NCBI GenBank assembly: GCA_010015585.1
Contig: ML975153.1
DNA length: 64,000 nucleotides
From: Eremomyces bilateralis CBS 781.70
Lineage: Eukaryota
Strand: one strand, 5' to 3'
The notes beneath the pieces are model-generated. The model did no database searches, was not told the DNA's origin, and saw only the letters and a program-made list of their open reading frames with translations. This document shows, one piece after another, positions 1-64,000 of this stretch. Every line of letters starts with the position of its first letter. Positions within the stretch are counted from its first letter, which is position 1. Both the position numbers and the translations under genes were made by a program.

Positions 1-342
1 ATCCTCAGGCTATTTGGTAGAGGACCATACCAATTAGGTATAGCGCGGTTCGTTGCCTCAGGCACTACCACGATGGCCTGAGCTTGCTGAGGTAAGCTAT
101 TTGTTCGAGGAGTGCATGTGACTTACCGATTAGGTATAGTCCCACTCCGGTGCCTTGGCACGACCACAAATAGCCTGAGCTTGCTGAGGTAACTTCTCAG
201 ACGGTACACAAGACAGTTGCACTCACGTGAGTAAATTTTACGCTAAACATGGGTCTAATCCGGTTCTGGTTTAGTTAAACCAGGGTCATGGCTTGGGTAA
301 CGTCTGAGCCCAAGCTGAGATAACCATGAAACACAGATATTC

Positions 343-604
343 TGTGACATTAATTATGGTCCCAGGCCTGTGGCCTGGGCCTTTGGGTGTGGCTGATTGC
401 CACAGAGGATGTGGCTGGTGGATTGTATAGGAGGATATCAGAAAAGCAAACATGGTGACACAGCATTAGGGCAGCAGGAGGGAGAGTCGCTACTTCGCGC
501 ACAAAGGCGCCGGGAGATTTCTACTTCTCTCTCTCTTTAGTTTAGATTAGCTACGGTAATGGAACTTGATAATCGCAGACCTTGCGCATCCAGACCCTGT
601 CACA
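343..604. mobile_element. Possible solo LTR (TG...CA)
   Basis: 262-bp segment starting TGTGACA and ending TGTCACA (short terminal inverted repeat). No target-site duplication (TSD) seen. Confidence 0.35.
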
Positions 605-1007
605 GGGAGAATGTTGAAAAGGAGGCTAAATTATTCCAGAAAGTCCTACTAAAAGTGCTTGAAAATTATGGAAATAATAACTTCTTTGCCTAATTAGCCT
701 CTTATATATTCTAGACTTAAATTAATGCCTTTGCAGTGCCTCTGTGTGGAGATGTAGGAGGGGGTGCATCTCTGTACCTAATTAGGAAATTCACGTGCTA
801 CACACAATTTTGGGAAGCTTGATTGTTTACAAAAGGGTCCCTAGCGGTTAGGATTTACGATCTACTCACCAACTTCCTTGGTGTCCATTCCCCCAGATGT
901 TTTTTTACAGGTTGCACGAATTAATTCTTCGTTAAGATCTGACTTTTCAAATCAACTTCCAGCTCGGCAGCTCTCTCTCTACAGTCTGATGCCAACGGAT
1001 ATTCATT

Positions 1008-3795
1008 ATGGCAGGAAACCTTCGAGAGGAGGGCAATGCCTTGTACAAGCAAAGAAAGTTCCTAGATGGTATTCTTCTGGTCTTTTGCTCTCGAAAAATA
1101 TTGATCCCCATTCTAATTACCACCACAGCTCTTCCACTCTACTATCAAGCTGCAAATACGGACCCAGAAGACTACCGCCCTTACCTCAACCTCAGTGCTG
1201 TCCTCTTTGAGCTCGGGAAGTACAAGCAGTCCGTCGAATATGGCCAGAAAGCACTCTCTACGATGAACGATGAAGTTCGCCAAGGGGTTTCTGGAGAACG
1301 TGTCTCCGCTCGCATTGCCAAAGCTCGTGTGGTGCTAAAAGACGCCGATAATTTCTCTACGACCGGCGAATCTAAGGGTCTCGATCCAAGACACCTTCCG
1401 CGCTACAAACCGACTATGTAAGTCTCAGTCACAGCTCAGCACAATATGCTAATCATTTACTCCCAGAGGTCGGCACTTGGAATTTTTTTCCGTGGGCCAT
1501 GACACTCCAATGAGTCTTCTCACTGAAGATATGTGCGAAGAATGCCCCGATGACGATCGCCTCGCATTCTTTTTTGGCGGTATTGGAGACGCCAGGCACT
1601 TTTACTACACGTTAACATTCTTTGCCGCATCGGAATATAGGAGAAAGACCACACGAAAAATACACTTCACTCTCAACGACATTCTTCCGGACGTCTTTGC
1701 TCGAGATCTGGTCTTCTTCATCCTTCTGGACGAACTCTCCTATGAAACCCAGAAAGCTCCTACAGACAAAGCTACACAGCTAGAATTGGACAAGAAAGTA
1801 GCTACGCTGTTTTACCTCTATCTCTGCCCGCTAGTTCCGACCTATGTCAACGATGAGCTTCAGCGAGTCATTCGCAAAACCATGTCGATGCTTGAAGGTC
1901 GAGGTCAAGAAAGGCTCCCTTCATGGATCTACTTCGCGCCAGTCACATGCAACACTATTATTCCACTCTTAAGATCATGGCAGTCCGATGTATTTGCTCT
2001 GCATTCAACTCGCGAGATCCAAACGAAGGCCAAGCTCGAGTCACAGAAATCTCGAATCAATATCGCGTCGCTTGTCGATCAGATGGGGATGGTTGGGTTA
2101 CATGACCAACAAGAGACCAACGAAGAGAAAGACTACTTTGCAACTATCATGGTCTCTCCACCGCCGAGACTTATCAATGCATTTGAGCAGGATCTAGGCA
2201 AGCTACTCGATTTGCCTCGCACGGAGTCGAGGCTCAATAAAATTGAGCAGTACATTGGCAAGAACTGGAAAGTCAACGCGACCATGTTTAACGTTGCCAG
2301 CGAGAAGGCTGGATATTTCAGTGATTGTGGAAATAATCCGTTTGAATTCGGAAAAGCTGTCAGCCTAGCAGTTGGTACTGAACATGGCCCAAAGCAGACT
2401 TCGGGATTATATGCTACCGGCTACTTGTTCTTCAGCTCAGTTGCCACGGCGCTGGCTGAATCAAGAGACCGCATTTTCGTTGAAACGCAACTTGGCGATG
2501 CAACGAAGTTGCTGGAGGATACGCGCATCGGGCTCGTACAGAACCGGGACTCGACATGGCCTATTCAGTACGATCATGTGCACTTAAGCAACGTCCCGTA
2601 AGTGCAGCCTCTGTAGTCACACCTGGTCAGAATTTTGTCTAACTTCACTAGCGACTATGTCGGTGGCCCTGTCGCATCATTTTTGTACGGTATTCCGATA
2701 CTCAAGTCAAAGAGTTATGCCAGGTACTCCTCGACATGCCTTCGGAATCCTTCCCATTTTCCGACGGTCGACCATTTCATAAGCGAATACCTTTGTCTTC
2801 AAGATTCGGAAACGACCAGAAAGATATTCCCCTACAAAGAACCATTTCTCGAGGGTCCAGAGGGTCCAGAAGATCCAGCGGATATCCCAGACCTTTTCTC
2901 TCAATCCGGTTACTGGAGTTGGTCCCGCATCCGTGACCCACCTCTGAACTTCACAGAACTTCTCAGCCGCAACGAAACCGAAACTTGGCTATATCAGCTT
3001 TCCCTCAAAACCATTCTCCCCGTTCCTCGCGAGCGCTACAGCTTCTCCCAAATCTTCTCGCCGCTAAACCTAACCATCATCTTCCGCGTCGCCATCTACC
3101 TGCACCAGACGGGTTACCCGGCCCATTGGCTCGCCGACGCCTTGGAAAACCTTCTCGCCAACACCGTCACCACCACCGCACGCCCAGCGCGCCGGAGCCC
3201 CCTCCGACCCACCGATCTTCGCAAGCCGGTCCCTGCTAAGCGTCTTACCTTTGCGCCGTTCCTAGCCGAGTTCCGCAGTCTGGCAGCGCAATGGGCTCCG
3301 GTGCTCCCGTTCGGCATTAGCAGCACACACATTCCCACGCGTGTCCGTCGCTACACACTGAACGTGTTCCCGCTCAACTCCGAGGATAAGGATGGCCACG
3401 GCCGCGTGCCCGCATTTGTATTGGTTTTCTGGAACCCTGCCCGGTTGGGCCCCGGCCGGATGATCTGGAGCATGGATTTGCGGAAGGTGCTGTTGCCGGA
3501 CGAGAAGGGCTCCACGGACCCGAGAGACGTGAGACTGCGGGAGAACGGCCTTGCGATCCTTGCCGTGTGGGAGTTTGACCCGGCTAACGACGAGGCGCAT
3601 TTCTGGATCGATGAGGATGCGATGGAAAAGTGGAAGCGGGAGGACTGGATGGTGCAGATTTGGAGGGATGATACGTATAGGCCGGTTTCGACGCCGCTTC
3701 CTGTGAGGCAAGTCCCTAGAGGGTCAGCGATAGAGGGATTCATGACTTCTTTCCCTACCAATGGGCTTACCGAAGGGGAGTACTGGTCCATTTGA
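1008..3795 (+). CDS. TPR-repeat / DUF4470-domain fungal protein (multi-exon)
   Basis: N-terminal TPR-like helices (LREEGNALYK...PYLNLSAVLFELGKY) followed by the DUF4470-like motif FFGGIGDARHFYYT...HFTLND...ARD. GT-AG introns at ~1069-1128, ~1418-1466 and ~2598-2651 join three ORFs. Confidence 0.75.
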
Positions 3796-4399
3796 CGTTA
3801 GGGTGAGAGTTTTGACGACTGTTTTTCTGGAAGCCTTGTGTTATCGCGTTAGCGATTGTTTTATTCACTGCTTGATCAGTGGTGTCGAGTAAGATCAGGT
3901 GCCGGATTCTCTATACTTCTTCCTTGATTTTACGGACGTTATCATTGTCTAGACCCTGGCTGTCGTACAATGAGAGTAGCTACTTCTCGCTATCAAAACA
4001 TCCGAAACATGCTCCCAGCAGCAAGTACTCATCTTAAGACTAGTCATACGGATTATCGGCTCCAGATTGCCTTCGACGACACGGTCAAGCGGAGGGCAGT
4101 GGCCGATCTACCTACCAATGCGAATACGGCTCGCGAGCGAAAGCGTCTGATTGATTGATTTTGTCGCATTTCGCGGGGGTGATGATTAAGCACGATCGCT
4201 GCTTAAGCTCAGTTACTGTAGTCACAACGCAAATTGGTATTGACGATTCCCATTGTCTAGCTAAGGGATCTAGCTAGTAAACCAGATGAAGGTAACTTAA
4301 ATACATAGGAGAAGACTGAGGAGTCCTGATTAGGCCTAGCCCAGGGGTAGAGGGCAGCGAAAGGAATGTTAGGTAGCAGTACAAACCAACAGGGGCATC

Positions 4400-5078
4400 T
4401 TGCGACATCTGGTTCCCTGTACGTATCCTCCTTTCAAGCGCCTGTAATAAGAGTCTTTTATGCTCTTTAAGCGGCTGCTGGCTTTCTCAGGCGTAGCCTC
4501 ACTAAAGGTATAACCAGGTATCGTCCGGCTCGCGGTGTAGGACGTCGCGAACGTATAGAGAGGATGTGAGTGTAGGCCATAGGCATGATAAGTCCAGGTG
4601 TTCCGTACTCCTTGAAGAGCCACATGGCGTAGCCGCGCTTGTAGATAGTTCTGTCCGACAATGGAACCGTATCATCGAGGGGCTTGCTCTAGAAGCTACC
4701 TAGAAGCTCCTTTGCCTCTTGTTCTCCGGCTTCGCCCTTTCTAATAGTGCGTTGTGGCGCCATAGTCAAAGACGTTTCTTGGAATAGACGTAGATAACTT
4801 TGGCTGCTTGGAGCGTTGATAGCGTCGACTACCTCTGGAACTGAAGGAGAGTACTGTAGAACTGTGAACAGGACTTCTGACTGGGAGCGAGACTGGAAAT
4901 CTAGGGAGAAAAGGTATCTTTGCGATCCTTACTAGTCTGTATTTTCGACGGTCCCTCGTCTTTCGGCGGTATTGACCCTCTATTTTCGACCTCCTTTCCA
5001 CCGCTAGAAGACCATAGGGGAACTCCTATTGCTGTATATTTTTATTTTTTTATGACCATTGTGTCAAATTTTTTAGTG
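4400..5078 (-). pseudogene. Relic element end plus degenerate N-terminus of a probable DUF3435 captain-type recombinase (copy 1)
   Basis: Reads MAPQRTIRKGEAGEQEAKELLGSF*SKPLDDTVPLSDRTIYKRGYAMWLFKE, then YVRDVLHREPDDTWLYL**. Clearly homologous, in inverted orientation, to 52118-52870. Family assignment is from recalled resemblance only. Confidence 0.45.
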
Positions 5079-6325
5079 GGCGGCATGGATCTATGGTCGT
5101 TTATGGTGTGAAAAGCTTCAATTATTAGTACATACGGCCACATCAACCTGAACAAAATGAGGACGACGGAGCAAGTCCATCTATTTTGTAAGGGCAAGAC
5201 CCTCCAGGACTCCACAGAGCGACTCCGCTCCAGCCCATCCACGGCAGCTCTCCAACGCGAATTTTATATGATGTTCCATGATTTGGAGCATCCGCCCCTC
5301 ATCCATTCGTCCAGTTTGTTCTCCCACTCTGTTGCGGGTGTTGGGTCGTGGGTGGTCCGCCTGCTGGAGACGCGTCGGGGACGCGTCTTTGGCCTGTGGG
5401 CCCTTCCCCCTCGTGCGCCCTTCAACCATGATAGTTGAGAAGGCTGCAATAGTTGATTATAGGTGAATGAAGTGTGTAGAATCGATTACGACCCTAATCT
5501 CAGCGAATTTCCAAGTTGTGGGCTGTCTGCAGAAAAATGTTCTTATCCTTCAGATAGGAATTATGGTTCCCGTGTAGCACCGTCCCATAATTTTATTTAG
5601 AAAAGACATAAAACGAATCAATCTAAGAAATAAAATCCCGTTATTATGCTAGAGAGCCTTTATTCAAGACATGCGTCGAGTTGGAGGCGATCTTAAATAT
5701 TTCTATCACGCAGGTCGGTACTTACAGCCGATCAAACTTCCCCTTTCGGCGATCTATATAGTTACGGGAATATGGCATAAATAACTTATCGTTATCGTAA
5801 ACTATCGCTGTTAAGCCAGACTGTCTAATTCTCTACCGAACCTTGGCAGACTCACGCTCTTAGGTATCGCGGAGTGTCCATGTGGGAAGGAAACCAGCGT
5901 GACAAGTACGTTGGATACTTAGATAGACTACTAATTAACTTAGACATGAATTTGAACTACCATCCACATGTCCGTGCTTTTCGATGACCTCTATCTGAGA
6001 CGATCCTAAACGGACGTCAGCTATGTGCATCCTCGACTTCTCGATATAACATGCCAACTACAGTGATGTTAGACATGCACAAGAGGACGGAGGAGAGGCG
6101 TTACAGATTGTCAGCATCACTAAGCCACAATTCTGTAGATATCAACTAGTCTTAGTGTCGCTCAGCCTTGCGTAACCGAAACCTCCGCAGCCTTGTCCCT
6201 GATGACATTGTTCATCGCCGTCCGTCTTGATGTGACTACGATCCAGCTAATATGTCATTCGAATTTCCCAGACCAGCCGTCACGATTCCTCGATAACGAC
6301 AATCTATCGATTATTGCGACCAACG

Positions 6326-9300
6326 ATGCGCCTCTTAAAGCTTAACGGCAACGGCGGCTTCATCCTGGAGACCTTCAGAACCACGATCCCTCCGTATGCC
6401 ATACTTTCTCACACATGGGGAAGCGACAGCGATGAAGTCACATTCAAGGACGTCGCGGATGGTGCTGGGAAGAATAAGGCGGGGTACCAGAAGCTGGTAT
6501 TCTGCGGAGATCAAGCCAAATCCGACGATCTATCGTATTTCTGGGTGGATACATGCTGCATCGATAAGTCAGATCACCACGAACTTACAGAGGCGATCAA
6601 CTCCATGTTTCGGTGGTACCAGAATGCGGCGCGATGCTACGTCTATCTTTCAGACGTCTCGGTACGCACGCAGGATGGCCTGGTTTCTCATATCGAATGG
6701 CAGTCCTCTTTTCGTAACAGTCGATGGTTCATACGAGGATGGACACTCCAAGAGCTTCTCGCGCCGGGAATAGTCGAATTCTACTCCCGAGATCACGTCC
6801 GACTAGGCGATAGAAGGTCACTAGAACGGAATATCTGCGACAGAACAGGAATCGCCATAGCGGCACTCCAAGGCCGTCCTCTCCATGACTTCAGCGTCGA
6901 GGAGAGGTTTCGATGGGTAGAGAAGCGACAAACCACCAAGGAAGAGGATATAGCATACTGTCTTCTTGGAATTTTTAACGTTTTCTTGCCGCTTATCTAT
7001 GGCGAAGGGCGAGAGCATGCAATGAGAAGACTGCGACGAGAGATCGAGGACTCTAAGCATAATAGCTCGCGACCATGTGAGATCTTTATTTTCGAGTGTG
7101 CGTATCCATTTGCTAATGTGCTCCATTTTATAGCCCGAAAGTTAGCACGTACCATCCCGTTCGAACGTAATCTTCGCTTCACCGGTCGCGAATCCGAGCT
7201 TTCTCAAATTGAAAAGCTACTCTTCCGGCATGACCAAACCACAAAGGTCGCAATCACTGGACTTGGAGGCGTAGGAAAGACGCAATTAGCGATCGAGACA
7301 GTCTATCGGATCATGGAGAAATGGAGTAATTACTCAGTATTCTGGATTCCCGCGACAGATTCCGAAACTCTTCTTCAGGCGTACTCGACAATCGCCCAAG
7401 AGTTGGATATACCCGGAAGAAATGAGCAAGGAGTAGACGTGAAGCGTCTCGTTCAGAATTACCTCAGTAACGAAGACGCAGGCCAGTGGCTCGTGGTGTT
7501 TGACAACGCCGACGACATAGATATGTGGATGGGAAAATCAGCTGAGAGAAAATCTATCGGTCTCCTCGACTACCTTCCAAAGAGCAGGCAAGGGAATATC
7601 CTCTTTACTACGCGGGATAGGAAAATTGCTACTAAGCTGACGTTTCAGAACGTAGTAGAAGTGCAGGAAATGAACTCAGAGGTGGCTTCGGAGCTATTAC
7701 AGAAATGCTTAATCGGACACGATGTAGCGGCCTGCCAAACCGATACGGAAACCTTACTCTTACAACTGACTTACCTCCCGCTCGCGATTATCCAAGCAGT
7801 AGGGTATATCAATGCAAACGGCATCTCGATCGCGGACTATCTTTCCTTACTTAACGAGCAGGATGAGTCTATAATTGAGCTTCTTAGCGAAGACTTTGAA
7901 GACGAAGGCAGATACCGCAATATCAAGAACCCGGTAGCTATAACATGGCTGATATCGTTCGAGCGAATTCAGCAGCACGATTCTTTAGCAGCAGACTATT
8001 TATCTTTTATGGCATGTATTGAGCCAAAAGATATCCCACAGAGTCTTTTTCCACCTGGCCCATCTCGCAAGAAGGAGATAGACGCTCTCGGGACGCTTCA
8101 CGCATATTCGTTTATTAGTAAACGTCCAGCAGATCTCACAGTCGATCTTCATCGGTTAGTGCATATAGCTACTCGGAACTGGCTTCAAGAGAACGGCCAC
8201 TTGGCCCAGTGGACAGAGAAAGCAGTGGGGCGGCTAGAGGAAGTCTTTCCTAGCAATACGCACACTAACAGGAGTATATGGAGGGCATACCTGCCGCACG
8301 TGCGCGTTGTACTACAATCTGACCTCGTCCAGAAGGAGTCGAAGAAGAGGATAGATCTCCAATGGAGATATGGAACGTGTCTCGACGCCGACGGACGATG
8401 GAGTGAGGCAGAGGTCGTTTATTCCCAGATTTACGAGATAGAAGAGAAAGTGCTTGGCACAGAGCACCCAGACACGCTGACCAGCATGGCCAATCTGGCG
8501 TCGACTTATAGGAATCAAGGCCGGTGGGATGCAGCGGAAGAGCTGGAGGTGCAAGTGATGGNNNNNNNNNNNNNNNNNNNNNNNNNNNNNNNNNNNNNNN
8601 NNNNNNNNNNNNNNNNNNNNNNNNNNNNNNNNNNNNNNNNNNNNNNNNNNNNNNNNNNNNNNNNNNNNNNNNNNNNNNNNNNNNNNNNNNNNNNNNNNNN
8701 NNNNNNNNNNNNNNNNNNNNNNNNNNNNNNNNNNNNNNNNNNNNNNNNNNNNNNNNNNNNNNNNNNNNNNNNNNNNNNNNNNNNNNNNNNNTCCTTCCAC
8801 GCTGACCAGCATGGCCAATCTGGCGTCGACTCTTTGGAATCAAGGTCGGTGGGATGCAGCGGAAGAGCTGGAGGTGCAAGTGATGGAGACTCGCAAGACG
8901 AAGCTGGGAGCGGGCCATCCAGACACGCTGACCAGCATGGCCAATCTGGCGTCGACTCTTTGGAATCAAGGCCGGTGGGATGCAGCGGAAGAGCTNNNNN
9001 NNNNNNNNNNNNNNNNNNNNNNNNNNNNNNNNNNNNNNNNNNNNNNNNNNNNNNNNNNNNNNNNNNNNNNNNNNNNNNNNNNNNNNNNNNNNNNNNNNNN
9101 NNNNNNNNNNNNNNNNNNNNNNNNNNNNNNNNNNNNNNNNNNNNNNNNNNNNNNNNNNNNNNNNNNNNNNNNNNNNNNNNNNNNNNNNNNNNNNNNNNNN
9201 NNNNNNNNNNNNNNNNNNNNNNNNNNNNNNNNNNNNNNNNNNNNNNNNNNNNNNNNNNNNNNNNNNNNNNNNNNNNNNNNNNNNNNNNNNNNNNNNNNNN

Positions 9301-9905
9301 NNNNNNNNNNNNNNNNNNNNNNNNNNNNNNNNNNNNNNNNNNNNNNNNNNNNNNNNNNNNNNNNNNNNNNNNNNNNNNNNNNNNNNNNNNNNNNNNNNNN
9401 NNNNNNNNNNNNNNNNNNNNNNNNNNNNNNNNNNNNNNNNNNNNNNNNNNNNNNNNNNNNNNNNNNNNNNNNNNNNNNNNNNNNNNNNNNNNNNNNNNNN
9501 NNNNNNNNNNNNGTGCAAGTGATGGAGACTCGCAAGACGAAGCTGGGAGCAGACCATCCAGACACGCTGACCAGCATAGCCAATCTAGCGTCGACTTACA
9601 GGAATCAAGGTCGGTGGGATGCAGCGGAAGAGCTGGAGGTGCAAGTGATGGAGACTCGCAAAACGAAGCTGGGAGCGGACCATCCAGACACGCTGACCAG
9701 CATGAACAATCTTGCTTTCACGTGGAAAGCACAAGGTCGAGCTACAGAGGCGATACGTCTAATGACAGAATGTGTACAGCTTCGAGATCGAGTTCTAGGA
9801 ACTAGACATCCCCATTTCATTTCCTCCTCGAAAATATTGGCAGACTGGGAGGCAGACCGAATAGAAGAAAGCAGTGAGCAAGATGATACTGGTGCTATCA
9901 GGTAG
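6326..9905 (+). CDS. NLR-like protein: HET domain + NB-ARC + TPR repeats (TPR array broken by N-gaps)
   Basis: HET motifs YAILSHTWG, FWVDTCCIDK and RGWTLQEL; Walker A GLGGVGKT; Walker B WLVVFDNAD; LPLAIIQA; 42-aa TPR repeats (HPDTLTSMANLAST..NQGRWDAAEELEVQVM). Probable in-frame intron at 7077-7133. Confidence 0.9.
8440..9720 (+). repeat. Near-identical 126-bp TPR-coding tandem repeats
   Basis: Units such as ccagacacgctgaccagcatggccaatctggcgtcgact...gcagcggaagagctggaggtgcaagtgatgg recur on both sides of two assembly gaps. Confidence 0.9.
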
Positions 9906-10854
9906 GATTGCGGCGGCTGAAATCTTAAATGTATACAGTGTTGAGATGATTGGCAGGTCTTCATAATGCTGCTGGAACTTCGCAAGACCTGCTCACTTGC
10001 TATGAGAAATTTACCTCGAGTAATTTACCTCACATGGGAAGAGGCTATGGTATTGCTGGGCGATGACACTCGTACATCCACACAGCGAACTCTGCCTCAC
10101 CCAATGGCGCTAGCCTGCCCAGTCCCGATAGAGAATAGAGTCTCTGGAGGGACCGGGCTAGATTACGGCTGAAATACTTACGCGAAAGTCCCGTGGCTGT
10201 ATGGGTCGCCGAAAGCGGAAGCTTGATCGGTCGCATGTACCAGCCTGCGTGGTGGAAATTTCTAAAATTGCTTTAAACACAGCGCATACCACGGATGAAG
10301 GCGTTCTAACATCATATCGGAGTTTTGTGTCTTAGATTAGTCCATTCATGACTTTTTCCAATGGAAAATTGGATGATGGTGGTGTAGCAGGGAAATACTG
10401 TCGCGCCGTCTAAGGTGCACTTCAAATACACCCCGGGAAAGCAGCTAACTTGCAGCCAAGCAATCGTAACTTTTGAGATGCACATAGTTTTTAAAGTCTA
10501 GAAACGATGAAAAAGCGAAGTTCACGTAAATTTATAAGAGCTGCAACTTTGACGATGCAGGTGTGTCTTGGCATAATTTATGTAGATTCCCTGAATCAAA
10601 GGATTTCGTAAACCAGAAGAACTTGACCTTTATTAGAACTGTAGAGCACGTGCATAAAGATAAGAGATAAGTAGACTACAGATAGATCCTCTAAAATAGA
10701 AGCGCAATGAAGAAGCAGTAATAGACGACTAGCTACGAAATCGCGAAGATACTTCGAATTAGAACTGATAGAGATAAAGAAATAACCATGTTCCTCGATC
10801 GTAACGCCTCCGCTTCAATCAGCGGGCCAAGCGTCGATAACTTAGTATTAAAGT

Positions 10855-13348
10855 TCACGATACTGTCCCATGGATCTTCATCGCGTGGTTTTGCAAGTGC
10901 ATCTTACAGTTGAGCAATATATTGCAAACCCTGCAGTCGATCCTCTCGCCGTCCCTGATATTGGATAAGTGTTTTCGCCGAAAGTGCTTGCTAAGATCAG
11001 AGGGGATGCTGAAAGAATAAACCCGTGTAGTAAGCGGTAAAGCGACATTACCAAGACAAAGAAAACATATCGTCGGTCGCTTTTCCTTAAACACCGACAA
11101 CATAGCGGCCTCTATTTCCTTCTCCATTGGCTCAGCGGAAGCTGCTGATCGGTAGTCATCCTCCTTTTTAATCAATAGGCGCTTCGTCTGGCCTCGAGAG
11201 CGCGTTCGGCTTTTGGGTGTATCGCCTTCTTCGATTTTGCAATACTCTGTGACGGCGATAATGGCCTCGCTCCGCCGCCGGAACTCCTCCTCGAGAGTGT
11301 TCCCTGGTGGGGCAAGTATAAGCGCCTCGATCAATCTCTTCTGTTCCGGCAGTGTCTCGCCCCTGAAGTAGGACGCAACCGTTGGCTTTTGAGTTTTGAC
11401 TGATCTTCACGCCCGACAGCTGGCGTTCAATCGCTCGTACCGGGCCTTCCTTCTCATACTTCTCTTGAAGTTCTGCAAGGAGTGATGCCCGAAGGCGTTG
11501 CTTCTCACCTATGATCGTCTTGTTGTGTTCAATGTACTTAATATGCTTCGGCCCGTAGCGACGCTTTAGTCTGTCCCGATCCTGCAGCAGGGAACGAATA
11601 AGCGGGTTTTGGTTCACCGAGTCTGCCTGCTCTGCAGTCAGGCCCCAGGGCTGATTCGGGTCAATCCATCGGCTCATGTTACAAGCCGCTTGCATGACTG
11701 CATCTTGGGGCTGGAGTCGCCGCACAATTGCAGCAGCGTCCACGGTCACTCGTCGATGGAGGTAGTGTTTTAATGCAGCAGCGTCCACGGTCACTCGTCG
11801 ATGGAGGTAGTGTTTTAAGAACGTCCGCGGATCACCGTGCTGCATCATCAGGTTCTGGAGCGCCTCGCTGACGTTGCCTACCAAAGAACACCACTCGCAT
11901 CAGCCAAATAGAGCGTTAAGGGGAGGCCACATACCGTTTTCATTAAAAGCCTTTCCAGCACCATATCGGAGTGCGTATGGGCGCAGAAGCAGCTTGAACC
12001 CAGTAAGCTCGCCGACCTTCTTCATCGCATACCGGATCGTTGAGTACTCTAGTGGCTCGTCCTTCGATATCTCCCATCCCTCTGGCGTTTTAATAGCTTT
12101 GCGAAAGATCGGCACATCGTCTAGGTCAGATCGTAGCGGCAGTAGTAGTTGGTTATGACCTGGCTCGATATCCAGCCTGCTAAGCTGCTTCGGGGAGGTA
12201 AGGCTTGGTGCTGCGAAAGCTTGGTCATCGAAAATCAAACCCAGCAGGAGCACATGTGGGCTGTAGATTAAAGACGGATCATATATGATCTCTGGGATCG
12301 GAAATGTATTCCTACGCACCAGTAAGTAGGTTGCATAAAAAGAAGAGCAGCTGTAAGGGAGGAAATATAAGGAAATTCAACGCACATATCCTTAATACCA
12401 AGGAAGCTCTTTGTAAACTCGAATGCAAATCCAAGGAGAATCCGATTCGGCCCGCCTTCAGGGTCTCGCAGTAATGTAACTCTAATGTGTCGGTAGCAGA
12501 GGTTTAGTAATGCCCCAGGACGATTAGCCGTAAAACCCCCAATTTGCATGAAAAGCTGCATCTCGACCCGGATTCTCCCATGTGAGTATCGTTTTTTGAC
12601 TGCGCACAAATTTGTCCGCAGCGCTTCTTTCAGATCCTCGACATACATGCGCGGCTTTTCCCTGGCTCCCTTTTTCAATCCCGTGTCTCTTCGCCAGCTT
12701 TCGCAGCACCTGAAAGACAGCGTTAAAATGGACCGATGATACTACGGCACGAGCTGTCATACCGTATGCATCCCACGCGTCGTCGGTCGAACCGTTAATC
12801 TTGTCGCCAGTGGCTCGCTCGTACGTAAGCCAATAGATTTTCCAGTATGTCCCTAAAGAACTAGCTAGTTTAGTCCCTCGAAGTCGCCGTCCCTCCTTCC
12901 CGCGGCGTTGGCTGAGCAGCCAGTGGAAAAAGTTGTGCAATACGTTGATTGATATGGTCTGGTACATCTTCTTGGGGTCTTTTCCGATATACGCACAGTA
13001 TCTATCCAGCGTCAGAGAAATATAGCAATATAGCATAGAAGGCCATGCTGCTTACTGGTACCATTGCGCTTCGCTCCGGTCGAGGAGGAGGGTAGTACCA
13101 TCGCTATAATCCTCCTTGGTATACTCGGAGTCGTCAAAGTCATCCAGCAGCTGATTGTAGTACTCTGGTGGATGCTCATTGCCTTCGAGTAGCCATGCTG
13201 ACCCTTTGTTAAGGCCTTCGTCCGAGTCATAACCTGAGGTATCCGGCGTATCGTTCAGATTCGTTCGGTGTGCCGACGAGTCGTCGTCAGATTGCGAGCT
13301 GGTACTGTCCCCGTCAGACCAGGAATCGTCCACGGTCGGGCGACGCAT
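10855..13348 (-). pseudogene. DUF3435 tyrosine recombinase with C-terminal C2H2 finger (Starship captain-type), frameshifted
   Basis: Tyrosine-recombinase-like motifs FTANRPGALL, RPYALRYG and MMQH..RTFLKHY; SLGTYWK; C-terminal RPTICFLC...LSKHFRRKH...CRVC...HLQNHAMKIHGT. Introns are present, with apparent frameshifts near 12780, 12680 and 11370 and an internal 45-bp duplication. Confidence 0.8.
11729..11818. repeat. Perfect 45-bp tandem duplication inside the recombinase gene
   Basis: tgcagcagcgtccacggtcactcgtcgatggaggtagtgttttaa occurs twice, duplicating LKHYLHRRVTVDAAA. Confidence 0.95.
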
Positions 13349-14574
13349 TGAGTCCGGTTCGCCGACTCCAACGCCGGTGAAAGTGCCGGAGAGGCGAAGG
13401 CGTATGTGAGAGTAGAAGGAAAGGGAAGAGACACAAGATCTTTGGAGCAAATAACAGTCTTCGGTTGTATAGGAAGGACAGTGGGGAGAAGAGATAACGA
13501 TTCGAAGAACGTGAAGAGAAGGAGGGCGACGCCATTTTAAGAAAATGTCGCGGAATCTGTTGGAGAGCCATTTCGGGCCCTTCTTCTGGCCCTTTAGACG
13601 CCAGAGGATGAGCGAGTGAGAGTAGAGTTGGAAAGCAGAGTTAGAAAACGAAATACTGAAAACTAGACGTCGCATGCTCTAAGTCAGAGCGGAGCTAAAA
13701 TGGGACATAGACCAAAGTTGGTAGGGCATGACTCAGATCCATGTCAGTGAGATCCATGTCAGCGAGTAAGGGGAGTTCTCATTGGCGCTGGAGCATGGCA
13801 GATTTACCTCCAAAAACGGCGTCACAAACCTCCAAAAACGGACGTCAATCTGCCGTCTTTTTGTTTAAATAGGATTTACCAACAAATTCGCAATATCAGG
13901 AACTGTAAGAAACTAGACCGTTTCCAGCGGGTATCCACAGTTGTAAAACTGGGTTGTCAACGAGCTAACGTACTGTGGATCGGAGGTTGCAAAACCTCTC
14001 CAATGTCACAGATGCCTAGCTGCGGACCAATAGACAAGAACTTTGACTCGGAGTGTGTAGAATCTTGAACTTTTGCTGTAGACGAGGGGAGTGGCCACCA
14101 GCCCGTGGTTCATGGAAAGTGTCCATTGTTATAGACTCATACAGAAAGATTGCATATGAGATTGGTTCTACACGGGGAAAGCGAGAAATATGTAGCAAGG
14201 AATGAATCGAAGGCGGGAAGATGGCGACGAGAGGAACTGCAGGCATCACCGTCGACTGAAATCCAGATGCGAGAGGTCAAGAGAAACGGGAAGCGCAAGT
14301 TCCTGTTCGTACCTGACATGTACCGCTGTTCTCTCCGAAGTATATCCGGAGCGGACGGGACCACATCAACTTGAATATAGGGCATCCCGTCTGCTCTGCC
14401 GTACTCAAGCAGGTTAGAGACAGAATAGTACTACGGTGGGTGACCACGTGGGAAGTCTTCACAATAGTACCATCCGGTTCGCCTGCCATTGGCCGGGCGA
14501 GTTACCATACATACTTAGTCAACGCGTCGTTAGGAGATACTGTAATCAAAAAATTAGGGCTGCGTAGAGTACTG

Positions 14575-14836
14575 TGTCACAGAATATCTGTGTTTCTTGG
14601 CGTTTCCTCACGGCTTCATTCCGCATTCGATTCTATACACCTATTCTTTCCCTTTTTAGGGAAAAGATCACCATTGTAAACCATATAAAATAGCTGCAGG
14701 AACAGCCTGTTTTCGTAGGATCCGGCTCTTCAGGATCAAGGCCAATCTATCTACGCTCTTTTGGAATCTAACGGTGTTTTCCCACTGTGCCGCTGCATTA
14801 ATCACCTGATTGAGCGAAACCGCTATTTATCTCACA
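14575..14836 (+). mobile_element. Solo LTR with 5-bp TSD
   Basis: Starts TGTCACA and ends TCTCACA, flanked on both sides by TACTG. A second diverged copy lies inverted at 18069-18333. Confidence 0.85.
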
Positions 14837-14899
14837 TACTGCATGTAGTACTAATAGGAACAGGGCCTAAATCTAATGTTGCGAATTAGGATCATTTGC

Positions 14900-16560
14900 T
14901 TATTGATCATAGCTATCTGGCACCATTGTTCCAATCATCCACTTCCCATACACACTCTCTGTCGCGAGCTCTTTGATCTTCCCATCGATTAGATAATACA
15001 TCCGCACTGCTGTATTGCTCCATCCTGCCACACCTATCGGCCCATTCGGTGTGCTCGAGCCCGGAACCGATGACCCAAGATCTCCAACTGACCATTTGCT
15101 GTTCGAATACTGCACCTGCTGCATCTTAGTGCCGTCGAGGTAGAAGACTTGGACTGCATCGGGGGTATCAGACACCGCGACGCCAAGCGAGCGGGGGATT
15201 TCTCTGGGGATGTTCGCGGGGATTGTCTGGACTGTTTTAGGTTAGTTTCTTAAACCTTAACATCACGCCGACACGCAAAACTACAGAGTAGGGGTGGAAA
15301 AAGCACGATAGACCTTTTGTCCACGTTGAACTCGTCCAAACTGACGATGCCATCTGCAACCTTGTCTCCTCATTGAACCAAAACAGCCAAATCTCCCCCT
15401 TCACCATCTTCACTGCGACTGGCGACGCCAGATGTGCCTTTGCACCATTACTGATTTCCCGCGGCGCGCGCCATCCGCTCGTAGGGTCGTATGCGGCTTC
15501 TAGGACAGAGCCGTCGCTACCGACCATGTATTCGCGTAGGATGTTTAATGAGGGGGAAATGAGAGAGAGTCCGGCGCCCGCGATGAGGGCGGAGGAGGAC
15601 GGGATGGTGTTGCTCTCTGGGTTTGTGCAGAGCGTGCCGTTCCCGTGGCAGCGGAAGACGAGACTGGCGAGGGTGCTTTGCGAACGTGCCGTATAGTGCA
15701 TGCGGATTTCCTGTAACTCGAATGTTAATGTCCGTATACGCTAGAACCACGTAGGTCAAGTCTCACAAAGTAGTCGTTGGACTGCCATGTCGCAGCAGCA
15801 ATCGGAGTATTGTCAATAGCAGGCAACGACATGTTTAGTTTCATGGGATTCGCCCAGATGCTGGGCTTGTTGAAGTAGCCATGCATATACAGGTCCCCAT
15901 TGGATACCTGCCAGAAGATGAAGATTGTCGCATCAGATTGGGCGGCTACGATTGCGCGCATTGGCTTCGGTGCTGGGACACTGGTGTTTGTGTCGGGCGG
16001 GGAGTTAAGGTTATTGGTGGTTAATGGAGCTTGCCCATCTTGGCGATTCTGGTTATTGACAGCGTTAGTCGGGCTGTTTCATATCATACTGAAATCATAT
16101 CCTATGCTATGTTAGACTTACAGACTTGTGCCTGCTCCCAAGAATACCTCCCGCTACGCCTCCCACTATGGCCGCAACGAGCACGAAGAAAACCAGGCCA
16201 AAATATAATATCCTCCGGCGAATACCGCATACTCTCTTCTTATTCTCAGCCGGTATGACACTGGCGGCGTTGCTCTTAAGTGCATTAGCATCTACTTCAT
16301 GAACCGCTACCGGATACAAGCCATGCGACTCATGTTGATTGTTCGGGTCGGCGTGAGCATATTGACTTCGGTATTGGTCTTGAGACTCCGAATAATGTAC
16401 CTCGGGGTAGGAGTGGTCAAGATGATGCGAGTTCTGGAACGATTCCGGAAGCGGGTCAAGATCGTGCTCTACGGGCTGTGAATTTCCAATTATTTTTAAT
16501 TCCTGGATGTGTTAGCCACGAGCATAAAGTCAGACTCACAGTGCTTTGCAAGCCCGTCAT
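14900..16560 (-). CDS. Single-pass membrane protein with C-terminal fucose-lectin-like beta-propeller (multi-exon)
   Basis: Basic patch plus TM helix (KKRVCGIRRRILYFGLVFFVLVAAIVGGVAGGILG) followed by Trp-rich blade-like repeats (TPIAAATW, SPVAV...IWLFW, GPIGVAGW..AVRMYY). Exon joins are inferred and the start exon is uncertain. Confidence 0.6.
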
Positions 16561-17264
16561 GATTATATATGCGAGCACCGATCTTTCTACCCTTAGGTTA
16601 CCTCGCCATTTCTCAAGCCAGGTTGGGTTTCCATTCGATTGAAAACCAGAAATGGGCGGACAGATCAGGGTCTTATTAACGCAAAATCATATGCATTCTG
16701 ATCTGCAAGCCTCGTTCATCTGAGGATGCAGCCTATCGCGGATGGCTAGCGCATGTAAGAGCAACAATCGGTCACGGGGCTTTTGAGCGTGAAAACCACA
16801 CGCTAGGACGGGACTCGTCGCTAAATCGGGCCTTCCTCTAACTAATTCTAGTTGGTAAGACAAGGGTTATCATTAAGGTGGCCCCCCGATGCATACTATT
16901 TTTTCGCATAGGTTGTCACAGTAATGACTTGTCGCTACGACTTTGGCTGTTTTAGCCCTACGGCCTGAGGGTGATGGAGGCCTAAGCATACCTGCCGGAC
17001 CGGCCCGATATGAGACTCTATTCAGGCGAAAGACCTCGCTCGTACTGCTGGAGGGATCATATCCATACCGCATACTCTGGAACTAATTGAACTCCACAGC
17101 ACCGCGTATACGAACTTTCCTGGGGTGATTATAGTTTTTTTTTAGCATTATATCTATTCGCAGAGAACTTTTTAGCATGTTTACGTATGGAAACCATGGT
17201 ATTCTGTCACGGTTGTACTTTTCGTTGCTTCAAGGCGTTGATGGATTGATGCCTTATGGCTTGA

Positions 17265-17722
17265 CCACCAGGGGGACGAAATTCGTGGCGCGGAGGCCAA
17301 ACCCCAAATCCTCACCAAAATCGCTAACTTTGACCCCGAATATCTCCGCCAAACGAGGCTTATTTTCAATTCTGATCAATAGAATCAATTTGTACTTAAA
17401 GATATCCTTATAATAAAAGATGCAGAAAGTTACAGTTTAATTTGGCGGACTCAGCAAATTTTGGTAAGGTTTTATGGATACAAGTGTGCAATCCTCACCA
17501 AAATCTTGCCCGCCTCCTCCGCCAAAATTTGCTGAGTCCGCCAAATTAAACTGTAACTTTCTGCATCTTTTATTATAAGGATATCTTTTAAGTACAAATT
17601 GATTCTATTGATCAGAATTGAAAATAAGCCTCGTTTGGCGGAGATATTCGGGATCAAAGTTAGCGATTTTGGTGAGGATTTGGGGTTTGGCCTCCGCGCC
17701 ACGAATTTCGTCCCCCCGGTGG
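17265..17722. mobile_element. MITE / foldback element with ~200-bp terminal inverted repeats
   Basis: 17265-17464 is the near-perfect reverse complement of 17522-17722, around a ~57-bp spacer. No TSD identified. Confidence 0.85.
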
Positions 17723-18068
17723 ACGATCATAGCTCTAGTAGGATATAGTCGCATGTGTTGAGGCTGGGCGCTCCCTATGGGAGCGTCCTCAAACTGAGGA
17801 TGAGTAAGCTTCAGATGACGAACGGGGGGCCACATGGGCGACCTATTGGCCCGAACAGATGCATGAAGCAATCAATCAATCAACTAATTAGTGATGAGCC
17901 CCAATCACTCCTTCGGAGTTTTGGCGCGACCGTCCAATACAGGCGTGGCTAAACTATAAGTTTGCTTACCATCTCTTGGCATGGCTTCTCACGCCAAGAC
18001 ATACTGAGTGAGGCTTGGCCCATCATCCTTGTAGAGATGAGAATCAACGGATCCTATGTCTTGCATTT

Positions 18069-18333
18069 TGTGAGATAAATAGCGGTTTCGCTCAATCTGT
18101 TGGTTGGTGCAGCGATACAGTGGGAAAACACCATTAGATTCCAAAAGAGCGTAGAAAGATTGGCCTTGATCCTGAAGAGCAGGAATCCTACGAAAACAGG
18201 CCGTTCCTGCAGCTATTTTATATGGTTTATAATGGTGATCTATTCCCTAAAAAGGGAAAGAATAATTAGGGATAGAATCGAATACGGAACGAAGCCGCGG
18301 GGAAACGCCAAGAAACACAGATATTCTGTGACA
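18069..18333 (-). mobile_element. Solo LTR, diverged inverted copy of 14575-14836
   Basis: Reverse complement aligns over the full length (tgtcacagaatatctgtgtttcttggcgtttcc...gattgagcgaaaccgctatttatctcaca). Flanks differ (cattt/cctgc). Confidence 0.8.
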
Positions 18334-19028
18334 CCTGCCACCTTTGTCAACCGGACTCAGCCTTGCTGCAGTTTACACCCAAGCGGATGCCTGGGCAAAG
18401 TGGGCATGGCACTGATTTATGGACTAGCCTTCGGCCGGCATCAGGTCGATTCAACGTCCTTCGAGGATACCACACAATATCCCAATGACTCGACCGGGAA
18501 TATGTTAAGGACGACGCATATTTGGAGATTAGATTAACTATCGTCTTTGACTTTTTGCACTTCAGGATACTTCGTTAACTCGTATAAAAAAGCTACAATA
18601 TGTAGCCTTGGGTAGTGAGGCTGGTGGCGCATTGCCAGCTAGACATCTTGATACTTTAAAGTTTAAACCGAACAGCCTTTGCTGCGCTTTACACCGCGCT
18701 GAAAGCCTTGTCCAGCGGCCGAAGGCAAACCATATTGATTCTGCCGCGTCGTGGCAGAGCCTCACTTTTCCACCTCCCATAATTATGGCTTCACCGTATT
18801 TTCTCCTTCTCTTCTGTAAGCCTCCTTCGGTCAACTGTGAGCTCCATCTCAACAGATTCTGGTTGCTTGATAACGTCTTATATAGTCTGATACGATCAGG
18901 CCTCACTAATAACTACCTCGGATTAAAAAGAGCTACCTATATCTATCTCCGCACCTGCGAATTCAGGACCTTTCCTATCGACCTTACATTCTACCGTTTT
19001 TCGATATAACTTACCAAATTCTGAAACG

Positions 19029-19733
19029 ATTCCGAAGAGAGACCTCGAGCCTAATAGTGGTCAAGGGCAAGAAAAGAAGAGGAAAATAGACTACGAGGAT
19101 CATCAACTACCACCGTCTAATGCTTCTACACGAACGTTTGCCAACGAATGCTATACGATCGGTTGGATTTGCGCCCTCGTTACAAAGTATGTTGCCGCGC
19201 AGGCTTTCCTCGACGAAGAACACGACCGGGCAGAATTCGTCGATACTAACGATAACAATGACTACATATTGGGCAGAATGGGAGAACACAATGTTGTTAT
19301 TGCTGTTCTACCCGAGGGCGAGTACGGGCTGGCCTCCGCAGCAACCGTAGCGAGAGATATGCTGCATAGCTTTCCTAATGTCAGAATTGGCCTGATGGTC
19401 GGCATCGGTGGCGGCGCACCGAGTCGAAAGCATGATATCCGTCTAGGTGACGTAATCGTCAGTGTTTCCCGCGATGGGAACGGCGGTGTATTCCAGTACG
19501 ACTTCGGCAATACGATACAAGACCAAAGCTTTCGAACGACTGGTTACTTGAACCAGCCGCCCACAGTCCTCCGCACGGCGGTAAATGGGGTCAAGGCACA
19601 GCATGAGAAGAACGGGCACCAGTTTGAAGAAACAATCAACACTATTCTGGAGAAGAATCGGAGAATGAGGAAGAAGTATAGGCGTTCTGACCCAAGCAGT
19701 GACAGGCTGTACCTAAGCCATATCACCCATCCT
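19029..19733 (+). pseudogene. Truncated PNP_UDP_1 (Pfs) NLR effector-domain fragment
   Basis: [46 protein letters not shown]. The frame opens at ATT (no ATG) and homology stops abruptly at LSHITHP. Confidence 0.8.
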
Positions 19734-21003
19734 GGCATCTACTCGTGGACCCGAAGCAGAGTTTGACGACCCACGCCGCAAAGGGCTACTCCAAGCTTTT
19801 AAGGATGCTCTAGCTGTCGATACAATACAACCGACAGCTTGGGCGTGCCTCTGGCTTAGCGATATTGATGCCCTAACGGACCTTGTCTCCGATGCTAAAA
19901 TAAAGCCAGCCTATATCAAGGGTATTATTGGAGGCATAGAATCACAAGCAAGATTAGTTCCAACATGTATGTTGCTAGCCCTTATTCTGTTCGATTACTA
20001 ATATTATATATAGGGACCCAACGAAAGCGACCGGCCTCTGCTGCTTCTACTTTACAGCATCCGTCTACTCCACAGCAACCTTCTACTCCTCTTCAGCCGT
20101 CTCCGTTACAGCAGCCCCCTTCGGCACAGGGTAGTCGAGGACAAAAGCGAAATAGCAGTGGTAGGTCGTTGACTTCTCGCTCTAGACAAGAGCGAGATCT
20201 GGTTAGTCCATATTAAGAATATTTCTATTAGGGTTTTTACTAATATTCTATAGTGTCAAGAGAGAGATCAAAAAAGATGCATACTTACAAAATCCGGCGA
20301 GCCAAATGAAGTTGCGCATATCTACCCATACTCCATGCGATACGAGGACGGAACTACTAAACCGCTAGCGCTCTCTTTTTGGGATATTCTACGGGCATTC
20401 TGGTCCAAGGAGCGTATAGATGCTTGGTACAATACAATATTCCCAACCGGCACTGAGGTCTGTCAAAACCTCATATGCCTTGCTCCGAACGCACACGCAT
20501 ACTGGGGAGGAGCATATTTTGCACTCAAACCAATTAGGATTTCGGACGACAAGAAGCGTCTGGATATACAGTTTTTCTGGTTATCGTCAAGCGCACGCGT
20601 TCCCGAGATTAATATCCTTCAAGCTCCTTCGTTATGGGCCTTAGATCAAGGACCAAATCTAACAATGCTCTTCAATAATGAAACTCGAAAAGAAATTCGC
20701 TCTGGAGACGAAATCGCTCTTGAAACTGACGACCCGGTATTACGACCTCTGCCCGACTTTAGGTTATTGGAGATGCAATGGTTTTTGCACCGCGTTACAG
20801 CAATGAGCGGAGCCGCTGAACCCCAGAACGACTTCCACGATAATAGCGACGACGACATTACAATGACCTTGCAAGATCGATGGAACATGTATACGCAGGA
20901 TGATTGGGACATGGAGACAGAGGAAGGGCCTGATACATACGTAGAAACTCCGAGGGAGTGTTTCTCGGAAGAACGCAGCTTTGTGCAACTCAATGCTTAT
21001 TAA
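19734..21003 (+). CDS. HNH endonuclease-domain protein (HNH_2-like), probably 5'-truncated
   Basis: Exons [10 protein letters not shown]... / GTQRKRP... / [27 protein letters not shown]...[13 protein letters not shown]...FALKP...[26 protein letters not shown] introns at ~19967-20013 and ~20202-20253. Confidence 0.75.
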
Positions 21004-21189
21004 AGATCCGACCGTATAGTCACACTTCGTGGTGGAGAACATCGTGAGCAGGAGAACCACGAAAGGAAAGATTATGATGAGGAGTATTATGACGGGGAGG
21101 AGTGCCAAGGGGAGTTAACAAAGCTGGATAGCATTAACATGGCAACGAATTGTGAGGAAGAACCTTGTATGACTTTATTCAACGATCAC

Positions 21190-21990
21190 GTTACGGCATT
21201 TCTTTCAAGAAAGATGACTCCTGCAGAGACCAATTACGACATTTACGACAAGGAACTTTTGGCCATCATCAAGGCCTTTGAAGAATGGTACGTCGAACTG
21301 TCAGGCAATAAGGTTGAACACCCGATCCAAGTGATTTCAGATCACAAGAACCTCGAGTACTTCATGACGACGAAGAAACTTAACAGGCGTCAAGCTCGCT
21401 GGGCAGAGTTTCTATCACAGTTCAAATTCGTCATCAATTATCGACCAGGAAAGCAAAGCACTAAACCTGACGCGCTTACGAGGCGCCCTGGAGATCTCCC
21501 AGAGAGTTTCGACGACCCTAGAATTAAACAGCAAGAACAATGCATTCTCGAACCTCACCGTCTTGATCCGCGGATACGCCAAGACTCGAAAACCTTGATC
21601 CGACTGGCTTGCATAGTCACTGACACGTTGACATACTCTATGAAGGAGATCATAGGAGCACTAACCGACGTGCTCGAAACGGAAGTCCCGGAAGCAGACA
21701 CCCCAAAACCATCCGCCGAACTAGCACCTGAACCGGAGCCGTTAGGACCAAGACTGACCGCCGACGACCCAACAGTGGACACTCGAGAGTTCCTTTCAAG
21801 AGATACTAAGCTCCCAGATACGCAGGAAGTATGAGAACGTATCATAACTCTTTCGAAGGAAGATCAAATCATCCAAGACATTATTGCTGCAGTGGAACGA
21901 AAGGACCGAATCATCCCTTACCGCTTGATACATCGACACCATATTCGCCTTGACATTGCCAAATGTACCGTCTCTCCCGAGGGAGTTCTG
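21190..21990 (+). mobile_element. Ty3/gypsy pol fragment (RNase H to integrase linker)
   Basis: [28 protein letters not shown]...SDHKNLEYF...[13 protein letters not shown]...YRPGK...PDALTRR, followed by a stop. Confidence 0.9.
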
Positions 21991-23164
21991 AAGAGGCCGC
22001 CATAGTTGGGAGAAAAGGTCAGTGATGACAAGGTAAGAATGGGCAGAGATGACTGATAGGACTGACTGGGTCCTTGATGGTTAGGGGTTTGGGAGATGGA
22101 AGTTGGATTCATATGTGTGCAGCGTTTTCAGATATAGATTTAAAACTTTAGAACCAGCTCGAGATCTAAAATTGAGTTTAATAATGGAGAGTTTGATTGA
22201 CGCTGTGGATGGTCGCAAGACCTGACTGGATAGTGGCTCCCGCGATAACCTGAAGTGTTTAGGTCGATTCCCCTCAAAGATGCCGGGTTGAACCTTTTAC
22301 AACTGTAGACGCTTGTCAGAAATTCTTAAATGGACTGATGTCTCAGCTGCCATGATGATGATGGTTTCTCAGTGATGAACGATCGACCCACATTCGGCAT
22401 CATACAAATGAACGAAGGATTTAACACCACCAAGGATCGGAACTCAACTACGGAATTCATGCCGGGCACTATAGAGAGGCAGCTTGATCTGGTAGGGCTA
22501 TAACCACTGATTTGATTGGAAGTATTATCAAATATTCCGCTCTGGTTGTTCGGTTTATCCACGCATTAGCTGTGATGGCATGTATGACCACATTTATTAC
22601 ATGATTGAACCGGTTTTCGCACTGTCTTGCCACATGTCAAACGCTTCATGAACATCGCTATGGGAGTCTTCAGAGGAGAAGCAGCCCAATGTAAGGTATA
22701 CTCCAGACCCTTAAACGCATAAGGTAATACTGTGAAGCTACTGATATAATCATGGACATTGGTACAGCTGGAGTTGAAGTGCTTGGTAGCATTTCACCCT
22801 TTCCGGCCTCTTTTCACTTGCCATATATAAACCGCCTAAGAGCATTTCCTATTAATGGTAATAAAACTAAACCAATGGTGCAACGTTGGGGACTTGTGAA
22901 GCTTGTGAGGCGCCCGTATTGGTCCCTGAACTTTTGCTGATTCACGGCTCGATTCCTACTGGGTTCCTTTTCTACCAAGTGGTTTTTTTGACTATGGTTA
23001 GATTGATATATTCTTCTTGGCATCCTGAGCATTATTCTTTAAGAAATGTTGACACCCTAAGGGTAGACGTCAGGGCCATCGGTTTCGACCGCACCGTTGG
23101 GCTATCATTCAGCTCAGGTGGTATCTTCAGATCACCGTGGGAATATATGTCGGGGATTCTCTGG

Positions 23165-24354
23165 CTACAGCATGTCCCCTTCATTCAACTTCTCGCCCCG
23201 TCTCCTGGCTAAGTAGACCCTCCCAGTTTCATACACGCCCAAATACAGACCACTCCCAGCCAACGTCCACACAAACCGCAACGCCCCCCCTCGAAACAAA
23301 CCTCTCGCTCCCTCCTCCGCCAATATTCTCTTCCCAACCGCCCACGAACTCTCCGACTTCGCGAACACACGCACATGCCTATGGCCCGTTGCATCCAATA
23401 TCGGCTTTCCATCCCTATTCCCATTTCCGTTCCCCGTCGCCTTCCCCCCAGACTTTCTCCTTCCCCCTTCCCCATCCATTACCTCCGCCGCCCTCAACAT
23501 CACCCTCGTCTTCACCACATCCACCGGCGTCGTCACCCATGCCGCCACACTCCCCGCCATCCCCGCCGCCCCGGCCGTCACCGCGGTCGTCTCCCACAAG
23601 CTCCCCGTCGCCCTCCCCGACCTTTCCAACCTCCCCCGCAGAAACAACTTTAGCTGCTCGAACAGCGGGAACTGCAGCGCGGTGAAAGGGAGGTTGCGCG
23701 AGGCGAGGGCAGAATAGCCATGCCAGAGGTGGAGGGGGTGCGAGCGGAATTTGCGGAGAGTGAGGAGGGAGGGGGAGGAGTGGAGGAGGGAGGAGGGGGT
23801 GGATGGACAGGAGGTGGAGGAGAGCATTTGGGCGTTTTGTTTGATGACTTCGGCGGGGGTGAGGATGGCGCAGGAGACGAGCTCGGCGATGGAGGAGGCG
23901 GTGGCGTGGATGATGGGGGTAGGGAGGAATGGGATGGAGGCGGAGGGGAGGGTAGGGTTGATACGGGTTAGAGTCGCTTTGATAGCTTCGTAGGTGGTGA
24001 AGAACGCTCCTGCTGCGATAGCGTTACTCTTTGGTCCCGATCGTCTCACATAACTAGAATTTAGGGCGTACAAGATGGCAATGTTGCGATGACCACCATG
24101 CCCACGCCTTGGTATAGTCCGCGGAACAGGGCATGCCGATTGACGGCCTGCGTCTTCGCGTCGAGGTAGCGCGTCCGGTATGAGGGCGACTGAATCCGAG
24201 TTTTGAGCGTATCAAGCGGGTAGACGATCAGGTCCACGCTGAATGCGGCGACGGCACCGGCCTAGGGCTACTTAGTTGTGTTCCATGCTCTTGGGGGGTT
24301 TCTTTGGTGCCCTACCAGTAATATGTCCGCAGTGGTGTTCTTTTGGTTTGGCAT
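23165..24354 (-). CDS. Mitochondrial carrier protein, S-adenosylmethionine carrier-like (PET8/SAM5 family)
   Basis: Three carrier signatures: YPLDTLKTRIQ, TPAEVIKQNAQ and TPVDVVKTRVM. Also RNLPFTALQFPLFE. Two introns near the 5' end. Confidence 0.85.
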
Positions 24355-25956
24355 TTAGGCGACATGAGGGAATATGGCTACTGAATCAAAGAAATATCCA
24401 ATAACTGGAGTTTGTGTCCTGTGAGATGAGTGAGAGTAGATTCATTTGGCCGTGGACAGTTGGCGATGTATGACGTCAGGGATTGATGCCACCAGCCCCT
24501 CTAAGGACTTGACTTCCGCTTCGAACGTCTCCGTCAAACCTGTGGTATGCCATAATTTGATTGCAAATCCTTTATTGCATCTTCGGTAGTGGTTTGCTAT
24601 ACAATAATGTTACGGAATATCTCCTGTCGTCAGTGAAATCAAATGGTCTCTCGAATCGACATGCGATCCTCTTGAGATGTGAGTCGTGATATGAGGATGT
24701 GATGGCCGCGAGGGGCGAAAAACCGGTCGACCAGCGGGCTGGACCCGTGGGTCAATCAAGCCGGTCAGTACGGTGGTGTACCAGTGATTATGATCGAGCA
24801 TCGACAAATATTCACCGACTGGTGGGCAGTGCCGGATGAATTGGGTTGGGCTGGTTCATAAGGCTGGAGTGCACCGCCCATTACCAGCCATCTTGATACA
24901 TGCTGATATCCACCCTGATACTAGTATCGCAACGACAATCGTTCACTATTATGTACAGCAACCCGGGACGCCACATCCGGTGATGATCTTTGGGCTGTCG
25001 TCATGTCGCACGGAATAGTTCGGTCAGAGAGCCCCGGGCAGCACTGGGGGATTTCCGGACATCATCGTCGCCTCGTCGTTGCCTACTCGTTGACTGCAAT
25101 TGAGCGCGACATATTCTTCCTTGCAGCCGAAACTTGAACAATAATACCTTAAATCAACATTTCCTGACCTTGTGGTGATTGGCCTGACGCCTCTTTTGAC
25201 CGCATTTTTCCTGTCGCATCTCTAAGTCAACTACCCTTCAAGTGTAAATTGCTATTGAAGCGCCCCGCTGCTGTGCGCTACTCGAAACGACACCACCTGC
25301 AACACTCCCCTTCTACGACACACGCATATTGCTGTCATGCGGGCACCTGATTGAATGATAGCGTATCAATCCCTTGACATCGCTGGCTTTTGCCTCTCTC
25401 CGCTTCAGGAACCGTAGCGTGACGTGCTGCCCAGCATTTTCGAAGCTTTCTCGGTCTGCGTCTGGCGCGGACTCATCATCATCTCACCGGCCCTATTCAC
25501 CGCAGACACTACTATTGCGCCTCCAGCCTCCTCTAGCATCCGCCCCCACAGTGGCCAAGCCCCGAGCGTTCTATTCGAGAACGACGCACCTATATCTCAC
25601 CCCATTCCAACCTTGTCGTCCCATCTCTCTTCTTTCTTGTTTCTTTTTCAAGAAAGCTCAAATTCATTTGAAGAGCGTCGGCTTTTCTTTTTGTGCAATC
25701 CGCCACCTTTCACCCCCGCCTGACGTCACATCCGTCAGCAAACATTCCCACTGCAATCGCAGATCAAGGTTCGTGCTCAAATTCTTTTTATCATGGCGTC
25801 TCTATCAAAATCGCATCGATCAGGAATTAACATTCTGAAAGAGAGGTCGTCGCCACCTTCCGAACAGCCCTTGGATCGATTGGATAGTGTTTCGCGCTCC
25901 AGCAACTACCCCGCCTCACCTAGCCTGCCACATCGAGCCTCGTCGACGTCGCAGAA

Positions 25957-27765
25957 ATGTCCGACTACTACGACGATGATCGGTATCGGCGCCGAGCTCG
26001 CCCGACTCGTGATTACTCGCCCGAGTATGTGAGAGAAGAAACATACATCTCACGCGGTTCTCGCGACGCGCCCTCACGAGATCTCGTCTATCGCGGGCGT
26101 CCAGAAGAGGAATCTGTTGAGGACATCCGTCGAGAATTCCCTCCTCCTCGTGGAAACGACTATCTACCGCGACGAGCCAGATCGGCGCGCAATCGACGGG
26201 AGAGCTACTACGACGATGATGACTACAGCGAGTACAGTCGTGGAGCCGGCGGCTATGCGCGTGGAGCACGACGAGATCGCTATGACGATGGCTACGGCAG
26301 CGACGAATACGACCGGCCCGAGCGGCCACGTATGGAGCGGCGGAAGAGCAGAGTCGAGAAATTCGCCGACGAGCTCGGTCTCGGTGGCATCGTTGGGGCC
26401 GTGACTGGTGCAGCGCGCTCCAGGTCAGGAGGCCGCCACGACCGACACCGAGACCGTGGCTACGACAGCGATGGCGACCTCCACTACGACCGCCGGGGAC
26501 GCGCTCGCAGCAAGTCTCGCGATACCGGGAAGAAATGGCAACAAGCCGCCACCGCGGCCGTCCTTGCAGGTGCCGTCGAAGCATATCGGACGCGCAAGGT
26601 CGACGGGCCATGGAAGGGAGAGAAGGGCAAGCGCATCGCAACCACTGCGCTGTCCGCCGCCGGTATCGACGGTTTGATCGACAAGGACCCAAGCGACCAC
26701 TCCAAACGCCATGTGGTCGAATCCGTCATCGGCGGTCTCGTCACCAACCGCATCGCCAACGGACCGCGTTCCCGCTCTCAATCCCGCGGCCGCGGTCTCG
26801 ATCACCCCCGCTCCCGCTCTCGCGGCCGCTCTCTCAGTCGCGTCAGCTCCATCTTCTCCCGTAGCAAGTCCCGAGGCGACTCCCAAAGCGGCTCGCGTAG
26901 CCCCAAACGAGCTCGCTCCCGCTCCCGCATCGCCGCACTCGCTACCGCCGGAGGCGTCGCTGCTGCCGGCAAAGCCATCTACGACCGCGTCCGCTCCAAG
27001 TCGCGACGTCGGGACCGCTCCCGGAGCCGCAGCTCCAGCGAGGATTCATATGTGCCGTCACGGCGACAACGCTACCAAGGTGGGCGCGACCGAGGCCGGG
27101 ACCTCTCCCTCAGCGAAAACTCATATATTGACGACGACAAGGTCGCGCGACCTAGAGGGCGCGGCGCGGCCGGGGCCGCGGGCATGGGTGGGCCCGGGGC
27201 CGACAGGAACCTACGAGATCAAAGTACGTCCAGTATTTCTACTACCGATTTGGAGAACCAGCGGCGGAAGCGGCGCGGCAAGGAGCTTATCACGGCGGGG
27301 CTGGCGACCGTCGCGACAATCCACGCGGCGCACGGCGTCTACTCGTCCATGGCGGCGTCCGACAAGCGCCACAAGGCCGTCATGGAGGGCGAGATGTCCC
27401 CTGAGGAGGCGCGCAAGAACAAGTCCAAGAACATGCTCCAGGACGCTGCGTCCATCGGCATCGCCGCCCTCGGAATCAAGTCCGCCTTCACCGAGTGGAA
27501 GGGAATGAACGAGCAGCGCCAGGGCATCAAGGAGCTTGAGGAGAAGCATCGCAAGCGTCGCAAGCTGAAAGAACGCCGTGCCCGCGAGATGTCGCTCGTC
27601 GGCTCCACTGGAGCTTCGCAGTATGGTGGTGGTGGTGGTGGTGGTTATTATCCGCAAGCTAACCCTTACGGCTACACAGCACCTCCGACTTCATACCAGG
27701 ACGGTAATCCGTACGGCAGCGCCCTGCCGCCGCCACCCATGGGTGCTCCACCCAATAGGTATTAG
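25957..27765 (+). CDS. Arg/Ser-rich fungal protein, DUF3824-like
   Basis: 602-aa uninterrupted ORF with KWQQAATAAVLAGAVEA..R..GPWKGEKGKRIATTA and LITAGLATVATIHAAHGVYSSM motifs. Confidence 0.75.
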   Translation: MSDYYDDDRYRRRARPTRDYSPEYVREETYISRGSRDAPSRDLVYRGRPEEESVEDIRREFPPPRGNDYLPRRARSARNRRESYYDDDDYSEYSRGAGGYARGARRDRYDDGYGSDEYDRPERPRMERRKSRVEKFADELGLGGIVGAVTGAARSRSGGRHDRHRDRGYDSDGDLHYDRRGRARSKSRDTGKKWQQAATAAVLAGAVEAYRTRKVDGPWKGEKGKRIATTALSAAGIDGLIDKDPSDHSKRHVVESVIGGLVTNRIANGPRSRSQSRGRGLDHPRSRSRGRSLSRVSSIFSRSKSRGDSQSGSRSPKRARSRSRIAALATAGGVAAAGKAIYDRVRSKSRRRDRSRSRSSSEDSYVPSRRQRYQGGRDRGRDLSLSENSYIDDDKVARPRGRGAAGAAGMGGPGADRNLRDQSTSSISTTDLENQRRKRRGKELITAGLATVATIHAAHGVYSSMAASDKRHKAVMEGEMSPEEARKNKSKNMLQDAASIGIAALGIKSAFTEWKGMNEQRQGIKELEEKHRKRRKLKERRAREMSLVGSTGASQYGGGGGGGYYPQANPYGYTAPPTSYQDGNPYGSALPPPPMGAPPNRY

Positions 27766-28419
27766 GGAGTGGTCACGATAGGATGGAGGGCCGGATGGGT
27801 ATCCGTTCGTCGACCCCTACTCATGCCTTCCCTGTGCAACCCATGAGTTTGTCGACAGTGTTTTTCTGGTTTCCGATGAGTATTATTATTTCGGAAAATA
27901 CGTATGGTCGAATGGGCAGAATTCAAGAATAATGGAGGATTCCTCCGCGATGGACGGGTGGGCTTCATGATGCGATGACATTTTTCACGGATGAAACGGT
28001 TCTAGATCGGAGACCGGGCTTTTCTTTGACTGAGACTGGCTTTGAGGTCGGAATTTACTCCTAGCTCTCTACCTATGATTCTCTAAATCTTCAAACCATG
28101 CGGTGGTGCTTGGAATGTGCGTGTTCAATGTCGTGTACTCGTTCGGTCAATGGTCTACAAATCAAGGACTGGGCTGGGGTATAACTCCAGTAACTCCGTA
28201 CCGTAAGACGGTAGTTCGTCAAAAATGACCATAAAATGATATTCTCATATTCAGGTTAAGGTAGGATCCTTGGCGGCTTGGCAATTTTTACTCCACCAAC
28301 ACGCGTCAGAACGCGCATTTCATCAATTATATCAACGCAGCAACCACCACGTTCATTACTTTATCAATTTAGGTATTTTTGAGGAGCTATTGACAGAAAA
28401 CACCTACTTATCTATTTAG

Positions 28420-29477
28420 ATGGTAGCCATGCCTCCTTTCCAGCTACCAGCTACCAGGTCTCAGATCTCAGATGCGACTTTACGCGACATAGAGTACCGT
28501 CTCAACGCTGGACAAGTCAATATGCACATAATCGCCGCAACGAGTATAAACAAGAATACAATGACGAGATTAAGGAAGCGATGGAGCGAGACTGGGACCA
28601 TTTACGCCATAAGGACGCGTCGCCCTGGTCCTAGACCTATNNNNNNNNNNNNNNNNNNNNNNNNNNNNNNNNNNNNNNNNNNNNNNNNNNNNNNNNNNNN
28701 NNNNNNNNNNNNNNNNNNNNNNNNNNNNNNNNNNNNNNNNNNNNNNNNNNNNNNNNNNNNNNNNNNNNNNNNNNNNNNNNNNNNNNNNNNNNNNNNNNNN
28801 NNNNNNNNNNNNNNNNNNNNNNNNNNNNNNNNNNNNNNNNNNNNNNNNNNNNNNNNNNNNNNNNNNNNNNNNNNNNNNNNNNNNNNNNNNNNNNNNNNNN
28901 NNNNNNNNNNNNNNNNNNNNNNNNNNNNNNNNNNNNNNNNNNNNNNNNNNNNNNNNNNNNNNNNNNNNNNNNNNNNNNNNNNNNNNNNNNNNNNNNNNNN
29001 NNNNNNNNNNNNNNNNNNNNNNNNNNNNNNNNNNNNNNNNNNNNNNNNNNGAGAGATGTTTAAACAATGGCTTCAGGAATGCGTTTTGCCGAAAATGAAT
29101 CCATTCCCTGGTCCGCGGTCTATTCTGATTATGGATAACTGCAGTACTCATCGCATTACGGTAGGTCTTCTGTCTTAGCCTGGCTATCATATAAACTTAC
29201 AAAGTAGTAGGGTATTCGCCAATTATGCGACGCTAAGGGTGTTCTTCTTAAATACTTCCCTCCATACTCGCCAGACTTAAATCCCATTGAGCCCTCGTTC
29301 CATGTCTTAAAAAGCTGGATGAAGCGGAATGATGATTTGCTTCCAGAGTTTAGGGAAGGCTATGAGGCGGCGTTTGTAGAGTTTCTAAAGGCAGCATGTA
29401 TTGCTTTTACTGACCGGACAAACCATCAAGCGCTGTGGCTGAAGTCTGGATATAATGTTCATGGTATTAATTTATAG
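28420..29477 (+). CDS. DD34E transposase (DDE_3 type; middle hidden by N-gap)
   Basis: ILIMDNCSTHRIT, intron 29161-29210, then GIRQLC...PPYSPDLNPIE, giving exactly 34 residues between the second D and E. HTH-like N-terminus. Confidence 0.85.
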
Positions 29478-29513
29478 ATAAATCCGAGACCGTTTAAAAG
29501 GCACGATGGTTTA

Positions 29514-31406
29514 CTAGCCACCCCCTCTAGTGACCGGAGGGTTAATAAACGACCGTTTAAAGCGTTCGAGTAGCTTCTTTGACCCGATGCTCTTAAGATA
29601 ACCATCCTTGATATTCAGCCTCTCAGCAAGACGGATAGGATTTCTGCGAGCCTCCAGATTCGCATCGCCTATGGTATAACCTTCATTATCAAGGTCCTCG
29701 CCTGCCTTGATCAACTCTTCCCTTTGCGCTTCAGGCCAGCCCTGACCTATCCACCTACAAAACTCCCGGACCGTGAAGCCGTCGACTGATGATACTGGAG
29801 AACTGGGAGGTACTGGAAATTGAGTTGCCATAGGTGTGGTAGGCGGCATACCCCAGGGCGTCATACCCATAGATGGGAAGCCGAAGTTGAAGTTCTGGGT
29901 AGGGCCTGGCTGTGATGATAGAGTCTCAGTGGAAGACCGCTTTGATTTGGAAGTATTTCGGGCCTCTTGTGCTTGTTTCTGTTGGTCCCACGTAAAAAGC
30001 TGTTGCTGGATAGGGGCAGGAGGTGTTTCGATACTGTGAAGAGTAGGAGATATGCGGATTAGTTCGGCCCAGTTCTTAGTAATGCGATCAGATATCTCCA
30101 TATGGCGATTTTCTGCCTGTGGGTTCGGCCAGCAATATAATGACCTTGCAGGACACCGATGTGAACCCAACGTGCACTTCCATCGCTGGGTAATCTCAGT
30201 CACAAGCGCACTCTTATCTGTATTGGCGGTGGTAATCGCTTGTACCGCCGGAGTAAGAGGATGCGCCAAAGATAGGGTACTGCCAGAAGATGCAGCAGTT
30301 GTCGATTGCCTGAGAATAGGGACTGGAGTCGGTAATGGCTCGAAAGTTGTGCCATATTTAACTTCAATGGTAATCTTGAGGTTTTGTAGGTTGAGTTCAT
30401 GATACTGATAGTGTAAAACAGCGCGGAATTCTTTAGCGTCGTTATCAGTACTAAGATCAATGTCGTTCTCAACCACAGGTTTCGTTCGGCTATCAATCAT
30501 TGCTGCAGAGAATGAAGCCTTCGTCTCATGATGATAGACGAGAGGTTCAAACCGCTTCATTGCTTGTGATTTGGCGATAGATTGCGCAACCTCCAGAATC
30601 TTCTCGCGATTGATATCCGCAAGGCTCGCTGCTGTCATTTTCTTCGGAAGTGCTAGCCCATCAAGGTATGGAATGAGCGTGAGGATGTTCTTCATAGTCT
30701 TGCCGAATAGATTGTATATCTTATTGGTTGATTGAGATGCTGAATTCGCAGCAGGGCTGGCAATAGGCGATGATATCCCAGGTTGAGATCCGGTACCAAA
30801 CCCTTGGACATTTGCTAAAACAGAACCTCGTTTCAGACGCTTGCGAGGTAACTCAACAACACCATCAGTAGAATCTACCTCATCCTGGCCGTCGCTACTA
30901 TCGTCGTTATCCGAAATGATAAAGGTACGCCCCCTGGCAGGAGTCGGCGTGGACGGTGGAAAAGAGACTGCTTTCGTTTGCTTGCGTTTCTTCGCTGCTG
31001 CTACAGGCTGAGCCTTCGTAGGCCCTGCCCTCGTTGTGGTCTTCGCGGATTTCGTAGTCTTCGAACTAGCAGCTCTGCCGTTATCACTAGTAGAGCTACC
31101 TTTTGAATTCGACTTTGTTGCCTTTTTTATAGGTCGACGACCAACCGCTGGTGCTAGTCTTGCTTGCACTACGTTATCTGGTGTGTCTTGATGTAGAGGA
31201 TCCGCGAAACCGACTCGCATCTGCCTGCGTCTGAGTCTACGTCGTCGAGAATATGGTGTATCCGTTTCTATATCGGATTTCAATTCGGATTCACTATGAC
31301 GAGGACTTGATGACGGGATATTGCGGTTTGATTGATCGCGCGTACGGGCCATTCCTAACAGAGTTTCGACTGCAGCTTCTTCTCCAGAGTCGTATTCGTT
31401 GTTCAT
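29514..31406 (-). CDS. 630-aa transposon-borne protein of unknown function
   Basis: Intact ORF wholly inside the TIRs. Basic NLS-like N-terminal half, a Cys/His cluster (WKC..SHRC..YCW..RH..W) and a helical C-terminal domain. Confidence 0.7.
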   Translation of the reverse strand: MNNEYDSGEEAAVETLLGMARTRDQSNRNIPSSSPRHSESELKSDIETDTPYSRRRRLRRRQMRVGFADPLHQDTPDNVVQARLAPAVGRRPIKKATKSNSKGSSTSDNGRAASSKTTKSAKTTTRAGPTKAQPVAAAKKRKQTKAVSFPPSTPTPARGRTFIISDNDDSSDGQDEVDSTDGVVELPRKRLKRGSVLANVQGFGTGSQPGISSPIASPAANSASQSTNKIYNLFGKTMKNILTLIPYLDGLALPKKMTAASLADINREKILEVAQSIAKSQAMKRFEPLVYHHETKASFSAAMIDSRTKPVVENDIDLSTDNDAKEFRAVLHYQYHELNLQNLKITIEVKYGTTFEPLPTPVPILRQSTTAASSGSTLSLAHPLTPAVQAITTANTDKSALVTEITQRWKCTLGSHRCPARSLYCWPNPQAENRHMEISDRITKNWAELIRISPTLHSIETPPAPIQQQLFTWDQQKQAQEARNTSKSKRSSTETLSSQPGPTQNFNFGFPSMGMTPWGMPPTTPMATQFPVPPSSPVSSVDGFTVREFCRWIGQGWPEAQREELIKAGEDLDNEGYTIGDANLEARRNPIRLAERLNIKDGYLKSIGSKKLLERFKRSFINPPVTRGGG

Positions 31407-32080
31407 CGATCGAGATAGTGCTTTGGAATATGCGATACGACGCGAGCCTGACGCGATTTAGTTCAACAAGTTCTGTAACTATAGTATTAAAACATACAGC
31501 GTTACGACAGCAGAAAATAAAGATTTCAACAAATGTTTGAAGCCTAAGAGCAATGATTATGGGCTAGATAAAAGCGCGATATTGATATAATTGATAAAAG
31601 CGCGTTCTGACGCGTGTTGGTGGAGTAAAAATTGCCAAGCCGCCAAGGATCCTACCTTAACCTGAATATGAGAATATGGCAATACGGCTCCGAGGAGATG
31701 CAAGAAGCCGACGGACGGTCCGCAGACTCATACCCTACCATCCCCGATTGTGTTTGTCCACGACTATGTCTCTTCAAGAGGATTCTAGCTGCCACTGGAT
31801 AGACATATGGAGTTCCACTGCAGCTGCCTGCGCGTGATTACCGCTGGTCGTCTCGTGCCATCACCGCTACTTCACAACACAACCGCAAAGAGCCGCTTTA
31901 AATTCAGCCCCACCCTTCAGTAAACCTTCTCAAGACCTGCAAAGAGGAGAAAAAGACACGAAGCAACGAATATTCAAACATAGAAAAATAACCAGTCAAT
32001 AACAAGTCCTCAATGTGAGTTCGACTAGCTGCCCTCCTGTTCATCCTTCCAGTGAAATCAGTGCCTAGCAACCACCCACG

Positions 32081-32332
32081 TTGCGTCTTTCGAACCTCCT
32101 CATCATCCTTCCGTTCACCGTCCCCATTATCACAGTATCAGCGGGACCAGTTCTCTACGCCGGTTGCCAAGTGGGTTGCGCTGGCGCCGTTATGGCTTGC
32201 TACTCCGCCGCTGGGTTCACCTGGGGCGCCACCTTAGGTATCACTGCTCCAGCGACGATCATCGCGTGCAATATGGCCTTTGGATCTTGCCAGGCGGGGT
32301 GTGCCGCGGCGCTTTTGATACTTACACTTTGA
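32081..32332 (+). CDS. Small secreted cysteine-rich protein (no in-frame ATG; TTG at the expected start)
   Basis: Signal-peptide-like start followed by GPVLYAGCQVGCAGAVMACYSAAGFTWGATLG..APATIIACNMAFGSCQAGCAAALL, a 6-Cys pattern typical of a widespread small fungal secreted family. Confidence 0.65.
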   Translation: MRLSNLLIILPFTVPIITVSAGPVLYAGCQVGCAGAVMACYSAAGFTWGATLGITAPATIIACNMAFGSCQAGCAAALLILTL

Positions 32333-33244
32333 GAAATGACGCGGAAGGTCACGCTCGTTATGTCAGGGTTGAAAGGTGAAGATCGAGATGTATGATTTGT
32401 TTTGTGGAAATCCGGCAAGCGAGCAGGACTGGAAAGTACTGTGGAGAGGGACCGCGCTCACGCTGTGTACAACATGCGGGGGACTCGCAAAGAGTTGACC
32501 AGATCGACATTCGGTCCCTGATATTGAAACTTGGTCGCATACCGTCATGGCATGACGTCACACATCAACCATCATATATACGCGGTATAATAGCACATGG
32601 AGCAATTCAACTGTTGAACCACATTATCAATCGTGAAGAGAGTCCATTTGCAAGAACCTCCAAACCACCAGACCTGTTGAAACCCATCGATACTGTTCAC
32701 CATGTCCGAACCGAACAGGAACCCATCACTCGTCACTAGCCATGCGCAATACGCCAGAGGCATGGCCGAAGTACGTAACCGCACCTCATGAACACATCCT
32801 CCTCTTTTTTCCTCCATCTCTCCCCCTTAACTCCATAGTCGCATGCCAACTCACCTCCCTAGGCCACCATCGGCCAGCTCTCCGGCTCCGAAGCGTGGAA
32901 GGCGACCGGTGCGCAAGATAAGGTCACCGCCATGGATCACATGAAGCGGGCGGAGCAGCAGAGGGAAGGGGAGAACAAGGGGTTTGGGAAGCCGGAGGAA
33001 GTAGCAGGGAAGGTGGTGGGTTGTGAGGGAATGAAGGAGGAGGGACAGCGGACGGCGGAGACGGGTGCCAGCCAGTAGAGGTGGCTTAGGTGAAGAATGT
33101 TGGGATGAGGTTGATTTTTATGGCGTGAATCGGATTGGGAGAGAGTAGGGACTTGGCTGGTAGTTAATCTGGCATACTTAGGGTGTAATAGATATGGTTG
33201 TGAACTGGAAGATGTGGGCTTCGAGTAAGTTTTCATTAATCCTG

Positions 33245-34266
33245 TTATCGTGATATGTGGAAGTGCGATACCCTAGTCAGAGCCCTTGCAATGAGGGCAA
33301 CCATTCCGGCAATCAAAATAGGAGCCGTCCATAGTATCCGCCTTTTCATGACACACCCCAACCGGGCTGCGATCCTTCGCTTACTGGGCTCTCCAAACTG
33401 CTCAGACTCGTTCATGTGAGGATATGGTTCATCTGGAATATCTCTCCCAAGAAAATGGCACAGCGGCTCCCAGCCATCGCCAGGTTCCCACTCGAGCAGA
33501 CTCTCCCTCGGGACTAGCGACTTGACTTGCTCGTAGTGCTTCTTATATTGTCGAACCAACAACTCTGTCTCGATCGACTTTTTACCGAAGAATCCCGCCC
33601 AGAGTTCCCTATTCACCGTGATGTTTTTGGCCAGAGTTTGCGGGTCGAGGAATGCAATGAAGGCGAATTGCCAATCCATGAGTATCTTGCTGATCGTGGA
33701 CTGAACCGACTGAGCCTAAGCTTCTGGATTTCGGTGTGTGAGAATAACCTTGGCTTCGGGGTATGAGGCGATGAGTTCCGGCGCAAATGCGGCGCAAGGA
33801 AAGCCAAGAGCAGCCTAACATAAAAAGGAATGAGATCAGGTTTTTAGGTTCCATACTTGTAGCCTCATCCAAGTCAAACCTACCATACAGTCACCCAGCA
33901 GCTGGTCCCAATCCGCACGCTCGTACGGCTCCCCTTTGCCGTACCACTTCGCATCGACAGCTTCATTCCAGAGATCAAAGTCTTTAGTATTCTTGATCGC
34001 CCGAAACATGTGATAGACGTCTCGATATCCCAGCTTCTGGAGTGCTGTAAACATTGCTACAGATTGCGAGAACTGTTAATAAAGTAAGAACAAGGATGCC
34101 TGGGCAATTAGAAGTCAAGTATAGGCGGTCCCAGTGCGAGGCATTCCTAACGCCAGCACCTCCATAGGCACCACTCGCTGATTCCCACGCTTGTCGATTT
34201 CATGCCTGATGGACGGGTTGGGTCGTAGTCGAGGATTCCGAAGAGCTTTTGCTTCTGTTCCAACAT
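33245..34266 (-). pseudogene. P-loop sulfotransferase-family (Sulfotransfer_4-like) gene, probably pseudogenised
   Basis: VLALGMPRTGT, LGYRDVYHM, YPEAKVILT, LLEW..GDGWEPLCHFLG..P..PYPHMN and a C-terminal TM. The first intron donor appears to read AT instead of GT, and there is an in-frame TAG after RNPEA. Confidence 0.7.
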
Positions 34267-34901
34267 GACAAACTCTGAAGTCAACTCAGGTGCTTCTGGA
34301 AAGGTGCTTTCGGCCTAAGTCATAATGTTTTCACTGAAAATGGTTGGAGTGTGTATGGGTGGTAGAAATGTGGTTCTGAAGTATTGCCAGTCAGGATACG
34401 AAAGGCCTTAATACAACTACGTGCGAGAAGCCGCACGAATGACTCGTACACTTGACGTTGTGCGCAGGCCCCTGCAACAAGCCAGAACGGTTGGCCCAAA
34501 ATCAATACCGGACTCTGTACTTCAGTCTGTAGTAGCATTAAATTTGACAATTGGAAGTTCTCCATCATGGCGACGGCGAAATTGTACTGGGGGTGGACGG
34601 GATTGATGGCCCTGAAACGTCTCTCCAGCCCGTCGAATACTTAGCCGTTCCCAATGATCGGCTGTACCTTACCAACAAGTAAAGACCCCCAGTATTATAT
34701 CAGATTGCTTGCGGTAGAGTAGGTAGATGTTGCACTTGACACTTTATTCAGTATCGATGTAGAGATTCATTTCTATGCACCCATGACTTTTCCTTATCGA
34801 TCCGTGATTCTGAAGACTATCCCATTTTATTTCGAGAGGTTCTTAGTAAGTCTCTCGAACACTCTCTTCACACTGCTCGAGAGTCGTTGCTTCATAGCAA
34901 T

Positions 34902-36970
34902 TCAAGCATCTTTCAGTAAGAAGAGCAACGACAACCACCCCTTATTAGTGGGGTCTTCGTAAGCAGTGATGCTCCAGATCTTCTTTATACCCAGCTGATC
35001 TTTGTGACGAACAAGGAGAAGCGAGGCATCAAGCCCTTCTGGCGTCCCCAAGAGCGCATAAAAGCACTCACGTCGAGCCTCATTTTCAGGCCAAAACCCG
35101 GAACCTGGCCACGGAGGAAATTCATTCCTCCCGACTGATTTCAAGCACTGTTGAGTGATGTTCTTGGTAGTCGCTGTTTTGATACCGGCGTCGAAAATGT
35201 ATGCTAGGCTCCTGGTTTCCTTTTTCCGATACTGGATGGCTCGTTCCCATTCCAGGAAAGCTAGGTCGTACTTCTCTCGGAGTGGGACCATTGCTCGACC
35301 TTCGCGGGTCCCCCTTGTGACGAACTCTGTAGTGTAGACGTTGGAGATGATGAGGACGCCGATGTCCACATTGTGAGTCGCCCTCCATGATGCACCGGTT
35401 GGCTATCATGTAAGTTAGCAAACCCGGCCATTTGAAATAGCTGTGGACTGAACGTACTTGAAACAAGATCTCGTCAGATCCGTCTTTGGACTTCACTTTA
35501 GCAGGTGCGTCTTGCTTAATATTGGACCCTTCCCACGGAGGGGCAGTCAAACGGGCTGATAAGCCAAGGTCGGAGACTATGGGGACGTATTTGTCGACAA
35601 TGTCCAAAAATCTCTTGTCTCCGGTCGATTCTCGTACGTTCCACCCATATTTGAACAGGTCGTTGGGGTCCGAAAAGGGACTTTGGGCACCTGTGGCATC
35701 GCCAAACGCTGGGTCCTCGGGCCACCGACAGCCTTTATTCAGTTGGTCGTTGGACTTGGAAAAGAGGGCTTCCAAATTCTGGCCTCGCTCTACCGCGTCA
35801 AGGAATTCCGTAGGAGAATTTTGTCGAGGTCGAAGGCGTCTGCCACCACTTCCAGATCCACTTGGTGTAAAACTGCATTGTGGCCCTGAATCGGCATCTT
35901 CCATTCGGTAAAGAATATGGATCTCTCCTTGTAACCCAAAGATAGTGATGGCGGAAATTCTTCTCAGGCCGAGCTGCTCTTTATGTTGATTCAAGAACCA
36001 GCCCCAGACCATAGAAACTGGCACACCCTGAAGTACGAGGAACTTCTCCTTGTTGTCCGGGTTGGCATCGTCATATCGATGCCGTAAGCCAGGCCAGGGG
36101 GTAGGCTCGTTGCTGGACCCAAGGATCTTTTCCAGGACATCGATGGTAGGACGGTTGATGACCGAATCGATAATCACGGTCTTCAGGGGTTGGTTGTGTC
36201 CCCGGTCAAGACACACTCTCTTGTATTCAAGGAACATTACATCCGACATCAGTCCTAGGGGTGGTGGCTCCTTTCCCATCCCACGGGGACTATCGAAGGA
36301 CCACACGACAAGGGCACGATCAGCGCAATTGATCATGACTTGGGACTCAGCATAGCTAGCCTGAAGGTGAGGTTAGTAGAGCCGTGAATGGGCGCAACAT
36401 GCTCACTGAAAATTGAAGGGTCTTCCCATTTTTGAAAATAGTCACGTCTTCACCGTGTATAGTGTAGACGACTTGCCAAGCACTTGCATCTCCTGAAATC
36501 CCGAACTCTTGGAAGGGGCGATCGTACTTCTTCCGAAACGGGTCTGAAATCTGAGCAGACTCGCGGTCTAGAATGTCTTCAGCGGTCCAACCATTCCGCT
36601 TCATTTCTCCATACTCCTTGAATTCACTTTGAGAAGTCCTAGGATACCCGAAATTGGGTTCGTTTGGCCATCTCTGCGCCTTGTCCAGTTCCGCAATTGT
36701 CATCGGATAGAAACAGTTTTGTTTTGCCCCTTTCGCACGCAGAGAATCCCAGTCTAGAGCCAAAGCAAGTCGGGAGATATTATGGCCCTCGAAGCTGGAT
36801 TCATTGTGCGTATCGTCGTCGAACAACAGGGGAGCCTCTCGAGAGACGATTTGACCGCGACTCGGTCCATGAGAAAGGCTAGCGTGCCATAATGGAGCTC
36901 GTCCATAAAAGGCAATGATAGATCCAAGCACGGCTATAAAAGTGACGATAAACTGTTTAGTAACAACCAT
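34902..36970 (-). CDS. Secreted/signal-anchored protein with two tandem homologous domains
   Basis: Hydrophobic N-terminus (QFIVTFIAVLGSIIAFY). Repeat 1 RWPNEPNFG..SQSEF...GW...PWPG...HKEQLG matches repeat 2 RWPEDPAFG..AQSPF...GW...PWPG...HKDQLG. Introns at ~36407-36357 and ~35456-35404. Confidence 0.7.
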
Positions 36971-38073
36971 GGTATAACGATTATCCCACTTGAAAGCGGT
37001 GTTAGGTCTGACTGAGGAAGGTAAAAAAATTGAGGAAAGTCGAAGTGGATACAATTTTGAAATGTTGTGGCATTGGACCATCCTGAGGACGATGAAAAGT
37101 CTCTATCATGTGTTTTTCATCAATTTCCAATCATTCACCTGCAATCAAGGCTAATAAGGAGAGTGAATTGAATTCGGCTTTTTGGCCGGACTAAATAAAG
37201 CTGCTCAACCGACACTGATAACTGTGGGAAAGCAGCACCTACTAGTTGCCTATTTTTACATATGCCAACTGTCATCCAGTAGCCTCTTCTTGTTCTGAAC
37301 CGGCGACTAGCTGCCAAAGCCACTGTGGCCTTGAGCATGTACATAGCAGGAGGATTATCTATAGTACAATGAGCGGTCATTTGGAAGGCACTGCGGAATG
37401 GCGACATGAGTTAGCGCCTGGTCATATGGACATCGAAATGGAAGGCACTTGTGGAAGTTGTCAGATTTTCCATTCTGTTACTGAATTCAGTGAATTTTGT
37501 ACAAGGGGCCGCTCTGGGTCGAGGGTGAGGAGCAAATATTGCACATACCGCAAACATGCCACGAAAGACACCCATCTTTTGCTTCAGAGGGGGAAATGGC
37601 AGGGAAGGTTCCATCCTAAGAATCATTATCGTGAATCGGCTCCTATGTTGGGGCAACAATGCATCTGAAATAGGAGGCATTGACGGTCCCTTGCCATGTG
37701 TCTTTGAAGTCCTGTAGCGGCAGGATTCCGTATTTCAAAGAATCAAAGTCGAAGCCATGATACCCATTCAGGTGGATTTGAAACCTTCAGTCATCCCGAT
37801 ATGAGGTGCTGGCTCATATCGCGTTGTATTCAGACATGCCATTATTGAGACACGTGGAATGAAATATCGTTGCGCTCTTCTCTAGCGTATACATGTTACT
37901 AATATCCACTCGCTAGGAATCTTAATATATGACATTTCGTATAATAAATAAAGATTGTAGCAATCAGTGGATGAACGGATCTGACGTTGCTCTAATAAAG
38001 ATATGCAGCTGACGTAACCCTCAGCCGCTGCTCCACTCCCCCCTGTCTTGATCTCCAGCCTCTACACATGCTA

Positions 38074-39935
38074 AGACAGGACCCCCGGTTTGTAACCACC
38101 CCACTTTGTAACCAACTAAACCCCTTCAATCTGGAGATGAGACAGATCAATAAAATACATGTACCACCACACAATCATGCTGTAACTGTGTCGAAATCCC
38201 TCCAGTTAATGAAGAGGCTATAAAGCTCGCGATTCAGGCTTATATTAATAGAGAATTTGACTCTATACATAAGTGCGCGGACCAGTACGGTGTTACCTAC
38301 TCCACGCTCCAAAAGCGCCTCCAAAACGACCGCCAATCGCACCAAATTGGTGCTCAAAAGCTCCAGAAGCTGTCTCCTGTACAAGAACGATATCTAGCGG
38401 AATGGATAGCCCTGGAAGACCGGGCTTCGAATGCCCCCTCCCACGGCAGGGTTCGTCAAATGGCAGAAGCAATTGCCCGCGAAAATGGTGACCACACGCC
38501 TTGCGGGAAGAACTGGGTGGACGGATTCCTCAAGCGAAACCCCCATATAAAAACTATGGTGGGCAAATCAATCGAAGCTTCCCGCGTAAATTGTTCGTCC
38601 AAGGAAATCATAGCGGCCTGGTTCAACCTTCTCCAGAGCCTGATCGACCAGTTTCACATCAAAACGGAGAATATCTGGAATATCGACGAGCACGGGATTG
38701 CGCTTGGGTGCGGCGTAAATGGGCGTGTCTTAGCACCAATACAAGAGAAAAAGATGGGAAAGAACAGCAGGAAAAAGACCTATATCAAGACTCCGGAGGA
38801 CCGCGAATGGGTCTCCGTCATTGAGGCCATTTCAGCCGTTGGCCGCGCGATCTCTCCGCTCATCACCTTCAAGGGCAAAAACCTCCAATCTACGTGGTTC
38901 CCTGCGGATCTCTCGAGCATGAAGGACTGGCATTGGACAGTTTCAGAGAACGCCTGGACGTCAAACGAAATCGGGCTCAAATGGTTGGAGAAGAAGTTCC
39001 TCCCGGAGACCGCACCAAAAGACCGTACGGAATGGCGTCTCCTAATTTGCGATGGGCACGGATCGCACGCGACGGTCGAGTTCATGAAGATGTGCAAGGA
39101 TAATAAGGTAATTGTCCTATATCTCCCTCCCCATTGCTCCCATCTGCTTCAGCCCCTAGATGTCGCTTGTTTTTCGGCCCTGAAGAGTAAATATCGCAAG
39201 GAATTAACCCAATTGAGCTCCCTCGACGACTCTGCCCCAGTTAAGAAGCATAATTTTATAAACATTTATAATAAATCCCGCATTGAAGCTTTGATAAACC
39301 ATAATATCCGCGCTGGGTTCAGAGGCACCGGAATCTGCCCATTCAACCCACACAAAGTATTAAATAGCACCCAATTAAACGAGAACCATACTATACAACG
39401 TCATGTGACCCCAGAGCCCATATATGATTATATATTTAATACACCCAAAGGCCCAAAAGACGTGTATACGGGGAAAAAGTTTGAGGACATGCCTGGACGG
39501 GATTTCAGGGGTTTACAGGGGAAATTGGCCAAGGCACTCTCAAAGAAGAACGTCGAAATCGCAGCACTGAAAGCGCAAGTTGCAAAGCTCGAAAAATCAC
39601 TGGAAGACATAGGCGGATTGTCTAAGAAAAGGAAAAGAGTCCAAGTCGACCAAAATGAGCGATTTGCGACGATTGATCAGATTGTTGCTGCGCAAGAAGA
39701 AGCAAGACAAGCGGAGCTGAAGGAGGCGAAGAAGAAGCCCAAATTTGACGCGCAAAAAATTTCGGACGAGCTGCAAAAAGCAGAATTCGAATCACTTTGC
39801 TCACAGTTTCAGATATAATATATAAATTTCAATATTGGTGGAGTTATTATACAGAATCTATAGTCCTCTGTTGTTGGTGTTGCTGCGTGTGAAGTTGTTA
39901 CAAATCGGGGTGGTTACAAACCGGGGATCCTGTCT
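38074..39935 (+). mobile_element. Fot1/pogo DNA transposon, copy 1 (1862 bp; transposase start codon mutated ATG>ATC)
   Basis: TIR agacaggacccccggtttgtaaccacccc; TA TSD; DDE_1 motifs WNIDEHG, LLICDGHGSH and LQPLDV. Confidence 0.95.
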
Positions 39936-40415
39936 TACAGTACATAAAGTGCTGGAATTACCGGGAGTTTTATTCTGCTGTACATCCATCGCACTCAGTG
40001 GGGATTGGGCAGCTTACTTGGGATTCACCTTGTGATAAATATAAGGTATCAAATTAGGAGCCACGGAGCCTACCCCTGACTGAATGGTTAAATCGATCAA
40101 CAAATGATTTATATCGATGGTGGGATGGAGTAAGAGCTTGTGATGAAATACCGTGTGTGGGTTCGGAATTGACAGACAGAAGTGATCGTCGCTCTTGGAT
40201 TGATTCTTATACTTGTCTATCAACAACTATCAAGGCGAAACTTGCTGCATATCCAAAGGGGGCGCTGTATAGACCATGCATTCCTTGACACGGTAGTCAC
40301 AACTTCGAAAACCCCTTGCCACACTTTCCGCATGAGATTCCTGGGAGAGTCCTGTTGAAAATGGTTACTCTGGGTCTGGTTAGTCCTCAGAAGCTGGACC
40401 AGCATAGTCATCGGC

Positions 40416-42050
40416 TTACCAGTTTGGCATGTCCCCTCCGATCTCCTCCTCTTCCTCGTCAACTTTTATCGCAGTTCCATAGCCAGGACTCTGTTTCTTG
40501 ACCCGAGTGGAACGTCGGGTTGCGCCTGCAGACCCTTCCACGCCCGTCTTCCGTGCTTTCGATCCTTCAGCCGCGAAGCTACTCTTCCTTTTTTTTGACG
40601 CCCTTGCAATGGCGGTCCGGGGTTGCAAACTGCTCGAACTAGCGACCACCTTCCCTTTCCTCCGCTTCCGTCCGGGGTCCGACAAGTCGGCGAGTTCCAC
40701 AAGCTCGGCTGCGGCCAGAATTGTACCCATAAGTTCCTCATGCTTCATGGAATCTGCAGTGTCCACCGATTCCGGTGGTTCAGGTGCTTCTTCGTCGGGA
40801 ATAGAACCAAGATGGTGAGTAACTTGGTCTTCTACCCACTCGCGGATCTTGTAAGTTTTAAACGAACCGGGTGACAGTATTTCGGGGGACCCCGCCTGTC
40901 CCTCTTCAAGGGGGCTGTGACGGCGAGTCTTTATACGTGTAGACACAGGAGAAACTACCGGTTTTGCGTGGCCGCTAGGATCCGGGGTATCGAGCAAAGA
41001 ATCGTGGGTAGTAGGCCCGAAAGGGGTTTGAGAGCTGGCAAGCGCGCGAACGCCCGGTGTCCTGACCTCCGAGGTAGAGAAATTGCCTCGCTGGTTGGGG
41101 ATCTGCGCGTGGATGGGCAGGGGAGTACTGCGGATATTGGACTCTGGCTGGCGGGGGGGTAAATGAGGCACATATGAGTTGTGGATAGCAGAAGGCTGGG
41201 TAGACGAAGGCTGCGACTGGTTTTGCTGTCCAGAGAACACATCCGGGGAAGTGCTGAAGAACATAGTGGGCGGGGTGTAGGCTGCGAAGCTGTAGTGCGG
41301 ACCGTGTTGAGGAGCCGGCGGAGGTAGATAGTCCTGAGGCCTCATAGGATCGTACAAGTAGTAAAAAGGCCCATAAGAAATGGGAGACTGAAACCCCTGA
41401 GGAGCAAAGTGATTTTGAATGCCTGGCGCAGGGACAGTAGGCATAGAGGCAGACACGCCAGACGGATGAACGGCCGACGTAGGGGCAATCGGCACAGACT
41501 GGGGCCCACTAGGCAGATGAACAACTGACGTAGGGGTAGCGGGAATAGAGGCAGACACGCCGGTAGGATGAATGACCGATGCAGGGGCAATATGCACGGA
41601 CTGAGGACCGCCAGGCGGATGAACGGCCGACCCAGGGACAGCGGGAATATAGGCAGACACAGGCGGATGAACAACCGACGGAGGGAGAACAGGCGTAGAT
41701 CCAGACACGCCAGGCGGATGGACGGGCGGCGCAGGAGCAATAGGCGCAAACATGGACAAGCCAGGCGGATGGACAGCCGGCGCAGGGACAATAGGCGTAG
41801 ACTGAGACATGCCAGGCAGATGAACTCCTGGCGGAGAGGTGCCAGGCGGAGGGTTGCCATGCGGAAGAACTCTCGACAGGGAGGTACCAGGCGGAGGGTT
41901 TCCAGGAGGAAGGTTTCCGGGCGAAAGGTTTCCAGGCGGAAGGTTTCCAGGCGGAAGGTTGCCCGACGGAGGTGGTGCTAAGGTAAATAAGTTCACTGTG
42001 TACCATGTACTGAATAGGATTTGAGGGAGTTTACCTGCAGTATTGTCCAT
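40416..42050 (-). CDS. Proline-rich low-complexity protein of unknown function
   Basis: 544-aa ORF with PPGNL and VHPPG repeats and a basic C-terminal region. May be spliced at the ends. Confidence 0.45.
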   Translation of the reverse strand: MDNTAGKLPQILFSTWYTVNLFTLAPPPSGNLPPGNLPPGNLSPGNLPPGNPPPGTSLSRVLPHGNPPPGTSPPGVHLPGMSQSTPIVPAPAVHPPGLSMFAPIAPAPPVHPPGVSGSTPVLPPSVVHPPVSAYIPAVPGSAVHPPGGPQSVHIAPASVIHPTGVSASIPATPTSVVHLPSGPQSVPIAPTSAVHPSGVSASMPTVPAPGIQNHFAPQGFQSPISYGPFYYLYDPMRPQDYLPPPAPQHGPHYSFAAYTPPTMFFSTSPDVFSGQQNQSQPSSTQPSAIHNSYVPHLPPRQPESNIRSTPLPIHAQIPNQRGNFSTSEVRTPGVRALASSQTPFGPTTHDSLLDTPDPSGHAKPVVSPVSTRIKTRRHSPLEEGQAGSPEILSPGSFKTYKIREWVEDQVTHHLGSIPDEEAPEPPESVDTADSMKHEELMGTILAAAELVELADLSDPGRKRRKGKVVASSSSLQPRTAIARASKKRKSSFAAEGSKARKTGVEGSAGATRRSTRVKKQSPGYGTAIKVDEEEEEIGGDMPNW

Positions 42051-43723
42051 GGTGAATGGTCGGGAATCAGACTACGAAGGAAAATGTAGAAGCAATCGAG
42101 AGGAAGACAACTACTATGAGAGAATTAAGAGGAACAGATCGACTGTGAGAGAATGGAAAGGAAGAGAATGGAGATCTGACTGGGGGGTTCTGCCGCCCGA
42201 TTTGATGGACCTGAAAGCGGAAGTCACGATAGACCGAAACAGCAGGCACGACGTTACAATAGAATTTACCTTGAATCTCCTCCACGTCACATGCACAGAC
42301 AATTGCCGCTGTCTACGTCGTCCGAAGCAGTCGAAAGAGAACCGAGACGCACTGAATTGGATATACCGGTAACCATCTCTAGGTTTAATGACGCGGATGT
42401 GAAGGTCCTCATGGAACTAACAGACCATCCCACACTACACTGCATGTCCTTGTACCAATATCGAAGCTGCTAATGGAACCCATGGTCGACTCCGGGCAGG
42501 TAATTTTTGGAGGAGCCGTCCACCACGCGGTATAGACCGTATCGAAGTACGGGCTGCACGAGGAAGGCCGAGATCCGATGCATCTGACCCCCGCACAACT
42601 GAACTTTGAGTTGGCGACTAACGAGGCATACGACTTCAACCGGTTCGCAAATGAAATCCTGATGAACGGAAAGGGATAAAAGAGAGGCGTTGGAGGATGG
42701 CCATCGAGCATGTCAAGCAGTACGTGACACTATGCTAATGAAATCAGGACTGTGAAAAGTATGCGAACGTAGATGATTTTTTGACCATCGTCGGGTAGGA
42801 ACATGCGAAAGAGGCAAAAAGATAGTCTAAGTGCGGTACGTATCCAAGAGTTCTAAATCGGACTTGTCCAAGGATTGAGACTCGCGGATGCTAGAGTTAT
42901 GCCACGGCTCAACCAAGGAGACGCCCCGATGCCAGCAATGCGATAAGAGAGAAAGCTGCAGATGTGGTCAAAGAAGATGCCGTGTATTGAGTCTGTAGAG
43001 ATTTGGTATCATCCGGGTGGAAGAAATTGAGGGCCCTTCACCTTTGACGTACTCCCGTAGCCGACGAGATATCTCGATGAAGTGGTCGTGATATTGGAAC
43101 ATGTCGTTGAGAAGAATAGGAGGGTAAAATGGTAGGTGCTGCATCCCGTACCTCATGGCTCATGCCGTCATGCGATACCTATATGCATCTGGAATTAATT
43201 TCTGTAAGAGATAGATCAGTAATATCATTGAGAATTTCGGCGGATACCGAGTTCCGTTAGTTGGAAGGGATAAATCCAAATTGACTTTTGGAATACAAAT
43301 GTGCTTGAAGTTTTCTGTCAAAGTTCGTGTCATTATCTAACTTAGTTAATGGATCTAACTTAACTAAGTTAGTTAAGTTAAGTTAGTTACCAATTAGTTA
43401 CCACCAAATATCTGATTAGTTACCTTATTTCCGGCCCGGGTACTAGTCTCCTCCCGCCCTCCACCACACGGTCCACTCTACCAAGTTCCAACTCCTGTCC
43501 CGCAAACTAACAAATAGTTAAGACGTCCGTTGTATCCCCGCATTTGACCTCCTCTCTCGCTTTCTCAGACCCGAGGACTGCTCGCATATCTGACTATCCT
43601 CGAGAGCCTCGGCCGTAAAAGTGGTCGATGCCAGCAATAAAACATCATGATATTGATTCTATCCATTACTAACATACAGCATTAATTTCTAGCACAGTGA
43701 AACAAGCCAAATACGCCTTCACC

Positions 43724-45606
43724 ATGCCCAACCGTCCCATCCGCATCGTCGGCATTTCCGGCAGCGCTAGCGACCGTCGCGATGCGATGGCTGCCGTCGC
43801 TGCCTCGTATCCCTCGGATCCCATCGACGTGATCATTGGTGACTGGATGTCCGAAGGAAATATGACCTCCCGCGCCGCGTCCAAGGTCGACGGCACCGGC
43901 GACACGTTCGAGACGACGTTCCTCGAAGCATTCGAGCCGGCGATTGAGAACATCGCGAAACATAAGATCAAAGTGGCGGTCAACGCCGGGGCGACGGGTA
44001 CGCTGGCGTTACGTGACGTCGTGGTGAAGATGGTGGAGGAGCGGAAGCTAGACCTCAAGGTGGCGTGGGTGGAGGGAGACGAGTGTCTGGAGGCGGTGAC
44101 GCAGGGCCTCCAGGGCGGAAGCAAGTTCGAGAATATCTGCACGGGGGAAGAGCTAGGGAACTGGAAGTTCGAGCCGATTTTCGCGCAGGCGTATCTCGGT
44201 GGGTTGGGAATCGCGGAGGCGTTCCGAAAGGGCGCGGACATTGTGATCTGTGGACGGGTCAGCGACGCGTCGCCTGTTATCGGAGCCGCATACTGGTGGC
44301 ACAATTGGAAGCGTGACAATTTGGATCAACTGGCCAATGTCCTTGTCGGTGGCCATCTGATCGAATGCTCGTCCTATGTCTGTGGCGGTAACTTCAGCGG
44401 CTTCAAAGTGCTCGAAGGGTCTACCGGCTGGGACGACATTGGCTACCCAATCGCCGAGATCTCGTCTTCCGGCGAAGTCATCATCACGAAGACCGCGGGC
44501 TCCAAAGGCGCCGTCACTGTTGACACATGCAGTTCTCAGCTCCTCTACGAAATCCAAGGTCCGTGGTATTACAACTCCGACGTCACCGCCATCCTTTCGA
44601 ACCTTTACTTCGAGCACGTCGGCGCGAATCGCGTCGCACTCCGCGGCGTAGAGTCTGCCCCTCCGCCACCCACCACTAAAGTCGGCATCACCGCTCGAGG
44701 CGGTTTCCAAGCCGAAGTCCATTGGTCCCTCGTGGGTCTCGACATCCCCGAAAAGTCACGGATGCTCGAATCCCAAATCCGCCGCCTTCTCGCCCCGTAC
44801 TCCTCCAAGTTCTCTCTCCTGAAGTTCACCACCAACGGCGTCGCCGACCCCGATGCCTCCAACCAATCCGCCGCGACCGTCGACTTCCGTGTCGTCGCCC
44901 AAGCCCCCAACGCTGACGACCTCTCCCCTCAGAAGTTCGTCCGACCGTGCCTCGACTGTATGATGTCCGCCCCGCCCGGCGCCACCACGCACTTCGACCT
45001 ACGCACCGGCTTCCCCCGGCCCATCTACGAATACTACGTGACGCTGCTCCCGCAGTCGGCGGTGCGCCACCAGGTGCATTTCCACACGGGAGAGAGCGCG
45101 GAGATCCCGCCGCCGCCAGTGACACGCACGTGGGATCGCCAGCAGCCGAGCGAGCCGGCGACGGCGATACCGGTGGATTTGCGAAGCTTTGGGGAGACGA
45201 CGCGGGGGCCGCTAGGGTGGGTGGTGCATGGGCGGAGCGGGGATAAGGGGAGCAATGCTAATGTTGGGTTCTGGGTGCGGCATGCGGATGAGTATTCGTG
45301 GTTGCGGACGCTATTGAACGTGGAGAAGATCCAAGAGCTATTAGGGGACGAGTACAAGCAGAGGAACAAAATCGTAAGTGTCGACGTGGAGAATCGTCTG
45401 GAGTTATAGCATGCTAACCGTTGGGCTACCAGGACCGATTTGAGCTCCCGAACGGACGTGCGGTTCACTTCTTGCTGCATGATCATCTGGACCGCGGGTT
45501 CAGCTGCTCTAGCACGTACGATGTGCTCGGGAAGAACGTTGCTGAGTACCTTCGCAATCGACATATCGATATTCCCGTGAAGTTCTTGGCGCGGAAAAAG
45601 CTGTGA
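43724..45606 (+). CDS. DUF1446 / acyclic terpene utilisation AtuA-like protein
   Basis: IIGDWMSE, GADIVICGRVSDAS, GHLIECS...GGNF, QLLYEIQG, HGRSGDKG.NANVG and D.LGKN.AE. Intron at 45374-45432. Confidence 0.9.
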
Positions 45607-45671
45607 ATGTACAGTACATGTCATCTGGGAGAATTGGCTGGGATTAGAATAAAGGGTTGCCATTGCTGATA

Positions 45672-47533
45672 AGACAGGACCCCCGGTTTGTAACCACCCC
45701 GATTTGTAACCACTTCACACGCAGCAACACCAACAACAGAGGACTATAGATTCTGTATAATAACTCCACCAATATTGAAATTTATATATTATATCTGAAA
45801 CTGTGAGCAAAGTGATTCGAATTCTGCTTTTTGCAGCTCGTCCGAAATTTTTTGCGCGTCAAATTTGGGCTTCTTCTTCGCCTCCTTCAGCTCCGCTTGT
45901 CTTGCTTCTTCTTGCGCAGCAACAATCTGATCAATCGTCGCAAATCGCTCATTTTGGTCGACTTGGACTCTTTTCCTTTTCTTAGACAATCCGCCTATGT
46001 CTTCCAGTGATTTTTCGAGCTTTGCAACTTGCGCTTTCAGTGCTGCGATTTCGACGTTCTTCTTTGAGAGTGCCTTGGCCAATTTCCCCTGTAAACCCCT
46101 GAAATCCCGTCCAGACATATCCTCAAACTTTTTCCCCGTATACACGTCTTTTGGGCCTTTGGGTGTATTAAATATATAATCATATATGGGCTCTGGGGTC
46201 ACATGACGTTGTATAGTATGGTTCTCGTTTAATTGGGTGCTATTTAATACTTTGTGTGGGTTGAATGGGCAGATTCCGGTGCCTCTGAACCCAGCGCGGA
46301 TATTATGGTTTATCAAAGCTTCAATGCGGGATTTATTATAAATGTTTATAAAATTATGCTTCTTAACTGGGGCAGAGTCGTCGAGGGAGCTCAATTGGGT
46401 TAATTCCTTGCGATATTTACTCTTCAGGGCCGAAAAACAAGCGACATCTAGGGGCTGAAGCAGATGGGAGCAATGGGGAGGGAGATATAGGACAATTACC
46501 TTATTATCCTTACACATCTTCATGAACTCGACCGTCGCGTGCGATCCGTGCCCATCGCAAATTAGGAGACGCCATTCCGTACGGTCTTTTGGTGCGGTCT
46601 CCGGGAGGAACTTCTTCTCCAACCATTTGAGCCCGATTTCGTTTGACGTCCAGGCGTTCTCTGAAACTGTCCAATGCCAGTCCTTCGTGCTCGAGAGATC
46701 CGCAGGGAACCACGTAGATTGGAGGTTTTTGCCCTTGAAGATGATGAGCGGAGAGATCGCGCGGCCAACGGCTGAAATGGCCTCAATGACGGAGACCCAC
46801 TCGCGGTCCTCCGGAGTCTTGATATAGGTCTTTTTCCTGCTGTTCTTCCCCATCTTTTTCTCTTGTATTGGTGCTAAGACACGCCCATTTACGCCGCACC
46901 CAAGCGCAATCCCGTGCTCGTCGAAATTCCAGATATTCTCCGTTTTGATGTGAAACTGGTCGATCAGGCTCTGGAGAAGGTTGAACCAGGCCGCTATGAT
47001 TTCCTTGGACGAACAATTTACGCGGGAAGCTTCGATTGATTTGCCCACCATAGTTTTTATATGGGGATTTCGCTTGAGGAATCCGTCCACCCAGTTCTTC
47101 CCGCAAGGCGTGTGGTCACCATTTTCGCGGGCAATTGCTTCTGCCATTTGACGAACCCTGCCGTGGGAGGGGGCATTCGAAGCCCGGTCTTCCAGGGCTA
47201 TCCATTCCGCTAGATATCGTTCTTGTACAGGAGACAGCTTCTGGAGCTTTTGAGCACCAATTTGGTGCGATTGGCGGTCGTTTTGGAGGCGCTTTTGGAG
47301 CGTGGAGTAGGTAACACCGTACTGGTCCGCGCACTTATGTATAGAGTCAAATTCTTTATTAATATAAGCCTGAATCGCGAGCTTTATAGCCTCTTCATTA
47401 ACTGGAGGCATTTCGACACAGTTACAGCATGATTGTGTGGTGGTAGATGTATTTTATTGATCTGTCTCATCTCCAGATTGAAGGGATTTAGTTGGTTACA
47501 AAGTGGGGTGGTTACAAACCGGGGGTCCTGTCT
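45672..47533 (-). mobile_element. Fot1/pogo DNA transposon, copy 2 (1862 bp, intact)
   Basis: Same TIRs and TA TSD as copy 1, in inverted orientation. Confidence 0.95.
45789..47411 (-). CDS. Fot1/pogo transposase (HTH + DDE_1), 540 aa
   Basis: Intact ORF with an HTH N-terminus, GKNWVDGFLKR, and the catalytic triad WNFDE / ICDGHGSH / QPLD. Confidence 0.95.
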   Translation of the reverse strand: MPPVNEEAIKLAIQAYINKEFDSIHKCADQYGVTYSTLQKRLQNDRQSHQIGAQKLQKLSPVQERYLAEWIALEDRASNAPSHGRVRQMAEAIARENGDHTPCGKNWVDGFLKRNPHIKTMVGKSIEASRVNCSSKEIIAAWFNLLQSLIDQFHIKTENIWNFDEHGIALGCGVNGRVLAPIQEKKMGKNSRKKTYIKTPEDREWVSVIEAISAVGRAISPLIIFKGKNLQSTWFPADLSSTKDWHWTVSENAWTSNEIGLKWLEKKFLPETAPKDRTEWRLLICDGHGSHATVEFMKMCKDNKVIVLYLPPHCSHLLQPLDVACFSALKSKYRKELTQLSSLDDSAPVKKHNFINIYNKSRIEALINHNIRAGFRGTGICPFNPHKVLNSTQLNENHTIQRHVTPEPIYDYIFNTPKGPKDVYTGKKFEDMSGRDFRGLQGKLAKALSKKNVEIAALKAQVAKLEKSLEDIGGLSKKRKRVQVDQNERFATIDQIVAAQEEARQAELKEAKKKPKFDAQKISDELQKAEFESLCSQFQI

Positions 47534-48075
47534 TATTTGCTTTTTTTCAAATGAAAACCGCCCATATAGGTTGACGCATAGCATACGCTGTGATGGCGGA
47601 CATGATGCGATAGGATACATAGTAAGTTGATAACGCCTCTAACCATGGCAAGGAGATTTACACTCGGATCTTTACACGTAATTCCCGGGGTGAGGCAGCA
47701 AGGCGACAAGACAGCAACCCGTTTTCTCCCAGCCCGTTGTCGATCTCCTGCGCAATTGACGATCGGTACGGGATCAGGCCTATTGATGGATTTAACCCTT
47801 TACTTCAGCTATTGTTCTCTTTCTTTCCTATCCATCCTCAATTTTCTTGCAACGACTATACCTTGACCCATCGGACCATCTCGAGTTCTCGAATCTCCAA
47901 GCATCCAGCGCAGTGGTAATTACATAGTAGACATGAGCTCACCCTGCTGATGGAACGAGCCCCTGACCGAACCCCGGACCTGCATGGGACTACACTGGAT
48001 TGGCTTCGTTTCCGACTCCGACGTTACTCCCCGCCCGTTTCGTCTAAAACGTAGTCTTTTTCTTTTCGCTTCTCG

Positions 48076-51000
48076 ATGACTTCGACTTTGCAATATACCC
48101 TGTTTCCGGCTCCAAAGTTCCACCCTCCCTACCATGTGCTGCAGACGGGTACGCACAGCAGAGAGCATAGCTTGACCAGCTCGTCAACCACCAGGCCTCC
48201 GCAATTGTTGTGTCCCAGTCCCGACATGCCGTCCACCTCGACCACCACGTATCTCGACACCACCCTCCACACTCTCCCGCCCTCTCTCCCCTCGCCGACC
48301 TTCACCAACCCCGACCTTATCCTCCCTGATATATCCCATCTTTCCCGCTCCGCATCCACGCCGTCTCCACCCCCATCCGCCGACCTCCCACCGTCGCCGT
48401 CGCATCTGGTGCGCCAGCTCAAATCGCAGCCCTCAACTCTCTATAACGCGCCACGGTCCGCTGCCCCCGCGCCACCCACCACGTTCAACTTCTCGTTCGG
48501 TGAGCGACGGAGCCATTCCGCGCTGGGAGTGCGCACGCGGACGCCATCTGTCGCGCGACCGGGAGGACGACCCCTGAGCGACATCGAGGAAGTGGACGTC
48601 GCCAATCCTCGGGGGTTCGCCGGGCTTCCGGTCCGGACAGGGGTCGCGTTCGATCCCAATTCGACATCGCGCGATGCAACCAACGGCGCGGATCAGGGAG
48701 CAATTAGAAATGGGTTTGCGAGCGGGTTTTGGAAGGCGCGCGAGGAGAGGTTGCGGGAATCAGAGGGCGCGACGGGACATCAGAGGGCGCTGAGCGATGC
48801 GTCGAGCTCGGTGCATAGCGATGATCTAGAGAATATGGAGTGGCCGGGTTTTGACAGCATGGTTGAAGAAGAGGATGATAAGAATCCCGCCAAGGAGAAG
48901 CCGTCGAAGCAGGTGAAACCGTCAGGGAGCGATGACGAGGCGGAGTGGAGCGATCCGCAGATGCGAGGGGACGAGGATGATGAGGATTCGTCGGCGAGCT
49001 TGAGCAGACGAGCGGATATTATCCTGGCTAACGCGAAGAAGAGGCTAAACGTAAGCATTCTCTCCCGCCGGTTCAACGAGATATGAACTAATGTACATGT
49101 AGCTGATGGAAGGCAATCTTCGCGGCGCGCGTCACTCTCTTCTGGTCACTCCCGCGAGGTCCTCGAGCCCAAACCAGCCTCTATTCAATCCCTCCCGACA
49201 TTCAACAATCGGACCTTTGGGGAACAAATCTCGTCAATACTCCTCCCCACTAGCAACAAGCACAGCCTCCCAGCGCCATTCCCGTGTTTACAGCGAAACC
49301 ATCGTTCCTCCCCTCCCCTCCCCAACGCACTCTCCGCAGAACTCCCGAGGCAACATTGTTAAAGAGACAAGGTCGACCAGCGCGCTGGCGGCATCCTCAA
49401 TCGACTCGTTCATGGATCGGAACCTTGCGATCCGTAATGCTCGAAGCCACGAAGTCATGCGAGATAGCCGGCTACGCAACTGGGTTATGAGCGAAGATCG
49501 CCAGTACCATACCTCGACTCCGTCTTCGCCACCACCGGCCCTCCCACAGCTTCAGTATTCTTCGAAACCTAGCAATTCGAGTCTCCGTCATGCCCAAGAA
49601 CCGCTACCGGAGTCAAAAGACGCCTACTCCCCTCAGGTGCAATTGACTCCGTCACCTGGAGCGCCAGCGGCTCCGACCAAGGCTTCTTCAAATAATACCT
49701 CTCATCCTCGCGTTTCTCATACCCATACCTCATCCACGACCAGCACCGCCTCCTCTCTGCAACTTCAAATGCAAGATCTCAAGGGCCGGATCTCCTCGCT
49801 CAAGCGGCGCGCTGCCGAGGAGAAATCCAAGCGCTACAGCCTACAGGCCGCGCGGACTCCATCCCCAATCAATACCGCCGAGACGTGGTATCAAAGCGCC
49901 GAGACCTACCGCAGCGGGACCTGGGGCATTGGGCAAGATGCCGGGATCGGCTGGAGTATGAGCACCGCGGGATTCCGGCCCGAATCGGCGATGAGCGGGA
50001 CGCAAGGGGAGATGACGGGACCGCCGGTGGGCGTGGTGACGCCGGCGGCGCATTCGCGGCAGACGAGCCGATCGGGCGTCAGCTTCCTCGAGGATTCGTC
50101 GATCGAAGTGAAGAGTCAGGTGGGGAGTGCACAGGGCTCCAATGTCGAGTCCGCGGGAGGGTCGGCTGTGAAGGTCGGGGCAGCGGAGGAACGGCCGAAG
50201 ACGGTGGTCGAGGTTGGGGGACGGATGTTTCCTTTGAAGAGCGGGTCGAGCCGGTCGACGTCGAGAAGTTCGTCTAAGCAGCCCCTGATTATAGCGGCGC
50301 TAGCTGCGCCCGAGGTACAGCTGCCTTCGTCCGAAGTTCAGGAAGAGGTGGTGGAGGAGACCGAGCAAACGGCTGAAAAAGAGACCCAGCAGTCATTCCT
50401 TGATGGTCCAGAGGAAACTAGAAGCGATTCTACTACGATATCAGTCGAAGAAGAACCGCCCACCCTTCCTGTATCCGAGCCTGAAGTAGAGGTCGAAGTC
50501 GATCAAGAACAAGACGATCTTGATGAAGACACAGCTGATGAAGACTCTGAATCGGAGTATGAATCAGCATACGGAGATCCGCTTCACTCCGACCCTCTCA
50601 ATGGCGAAGAGGACGCACTGGCCCTTCTTGACGCAGAGGAGGCCGAGCATGGCGGGCCTGTCATCGCACCACGCCACGAAGACCGTGCGGATGCATTTGA
50701 CTATGAAAATTTTTTCCTGCATTCCGCCATGGGCACCTACTCGCGAGAGCGGAGAAACAGCAGTGACAGCTGGCGGAGCGGTAGCGGCAGCGAGAGCGAC
50801 ACTGGAAGCGATGGCACTGCCCGAGCTCCCAGTGTTAGGGGCGATGTGGAAGCTCGAGAGACTGAGAGCGACCACTCCACCGAACCACCGACTCCACGCG
50901 CCGTCCCGCCCCAACCCGCTCGCCCTATCACTGCCATCTTCACCCACGTACCCGGAAGCAGTCCCACGAAGCCAGGGTTAACTCCTTCCTCCACCCTTGC

Positions 51001-51784
51001 CGCGCAAGACCCGTTCCCACTCCTTCCCCCACAACCCAACTTCCTCCACGAACGCTCTCCCTCCGGCGACTCCATCTCCACCCTCGCAACCTTCATGACT
51101 GCCACCGAAGGCAACGAGTCCGACGATGACGACGCAAACAACACCCTCGACGCCATCGCCCGCGACACATTCGGCCTCGGCTGGTCGGCGCCTCAAGCCG
51201 CCAGCGCGCCCGCCCCTCATCCCACCACCACCAACGCCCAAGGCGAAACCACCGTCCAAGGCGGCCGTGGCAACGCCTGGGCCCAGCGCCGCCACAACTC
51301 CACCTCCCCCCCCACCATCGCCTCGCCGCGCCGCAGCCCGACGCAAAACCTCCACCATCCACTCCTCCCCGCGTTTCAGTCGCCGGGGAAACCCGCTGCG
51401 CCGCACGCAGACCACCATATGCCTACAGCCGCGCAGTCGCCGCGCGCGATCCCCCTCCCGCCCTCCCCGCAGCACTCACCCCCAGCCGCGCGCACGAACC
51501 TCATGGACCAGATCCCCGTGACGTTTCCGCTGCCGGAGGCGCCGCCGATCAGCACGGAGGAACTGGTGGCGGTGATGTTGGGCCCGGGCGGGTCGTGGGA
51601 GGGGGGAGAGGGGGAGCGGGAGGCGTTGGGGATGTTGGTGGAGGGGATGAGGAGGGCGGTGGGGGAGTTGGGGGGGTTGGTGAGGGAGGGAAAAAGGGAG
51701 GGGGATTATGAAAGGAAGGAGTGGAGGAGGAGGGTGGCGTGTGCGGGGGAAGCGTTGGGGGAGAGAAGGGATGAGGTATTATAG
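48076..51784 (+). CDS. Long Ser/Pro/Glu-rich fungal protein of unknown function
   Basis: Two long ORFs joined by intron 49051-49102. Structured-looking motifs LSRRADIILANAKKRL(N/L)MEGNL, LQMQDLKGRISSLK and RHEDRADAFDYENFFLHSAMG. Confidence 0.75.
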
Positions 51785-52117
51785 GGGGAGTGAGGGGATG
51801 GTTTCGGTGTCGACATTTTACTTTCTTGCGTTCGAGCGTGGCTCGACGCTATTAGGCGATATACCCAGCAGATATATTATATTCATTCTAATTATTACGC
51901 AGCATAGCTGTGCATTCCCTCCACTCTATGTCTTGTTCATATCTGGTTTGGTCGAGACCTGGGGCATCAGCATTCTCATACTCTGGATATGGCCACATGA
52001 TTTATGGCATACAAATGTGGTGAGGCATGACTCGTTATCGTCCCGAACTTCGGATTGGAGTAACTTAAATGTTGCGCTACTAATAGTTACAAGAAATTGG
52101 AGATACTATTGCCCTCT

Positions 52118-52870
52118 CACTAAAAATACTTGATTGTCGACACGGCAACAAAAACAAAACACACAGCAATGGGAGTTCCCCGTAACTCTCCCGCCGGTAT
52201 AAACGAGGTCGAAATCAGAGGGTCAATAACGCCGAAAGACGAGGGTCCGCCGAAAATACTCTCCCTACAGCCATAGTAAGGATTGTAAATATGCTCTTTC
52301 TCCCTATCGAAGAGGCTTGGAGCGTAGACGGTAGACCCAGACAGCAGGATGCTATTGGGACCGTGCCGTGGATCGTAAGCTGCTGCAATCTTTTTCAGTC
52401 CATTATTCATTTCTTCAGTCGCTTTACTTTATTCGGCTCTTCGCTCTCAGACGCAGTCAGTCACAGTTTACAGGGCTCTCCTTCAATTACAGTTTCATTG
52501 GCTCGGCCGCAATCCCCGTTATCAACGCTCCAAGAGCAGCAGAAGCCCTATATATCTATGAAAGCAGCGTTTTGAGATATGGCTCCACGACGCTCCATCC
52601 AAGAGGGTAAAGCCAAAGAATAATAGGCAAGGAGCTTCTAGCCGATTTACAGAGCAAGTCCCTCGACGATACGGTCCCGGTTTCGAACAGCACTGTATGG
52701 ATATACAAACGCGGCTACGCTATGAGGCTCTTTAAAGAGTAGATATTCCTCGATCTTATTATAATCTATACCGAAATCCTCTAGATATGTTTGCGACGTT
52801 CTGCATCGCGAGCCGGACGATGCCTGGTTACCTCTTTCTAGCTCTTCACCAGAGGTGGATTTTGCTTAAG
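52118..52870 (+). pseudogene. Relic element end plus degenerate captain-like N-terminus (copy 2)
   Basis: Homologous to the reverse complement of ~4500-5078, including the start cactaaaaa. Translates MAPRRSIQEGKAKE**...DDTVPVS...IYKRGYAMRLFKE / YVCDVLHREPDDAWL. Confidence 0.5.
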
Positions 52871-53252
52871 ACACCTGTCTCGCCTATCTTAAGACCTGTG
52901 TCTCAGACACCGCGGTCTCGGTGACTGTCCTGGGATATCAAGAATATGAAGAAACCGGACAGGTTACTCGAGAATCAACCGTCCTAATACTTTCGAGAGC
53001 TCTTATGTAGGAAGGAGACGAAGCAGTCCTTACACCCAAAAGAAGTAAAAACCAGCACACTCAGAACTAATGAACTCTCGTAAACACTAGTAGTAAATGA
53101 ATTACAGGGCCAGTTTGGGAGGTTGCAAACGTAACGTCCGCCCTTCACTCATATAGAAGTATAATATCGTCACTGCACTAGGTTGTTTACGATTTGCCTT
53201 CGCTTACTAGTATCTCTAACGGACTCCTGCGCCGAAAGCTGGTCACGACTGC

Positions 53253-56200
53253 TCAAGATGATAATCGTTCAGACATTGCCAAGAGCGTTGGATCGCCTTC
53301 CCACTTAGCGTCATCGGCCAGTAGTAGCTTGACCACCGTCTCGTGGCCTCTATCGCCGGCGACTTGCAGCGCTGTGCCGTAGTGACCGCCTTGCGCGTGG
53401 ACGTCGGCGCCGCGCGCCAGCAGCCGCTCGACCTCCTTCTCGTGGCCTCTATGGCTGGCGGGCGCCATGCGCCAGCAGCCGCTCGACCACCTTCTTATGT
53501 CCTTCAGCGCTCGCGGCTTGCAGCGCCGTGCCGTACTGTCCGCCCTGGGTGTGGACATCGACGCCGTGCGCCAGCAGCCGCTCGACCACCTTCTCATGGC
53601 CTCCAGCGCTAGCAGCTTGCAATGCCCTATCGTAGACTCCGCCTTTCGCGTTAACGTCGGCGCCGTGCACTAGCAGCTGCTCGATCATCTTCTCGTGGCC
53701 TCCAGCGCTAGAGGCTTACAGCGCCGTGCCGTAGTGACCGCCTCGCGCGTGGATGTCGGCGCCGTGCGCCAGCAGCCGCTCGACCACCTTCTCGTGGCCT
53801 CCAGCGCTAGCAGCTTGTAATGCCGTGTCATAAACTCCGTCTTTCGCGTTGACGTCGGCGCCGTGCACTAGCAGCTGCTCGATCATCTTCTCGTGGCCTC
53901 CAGCGCTAGCGGCTTGCAGCGCCGTGCCGTAGTGACCGCCTCGCGCGCTGACGTCGGCACCATGCGCCAGCAGCCGCTCGACCACCTTCTCGTGGCCTCC
54001 AGCGCTGGCGGCTTGCAGCGCCGTGCCGTACGATCCGCCTTGCACGTTGACGTTGGCGCCTTGCGCCAGCAGCCGCACAGCCACCTTCTCGTGGCCTCCA
54101 ACACTGGCGGCTTGCAGCGCCGTGCCGTAGTGTCCGCCTTGCGCGTTGACGTCAGCGCCGTGCGCCAGCAGCCGCTCGATTACCTTCTCATGGCCTTCAG
54201 CGCTGGTGGATTGCAGCGCCGTGCCGTAGCGTCCGCCTTGCGCGTTGACGTCGGCGCCTTGCACCAGCAGCTGCTCCACTGCGTGTATCAACCCTCCGAA
54301 TGAAGCATGATATAACGCTGAAGCAGGATATTGGCTCTCAGTTGGCTCATCCTCCCATGGTCGATCTGGGTCATAGAGCCTATAACAATTCCAATAGGAC
54401 TGTGGGTGATGGCAGAGAAATTGAATGATAAACTCTTGTAGTCTTTCGTCCTTCCCTTCCGCCACTACGGCGTGGCGCATCCAATACCTTGCGCAGTATT
54501 GCGCGAATGGAAAGCTCTGTCGAATCTCCTTGATCGAAATTTTTCAGTTTAAGTATAACAGATATGCAAGTCAAACCGTCGTAAGTGATGTTTTGGCAGT
54601 AATTTCCTGGAAGCTTTGACTGAAATTGTTGTTAAGTCGGTTTGACTTCAGGTATTCTTTGACCGAGAAATGTGCTAGCTGAATTTCTCCATACTTGCCA
54701 TCCTCATCGTAAGACTCTTTTCGATTGGATATTACAACCACTAAACTGGAGCAATAACGTGTGATCTCGCGAGAATCAGGCATTCGACAAATTTGGATCG
54801 AAGTATAGACTGCCCTCCGTATCCACTGCTAGAGCGTCTACCATCTCATTGATTCGTAACGGCCGCTCGGAGTATATCAAGAATTGAAGCATCCTCGTAG
54901 TATATCGCTCATATTGAGGAGGAATGCTACGCAAGATTCTAGCATAGGTCTCATCTAACGTCTGCGGAAGGGATTTAAGAGCGATTTGGAGTTGGGGATA
55001 ATCTAGGCATTCTTGTAGAGCATCGAGCTGGCATGTAACCCATTGAAGCCTGGCGGCTATAAGCATCTTTTACAAATAGTTAACAGATAAATAAAAATAT
55101 TATGTGGACCTACATTCCATTCGCTTTTTTTATGAGCTGTGTCTCAATCTCTTTCTGGATTCCCGGTTGCGTGCGCCATCTTTTAAACCCGTCATCTTTT
55201 GCCACTCGCTTGTGAACGTAGGCACGAATGTCATCAGCGATAAGGTCGCTCTGAATAGGGATTATGTCGCCCATACGAGCAAATTCGCTAATGATGGACT
55301 CGATGTCTTGTACTGGCTGACTTGTCACAAGAAGATGGACGTTGCTTTGCTCTAAGATTCGGAGGTCTTTGAACCAATCGAGTAATCCTTCAGTCGGAGA
55401 CCCTTTCCGCGTGCCGCATTCGTCAAGGGCGTCAAGGACAATAGACACTTCTTGAACCTGCTCTGCCATGCTCAAGAATGTCTTACATAGTGACTCACAC
55501 GACGGTTGTCGATCTCCGTCTTCACAGGAGGAATAGAGAGTCTAACTCTTTCAACGTTTCTCCAGATCTGGAATAGAGCTGACTGATTAGTGACCGGATC
55601 ATACCATCTAATGTTTGCTTGGACATATCGTTGAAGTCAAAGTATAAATATAAGAGGGGCTGACACGGGATGGTCCTCCCAAGGTCTTCAATGATGGTGG
55701 AGCTAAGGATCGTCTTGCCACATCCAACAATGCCATAGAGCCACAAGAACGAGTTTCGCTGTGTCTTCCATTTTATGAAGTCCTCGTTCTACAAGAACAA
55801 ATGGCCCGTATCCTTCTGGCGTTGCTAGATGGCTTTGTTGTAATTTGTTGATGGATCTGGTGACGAAAGCCATCTTGCGATTTTCGCATGCCTCTGCTCA
55901 GATCCCAAGTCTTGAACAGCATTTTTTGCCTCATGAATATCACCGCGTATTTCAGCCACATGGTGCTTAACTAGGTTCCGTTAACAGAATGAAATTCATA
56001 CGGTCTAGTCTACTAACTGATGTCAGCAATCCTTTTCTCAGCCTCCACTTGATTGGGAGCAATTCGGAAAAGAATTGCCTTGGCATACGCAGCTGCCGTC
56101 ATTGCTGCGTACCCTTGCCACTCCTTGTTCTTATGCGAGTCCGAATAGTAGTCGCATATCCCGCGAATAACTAGGCACGGAAGGTGATTCATTAACCCGG

Positions 56201-57272
56201 CTGCCTCCATTTCAAAGCACAGGACCTCTTTCTCCTTTATAAGGTTGTACCGGATATTAGCATCCTTCATCAGCGTATTGGCTAACGCAATCACACCATA
56301 GTGTATTACGGGATTGTCCTCGTCTTCATCTCGCTGACGCCGATATATCAACTTTGATGGATCATCTCCGCACACCTTCGCGCAGCTTGATTCATCATTT
56401 TCGGGATGGGTGACTTTGCTTAGGTACAGTTTGTCACTACTTGGATCAGGACGCTTATACTTCTTCCTCATCTTCGGATACTTCTCCAGAATAGCGTCAA
56501 TTGCATTGTTAACTGATGCCCGTAAGTCTCATGTTCAGCCTCGAGTGTATTCATCGCCGTGCGAAGGACCGTTGGCGGTTGGTTCAAGAATCCAGTCGTT
56601 CGAAAGCGTTGGTTTTGTATCGCATGACCGAAGTCGTACTGGAAAACACCGCCAGTCTTGTAGGGAGCACTAACGACTATGTCACCCAGACGGATATCAT
56701 GCCCATATCTCCTGCTCGGTGCCCCACCACCGACACCGACCATCAAGCCGATTCTGACATTAGGAAAGGTATGCACCATGTCTCTCGCAACGGTTGCTGC
56801 GGGGGATAGACCCGTACCCGCCTTTGGGTAGAACCACGATGACGCCATTGTGTTCTCCTATTCTGCCCAATGTGTAGGAATTGTTGTCGTTCGGTGGGAC
56901 GGATGTCGGCCCGCCGTGCTTTTCGTCGAGGAAAGTCGCCGCCGCAGCAAGTTCTATAGAGAGGGCGCAGATCCAGCCGACCGTATAGGATTCGTGTGCA
57001 AAACTTCGTTTAGAAGCAGTGGTTCGGGGTGGTTCGGGGTCATCGTGGTCTGTTTTTCTCTTCTTTTCTGGCCCTTGCTCACTCTCAGGCATGTGTGTTC
57101 TTTTCTGTGGTGCCTAAGCAATTTCGTGATTCGTCTTCCCCTTCTTTTCTTGTCCTCTAGCTCTCTCAGGCTTGAGTGTTCTCTTTTGTGCTGTTTGACC
57201 AGCTTCACCACACTCTGTCCTGTTTTTCTGTTCTCTTTGACTGAACTCTTGCGTACGATTTCTCAAATTCAT
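53253..57272 (-). pseudogene. PNP_UDP-NACHT-ankyrin NLR pseudogene
   Basis: PNP motifs YTVGWICAL, LCFEMEAAGL and VIRGICDY; NACHT WLYGIVGCGKT and IVLDALDEC; LAHFSVKEYL; about ten 33-aa ankyrin repeats (GTALQAASAGGHEKVVERLLAHGADV). Multiple stops and frameshifts. Confidence 0.9.
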
Positions 57273-58420
57273 CGTAAAAATGTCTAACTACCTAGAGGAT
57301 ATAAGATCCTCGATGCAAATTTCCGGATTCGATTGGTTAATCAATCTTGGTCATTGCGGTGTTCTCTTCGATTCGGGGTAGTTATCAGGAAGATTTAGTC
57401 GCTCCGACTTTTCAATATGATGCCAGGCGCTCATCACCCTTTAAGAAGTAAATTGCGCTTCACTGAAAGGGTTGATGGAAATGTAGTGTAGATTTCTAGG
57501 AGAAGGTAAAGAAGATAAGGGCCCCGTAAGTCTCCCGACTTGTCATCTAGCGTTGCCTTTCTGCCATCAACAGCACGACTTTCCAGGGCTGTCGTATTCC
57601 CTCTGCAGGAGAACCTATTGCTTCCGTGATTGATTTCACCTAATTTCAACATATTCCTGTAGTTTGTACGCTCGTTAAGGATCAAAATCAATCAACACTT
57701 TCAATTCTTGGTAATCGAGTGCTCTCCTGCTGAAATCGCATCTCTAGATCACCTGATCAAAGGAACAGCTATTTTCTCACAACAGGACCGGTCCAAGAAC
57801 CGACACCAGAATCACAACCTCAGATGCCAAGGTTGACCGTTGGAGTGATTTTCCGTACGAAATCGGCCGTTTTATATTCCTCATCCGATGGTTCTGAAGT
57901 GTCAGAATCTACCCAGACGTACGGCTGTTCGATTTCGAATGCCCACACACGATGAATCCCGTCTCTTCCCATCCATCTAACAATCCTGTGGTAGTCGGAA
58001 TGCACCGTCGAAACCCTTCGACCCAGATTCCGTTGCTGGCGTGGCCACCGCCACTGGGCTCATGGATGATTGAGAACGGTTTGATCGTACTGTGTACGGA
58101 GTATCTGGTCGAAGGTGTCGAGATCGCTGCTGGTATGCTTTGTTGTCCAATCGTCGCAGAGGGTAGACGTGTTGATAGTTTTGGCGTGTCTATCCACACG
58201 GAAGCAATAGGTTACGTGACGAAGAATGTAAAGTGCTTGTATTTCTGTAAGAAGTAGAATACCGAACGGGGTAGATATACCCATGACTAAGTAATAGCCG
58301 AGGCGGGGAAACGAATGACTAAGTAATGACCTCAGATCTTGAAAATACGCCTGCCAAGATAGGCTATTCCCTTTTAGGAATGAGAATAAACCTTTACTAT
58401 CAATTATTTTTCCCAGTTCC

Positions 58421-58476
58421 CAATTCCCATCAACCCAAATCCCATGATCCCAATTCCCATGATCCCAATTCCCATG
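58421..58476. repeat. Short tandem repeat (cccaattcccat-type, ~14-15-bp units)
   Basis: Four imperfect units upstream of the 58711 gene. Confidence 0.6.
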
Positions 58477-58710
58477 TAGTATTTTCTTTCTATTTTCTAA
58501 CTATCCCTTGGAAGTTGGCAGCGCTACTTAGGCTTGGAACTTTAATGTCGAACCTGCCCGCCAGTCGCCAACGCTGAGCAACCATTTGTTGATTTGATCG
58601 GACTTCGCACCAACACTCCTTCCATGATCCATCCATAGTTAATATATCCGGCACCTCCCTACACATACGTGATACACTTCCCTCTTTCCACTTCCATCTT
58701 TCCACTTCCT

Positions 58711-60342
58711 ATGGATCCGCGAGCTGCTCCTCTCCAGAAGAGCAGGCGGCAGCTCGCAGCCGATCCTCAACGCGAGTCCTCTATAAGGCCCGACCAGGCA
58801 GCTCGCCCTCGAAGTAGCGCAAGATTTCGAGCCAAAGATTCTATGGAGTCTTCCGTTTCCCACGCTCCCCAGCCTGTCCAAGCATCACCTATCCGTCCTG
58901 CACGTATCTCTCCGCCGGCCCAGACCAAGCGGAAGCGTTCGCAAGAAGACTCTAAAGCTGAAGCTGACAAGCCAAAAGGCGAGCACGTTGCGAAGCAGCC
59001 CCGAAGGCTTCTGCCCCAACTCGAGCTCTCGGAGAAGAACCTACGGAAATTCAATGGGGAAGAGATGGATTCCGCAGTCAATAATGCTACGGCTCTGAAA
59101 CGGTCCTCGTCACAGCGTTCTATAGCCAGGTCATCAGAAACGGGCACGGTCCGATCCAAATCGTCGTCTAACTCCATCCCCTACTACCGCTACCATGAAC
59201 TTGCGACCGCTGGGGTCTATATCCACACCGATCCGCCTGCCGACATACAGGCCGCTATCAACGTCATTGTCCAAGGTCAAGTCTCCACGGAGCGCCGCAC
59301 CGAACTCCACGCCATAGCCCAAGGACTCTATGACGGCTGCAAGAAAGCAGTCAAAGCCGCGTGTAGCGAAAATGACTTCCTTGTGCTTTTCCAGATTGCA
59401 CTCGTGGCTATGGACCACAGCCGCCTCTGTCTCTGTACCAATGCCGACTGGCGAGAGGAGATTAAACCAACGATCCGCAAGTCAGATTTGAATTTGAGTT
59501 TCTTAGCAGATTTCAACGCCATGCCTAGTGACCAGCAACATGGGGACACGTCGGCTTCACCACTGAAACGCCAGAAGCAGGATGCTGCCCCGACGCCCAT
59601 CTCCTCCAGGCCCTCTGGGGCCGGCACATTGGATTCCACTCCAGAAAACCAGCCACTGGAATCGGACATCATGCACCCTCCAGCCCCCGGCCCCCTGGAG
59701 AAACCCAAAGAGCGGTCCCCGATCAAAACGCCCCGTCCCGACATATCCATAGGCATACAAGGCACGGCTCTCATTTCCGCGCTCTCGTCGCAAATTCTGG
59801 ACAACACCCGGGCCATGCTCTTCCTTGACCAGCTGCAGAACACTATGAGGCGCCGCGAGCGAGGCGGGCCGGAAGAACCGCTCTTGATCGCCGTGCCCAC
59901 GAAACGTGCATCCGATCTCGTCTTCCCGTTTGCTATCGTCGAGGGCAAGGGCTATTCGACCGGCAAGCAAGTCTTCGAGGCCCAGAACCAGGCTGCAGTT
60001 TCCGGAGCTTCTGGTCTGAGGATACAGGTTGATCTGAATGAGCTGGTTGAACGCGCCACAAGTTCCGATATTCCACCCGTACCCTCAGGCACTGCGCCCG
60101 AACTCTTCTTTTCCGTCTGCACCGAGGGCCCCTACCACGAGCTCTGGGCTCACTATACTTATATTGAAGATGGTGTGCGAAATTTCAGCCAGATCCTTTT
60201 GGAGATTTGCAATGCACTGCTGCTAAAGAGCGTGGAGAACTTTCTTGTTGTGCTAGATCTGGTGTTGGGTTGGGGTACAGGGCAGTTTCTGGAATCCGTG
60301 GCAGAGCGCCTGGGCCAGGTAGCAAAGAAGGCGGAGGCTTAA
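58711..60342 (+). CDS. Fungal nuclease-like protein (DUF7924 / PD-(D/E)XK-like)
   Basis: KTPRPDISIG ... FPFAIVEGKG ... EAQNQAAVSGA ... FFSVCTEGPYHELWAHY; basic N-terminus; intronless. Confidence 0.7.
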   Translation: MDPRAAPLQKSRRQLAADPQRESSIRPDQAARPRSSARFRAKDSMESSVSHAPQPVQASPIRPARISPPAQTKRKRSQEDSKAEADKPKGEHVAKQPRRLLPQLELSEKNLRKFNGEEMDSAVNNATALKRSSSQRSIARSSETGTVRSKSSSNSIPYYRYHELATAGVYIHTDPPADIQAAINVIVQGQVSTERRTELHAIAQGLYDGCKKAVKAACSENDFLVLFQIALVAMDHSRLCLCTNADWREEIKPTIRKSDLNLSFLADFNAMPSDQQHGDTSASPLKRQKQDAAPTPISSRPSGAGTLDSTPENQPLESDIMHPPAPGPLEKPKERSPIKTPRPDISIGIQGTALISALSSQILDNTRAMLFLDQLQNTMRRRERGGPEEPLLIAVPTKRASDLVFPFAIVEGKGYSTGKQVFEAQNQAAVSGASGLRIQVDLNELVERATSSDIPPVPSGTAPELFFSVCTEGPYHELWAHYTYIEDGVRNFSQILLEICNALLLKSVENFLVVLDLVLGWGTGQFLESVAERLGQVAKKAEA

Positions 60343-62161
60343 GTATGATAATGCGAGGGACAAAATCTCATTTCGGGCACAAACGTATGCCCGGCTTCTT
60401 TATTCAATACGCTTAAGCATCCTGAAGAACAGAAGAACACCAAAACATTACTAAAATATTCATGCTTTTCAGCATATCTACAAGCTTTCACGAATCTGGT
60501 CTAATGCAGTTATGAAGTCATCTCGCCTCAAATCAACTTATCCTGAATCTAGCCAACTCAACGCGATAGTAATATTCATTCTCCACGCTCAGACCTTCTA
60601 GAAGTTTTCTTAGTATCTGTAAGAATACATCTTCCTTTGCCTATCTCCTCCCCTTATTCCCATCATTATTGTTAGCCATTCTGGCCATACCCCGCAAGGT
60701 GCAAGGCCTACATAATGGAACACACCCACGTAAACCCACAGTAATGGTAGGCAGTTGATATAAGATCTGGGGTTCTAAAGAAGGGGTATTATCGCTTCGC
60801 CATTGCGTCGCATACGCTTCCTCAGGCCGATGAACCAACAGAACCATCATGAGACATATTATAGCAGCATGTTGCGTCCTACTGTACAGTACAAGTATTG
60901 CAGAAATTGGAAAGGCGATCCAATTGACGGAGCAGAAGTGCTGGAGCAATAAAAAAAAGTTCCATAGAGCTACGTATGACCTGCCGCAATGAATACGAAG
61001 AGCAACGGAAGAACGAAATTAAAATGCGTTCATGCAGCTTTGAGGCTGGGACATGAACCAGGCTGGTAGCGGCGCCACGATCGCCCACTTCACCATCACA
61101 GCCTTGAACCTTTCGCCGCTTTCGTGGCCCGTCCTCGCTCGTTCCGGTTTTCCTCTTGCAAACCTCGAACCGCTGTTCCAGCACCATCGTTGCGCCGTGT
61201 AGCAGTCCAGGCAGTTCTCCTCCACCACAGTGCATCGCACCTCTCAAAGCGAGTACCAGTACGCCACAGATCTGGCCAAATGGGGGTGGACCATGCATGA
61301 TGTTTCTGAAACCATGAAACCTGTGGTCAGTGGGGTGGTCCCGGTTTTGAAAAAGATGGGATACAACATAGGCAGAGACTTCGGGGCATTAGGAGGCCAT
61401 TTAACTTTATAACTATCGAGAATAATATTGATAGGGGTGGTATGCAAGATATGGATTATGGATATGCAGACCTTGGTCAACGAACTGACATCAAGGGGAA
61501 CAATAGAAAAGAATAATATCTTCACACATCTGAGACAGTACTCCAAATGAATGAGGGACTGATTTGAAATGCTGATGGTCTATCCGGAGTGGAAGAGCCT
61601 GGCGACCTTGAAGAATGCTTCGCACTCCCAGGAGTCGAACTCCAGCAATCGTTGTCCTCCTCTCCCTTCACGTTAACTTTCTAAGGCTATAGAATAATGG
61701 CAGCTCAGTATCTGCCAATATATGGGAATAGATATACGCGAGCCTGAAATAAATAGCGATGTTTCGTTACTACAGTTCCAAGTTTCTCATGATGAAACGA
61801 TGTTGTGTTGTGAGATGTTAGTTGACACCTTGCTACCTGGCATTGCTGCCTGACCATGGCTATTTCCCAGTCACGTGATGAAACCCCTGGACTCCTCACG
61901 TGACATTGGAATAAGCCAGAACCCGGGAGGCCGGGAATGGCTGATGATTATATAATCCATTAGGCAACAAGGCACATCCAAGTTCGACTTCACATCGCCG
62001 CACCTCCTCGTCCCACTTCCACCATCTCGTTCATTTTCACCCTCCATCTGCCTTTACTTAGTTTCTCCGACGAGACCAGAAGCTTAAGGTCTGTCGGAGG
62101 AGAGTCTTGTCTTGCCATTGATTCCACATCCCCCGTTCCTTACCGCTTGGCAGCTCAGAAC

Positions 62162-63380
62162 ATGCTCTCGGGTCAGCACGTCTTCTCTCACCAACACCAG
62201 TATCCAGACTGGCCGCAGTCGGGCCACCACCATCCGAACCAGCATCACGCTGCGCAGCAACATGCGGGAGCTGGACATTTTGGTCGGCCAGCAGCGAACA
62301 GTGTCTCCAATTCTATAGTCCCAAGCCTGGCTGGCAGTGATCTTCCCACTGAGCACGCCAATATGAGCGACGAGAACCGCCGGGTCCTGGATTGGATCGC
62401 GAACTTGATGAACCCTAACACGCGCGAGACGGCATTGCTGGAATTGAGCAAGAAGAGAGAACAAGTCCCAGAATTGGCCTTGATCCTCTGGCACTCTTTC
62501 GGTACGTGTACCTGACCGGTCTGCGAAACCCTTATTGACACTTTGGAAAGGTGTGATGACTTCGCTCATGCAAGAGATCATTTCTGTGTACCCTCTTTTG
62601 AATCCTTCGCAACTCACTGCTGCGGCATCGAACCGAGTTTGCAATGCGCTGGCTCTTCTTCAATGTGTTGCATCCCACACGGACACTCGGCAACTCTTCC
62701 TGAATGGTAAGCGCTGGCCGCCACTGTAACATCCAGCACGACGCTGATCCTCATCCGTTGCAGCTCACATCCCACTATTCCTTTACCCATTCCTCAACAC
62801 CACCTCGAAATCTCGACCGTTCGAATACCTACGACTTACCTCCCTTGGCGTCATCGGTGCTTTGGTCAAGAACGACTCGTCAGAGGTGATCAATTTCCTC
62901 CTCACCACCGAAATCATTCCTCTTTGCCTTCGAATCATGGAGACAGGATCCGAATTGAGCAAAACTGTGGCGATCTTTATCGTCCAGAAGATCCTCCTTG
63001 ATGACATTGGCCTTGCGTACATCTGCCAGACATACGAGCGCTTCTACGCGGTTGGCACGGTTCTGAGCAACATGGTCCAGCAGCTGGTGGACCAGCAGAC
63101 TGTGAGGCTGTTGAAGCACGTTGTCCGTTGCTTCCTCCGGTATGTTCTACTTCAAGCATATCCGCCCAGCGCTCAAACTAACGTAGCCCACAGCCTGAGC
63201 GACAATGCTCGTGCACGAGAGGCTCTCCGTCAATGCCTCCCAGAACCGCTCCGTGACGCTACCTTCTCCGCCGTATTGCGAGACGACGCGGCTACCAAGA
63301 GATGCTTGGCCCAGCTCCTTATCAACCTCTCCGACAACGTCGACCACCCCGGGCCTCCGCTTCTTTCGCAACATCAGTGA
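62162..63380 (+). CDS. RCD1: CCR4-NOT subunit Rcd1/Caf40/CNOT9
   Basis: [61 protein letters not shown] and [19 protein letters not shown]. Introns at ~62502-62550, 62707-62763 and 63140-63193. Confidence 0.97.
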
Positions 63381-64000
63381 GCGGACTACGCCTGGATCGA
63401 GCGAGTGATGCACGAATATTCAAGAGATCAAAATCTGCAGTCCACGCACCTCTTGAATCGCAAAACGGAGGCTAGGAATTACGAGCCCATAGACGCTTCA
63501 AGCGGAGGTCTTATTAAGATATCCTGCATAAGTCCGGTGCTTTAGGTTGGTTTGATGCAGGTTGACTTCAACTGTACCATCATGATTTTATACCCCGGGT
63601 CTAACGGATTGCATAACTGGTTCATGGTCCATATCGGGCTGGCAGGAAGCCAATGGGAGTTACGGCTGGTGGGCGTCGCCAACTGCCTTGCATGAGACGC
63701 GGTCTAGGGGCTTGTTTGGCCATCAGAGCCAACCAGGATGGATAACCCCTTGGGAATGTCCCACTGGATTCAAGATATACTTGGAAGGTTCCTCGTGGCT
63801 GAATTGGCAACTACGATTGCTTTCAAATTTAAGTTCGCTCTTGTATTTCAATTTGAAAAGATGGTTTTTCCTGATTAGAGTCGGATTCTGAAATTCCGTG
63901 AAATCACACTACTTCATCTTGAACGAGGTAGTGTGTCCTGATCGAGAATTGCAAGAGTCCGGCGATACGGCTCTCCGAATTAAACTCGATATGATATTGG

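Follow-up and report, generated by a model that had tools for sequence, protein, structure and literature searches.

A fungal clade of DD34E Tc1-type transposons likely carrying a dedicated second gene

Results

A two-gene Tc1-type element in Eremomyces bilateralis

In a window of 64,000 nucleotides from Eremomyces bilateralis CBS 781.70 (contig ML975153.1), we found a 3.43-kb Tc1-type element spanning 28242..31674, in which a DD34E transposase gene and a second gene, ORF2, are arranged tail-to-tail. It is likely that a fungal DD34E clade of the IS630/Tc1 type has long carried ORF2 as a dedicated second gene, and that the window element is a recently mobile member of this two-gene clade. Tc1-type elements usually encode the transposase alone and are textbook one-gene transposons. 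The window element departs from this usual, though not universal, gene content by its conserved second gene of 630 aa. The features of the element are as follows.

28240..28241, no strand: TA target-site duplication, left
28242..28335, plus strand: left terminal inverted repeat (TIR), 94 nt, containing an ACGCGT (MCB-like) hexamer
28373..28419, plus strand: 5' UTR intron of the transposase, 47 nt, GT-AG; the spliced contig has the alleles of copy C3
28420..29477, plus strand: DD34E IS630/Tc1-type transposase gene, interrupted by an N run in the window copy; 342 aa in copy C22
29161..29210, plus strand: feature inside the transposase gene
29478..29513, no strand: gap between the convergent stop codons, 36 nt
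29514..31406, minus strand: ORF2, 630 aa, uninterrupted, with no Pfam family
31446..31497, minus strand: ORF2 5' UTR intron, about 50 nt, GT-AG; spliced in run X1 and unspliced in DNA run X2
31582..31674, minus strand: right TIR, 93 nt; likely the ORF2 promoter region
31675..31676, no strand: TA target-site duplication, right

The original prediction, made from the sequence alone, described TIRs of about 93 bp with TA duplications, stop codons about 36 nt apart, and an intact 630-aa minus-strand ORF that fills the element together with the transposase. All of these were borne out: the two TIRs are 98% identical, TA is present at both ends, the gap is exactly 36 nt from the transposase stop codon (29475-77), and ORF2 has no interruption. 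The two genes fill the element, with no partner antidote gene inside the TIRs. No internal TIRs or target-site duplication and no tandem motif array were found within the element, and an Rfam scan across it gave no match. Four copies of the family are present in the genome. Their seven intact ends are all flanked by TA, and the outer flanks differ in all four copies.

The transposase of the window copy is split by a run of 410 N, which hides the first catalytic D, and the intactness of this copy is not readable. It resembles an assembly gap, with 410 N where copy C22 has 431 real bases; for copy C17 the figures are 270 N and 303. In C22, which is free of N, removal of one GT-AG intron of 50 nt leaves a transposase of 342 aa whose spacing is DD34E, and exon 1 of this copy matched DDE_3 with an E value of 5.9e-11. 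Thus, the predicted DD34E spacing was read in C22, while the first D is unreadable in the window copy. HTH_33, HTH_23 and HTH_29 were above the cut-off in the transposases of sister families, and the window-family transposase gave weak matches to HTH_32/33 only (E 0.045 and 0.13).

Expression of ORF2

A gap-free contig of 2025 nt from run X1 spans ORF2 and includes a minus-strand GT-AG splice in its 5' UTR, and the 50-nt intron of the transposase is also spliced out in this run. None of the runs is recorded as RNA, and the status of X1 as RNA is our guess. This RNA-like run shows that ORF2 is spliced and is transcribed from the right end of the element. The RNA-like contigs bear the alleles of copies C22, C17 and C3, not those of the window copy. 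We rejected P0002, a 407-aa gene model from the database that diverges from ORF2 after residue 400, since the RNA-like contig crosses this point without a gap.

Linkage of ORF2 to one transposase clade

ORF2 is carried by all four window-family copies, which lie at different sites; it is intact in two and broken in two. Three further divergent transposon families of the same genome (F2, F3 and F4) have distant ORF2 homologues tail-to-tail with related DD34E transposases, most of these copies being damaged, and an unrelated fungal contig (L135) has the same layout with the stop codons about 40 nt apart. The proposal of a two-gene Tc1 family is thereby supported in four divergent families and one outside contig. 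Among the 75 DDE_3 places in the genome, ORF2 sequence lies tail-to-tail at 12 of the 12 that belong to the clade and at none of the other 63. Nine of the 12 have conserved-domain matches; the other three lie next to gaps or deletions, and their ORF2 DNA is only 5' or internal. HMMs made without sequences from this genome or L135 recovered similar places and none that were new. Two ORF2 pieces occur without a transposase (C1:490k and C52); both are damaged, and one retains the TIR of its family. No single-copy host ORF2 gene was found in this genome, and ORF2 is not nested in another transposable element, two outcomes on which the original prediction had depended. Single-gene DDE_3 families have far more copies than the ORF2 clade in the same genome, and therefore the spread of Tc1 elements here does not need ORF2.

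The flanking 2-bp repeats of F2 and F3 were non-TA in five of five TIR pairs (AA, CT, AT, CT and AT); both these and the TA flanks were read from inserted copies.

The DNA context of ORF2 comes from this genome and one outside genome (L135), with about 60 database homologues lacking context. By hhalign, the close ORF2 group is related to the distant one (98%, E 2.6e-13), and distant homologues are multi-copy inside single genomes, with four tags in one Trichoderma assembly. Word-based searches with ORF2 residues 225-630 and with alignment A6 returned almost only self matches. Seven loci came out of a degenerate-motif scan of metagenome contigs, none with a convincing ORF2, and the close homologues P0003-P0007 were therefore left without DNA context. 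In viral contigs, distant-group ORF2 was absent, and an ORF2 neighbour was found at none of 79 IS630-like loci.

Phylogeny and selection

The transposase tree was built from 38 segments of 87 loci, 21 after dereplication, leaving out any locus that had gaps or several stops. The ORF2-bearing members lie on one side of a branch (93/94), and equal clustering was obtained in 0 of 500 shuffles. The ORF2 and transposase trees share the splits (F2,F3) and (F4,L135), and transposon-borne copies are spread over the deepest branches of the ORF2 tree. Between F4 and L135, pN and pS were 0.275 and 0.79 for ORF2, and 0.147 and 0.81 for the transposase. By these values, purifying selection acts on ORF2 between lineages. 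Among near-identical family copies, pN/pS of ORF2 is about 1 (C5 versus C17: 4 synonymous and 12 nonsynonymous changes), a range in which the changes are too few for selection to be detectable. The expectation that ORF2 does not evolve neutrally therefore holds between lineages. The linkage to the clade, the matching trees and the selection between lineages together support the earlier view that ORF2 is not chance cargo.

A role of ORF2 as RIP protection was considered and is not supported. No RIP-like spectrum was found among the family copies, but single-gene pogo copies within the window, which lack ORF2, are also 99% alike, and so the absent spectrum is uninformative on this point.

Domains and motifs of ORF2

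No Pfam family matched ORF2 at E<=10, and the homologues gave nothing but DUF7924, which lies in an unrelated part of the P0008 N-terminus. The following regions were recognised on the minus strand.

31206..31217, minus strand: RVxF-type motif RVGF, residues 64-67, in a basic disordered N-terminus
30342..30725, minus strand: probable beta-grasp (ubiquitin-like) domain, residues about 228-355, read from a homologue model
29967..30209, minus strand: Cys3His module, residues about 400-480 (C411, C418, C425, H435, P463), putatively zinc-binding
29544..29777, minus strand: five-helix SAM/HhH-like domain, residues about 544-621 (pLDDT 85-91; best Z 5.4)

As in the original prediction, ORF2 has basic tracts and a Cys/His cluster, and C411, C418, C425 and H435 are unchanged in eight of eight aligned homologues. 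The invariant alignment columns are limited to three of Cys and one each of His, Pro and Ala. A conserved acidic triad is absent from the alignment, and ORF2 appears to be non-catalytic. An Atlas search with the Cys/His module gave no usable match among named clusters.

The homologue model of the SAM/HhH-like domain reached a best Z of 6.7. For the possibly SAM-like fold of the original prediction, SAM chains top both fold lists, level with HhH-type domains, at Z 4-6.7, a range that covers all our fold matches and lies under the reliability level of the tool; no Pfam SAM match was obtained. An Atlas SAM cluster scored 0.82 for ORF2, which we take as a lead only. The beta-grasp call was read off the model of a homologue, not that of the window ORF2, and its matches are weak to a common fold; superantigen and streptokinase rows were rejected as merely this common shape. 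Foldseek against PDB and viral libraries gave nothing at E<=0.001. RVxF is present in four of four homologues with the long N-terminus and missing from the short distant forms. Its frequency in shuffles is 0.2-0.8% per long form, for a pattern that was defined only after it had been sighted.

Discussion

The best reading of these sequences is that ORF2 would be a dedicated chromatin-acting accessory protein, possibly a nuclear, non-catalytic adaptor. The Cys3His module and basic tracts may bind DNA or chromatin, the SAM/HhH-like and beta-grasp domains may serve in oligomerisation or partner binding, and RVxF in the long forms may recruit PP1 phosphatase. ORF2 is probably not a TIR-recognition subunit, because the transposases retain their own HTH domains. 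Within the accessory reading, we favour, at a little under even chances, an action on the chromatin or expression of the element that would keep the family active or tune it, as VANC does for VANDAL. A MudrB-like helper of transposition or target capture ranks second as a serious contender, and a dampener of transposition ranks third with a small share. The original prediction had put forward targeting, regulation or anti-silencing as candidate roles.

In one variant of the accessory reading, ORF2 would be an essential partner that binds the transposase or the element ends and is required for excision or integration, as in Harbinger ORF2 or MudrB. The strict co-inheritance and matching tree splits agree with this, the convergent genes driven from TIR promoters recall MuDR, and the non-TA repeats of F2 and F3 hint at unusual target capture in the clade. 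However, the transposases keep HTH domains themselves, and the window family inserts at ordinary TA sites though it bears ORF2. We regard an essential partner as possible, with a minority of the probability.

It is improbable that ORF2 is retained as a selfish factor for addiction or drive, or for a benefit to the host, instead of for transposition. Its long conservation without a recognisable enzyme or transposition domain would fit, as would the N-terminal beta-grasp matches of the homologue model, but those matches are weak, an element filled by two genes leaves no antidote, and ORF2-broken copies persist. Least probable, and largely refuted here, is a passively copied host gene or nested-element remnant: the pN/pS near 1 among close copies, the two broken copies and the two orphan pieces would suit it, but it would take four separate captures of the same gene family, all in one position and orientation, against a pN far below pS between lineages, no host copy, no internal TIRs or duplication, and orphan pieces that are damaged, one still with its family TIR.

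A bolder reading, doubtful as a whole, is that ORF2 would be the first fungal transposon-encoded factor for counter-silencing or chromatin targeting, polymerising on its own elements via the SAM-like and beta-grasp domains, with long forms hijacking host PP1 via RVxF, and marking an old ascomycete-wide two-gene branch of Tc1/mariner, part of it without TA targeting. If such a branch exists, numerous genes of 430 aa annotated as 'hypothetical' in Fusarium, Trichoderma and Podospora would belong to the ORF2 family.

Returning to ORF2 as an accessory protein, an unnamed gene has been retained in one Tc1 clade across deep divergence, in a group described as the most abundant DNA transposons in fungi (PMC5751038). 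A review singles out VANC as possibly the most persuasive example of a transposon countering or tuning host silencing, and ORF2 is a concrete candidate in a question with few examples. The element is small and recently mobile with intact ORF2 copies, and the question is therefore directly testable. Widespread ascomycete 'hypothetical proteins' would also move into transposon annotation. The non-TA duplications of F2 and F3 are relevant to the rules by which elements are classified and to targeting in transposon tools.

MuDR (mudrA/mudrB) and PIF/Harbinger are two-gene DDE elements whose transposases belong to superfamilies other than Tc1; in MuDR the genes run towards each other, with transcription from the TIRs, and Harbinger ORF2 is a Myb/SANT protein. 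The window ORF2 differs in having no Myb/SANT Pfam match, and its transposase is of DDE_3, not DDE_Tnp_4. VANDAL belongs to another, Mutator-like superfamily. VANC, our favoured functional model, is likewise a family-specific accessory protein of a DNA transposon, but passages of its description place it in a plant element and make it rely on tandem motifs (PMC6719617), of which the window element has no array.

The premise of a transposase as the sole gene of Tc1/mariner elements holds as the usual case, with known exceptions in ciliate TBE/Tec elements (PMC7325037) and Fanzor-carrying Mariners (PMC10530073). The former, of the Tc1/mariner group, have extra ORFs; TBE has a zinc-finger protein and an unknown ORF under purifying selection. 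They differ from the window element in having three ORFs and occurring in ciliates only, and Tec also carries a recombinase and has TIRs of 700 bp (all PMC7325037). The latter share a second gene within Mariner/Tc1, fungi included (PMC10530073), whereas ORF2 has no RuvC/TnpB Pfam match and no acidic triad, and its element no Rfam RNA. A literature search, Repbase being outside its scope, found no description of a two-gene fungal Tc1 lineage of this kind.

The nearest described elements are fungal Tc1/IS630-type DD34E elements (the Ant1 group, RepeatMasker class TcMar-Ant1, and impala), which share short TIRs, the TA duplication and an HTH plus DDE_3 transposase of 324-342 aa with DD34E. Ant1, at about 4.8 kb, and hupfer, at about 3.3 kb, exceed the usual size of such elements. 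Passages on the Ant1 group describe an Ant1-like ORF of 981 bp (PMC3111232) and, unlike the case here, mention no conserved second gene. Judged by description rather than sequence, Ant1 and hupfer may be unrecognised members of the ORF2 clade.

Structure of the two-gene element

The Tc1-type transposon of the window is real, and its previously noted inverted repeats, TA flanks and second, convergent gene were all found.

28242-31674: transposon of family F1, with a TA dinucleotide on either side
29514-31406, minus strand: ORF2, an open reading frame of 630 aa

The terminal inverted repeats (TIRs) are 94 and 93 nt long and 98% alike, and the stop codons of ORF2 and the transposase gene are separated by exactly 36 nt. 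The genome carries four F1 copies at different sites, i.e., C5 (the window copy), C17, C22 and C3. The first three are 99% alike, and C3 is 95% alike, with deletions and without the right end. TA adjoins all seven intact ends. The transposase of the window copy is broken by a run of 410 N that hides the first catalytic D, and the predicted DD34E spacing was instead read from the N-free C22, which gives a 342-aa transposase after removal of a 50-nt GT-AG intron. ORF2 sequence is present in 4/4 copies: C5 and C17 have it intact, C22 has a frameshift, and in C3 it is decayed. The hexamer ACGCGT, which we take to be MCB-like, occurs in the F1 TIRs (28301-28306 and 31610-31615) and at both ends of an F2 element (L061) but not in F3, among the F1, F2 and F3 ends compared; 0.04 occurrences are expected per 250 nt. 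Its position suggests possible cell-cycle-linked transcription. C22 also contains, about 100 bp inside its left end (L011), a nested hAT-like MITE whose length is about 400 bp; its ends read TAGGGC...GCCCTA, and it has an 8-bp duplication.

ORF2 accompanies one transposase clade

The linkage of ORF2 to one transposase clade is the decisive result for a two-gene lineage. Matches to DDE_3, the catalytic domain of Tc1-type transposases, numbered 77 at 75 places in the genome, and 12 of these places fall in four families.

F1: the window family
F2: C2, 4.5 kb, 168-bp TIR
F3: several copies, 139-bp TIR
F4: C15, no TIR found, 5' end of the transposase lost

ORF2-family sequence lies tail-to-tail with the transposase at 12/12 of these places. 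Nine match the conserved ORF2 domains, two of them by a short tail only, at a gap or contig end, and three hold solely 5' or internal ORF2 DNA next to gaps or deletions. In contrast, an ORF2 match was found at none of the remaining 63 places, three of which have less than 1.4 kb of readable downstream DNA. Other DDE_3 elements with pairable TIRs are mostly 1.2-1.75 kb, with no space for a second gene. Profiles built without sequences from this genome or L135 picked up a comparable set and added no further place. In a transposase tree of 21 rows with long branches, a single branch sets the ORF2-bearing members apart (93/94; found in 96% of bootstrap trees), a grouping obtained in 0/500 shuffles. 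The splits of the ORF2 tree match those of the transposase tree, and transposon-borne copies span the deepest ORF2 branches. Most F2-F4 copies are damaged, as are both ORF2 pieces that have no transposase.

The same layout was found in an unrelated genome at L135, which is the only outside genomic context for ORF2. None of seven metagenome loci was convincing, and no ORF2-type neighbour accompanied any of the 79 IS630-like loci from viral contigs. The original prediction of a dedicated two-gene Tc1 family is supported and broadened. L135 is a 414-kb contig of a GTDB prokaryote assembly with fungal-type genes, namely this transposon and, by eye, a HET/NACHT/WD40-like gene; it is probably fungal contamination.

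Non-TA flanks are unusual for Tc1/mariner elements. All five TIR pairs of F2 and F3 are flanked by identical non-TA dinucleotides (AT twice, CT twice, AA).

L061:2784-7309
L062:2565-6232
L063:2140-6161
L068:3990-6291
L116:519-7124

Judging by these flanks, some of the clade's families seem to create 2-bp duplications with no preference for TA, the dinucleotide used by the window family. Flank repeats of 3-4 bp other than TA (GCAG, GTT, TAG) also appear to border three small single-gene DDE_3 elements.

L073:2587-4044
L146:1970-3445
L147:1905-3468

The ORF2 protein family

ORF2 has no Pfam match. Nine matches came from searching 1.84 billion representatives. One is a near-self protein (99% identical, labelled Eremomyces bilateralis), five are close unnamed homologues (E 4e-38 to 3e-7), a further two are weaker, and the last is a repetitive false match. 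The profile reaches a wider group of ~430-aa hypothetical proteins from Fusarium, Purpureocillium, Trichoderma, Podospora and others, and the close and distant groups align with 98% probability (E 2.6e-13, 246 columns). Several distant members are multi-copy within one assembly or lie on 3-5 kb contigs, in the manner of repeats. In the ESM Atlas, residues 225-630 score 0.91 with unnamed clusters from Basidiomycota and Ascomycota, a lead towards a family reaching basidiomycetes.

A structure model of residues 300-630 (6 sequences, mean pLDDT 66, pTM 0.32) contains two confident domains, a Cys3His module and a five-helix C-terminal domain. The latter domain, proposed to be SAM-like, reaches up to Z 5.4 against SAM and HhH-type domains (up to 6.7 in a homologue model), both below the reliable level of the tool. 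In the homologue model there is also a beta-grasp-like domain (Z up to 5.8; Foldseek E 0.004) at the N-terminus, and by extension the window ORF2 may have one. Conservation is complete at C, C, C, H, P and A, with no catalytic pattern among these residues. RVxF motifs dock PP1. An RVxF-type motif lies within the first 70 residues of 4/4 homologues with a readable long basic N-terminus (F1, P0004, F2, F3) and is absent from the short forms; its shuffle frequency is 0.2-0.8% per homologue, for a pattern picked after being noticed.

Selection and transcription

Between F4 and L135, ORF2 is 57% identical with pN (0.275) below a saturated pS (0.79), and the transposase is 76% identical (pN 0.147, pS 0.81). 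Among F1 copies, however, pN/pS of ORF2 is ~1, with few changes.

ORF2 is transcribed, from copies other than the window copy as far as alleles tell. No run is catalogued as RNA; the presumed RNA run X1 has three canonical splice joints that are missing from the DNA run X2, and it leaves the element flanks uncovered. Of the three, two belong to the transposase strand, and one of these is the intron already predicted. The remaining joint, with CT..AC, marks a minus-strand intron in the 5' UTR of ORF2. A single 2025-nt contig covers ORF2 gap-free as an allele mosaic, mostly of C22 and C17. The spliced transposase contigs carry alleles of the decayed C3; this copy stops short of the ORF2 UTR intron, so a full-length copy is the source of that splice. 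C3 (L013) also lies inside a 4.7-kb contig of the RNA-like run, spliced in the transposase UTR, which suggests a host-transposon chimeric transcript.

Possible role of ORF2

Promoters in the TIRs would drive the convergent transcripts, the transposase would cut and paste through its own HTH domains, and ORF2 would be a nuclear adaptor. Because its HTH domains should let the transposase recognise the element ends unaided, we rank first an action of ORF2 on the chromatin or expression of the element, ahead of a transposition or targeting helper and, third, self-dampening. Single-gene Tc1 families outnumber ORF2-bearing ones in this genome, so ORF2 is no general requirement. Passive cargo is unlikely; the two genes form a mobile, co-inherited and conserved unit. 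These results support a clade of DD34E fungal transposons that carries a dedicated gene, of putative accessory function, from an unnamed protein family.

No description of such a clade or ORF2 family was found in the literature searched, including the available portions of PMC5751038, PMC6431247, PMC9977792, PMC11544213, PMC3599309, PMC13728883, PMC13004909, PMC3111232, PMC3203195 and bioRxiv 10.1101/2021.09.26.461848; Repbase reports and most subscription papers, outside this scope, may record such elements. From the portions available of other sources, ciliate TBE/Tec elements have three ORFs (PMC7325037), Fanzor is carried by Mariner/Tc1 (PMC10530073), and Trem elements are 1.9-2.3 kb, some broken into 2-3 ORFs (PMC2836289); VANC is treated in PMC6719617.

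Other features of the window

14574-18334: element with ~260-bp inverted ends, without a transposase ORF
17265-17722: near-palindromic 460-bp insertion nested within it
38072-47535: two pogo/Fot1-type elements (DDE_1), 99% identical, in inverted orientation
6251-9700, 18927-21000, 53317-54543: NLR-like or related genes

Inside the first element is a gene that looks spliced and has a hydrophobic segment (lectin-like by eye). The pogo/Fot1-type pair resembles a composite transposon in that it encloses 5.7 kb containing two genes, of which one belongs to the AtuA family. The NLR-like or related genes include HET/NB-ARC/TPR with repeats and N gaps, PNP_UDP, HNH_2 and a 99-bp repeat array.
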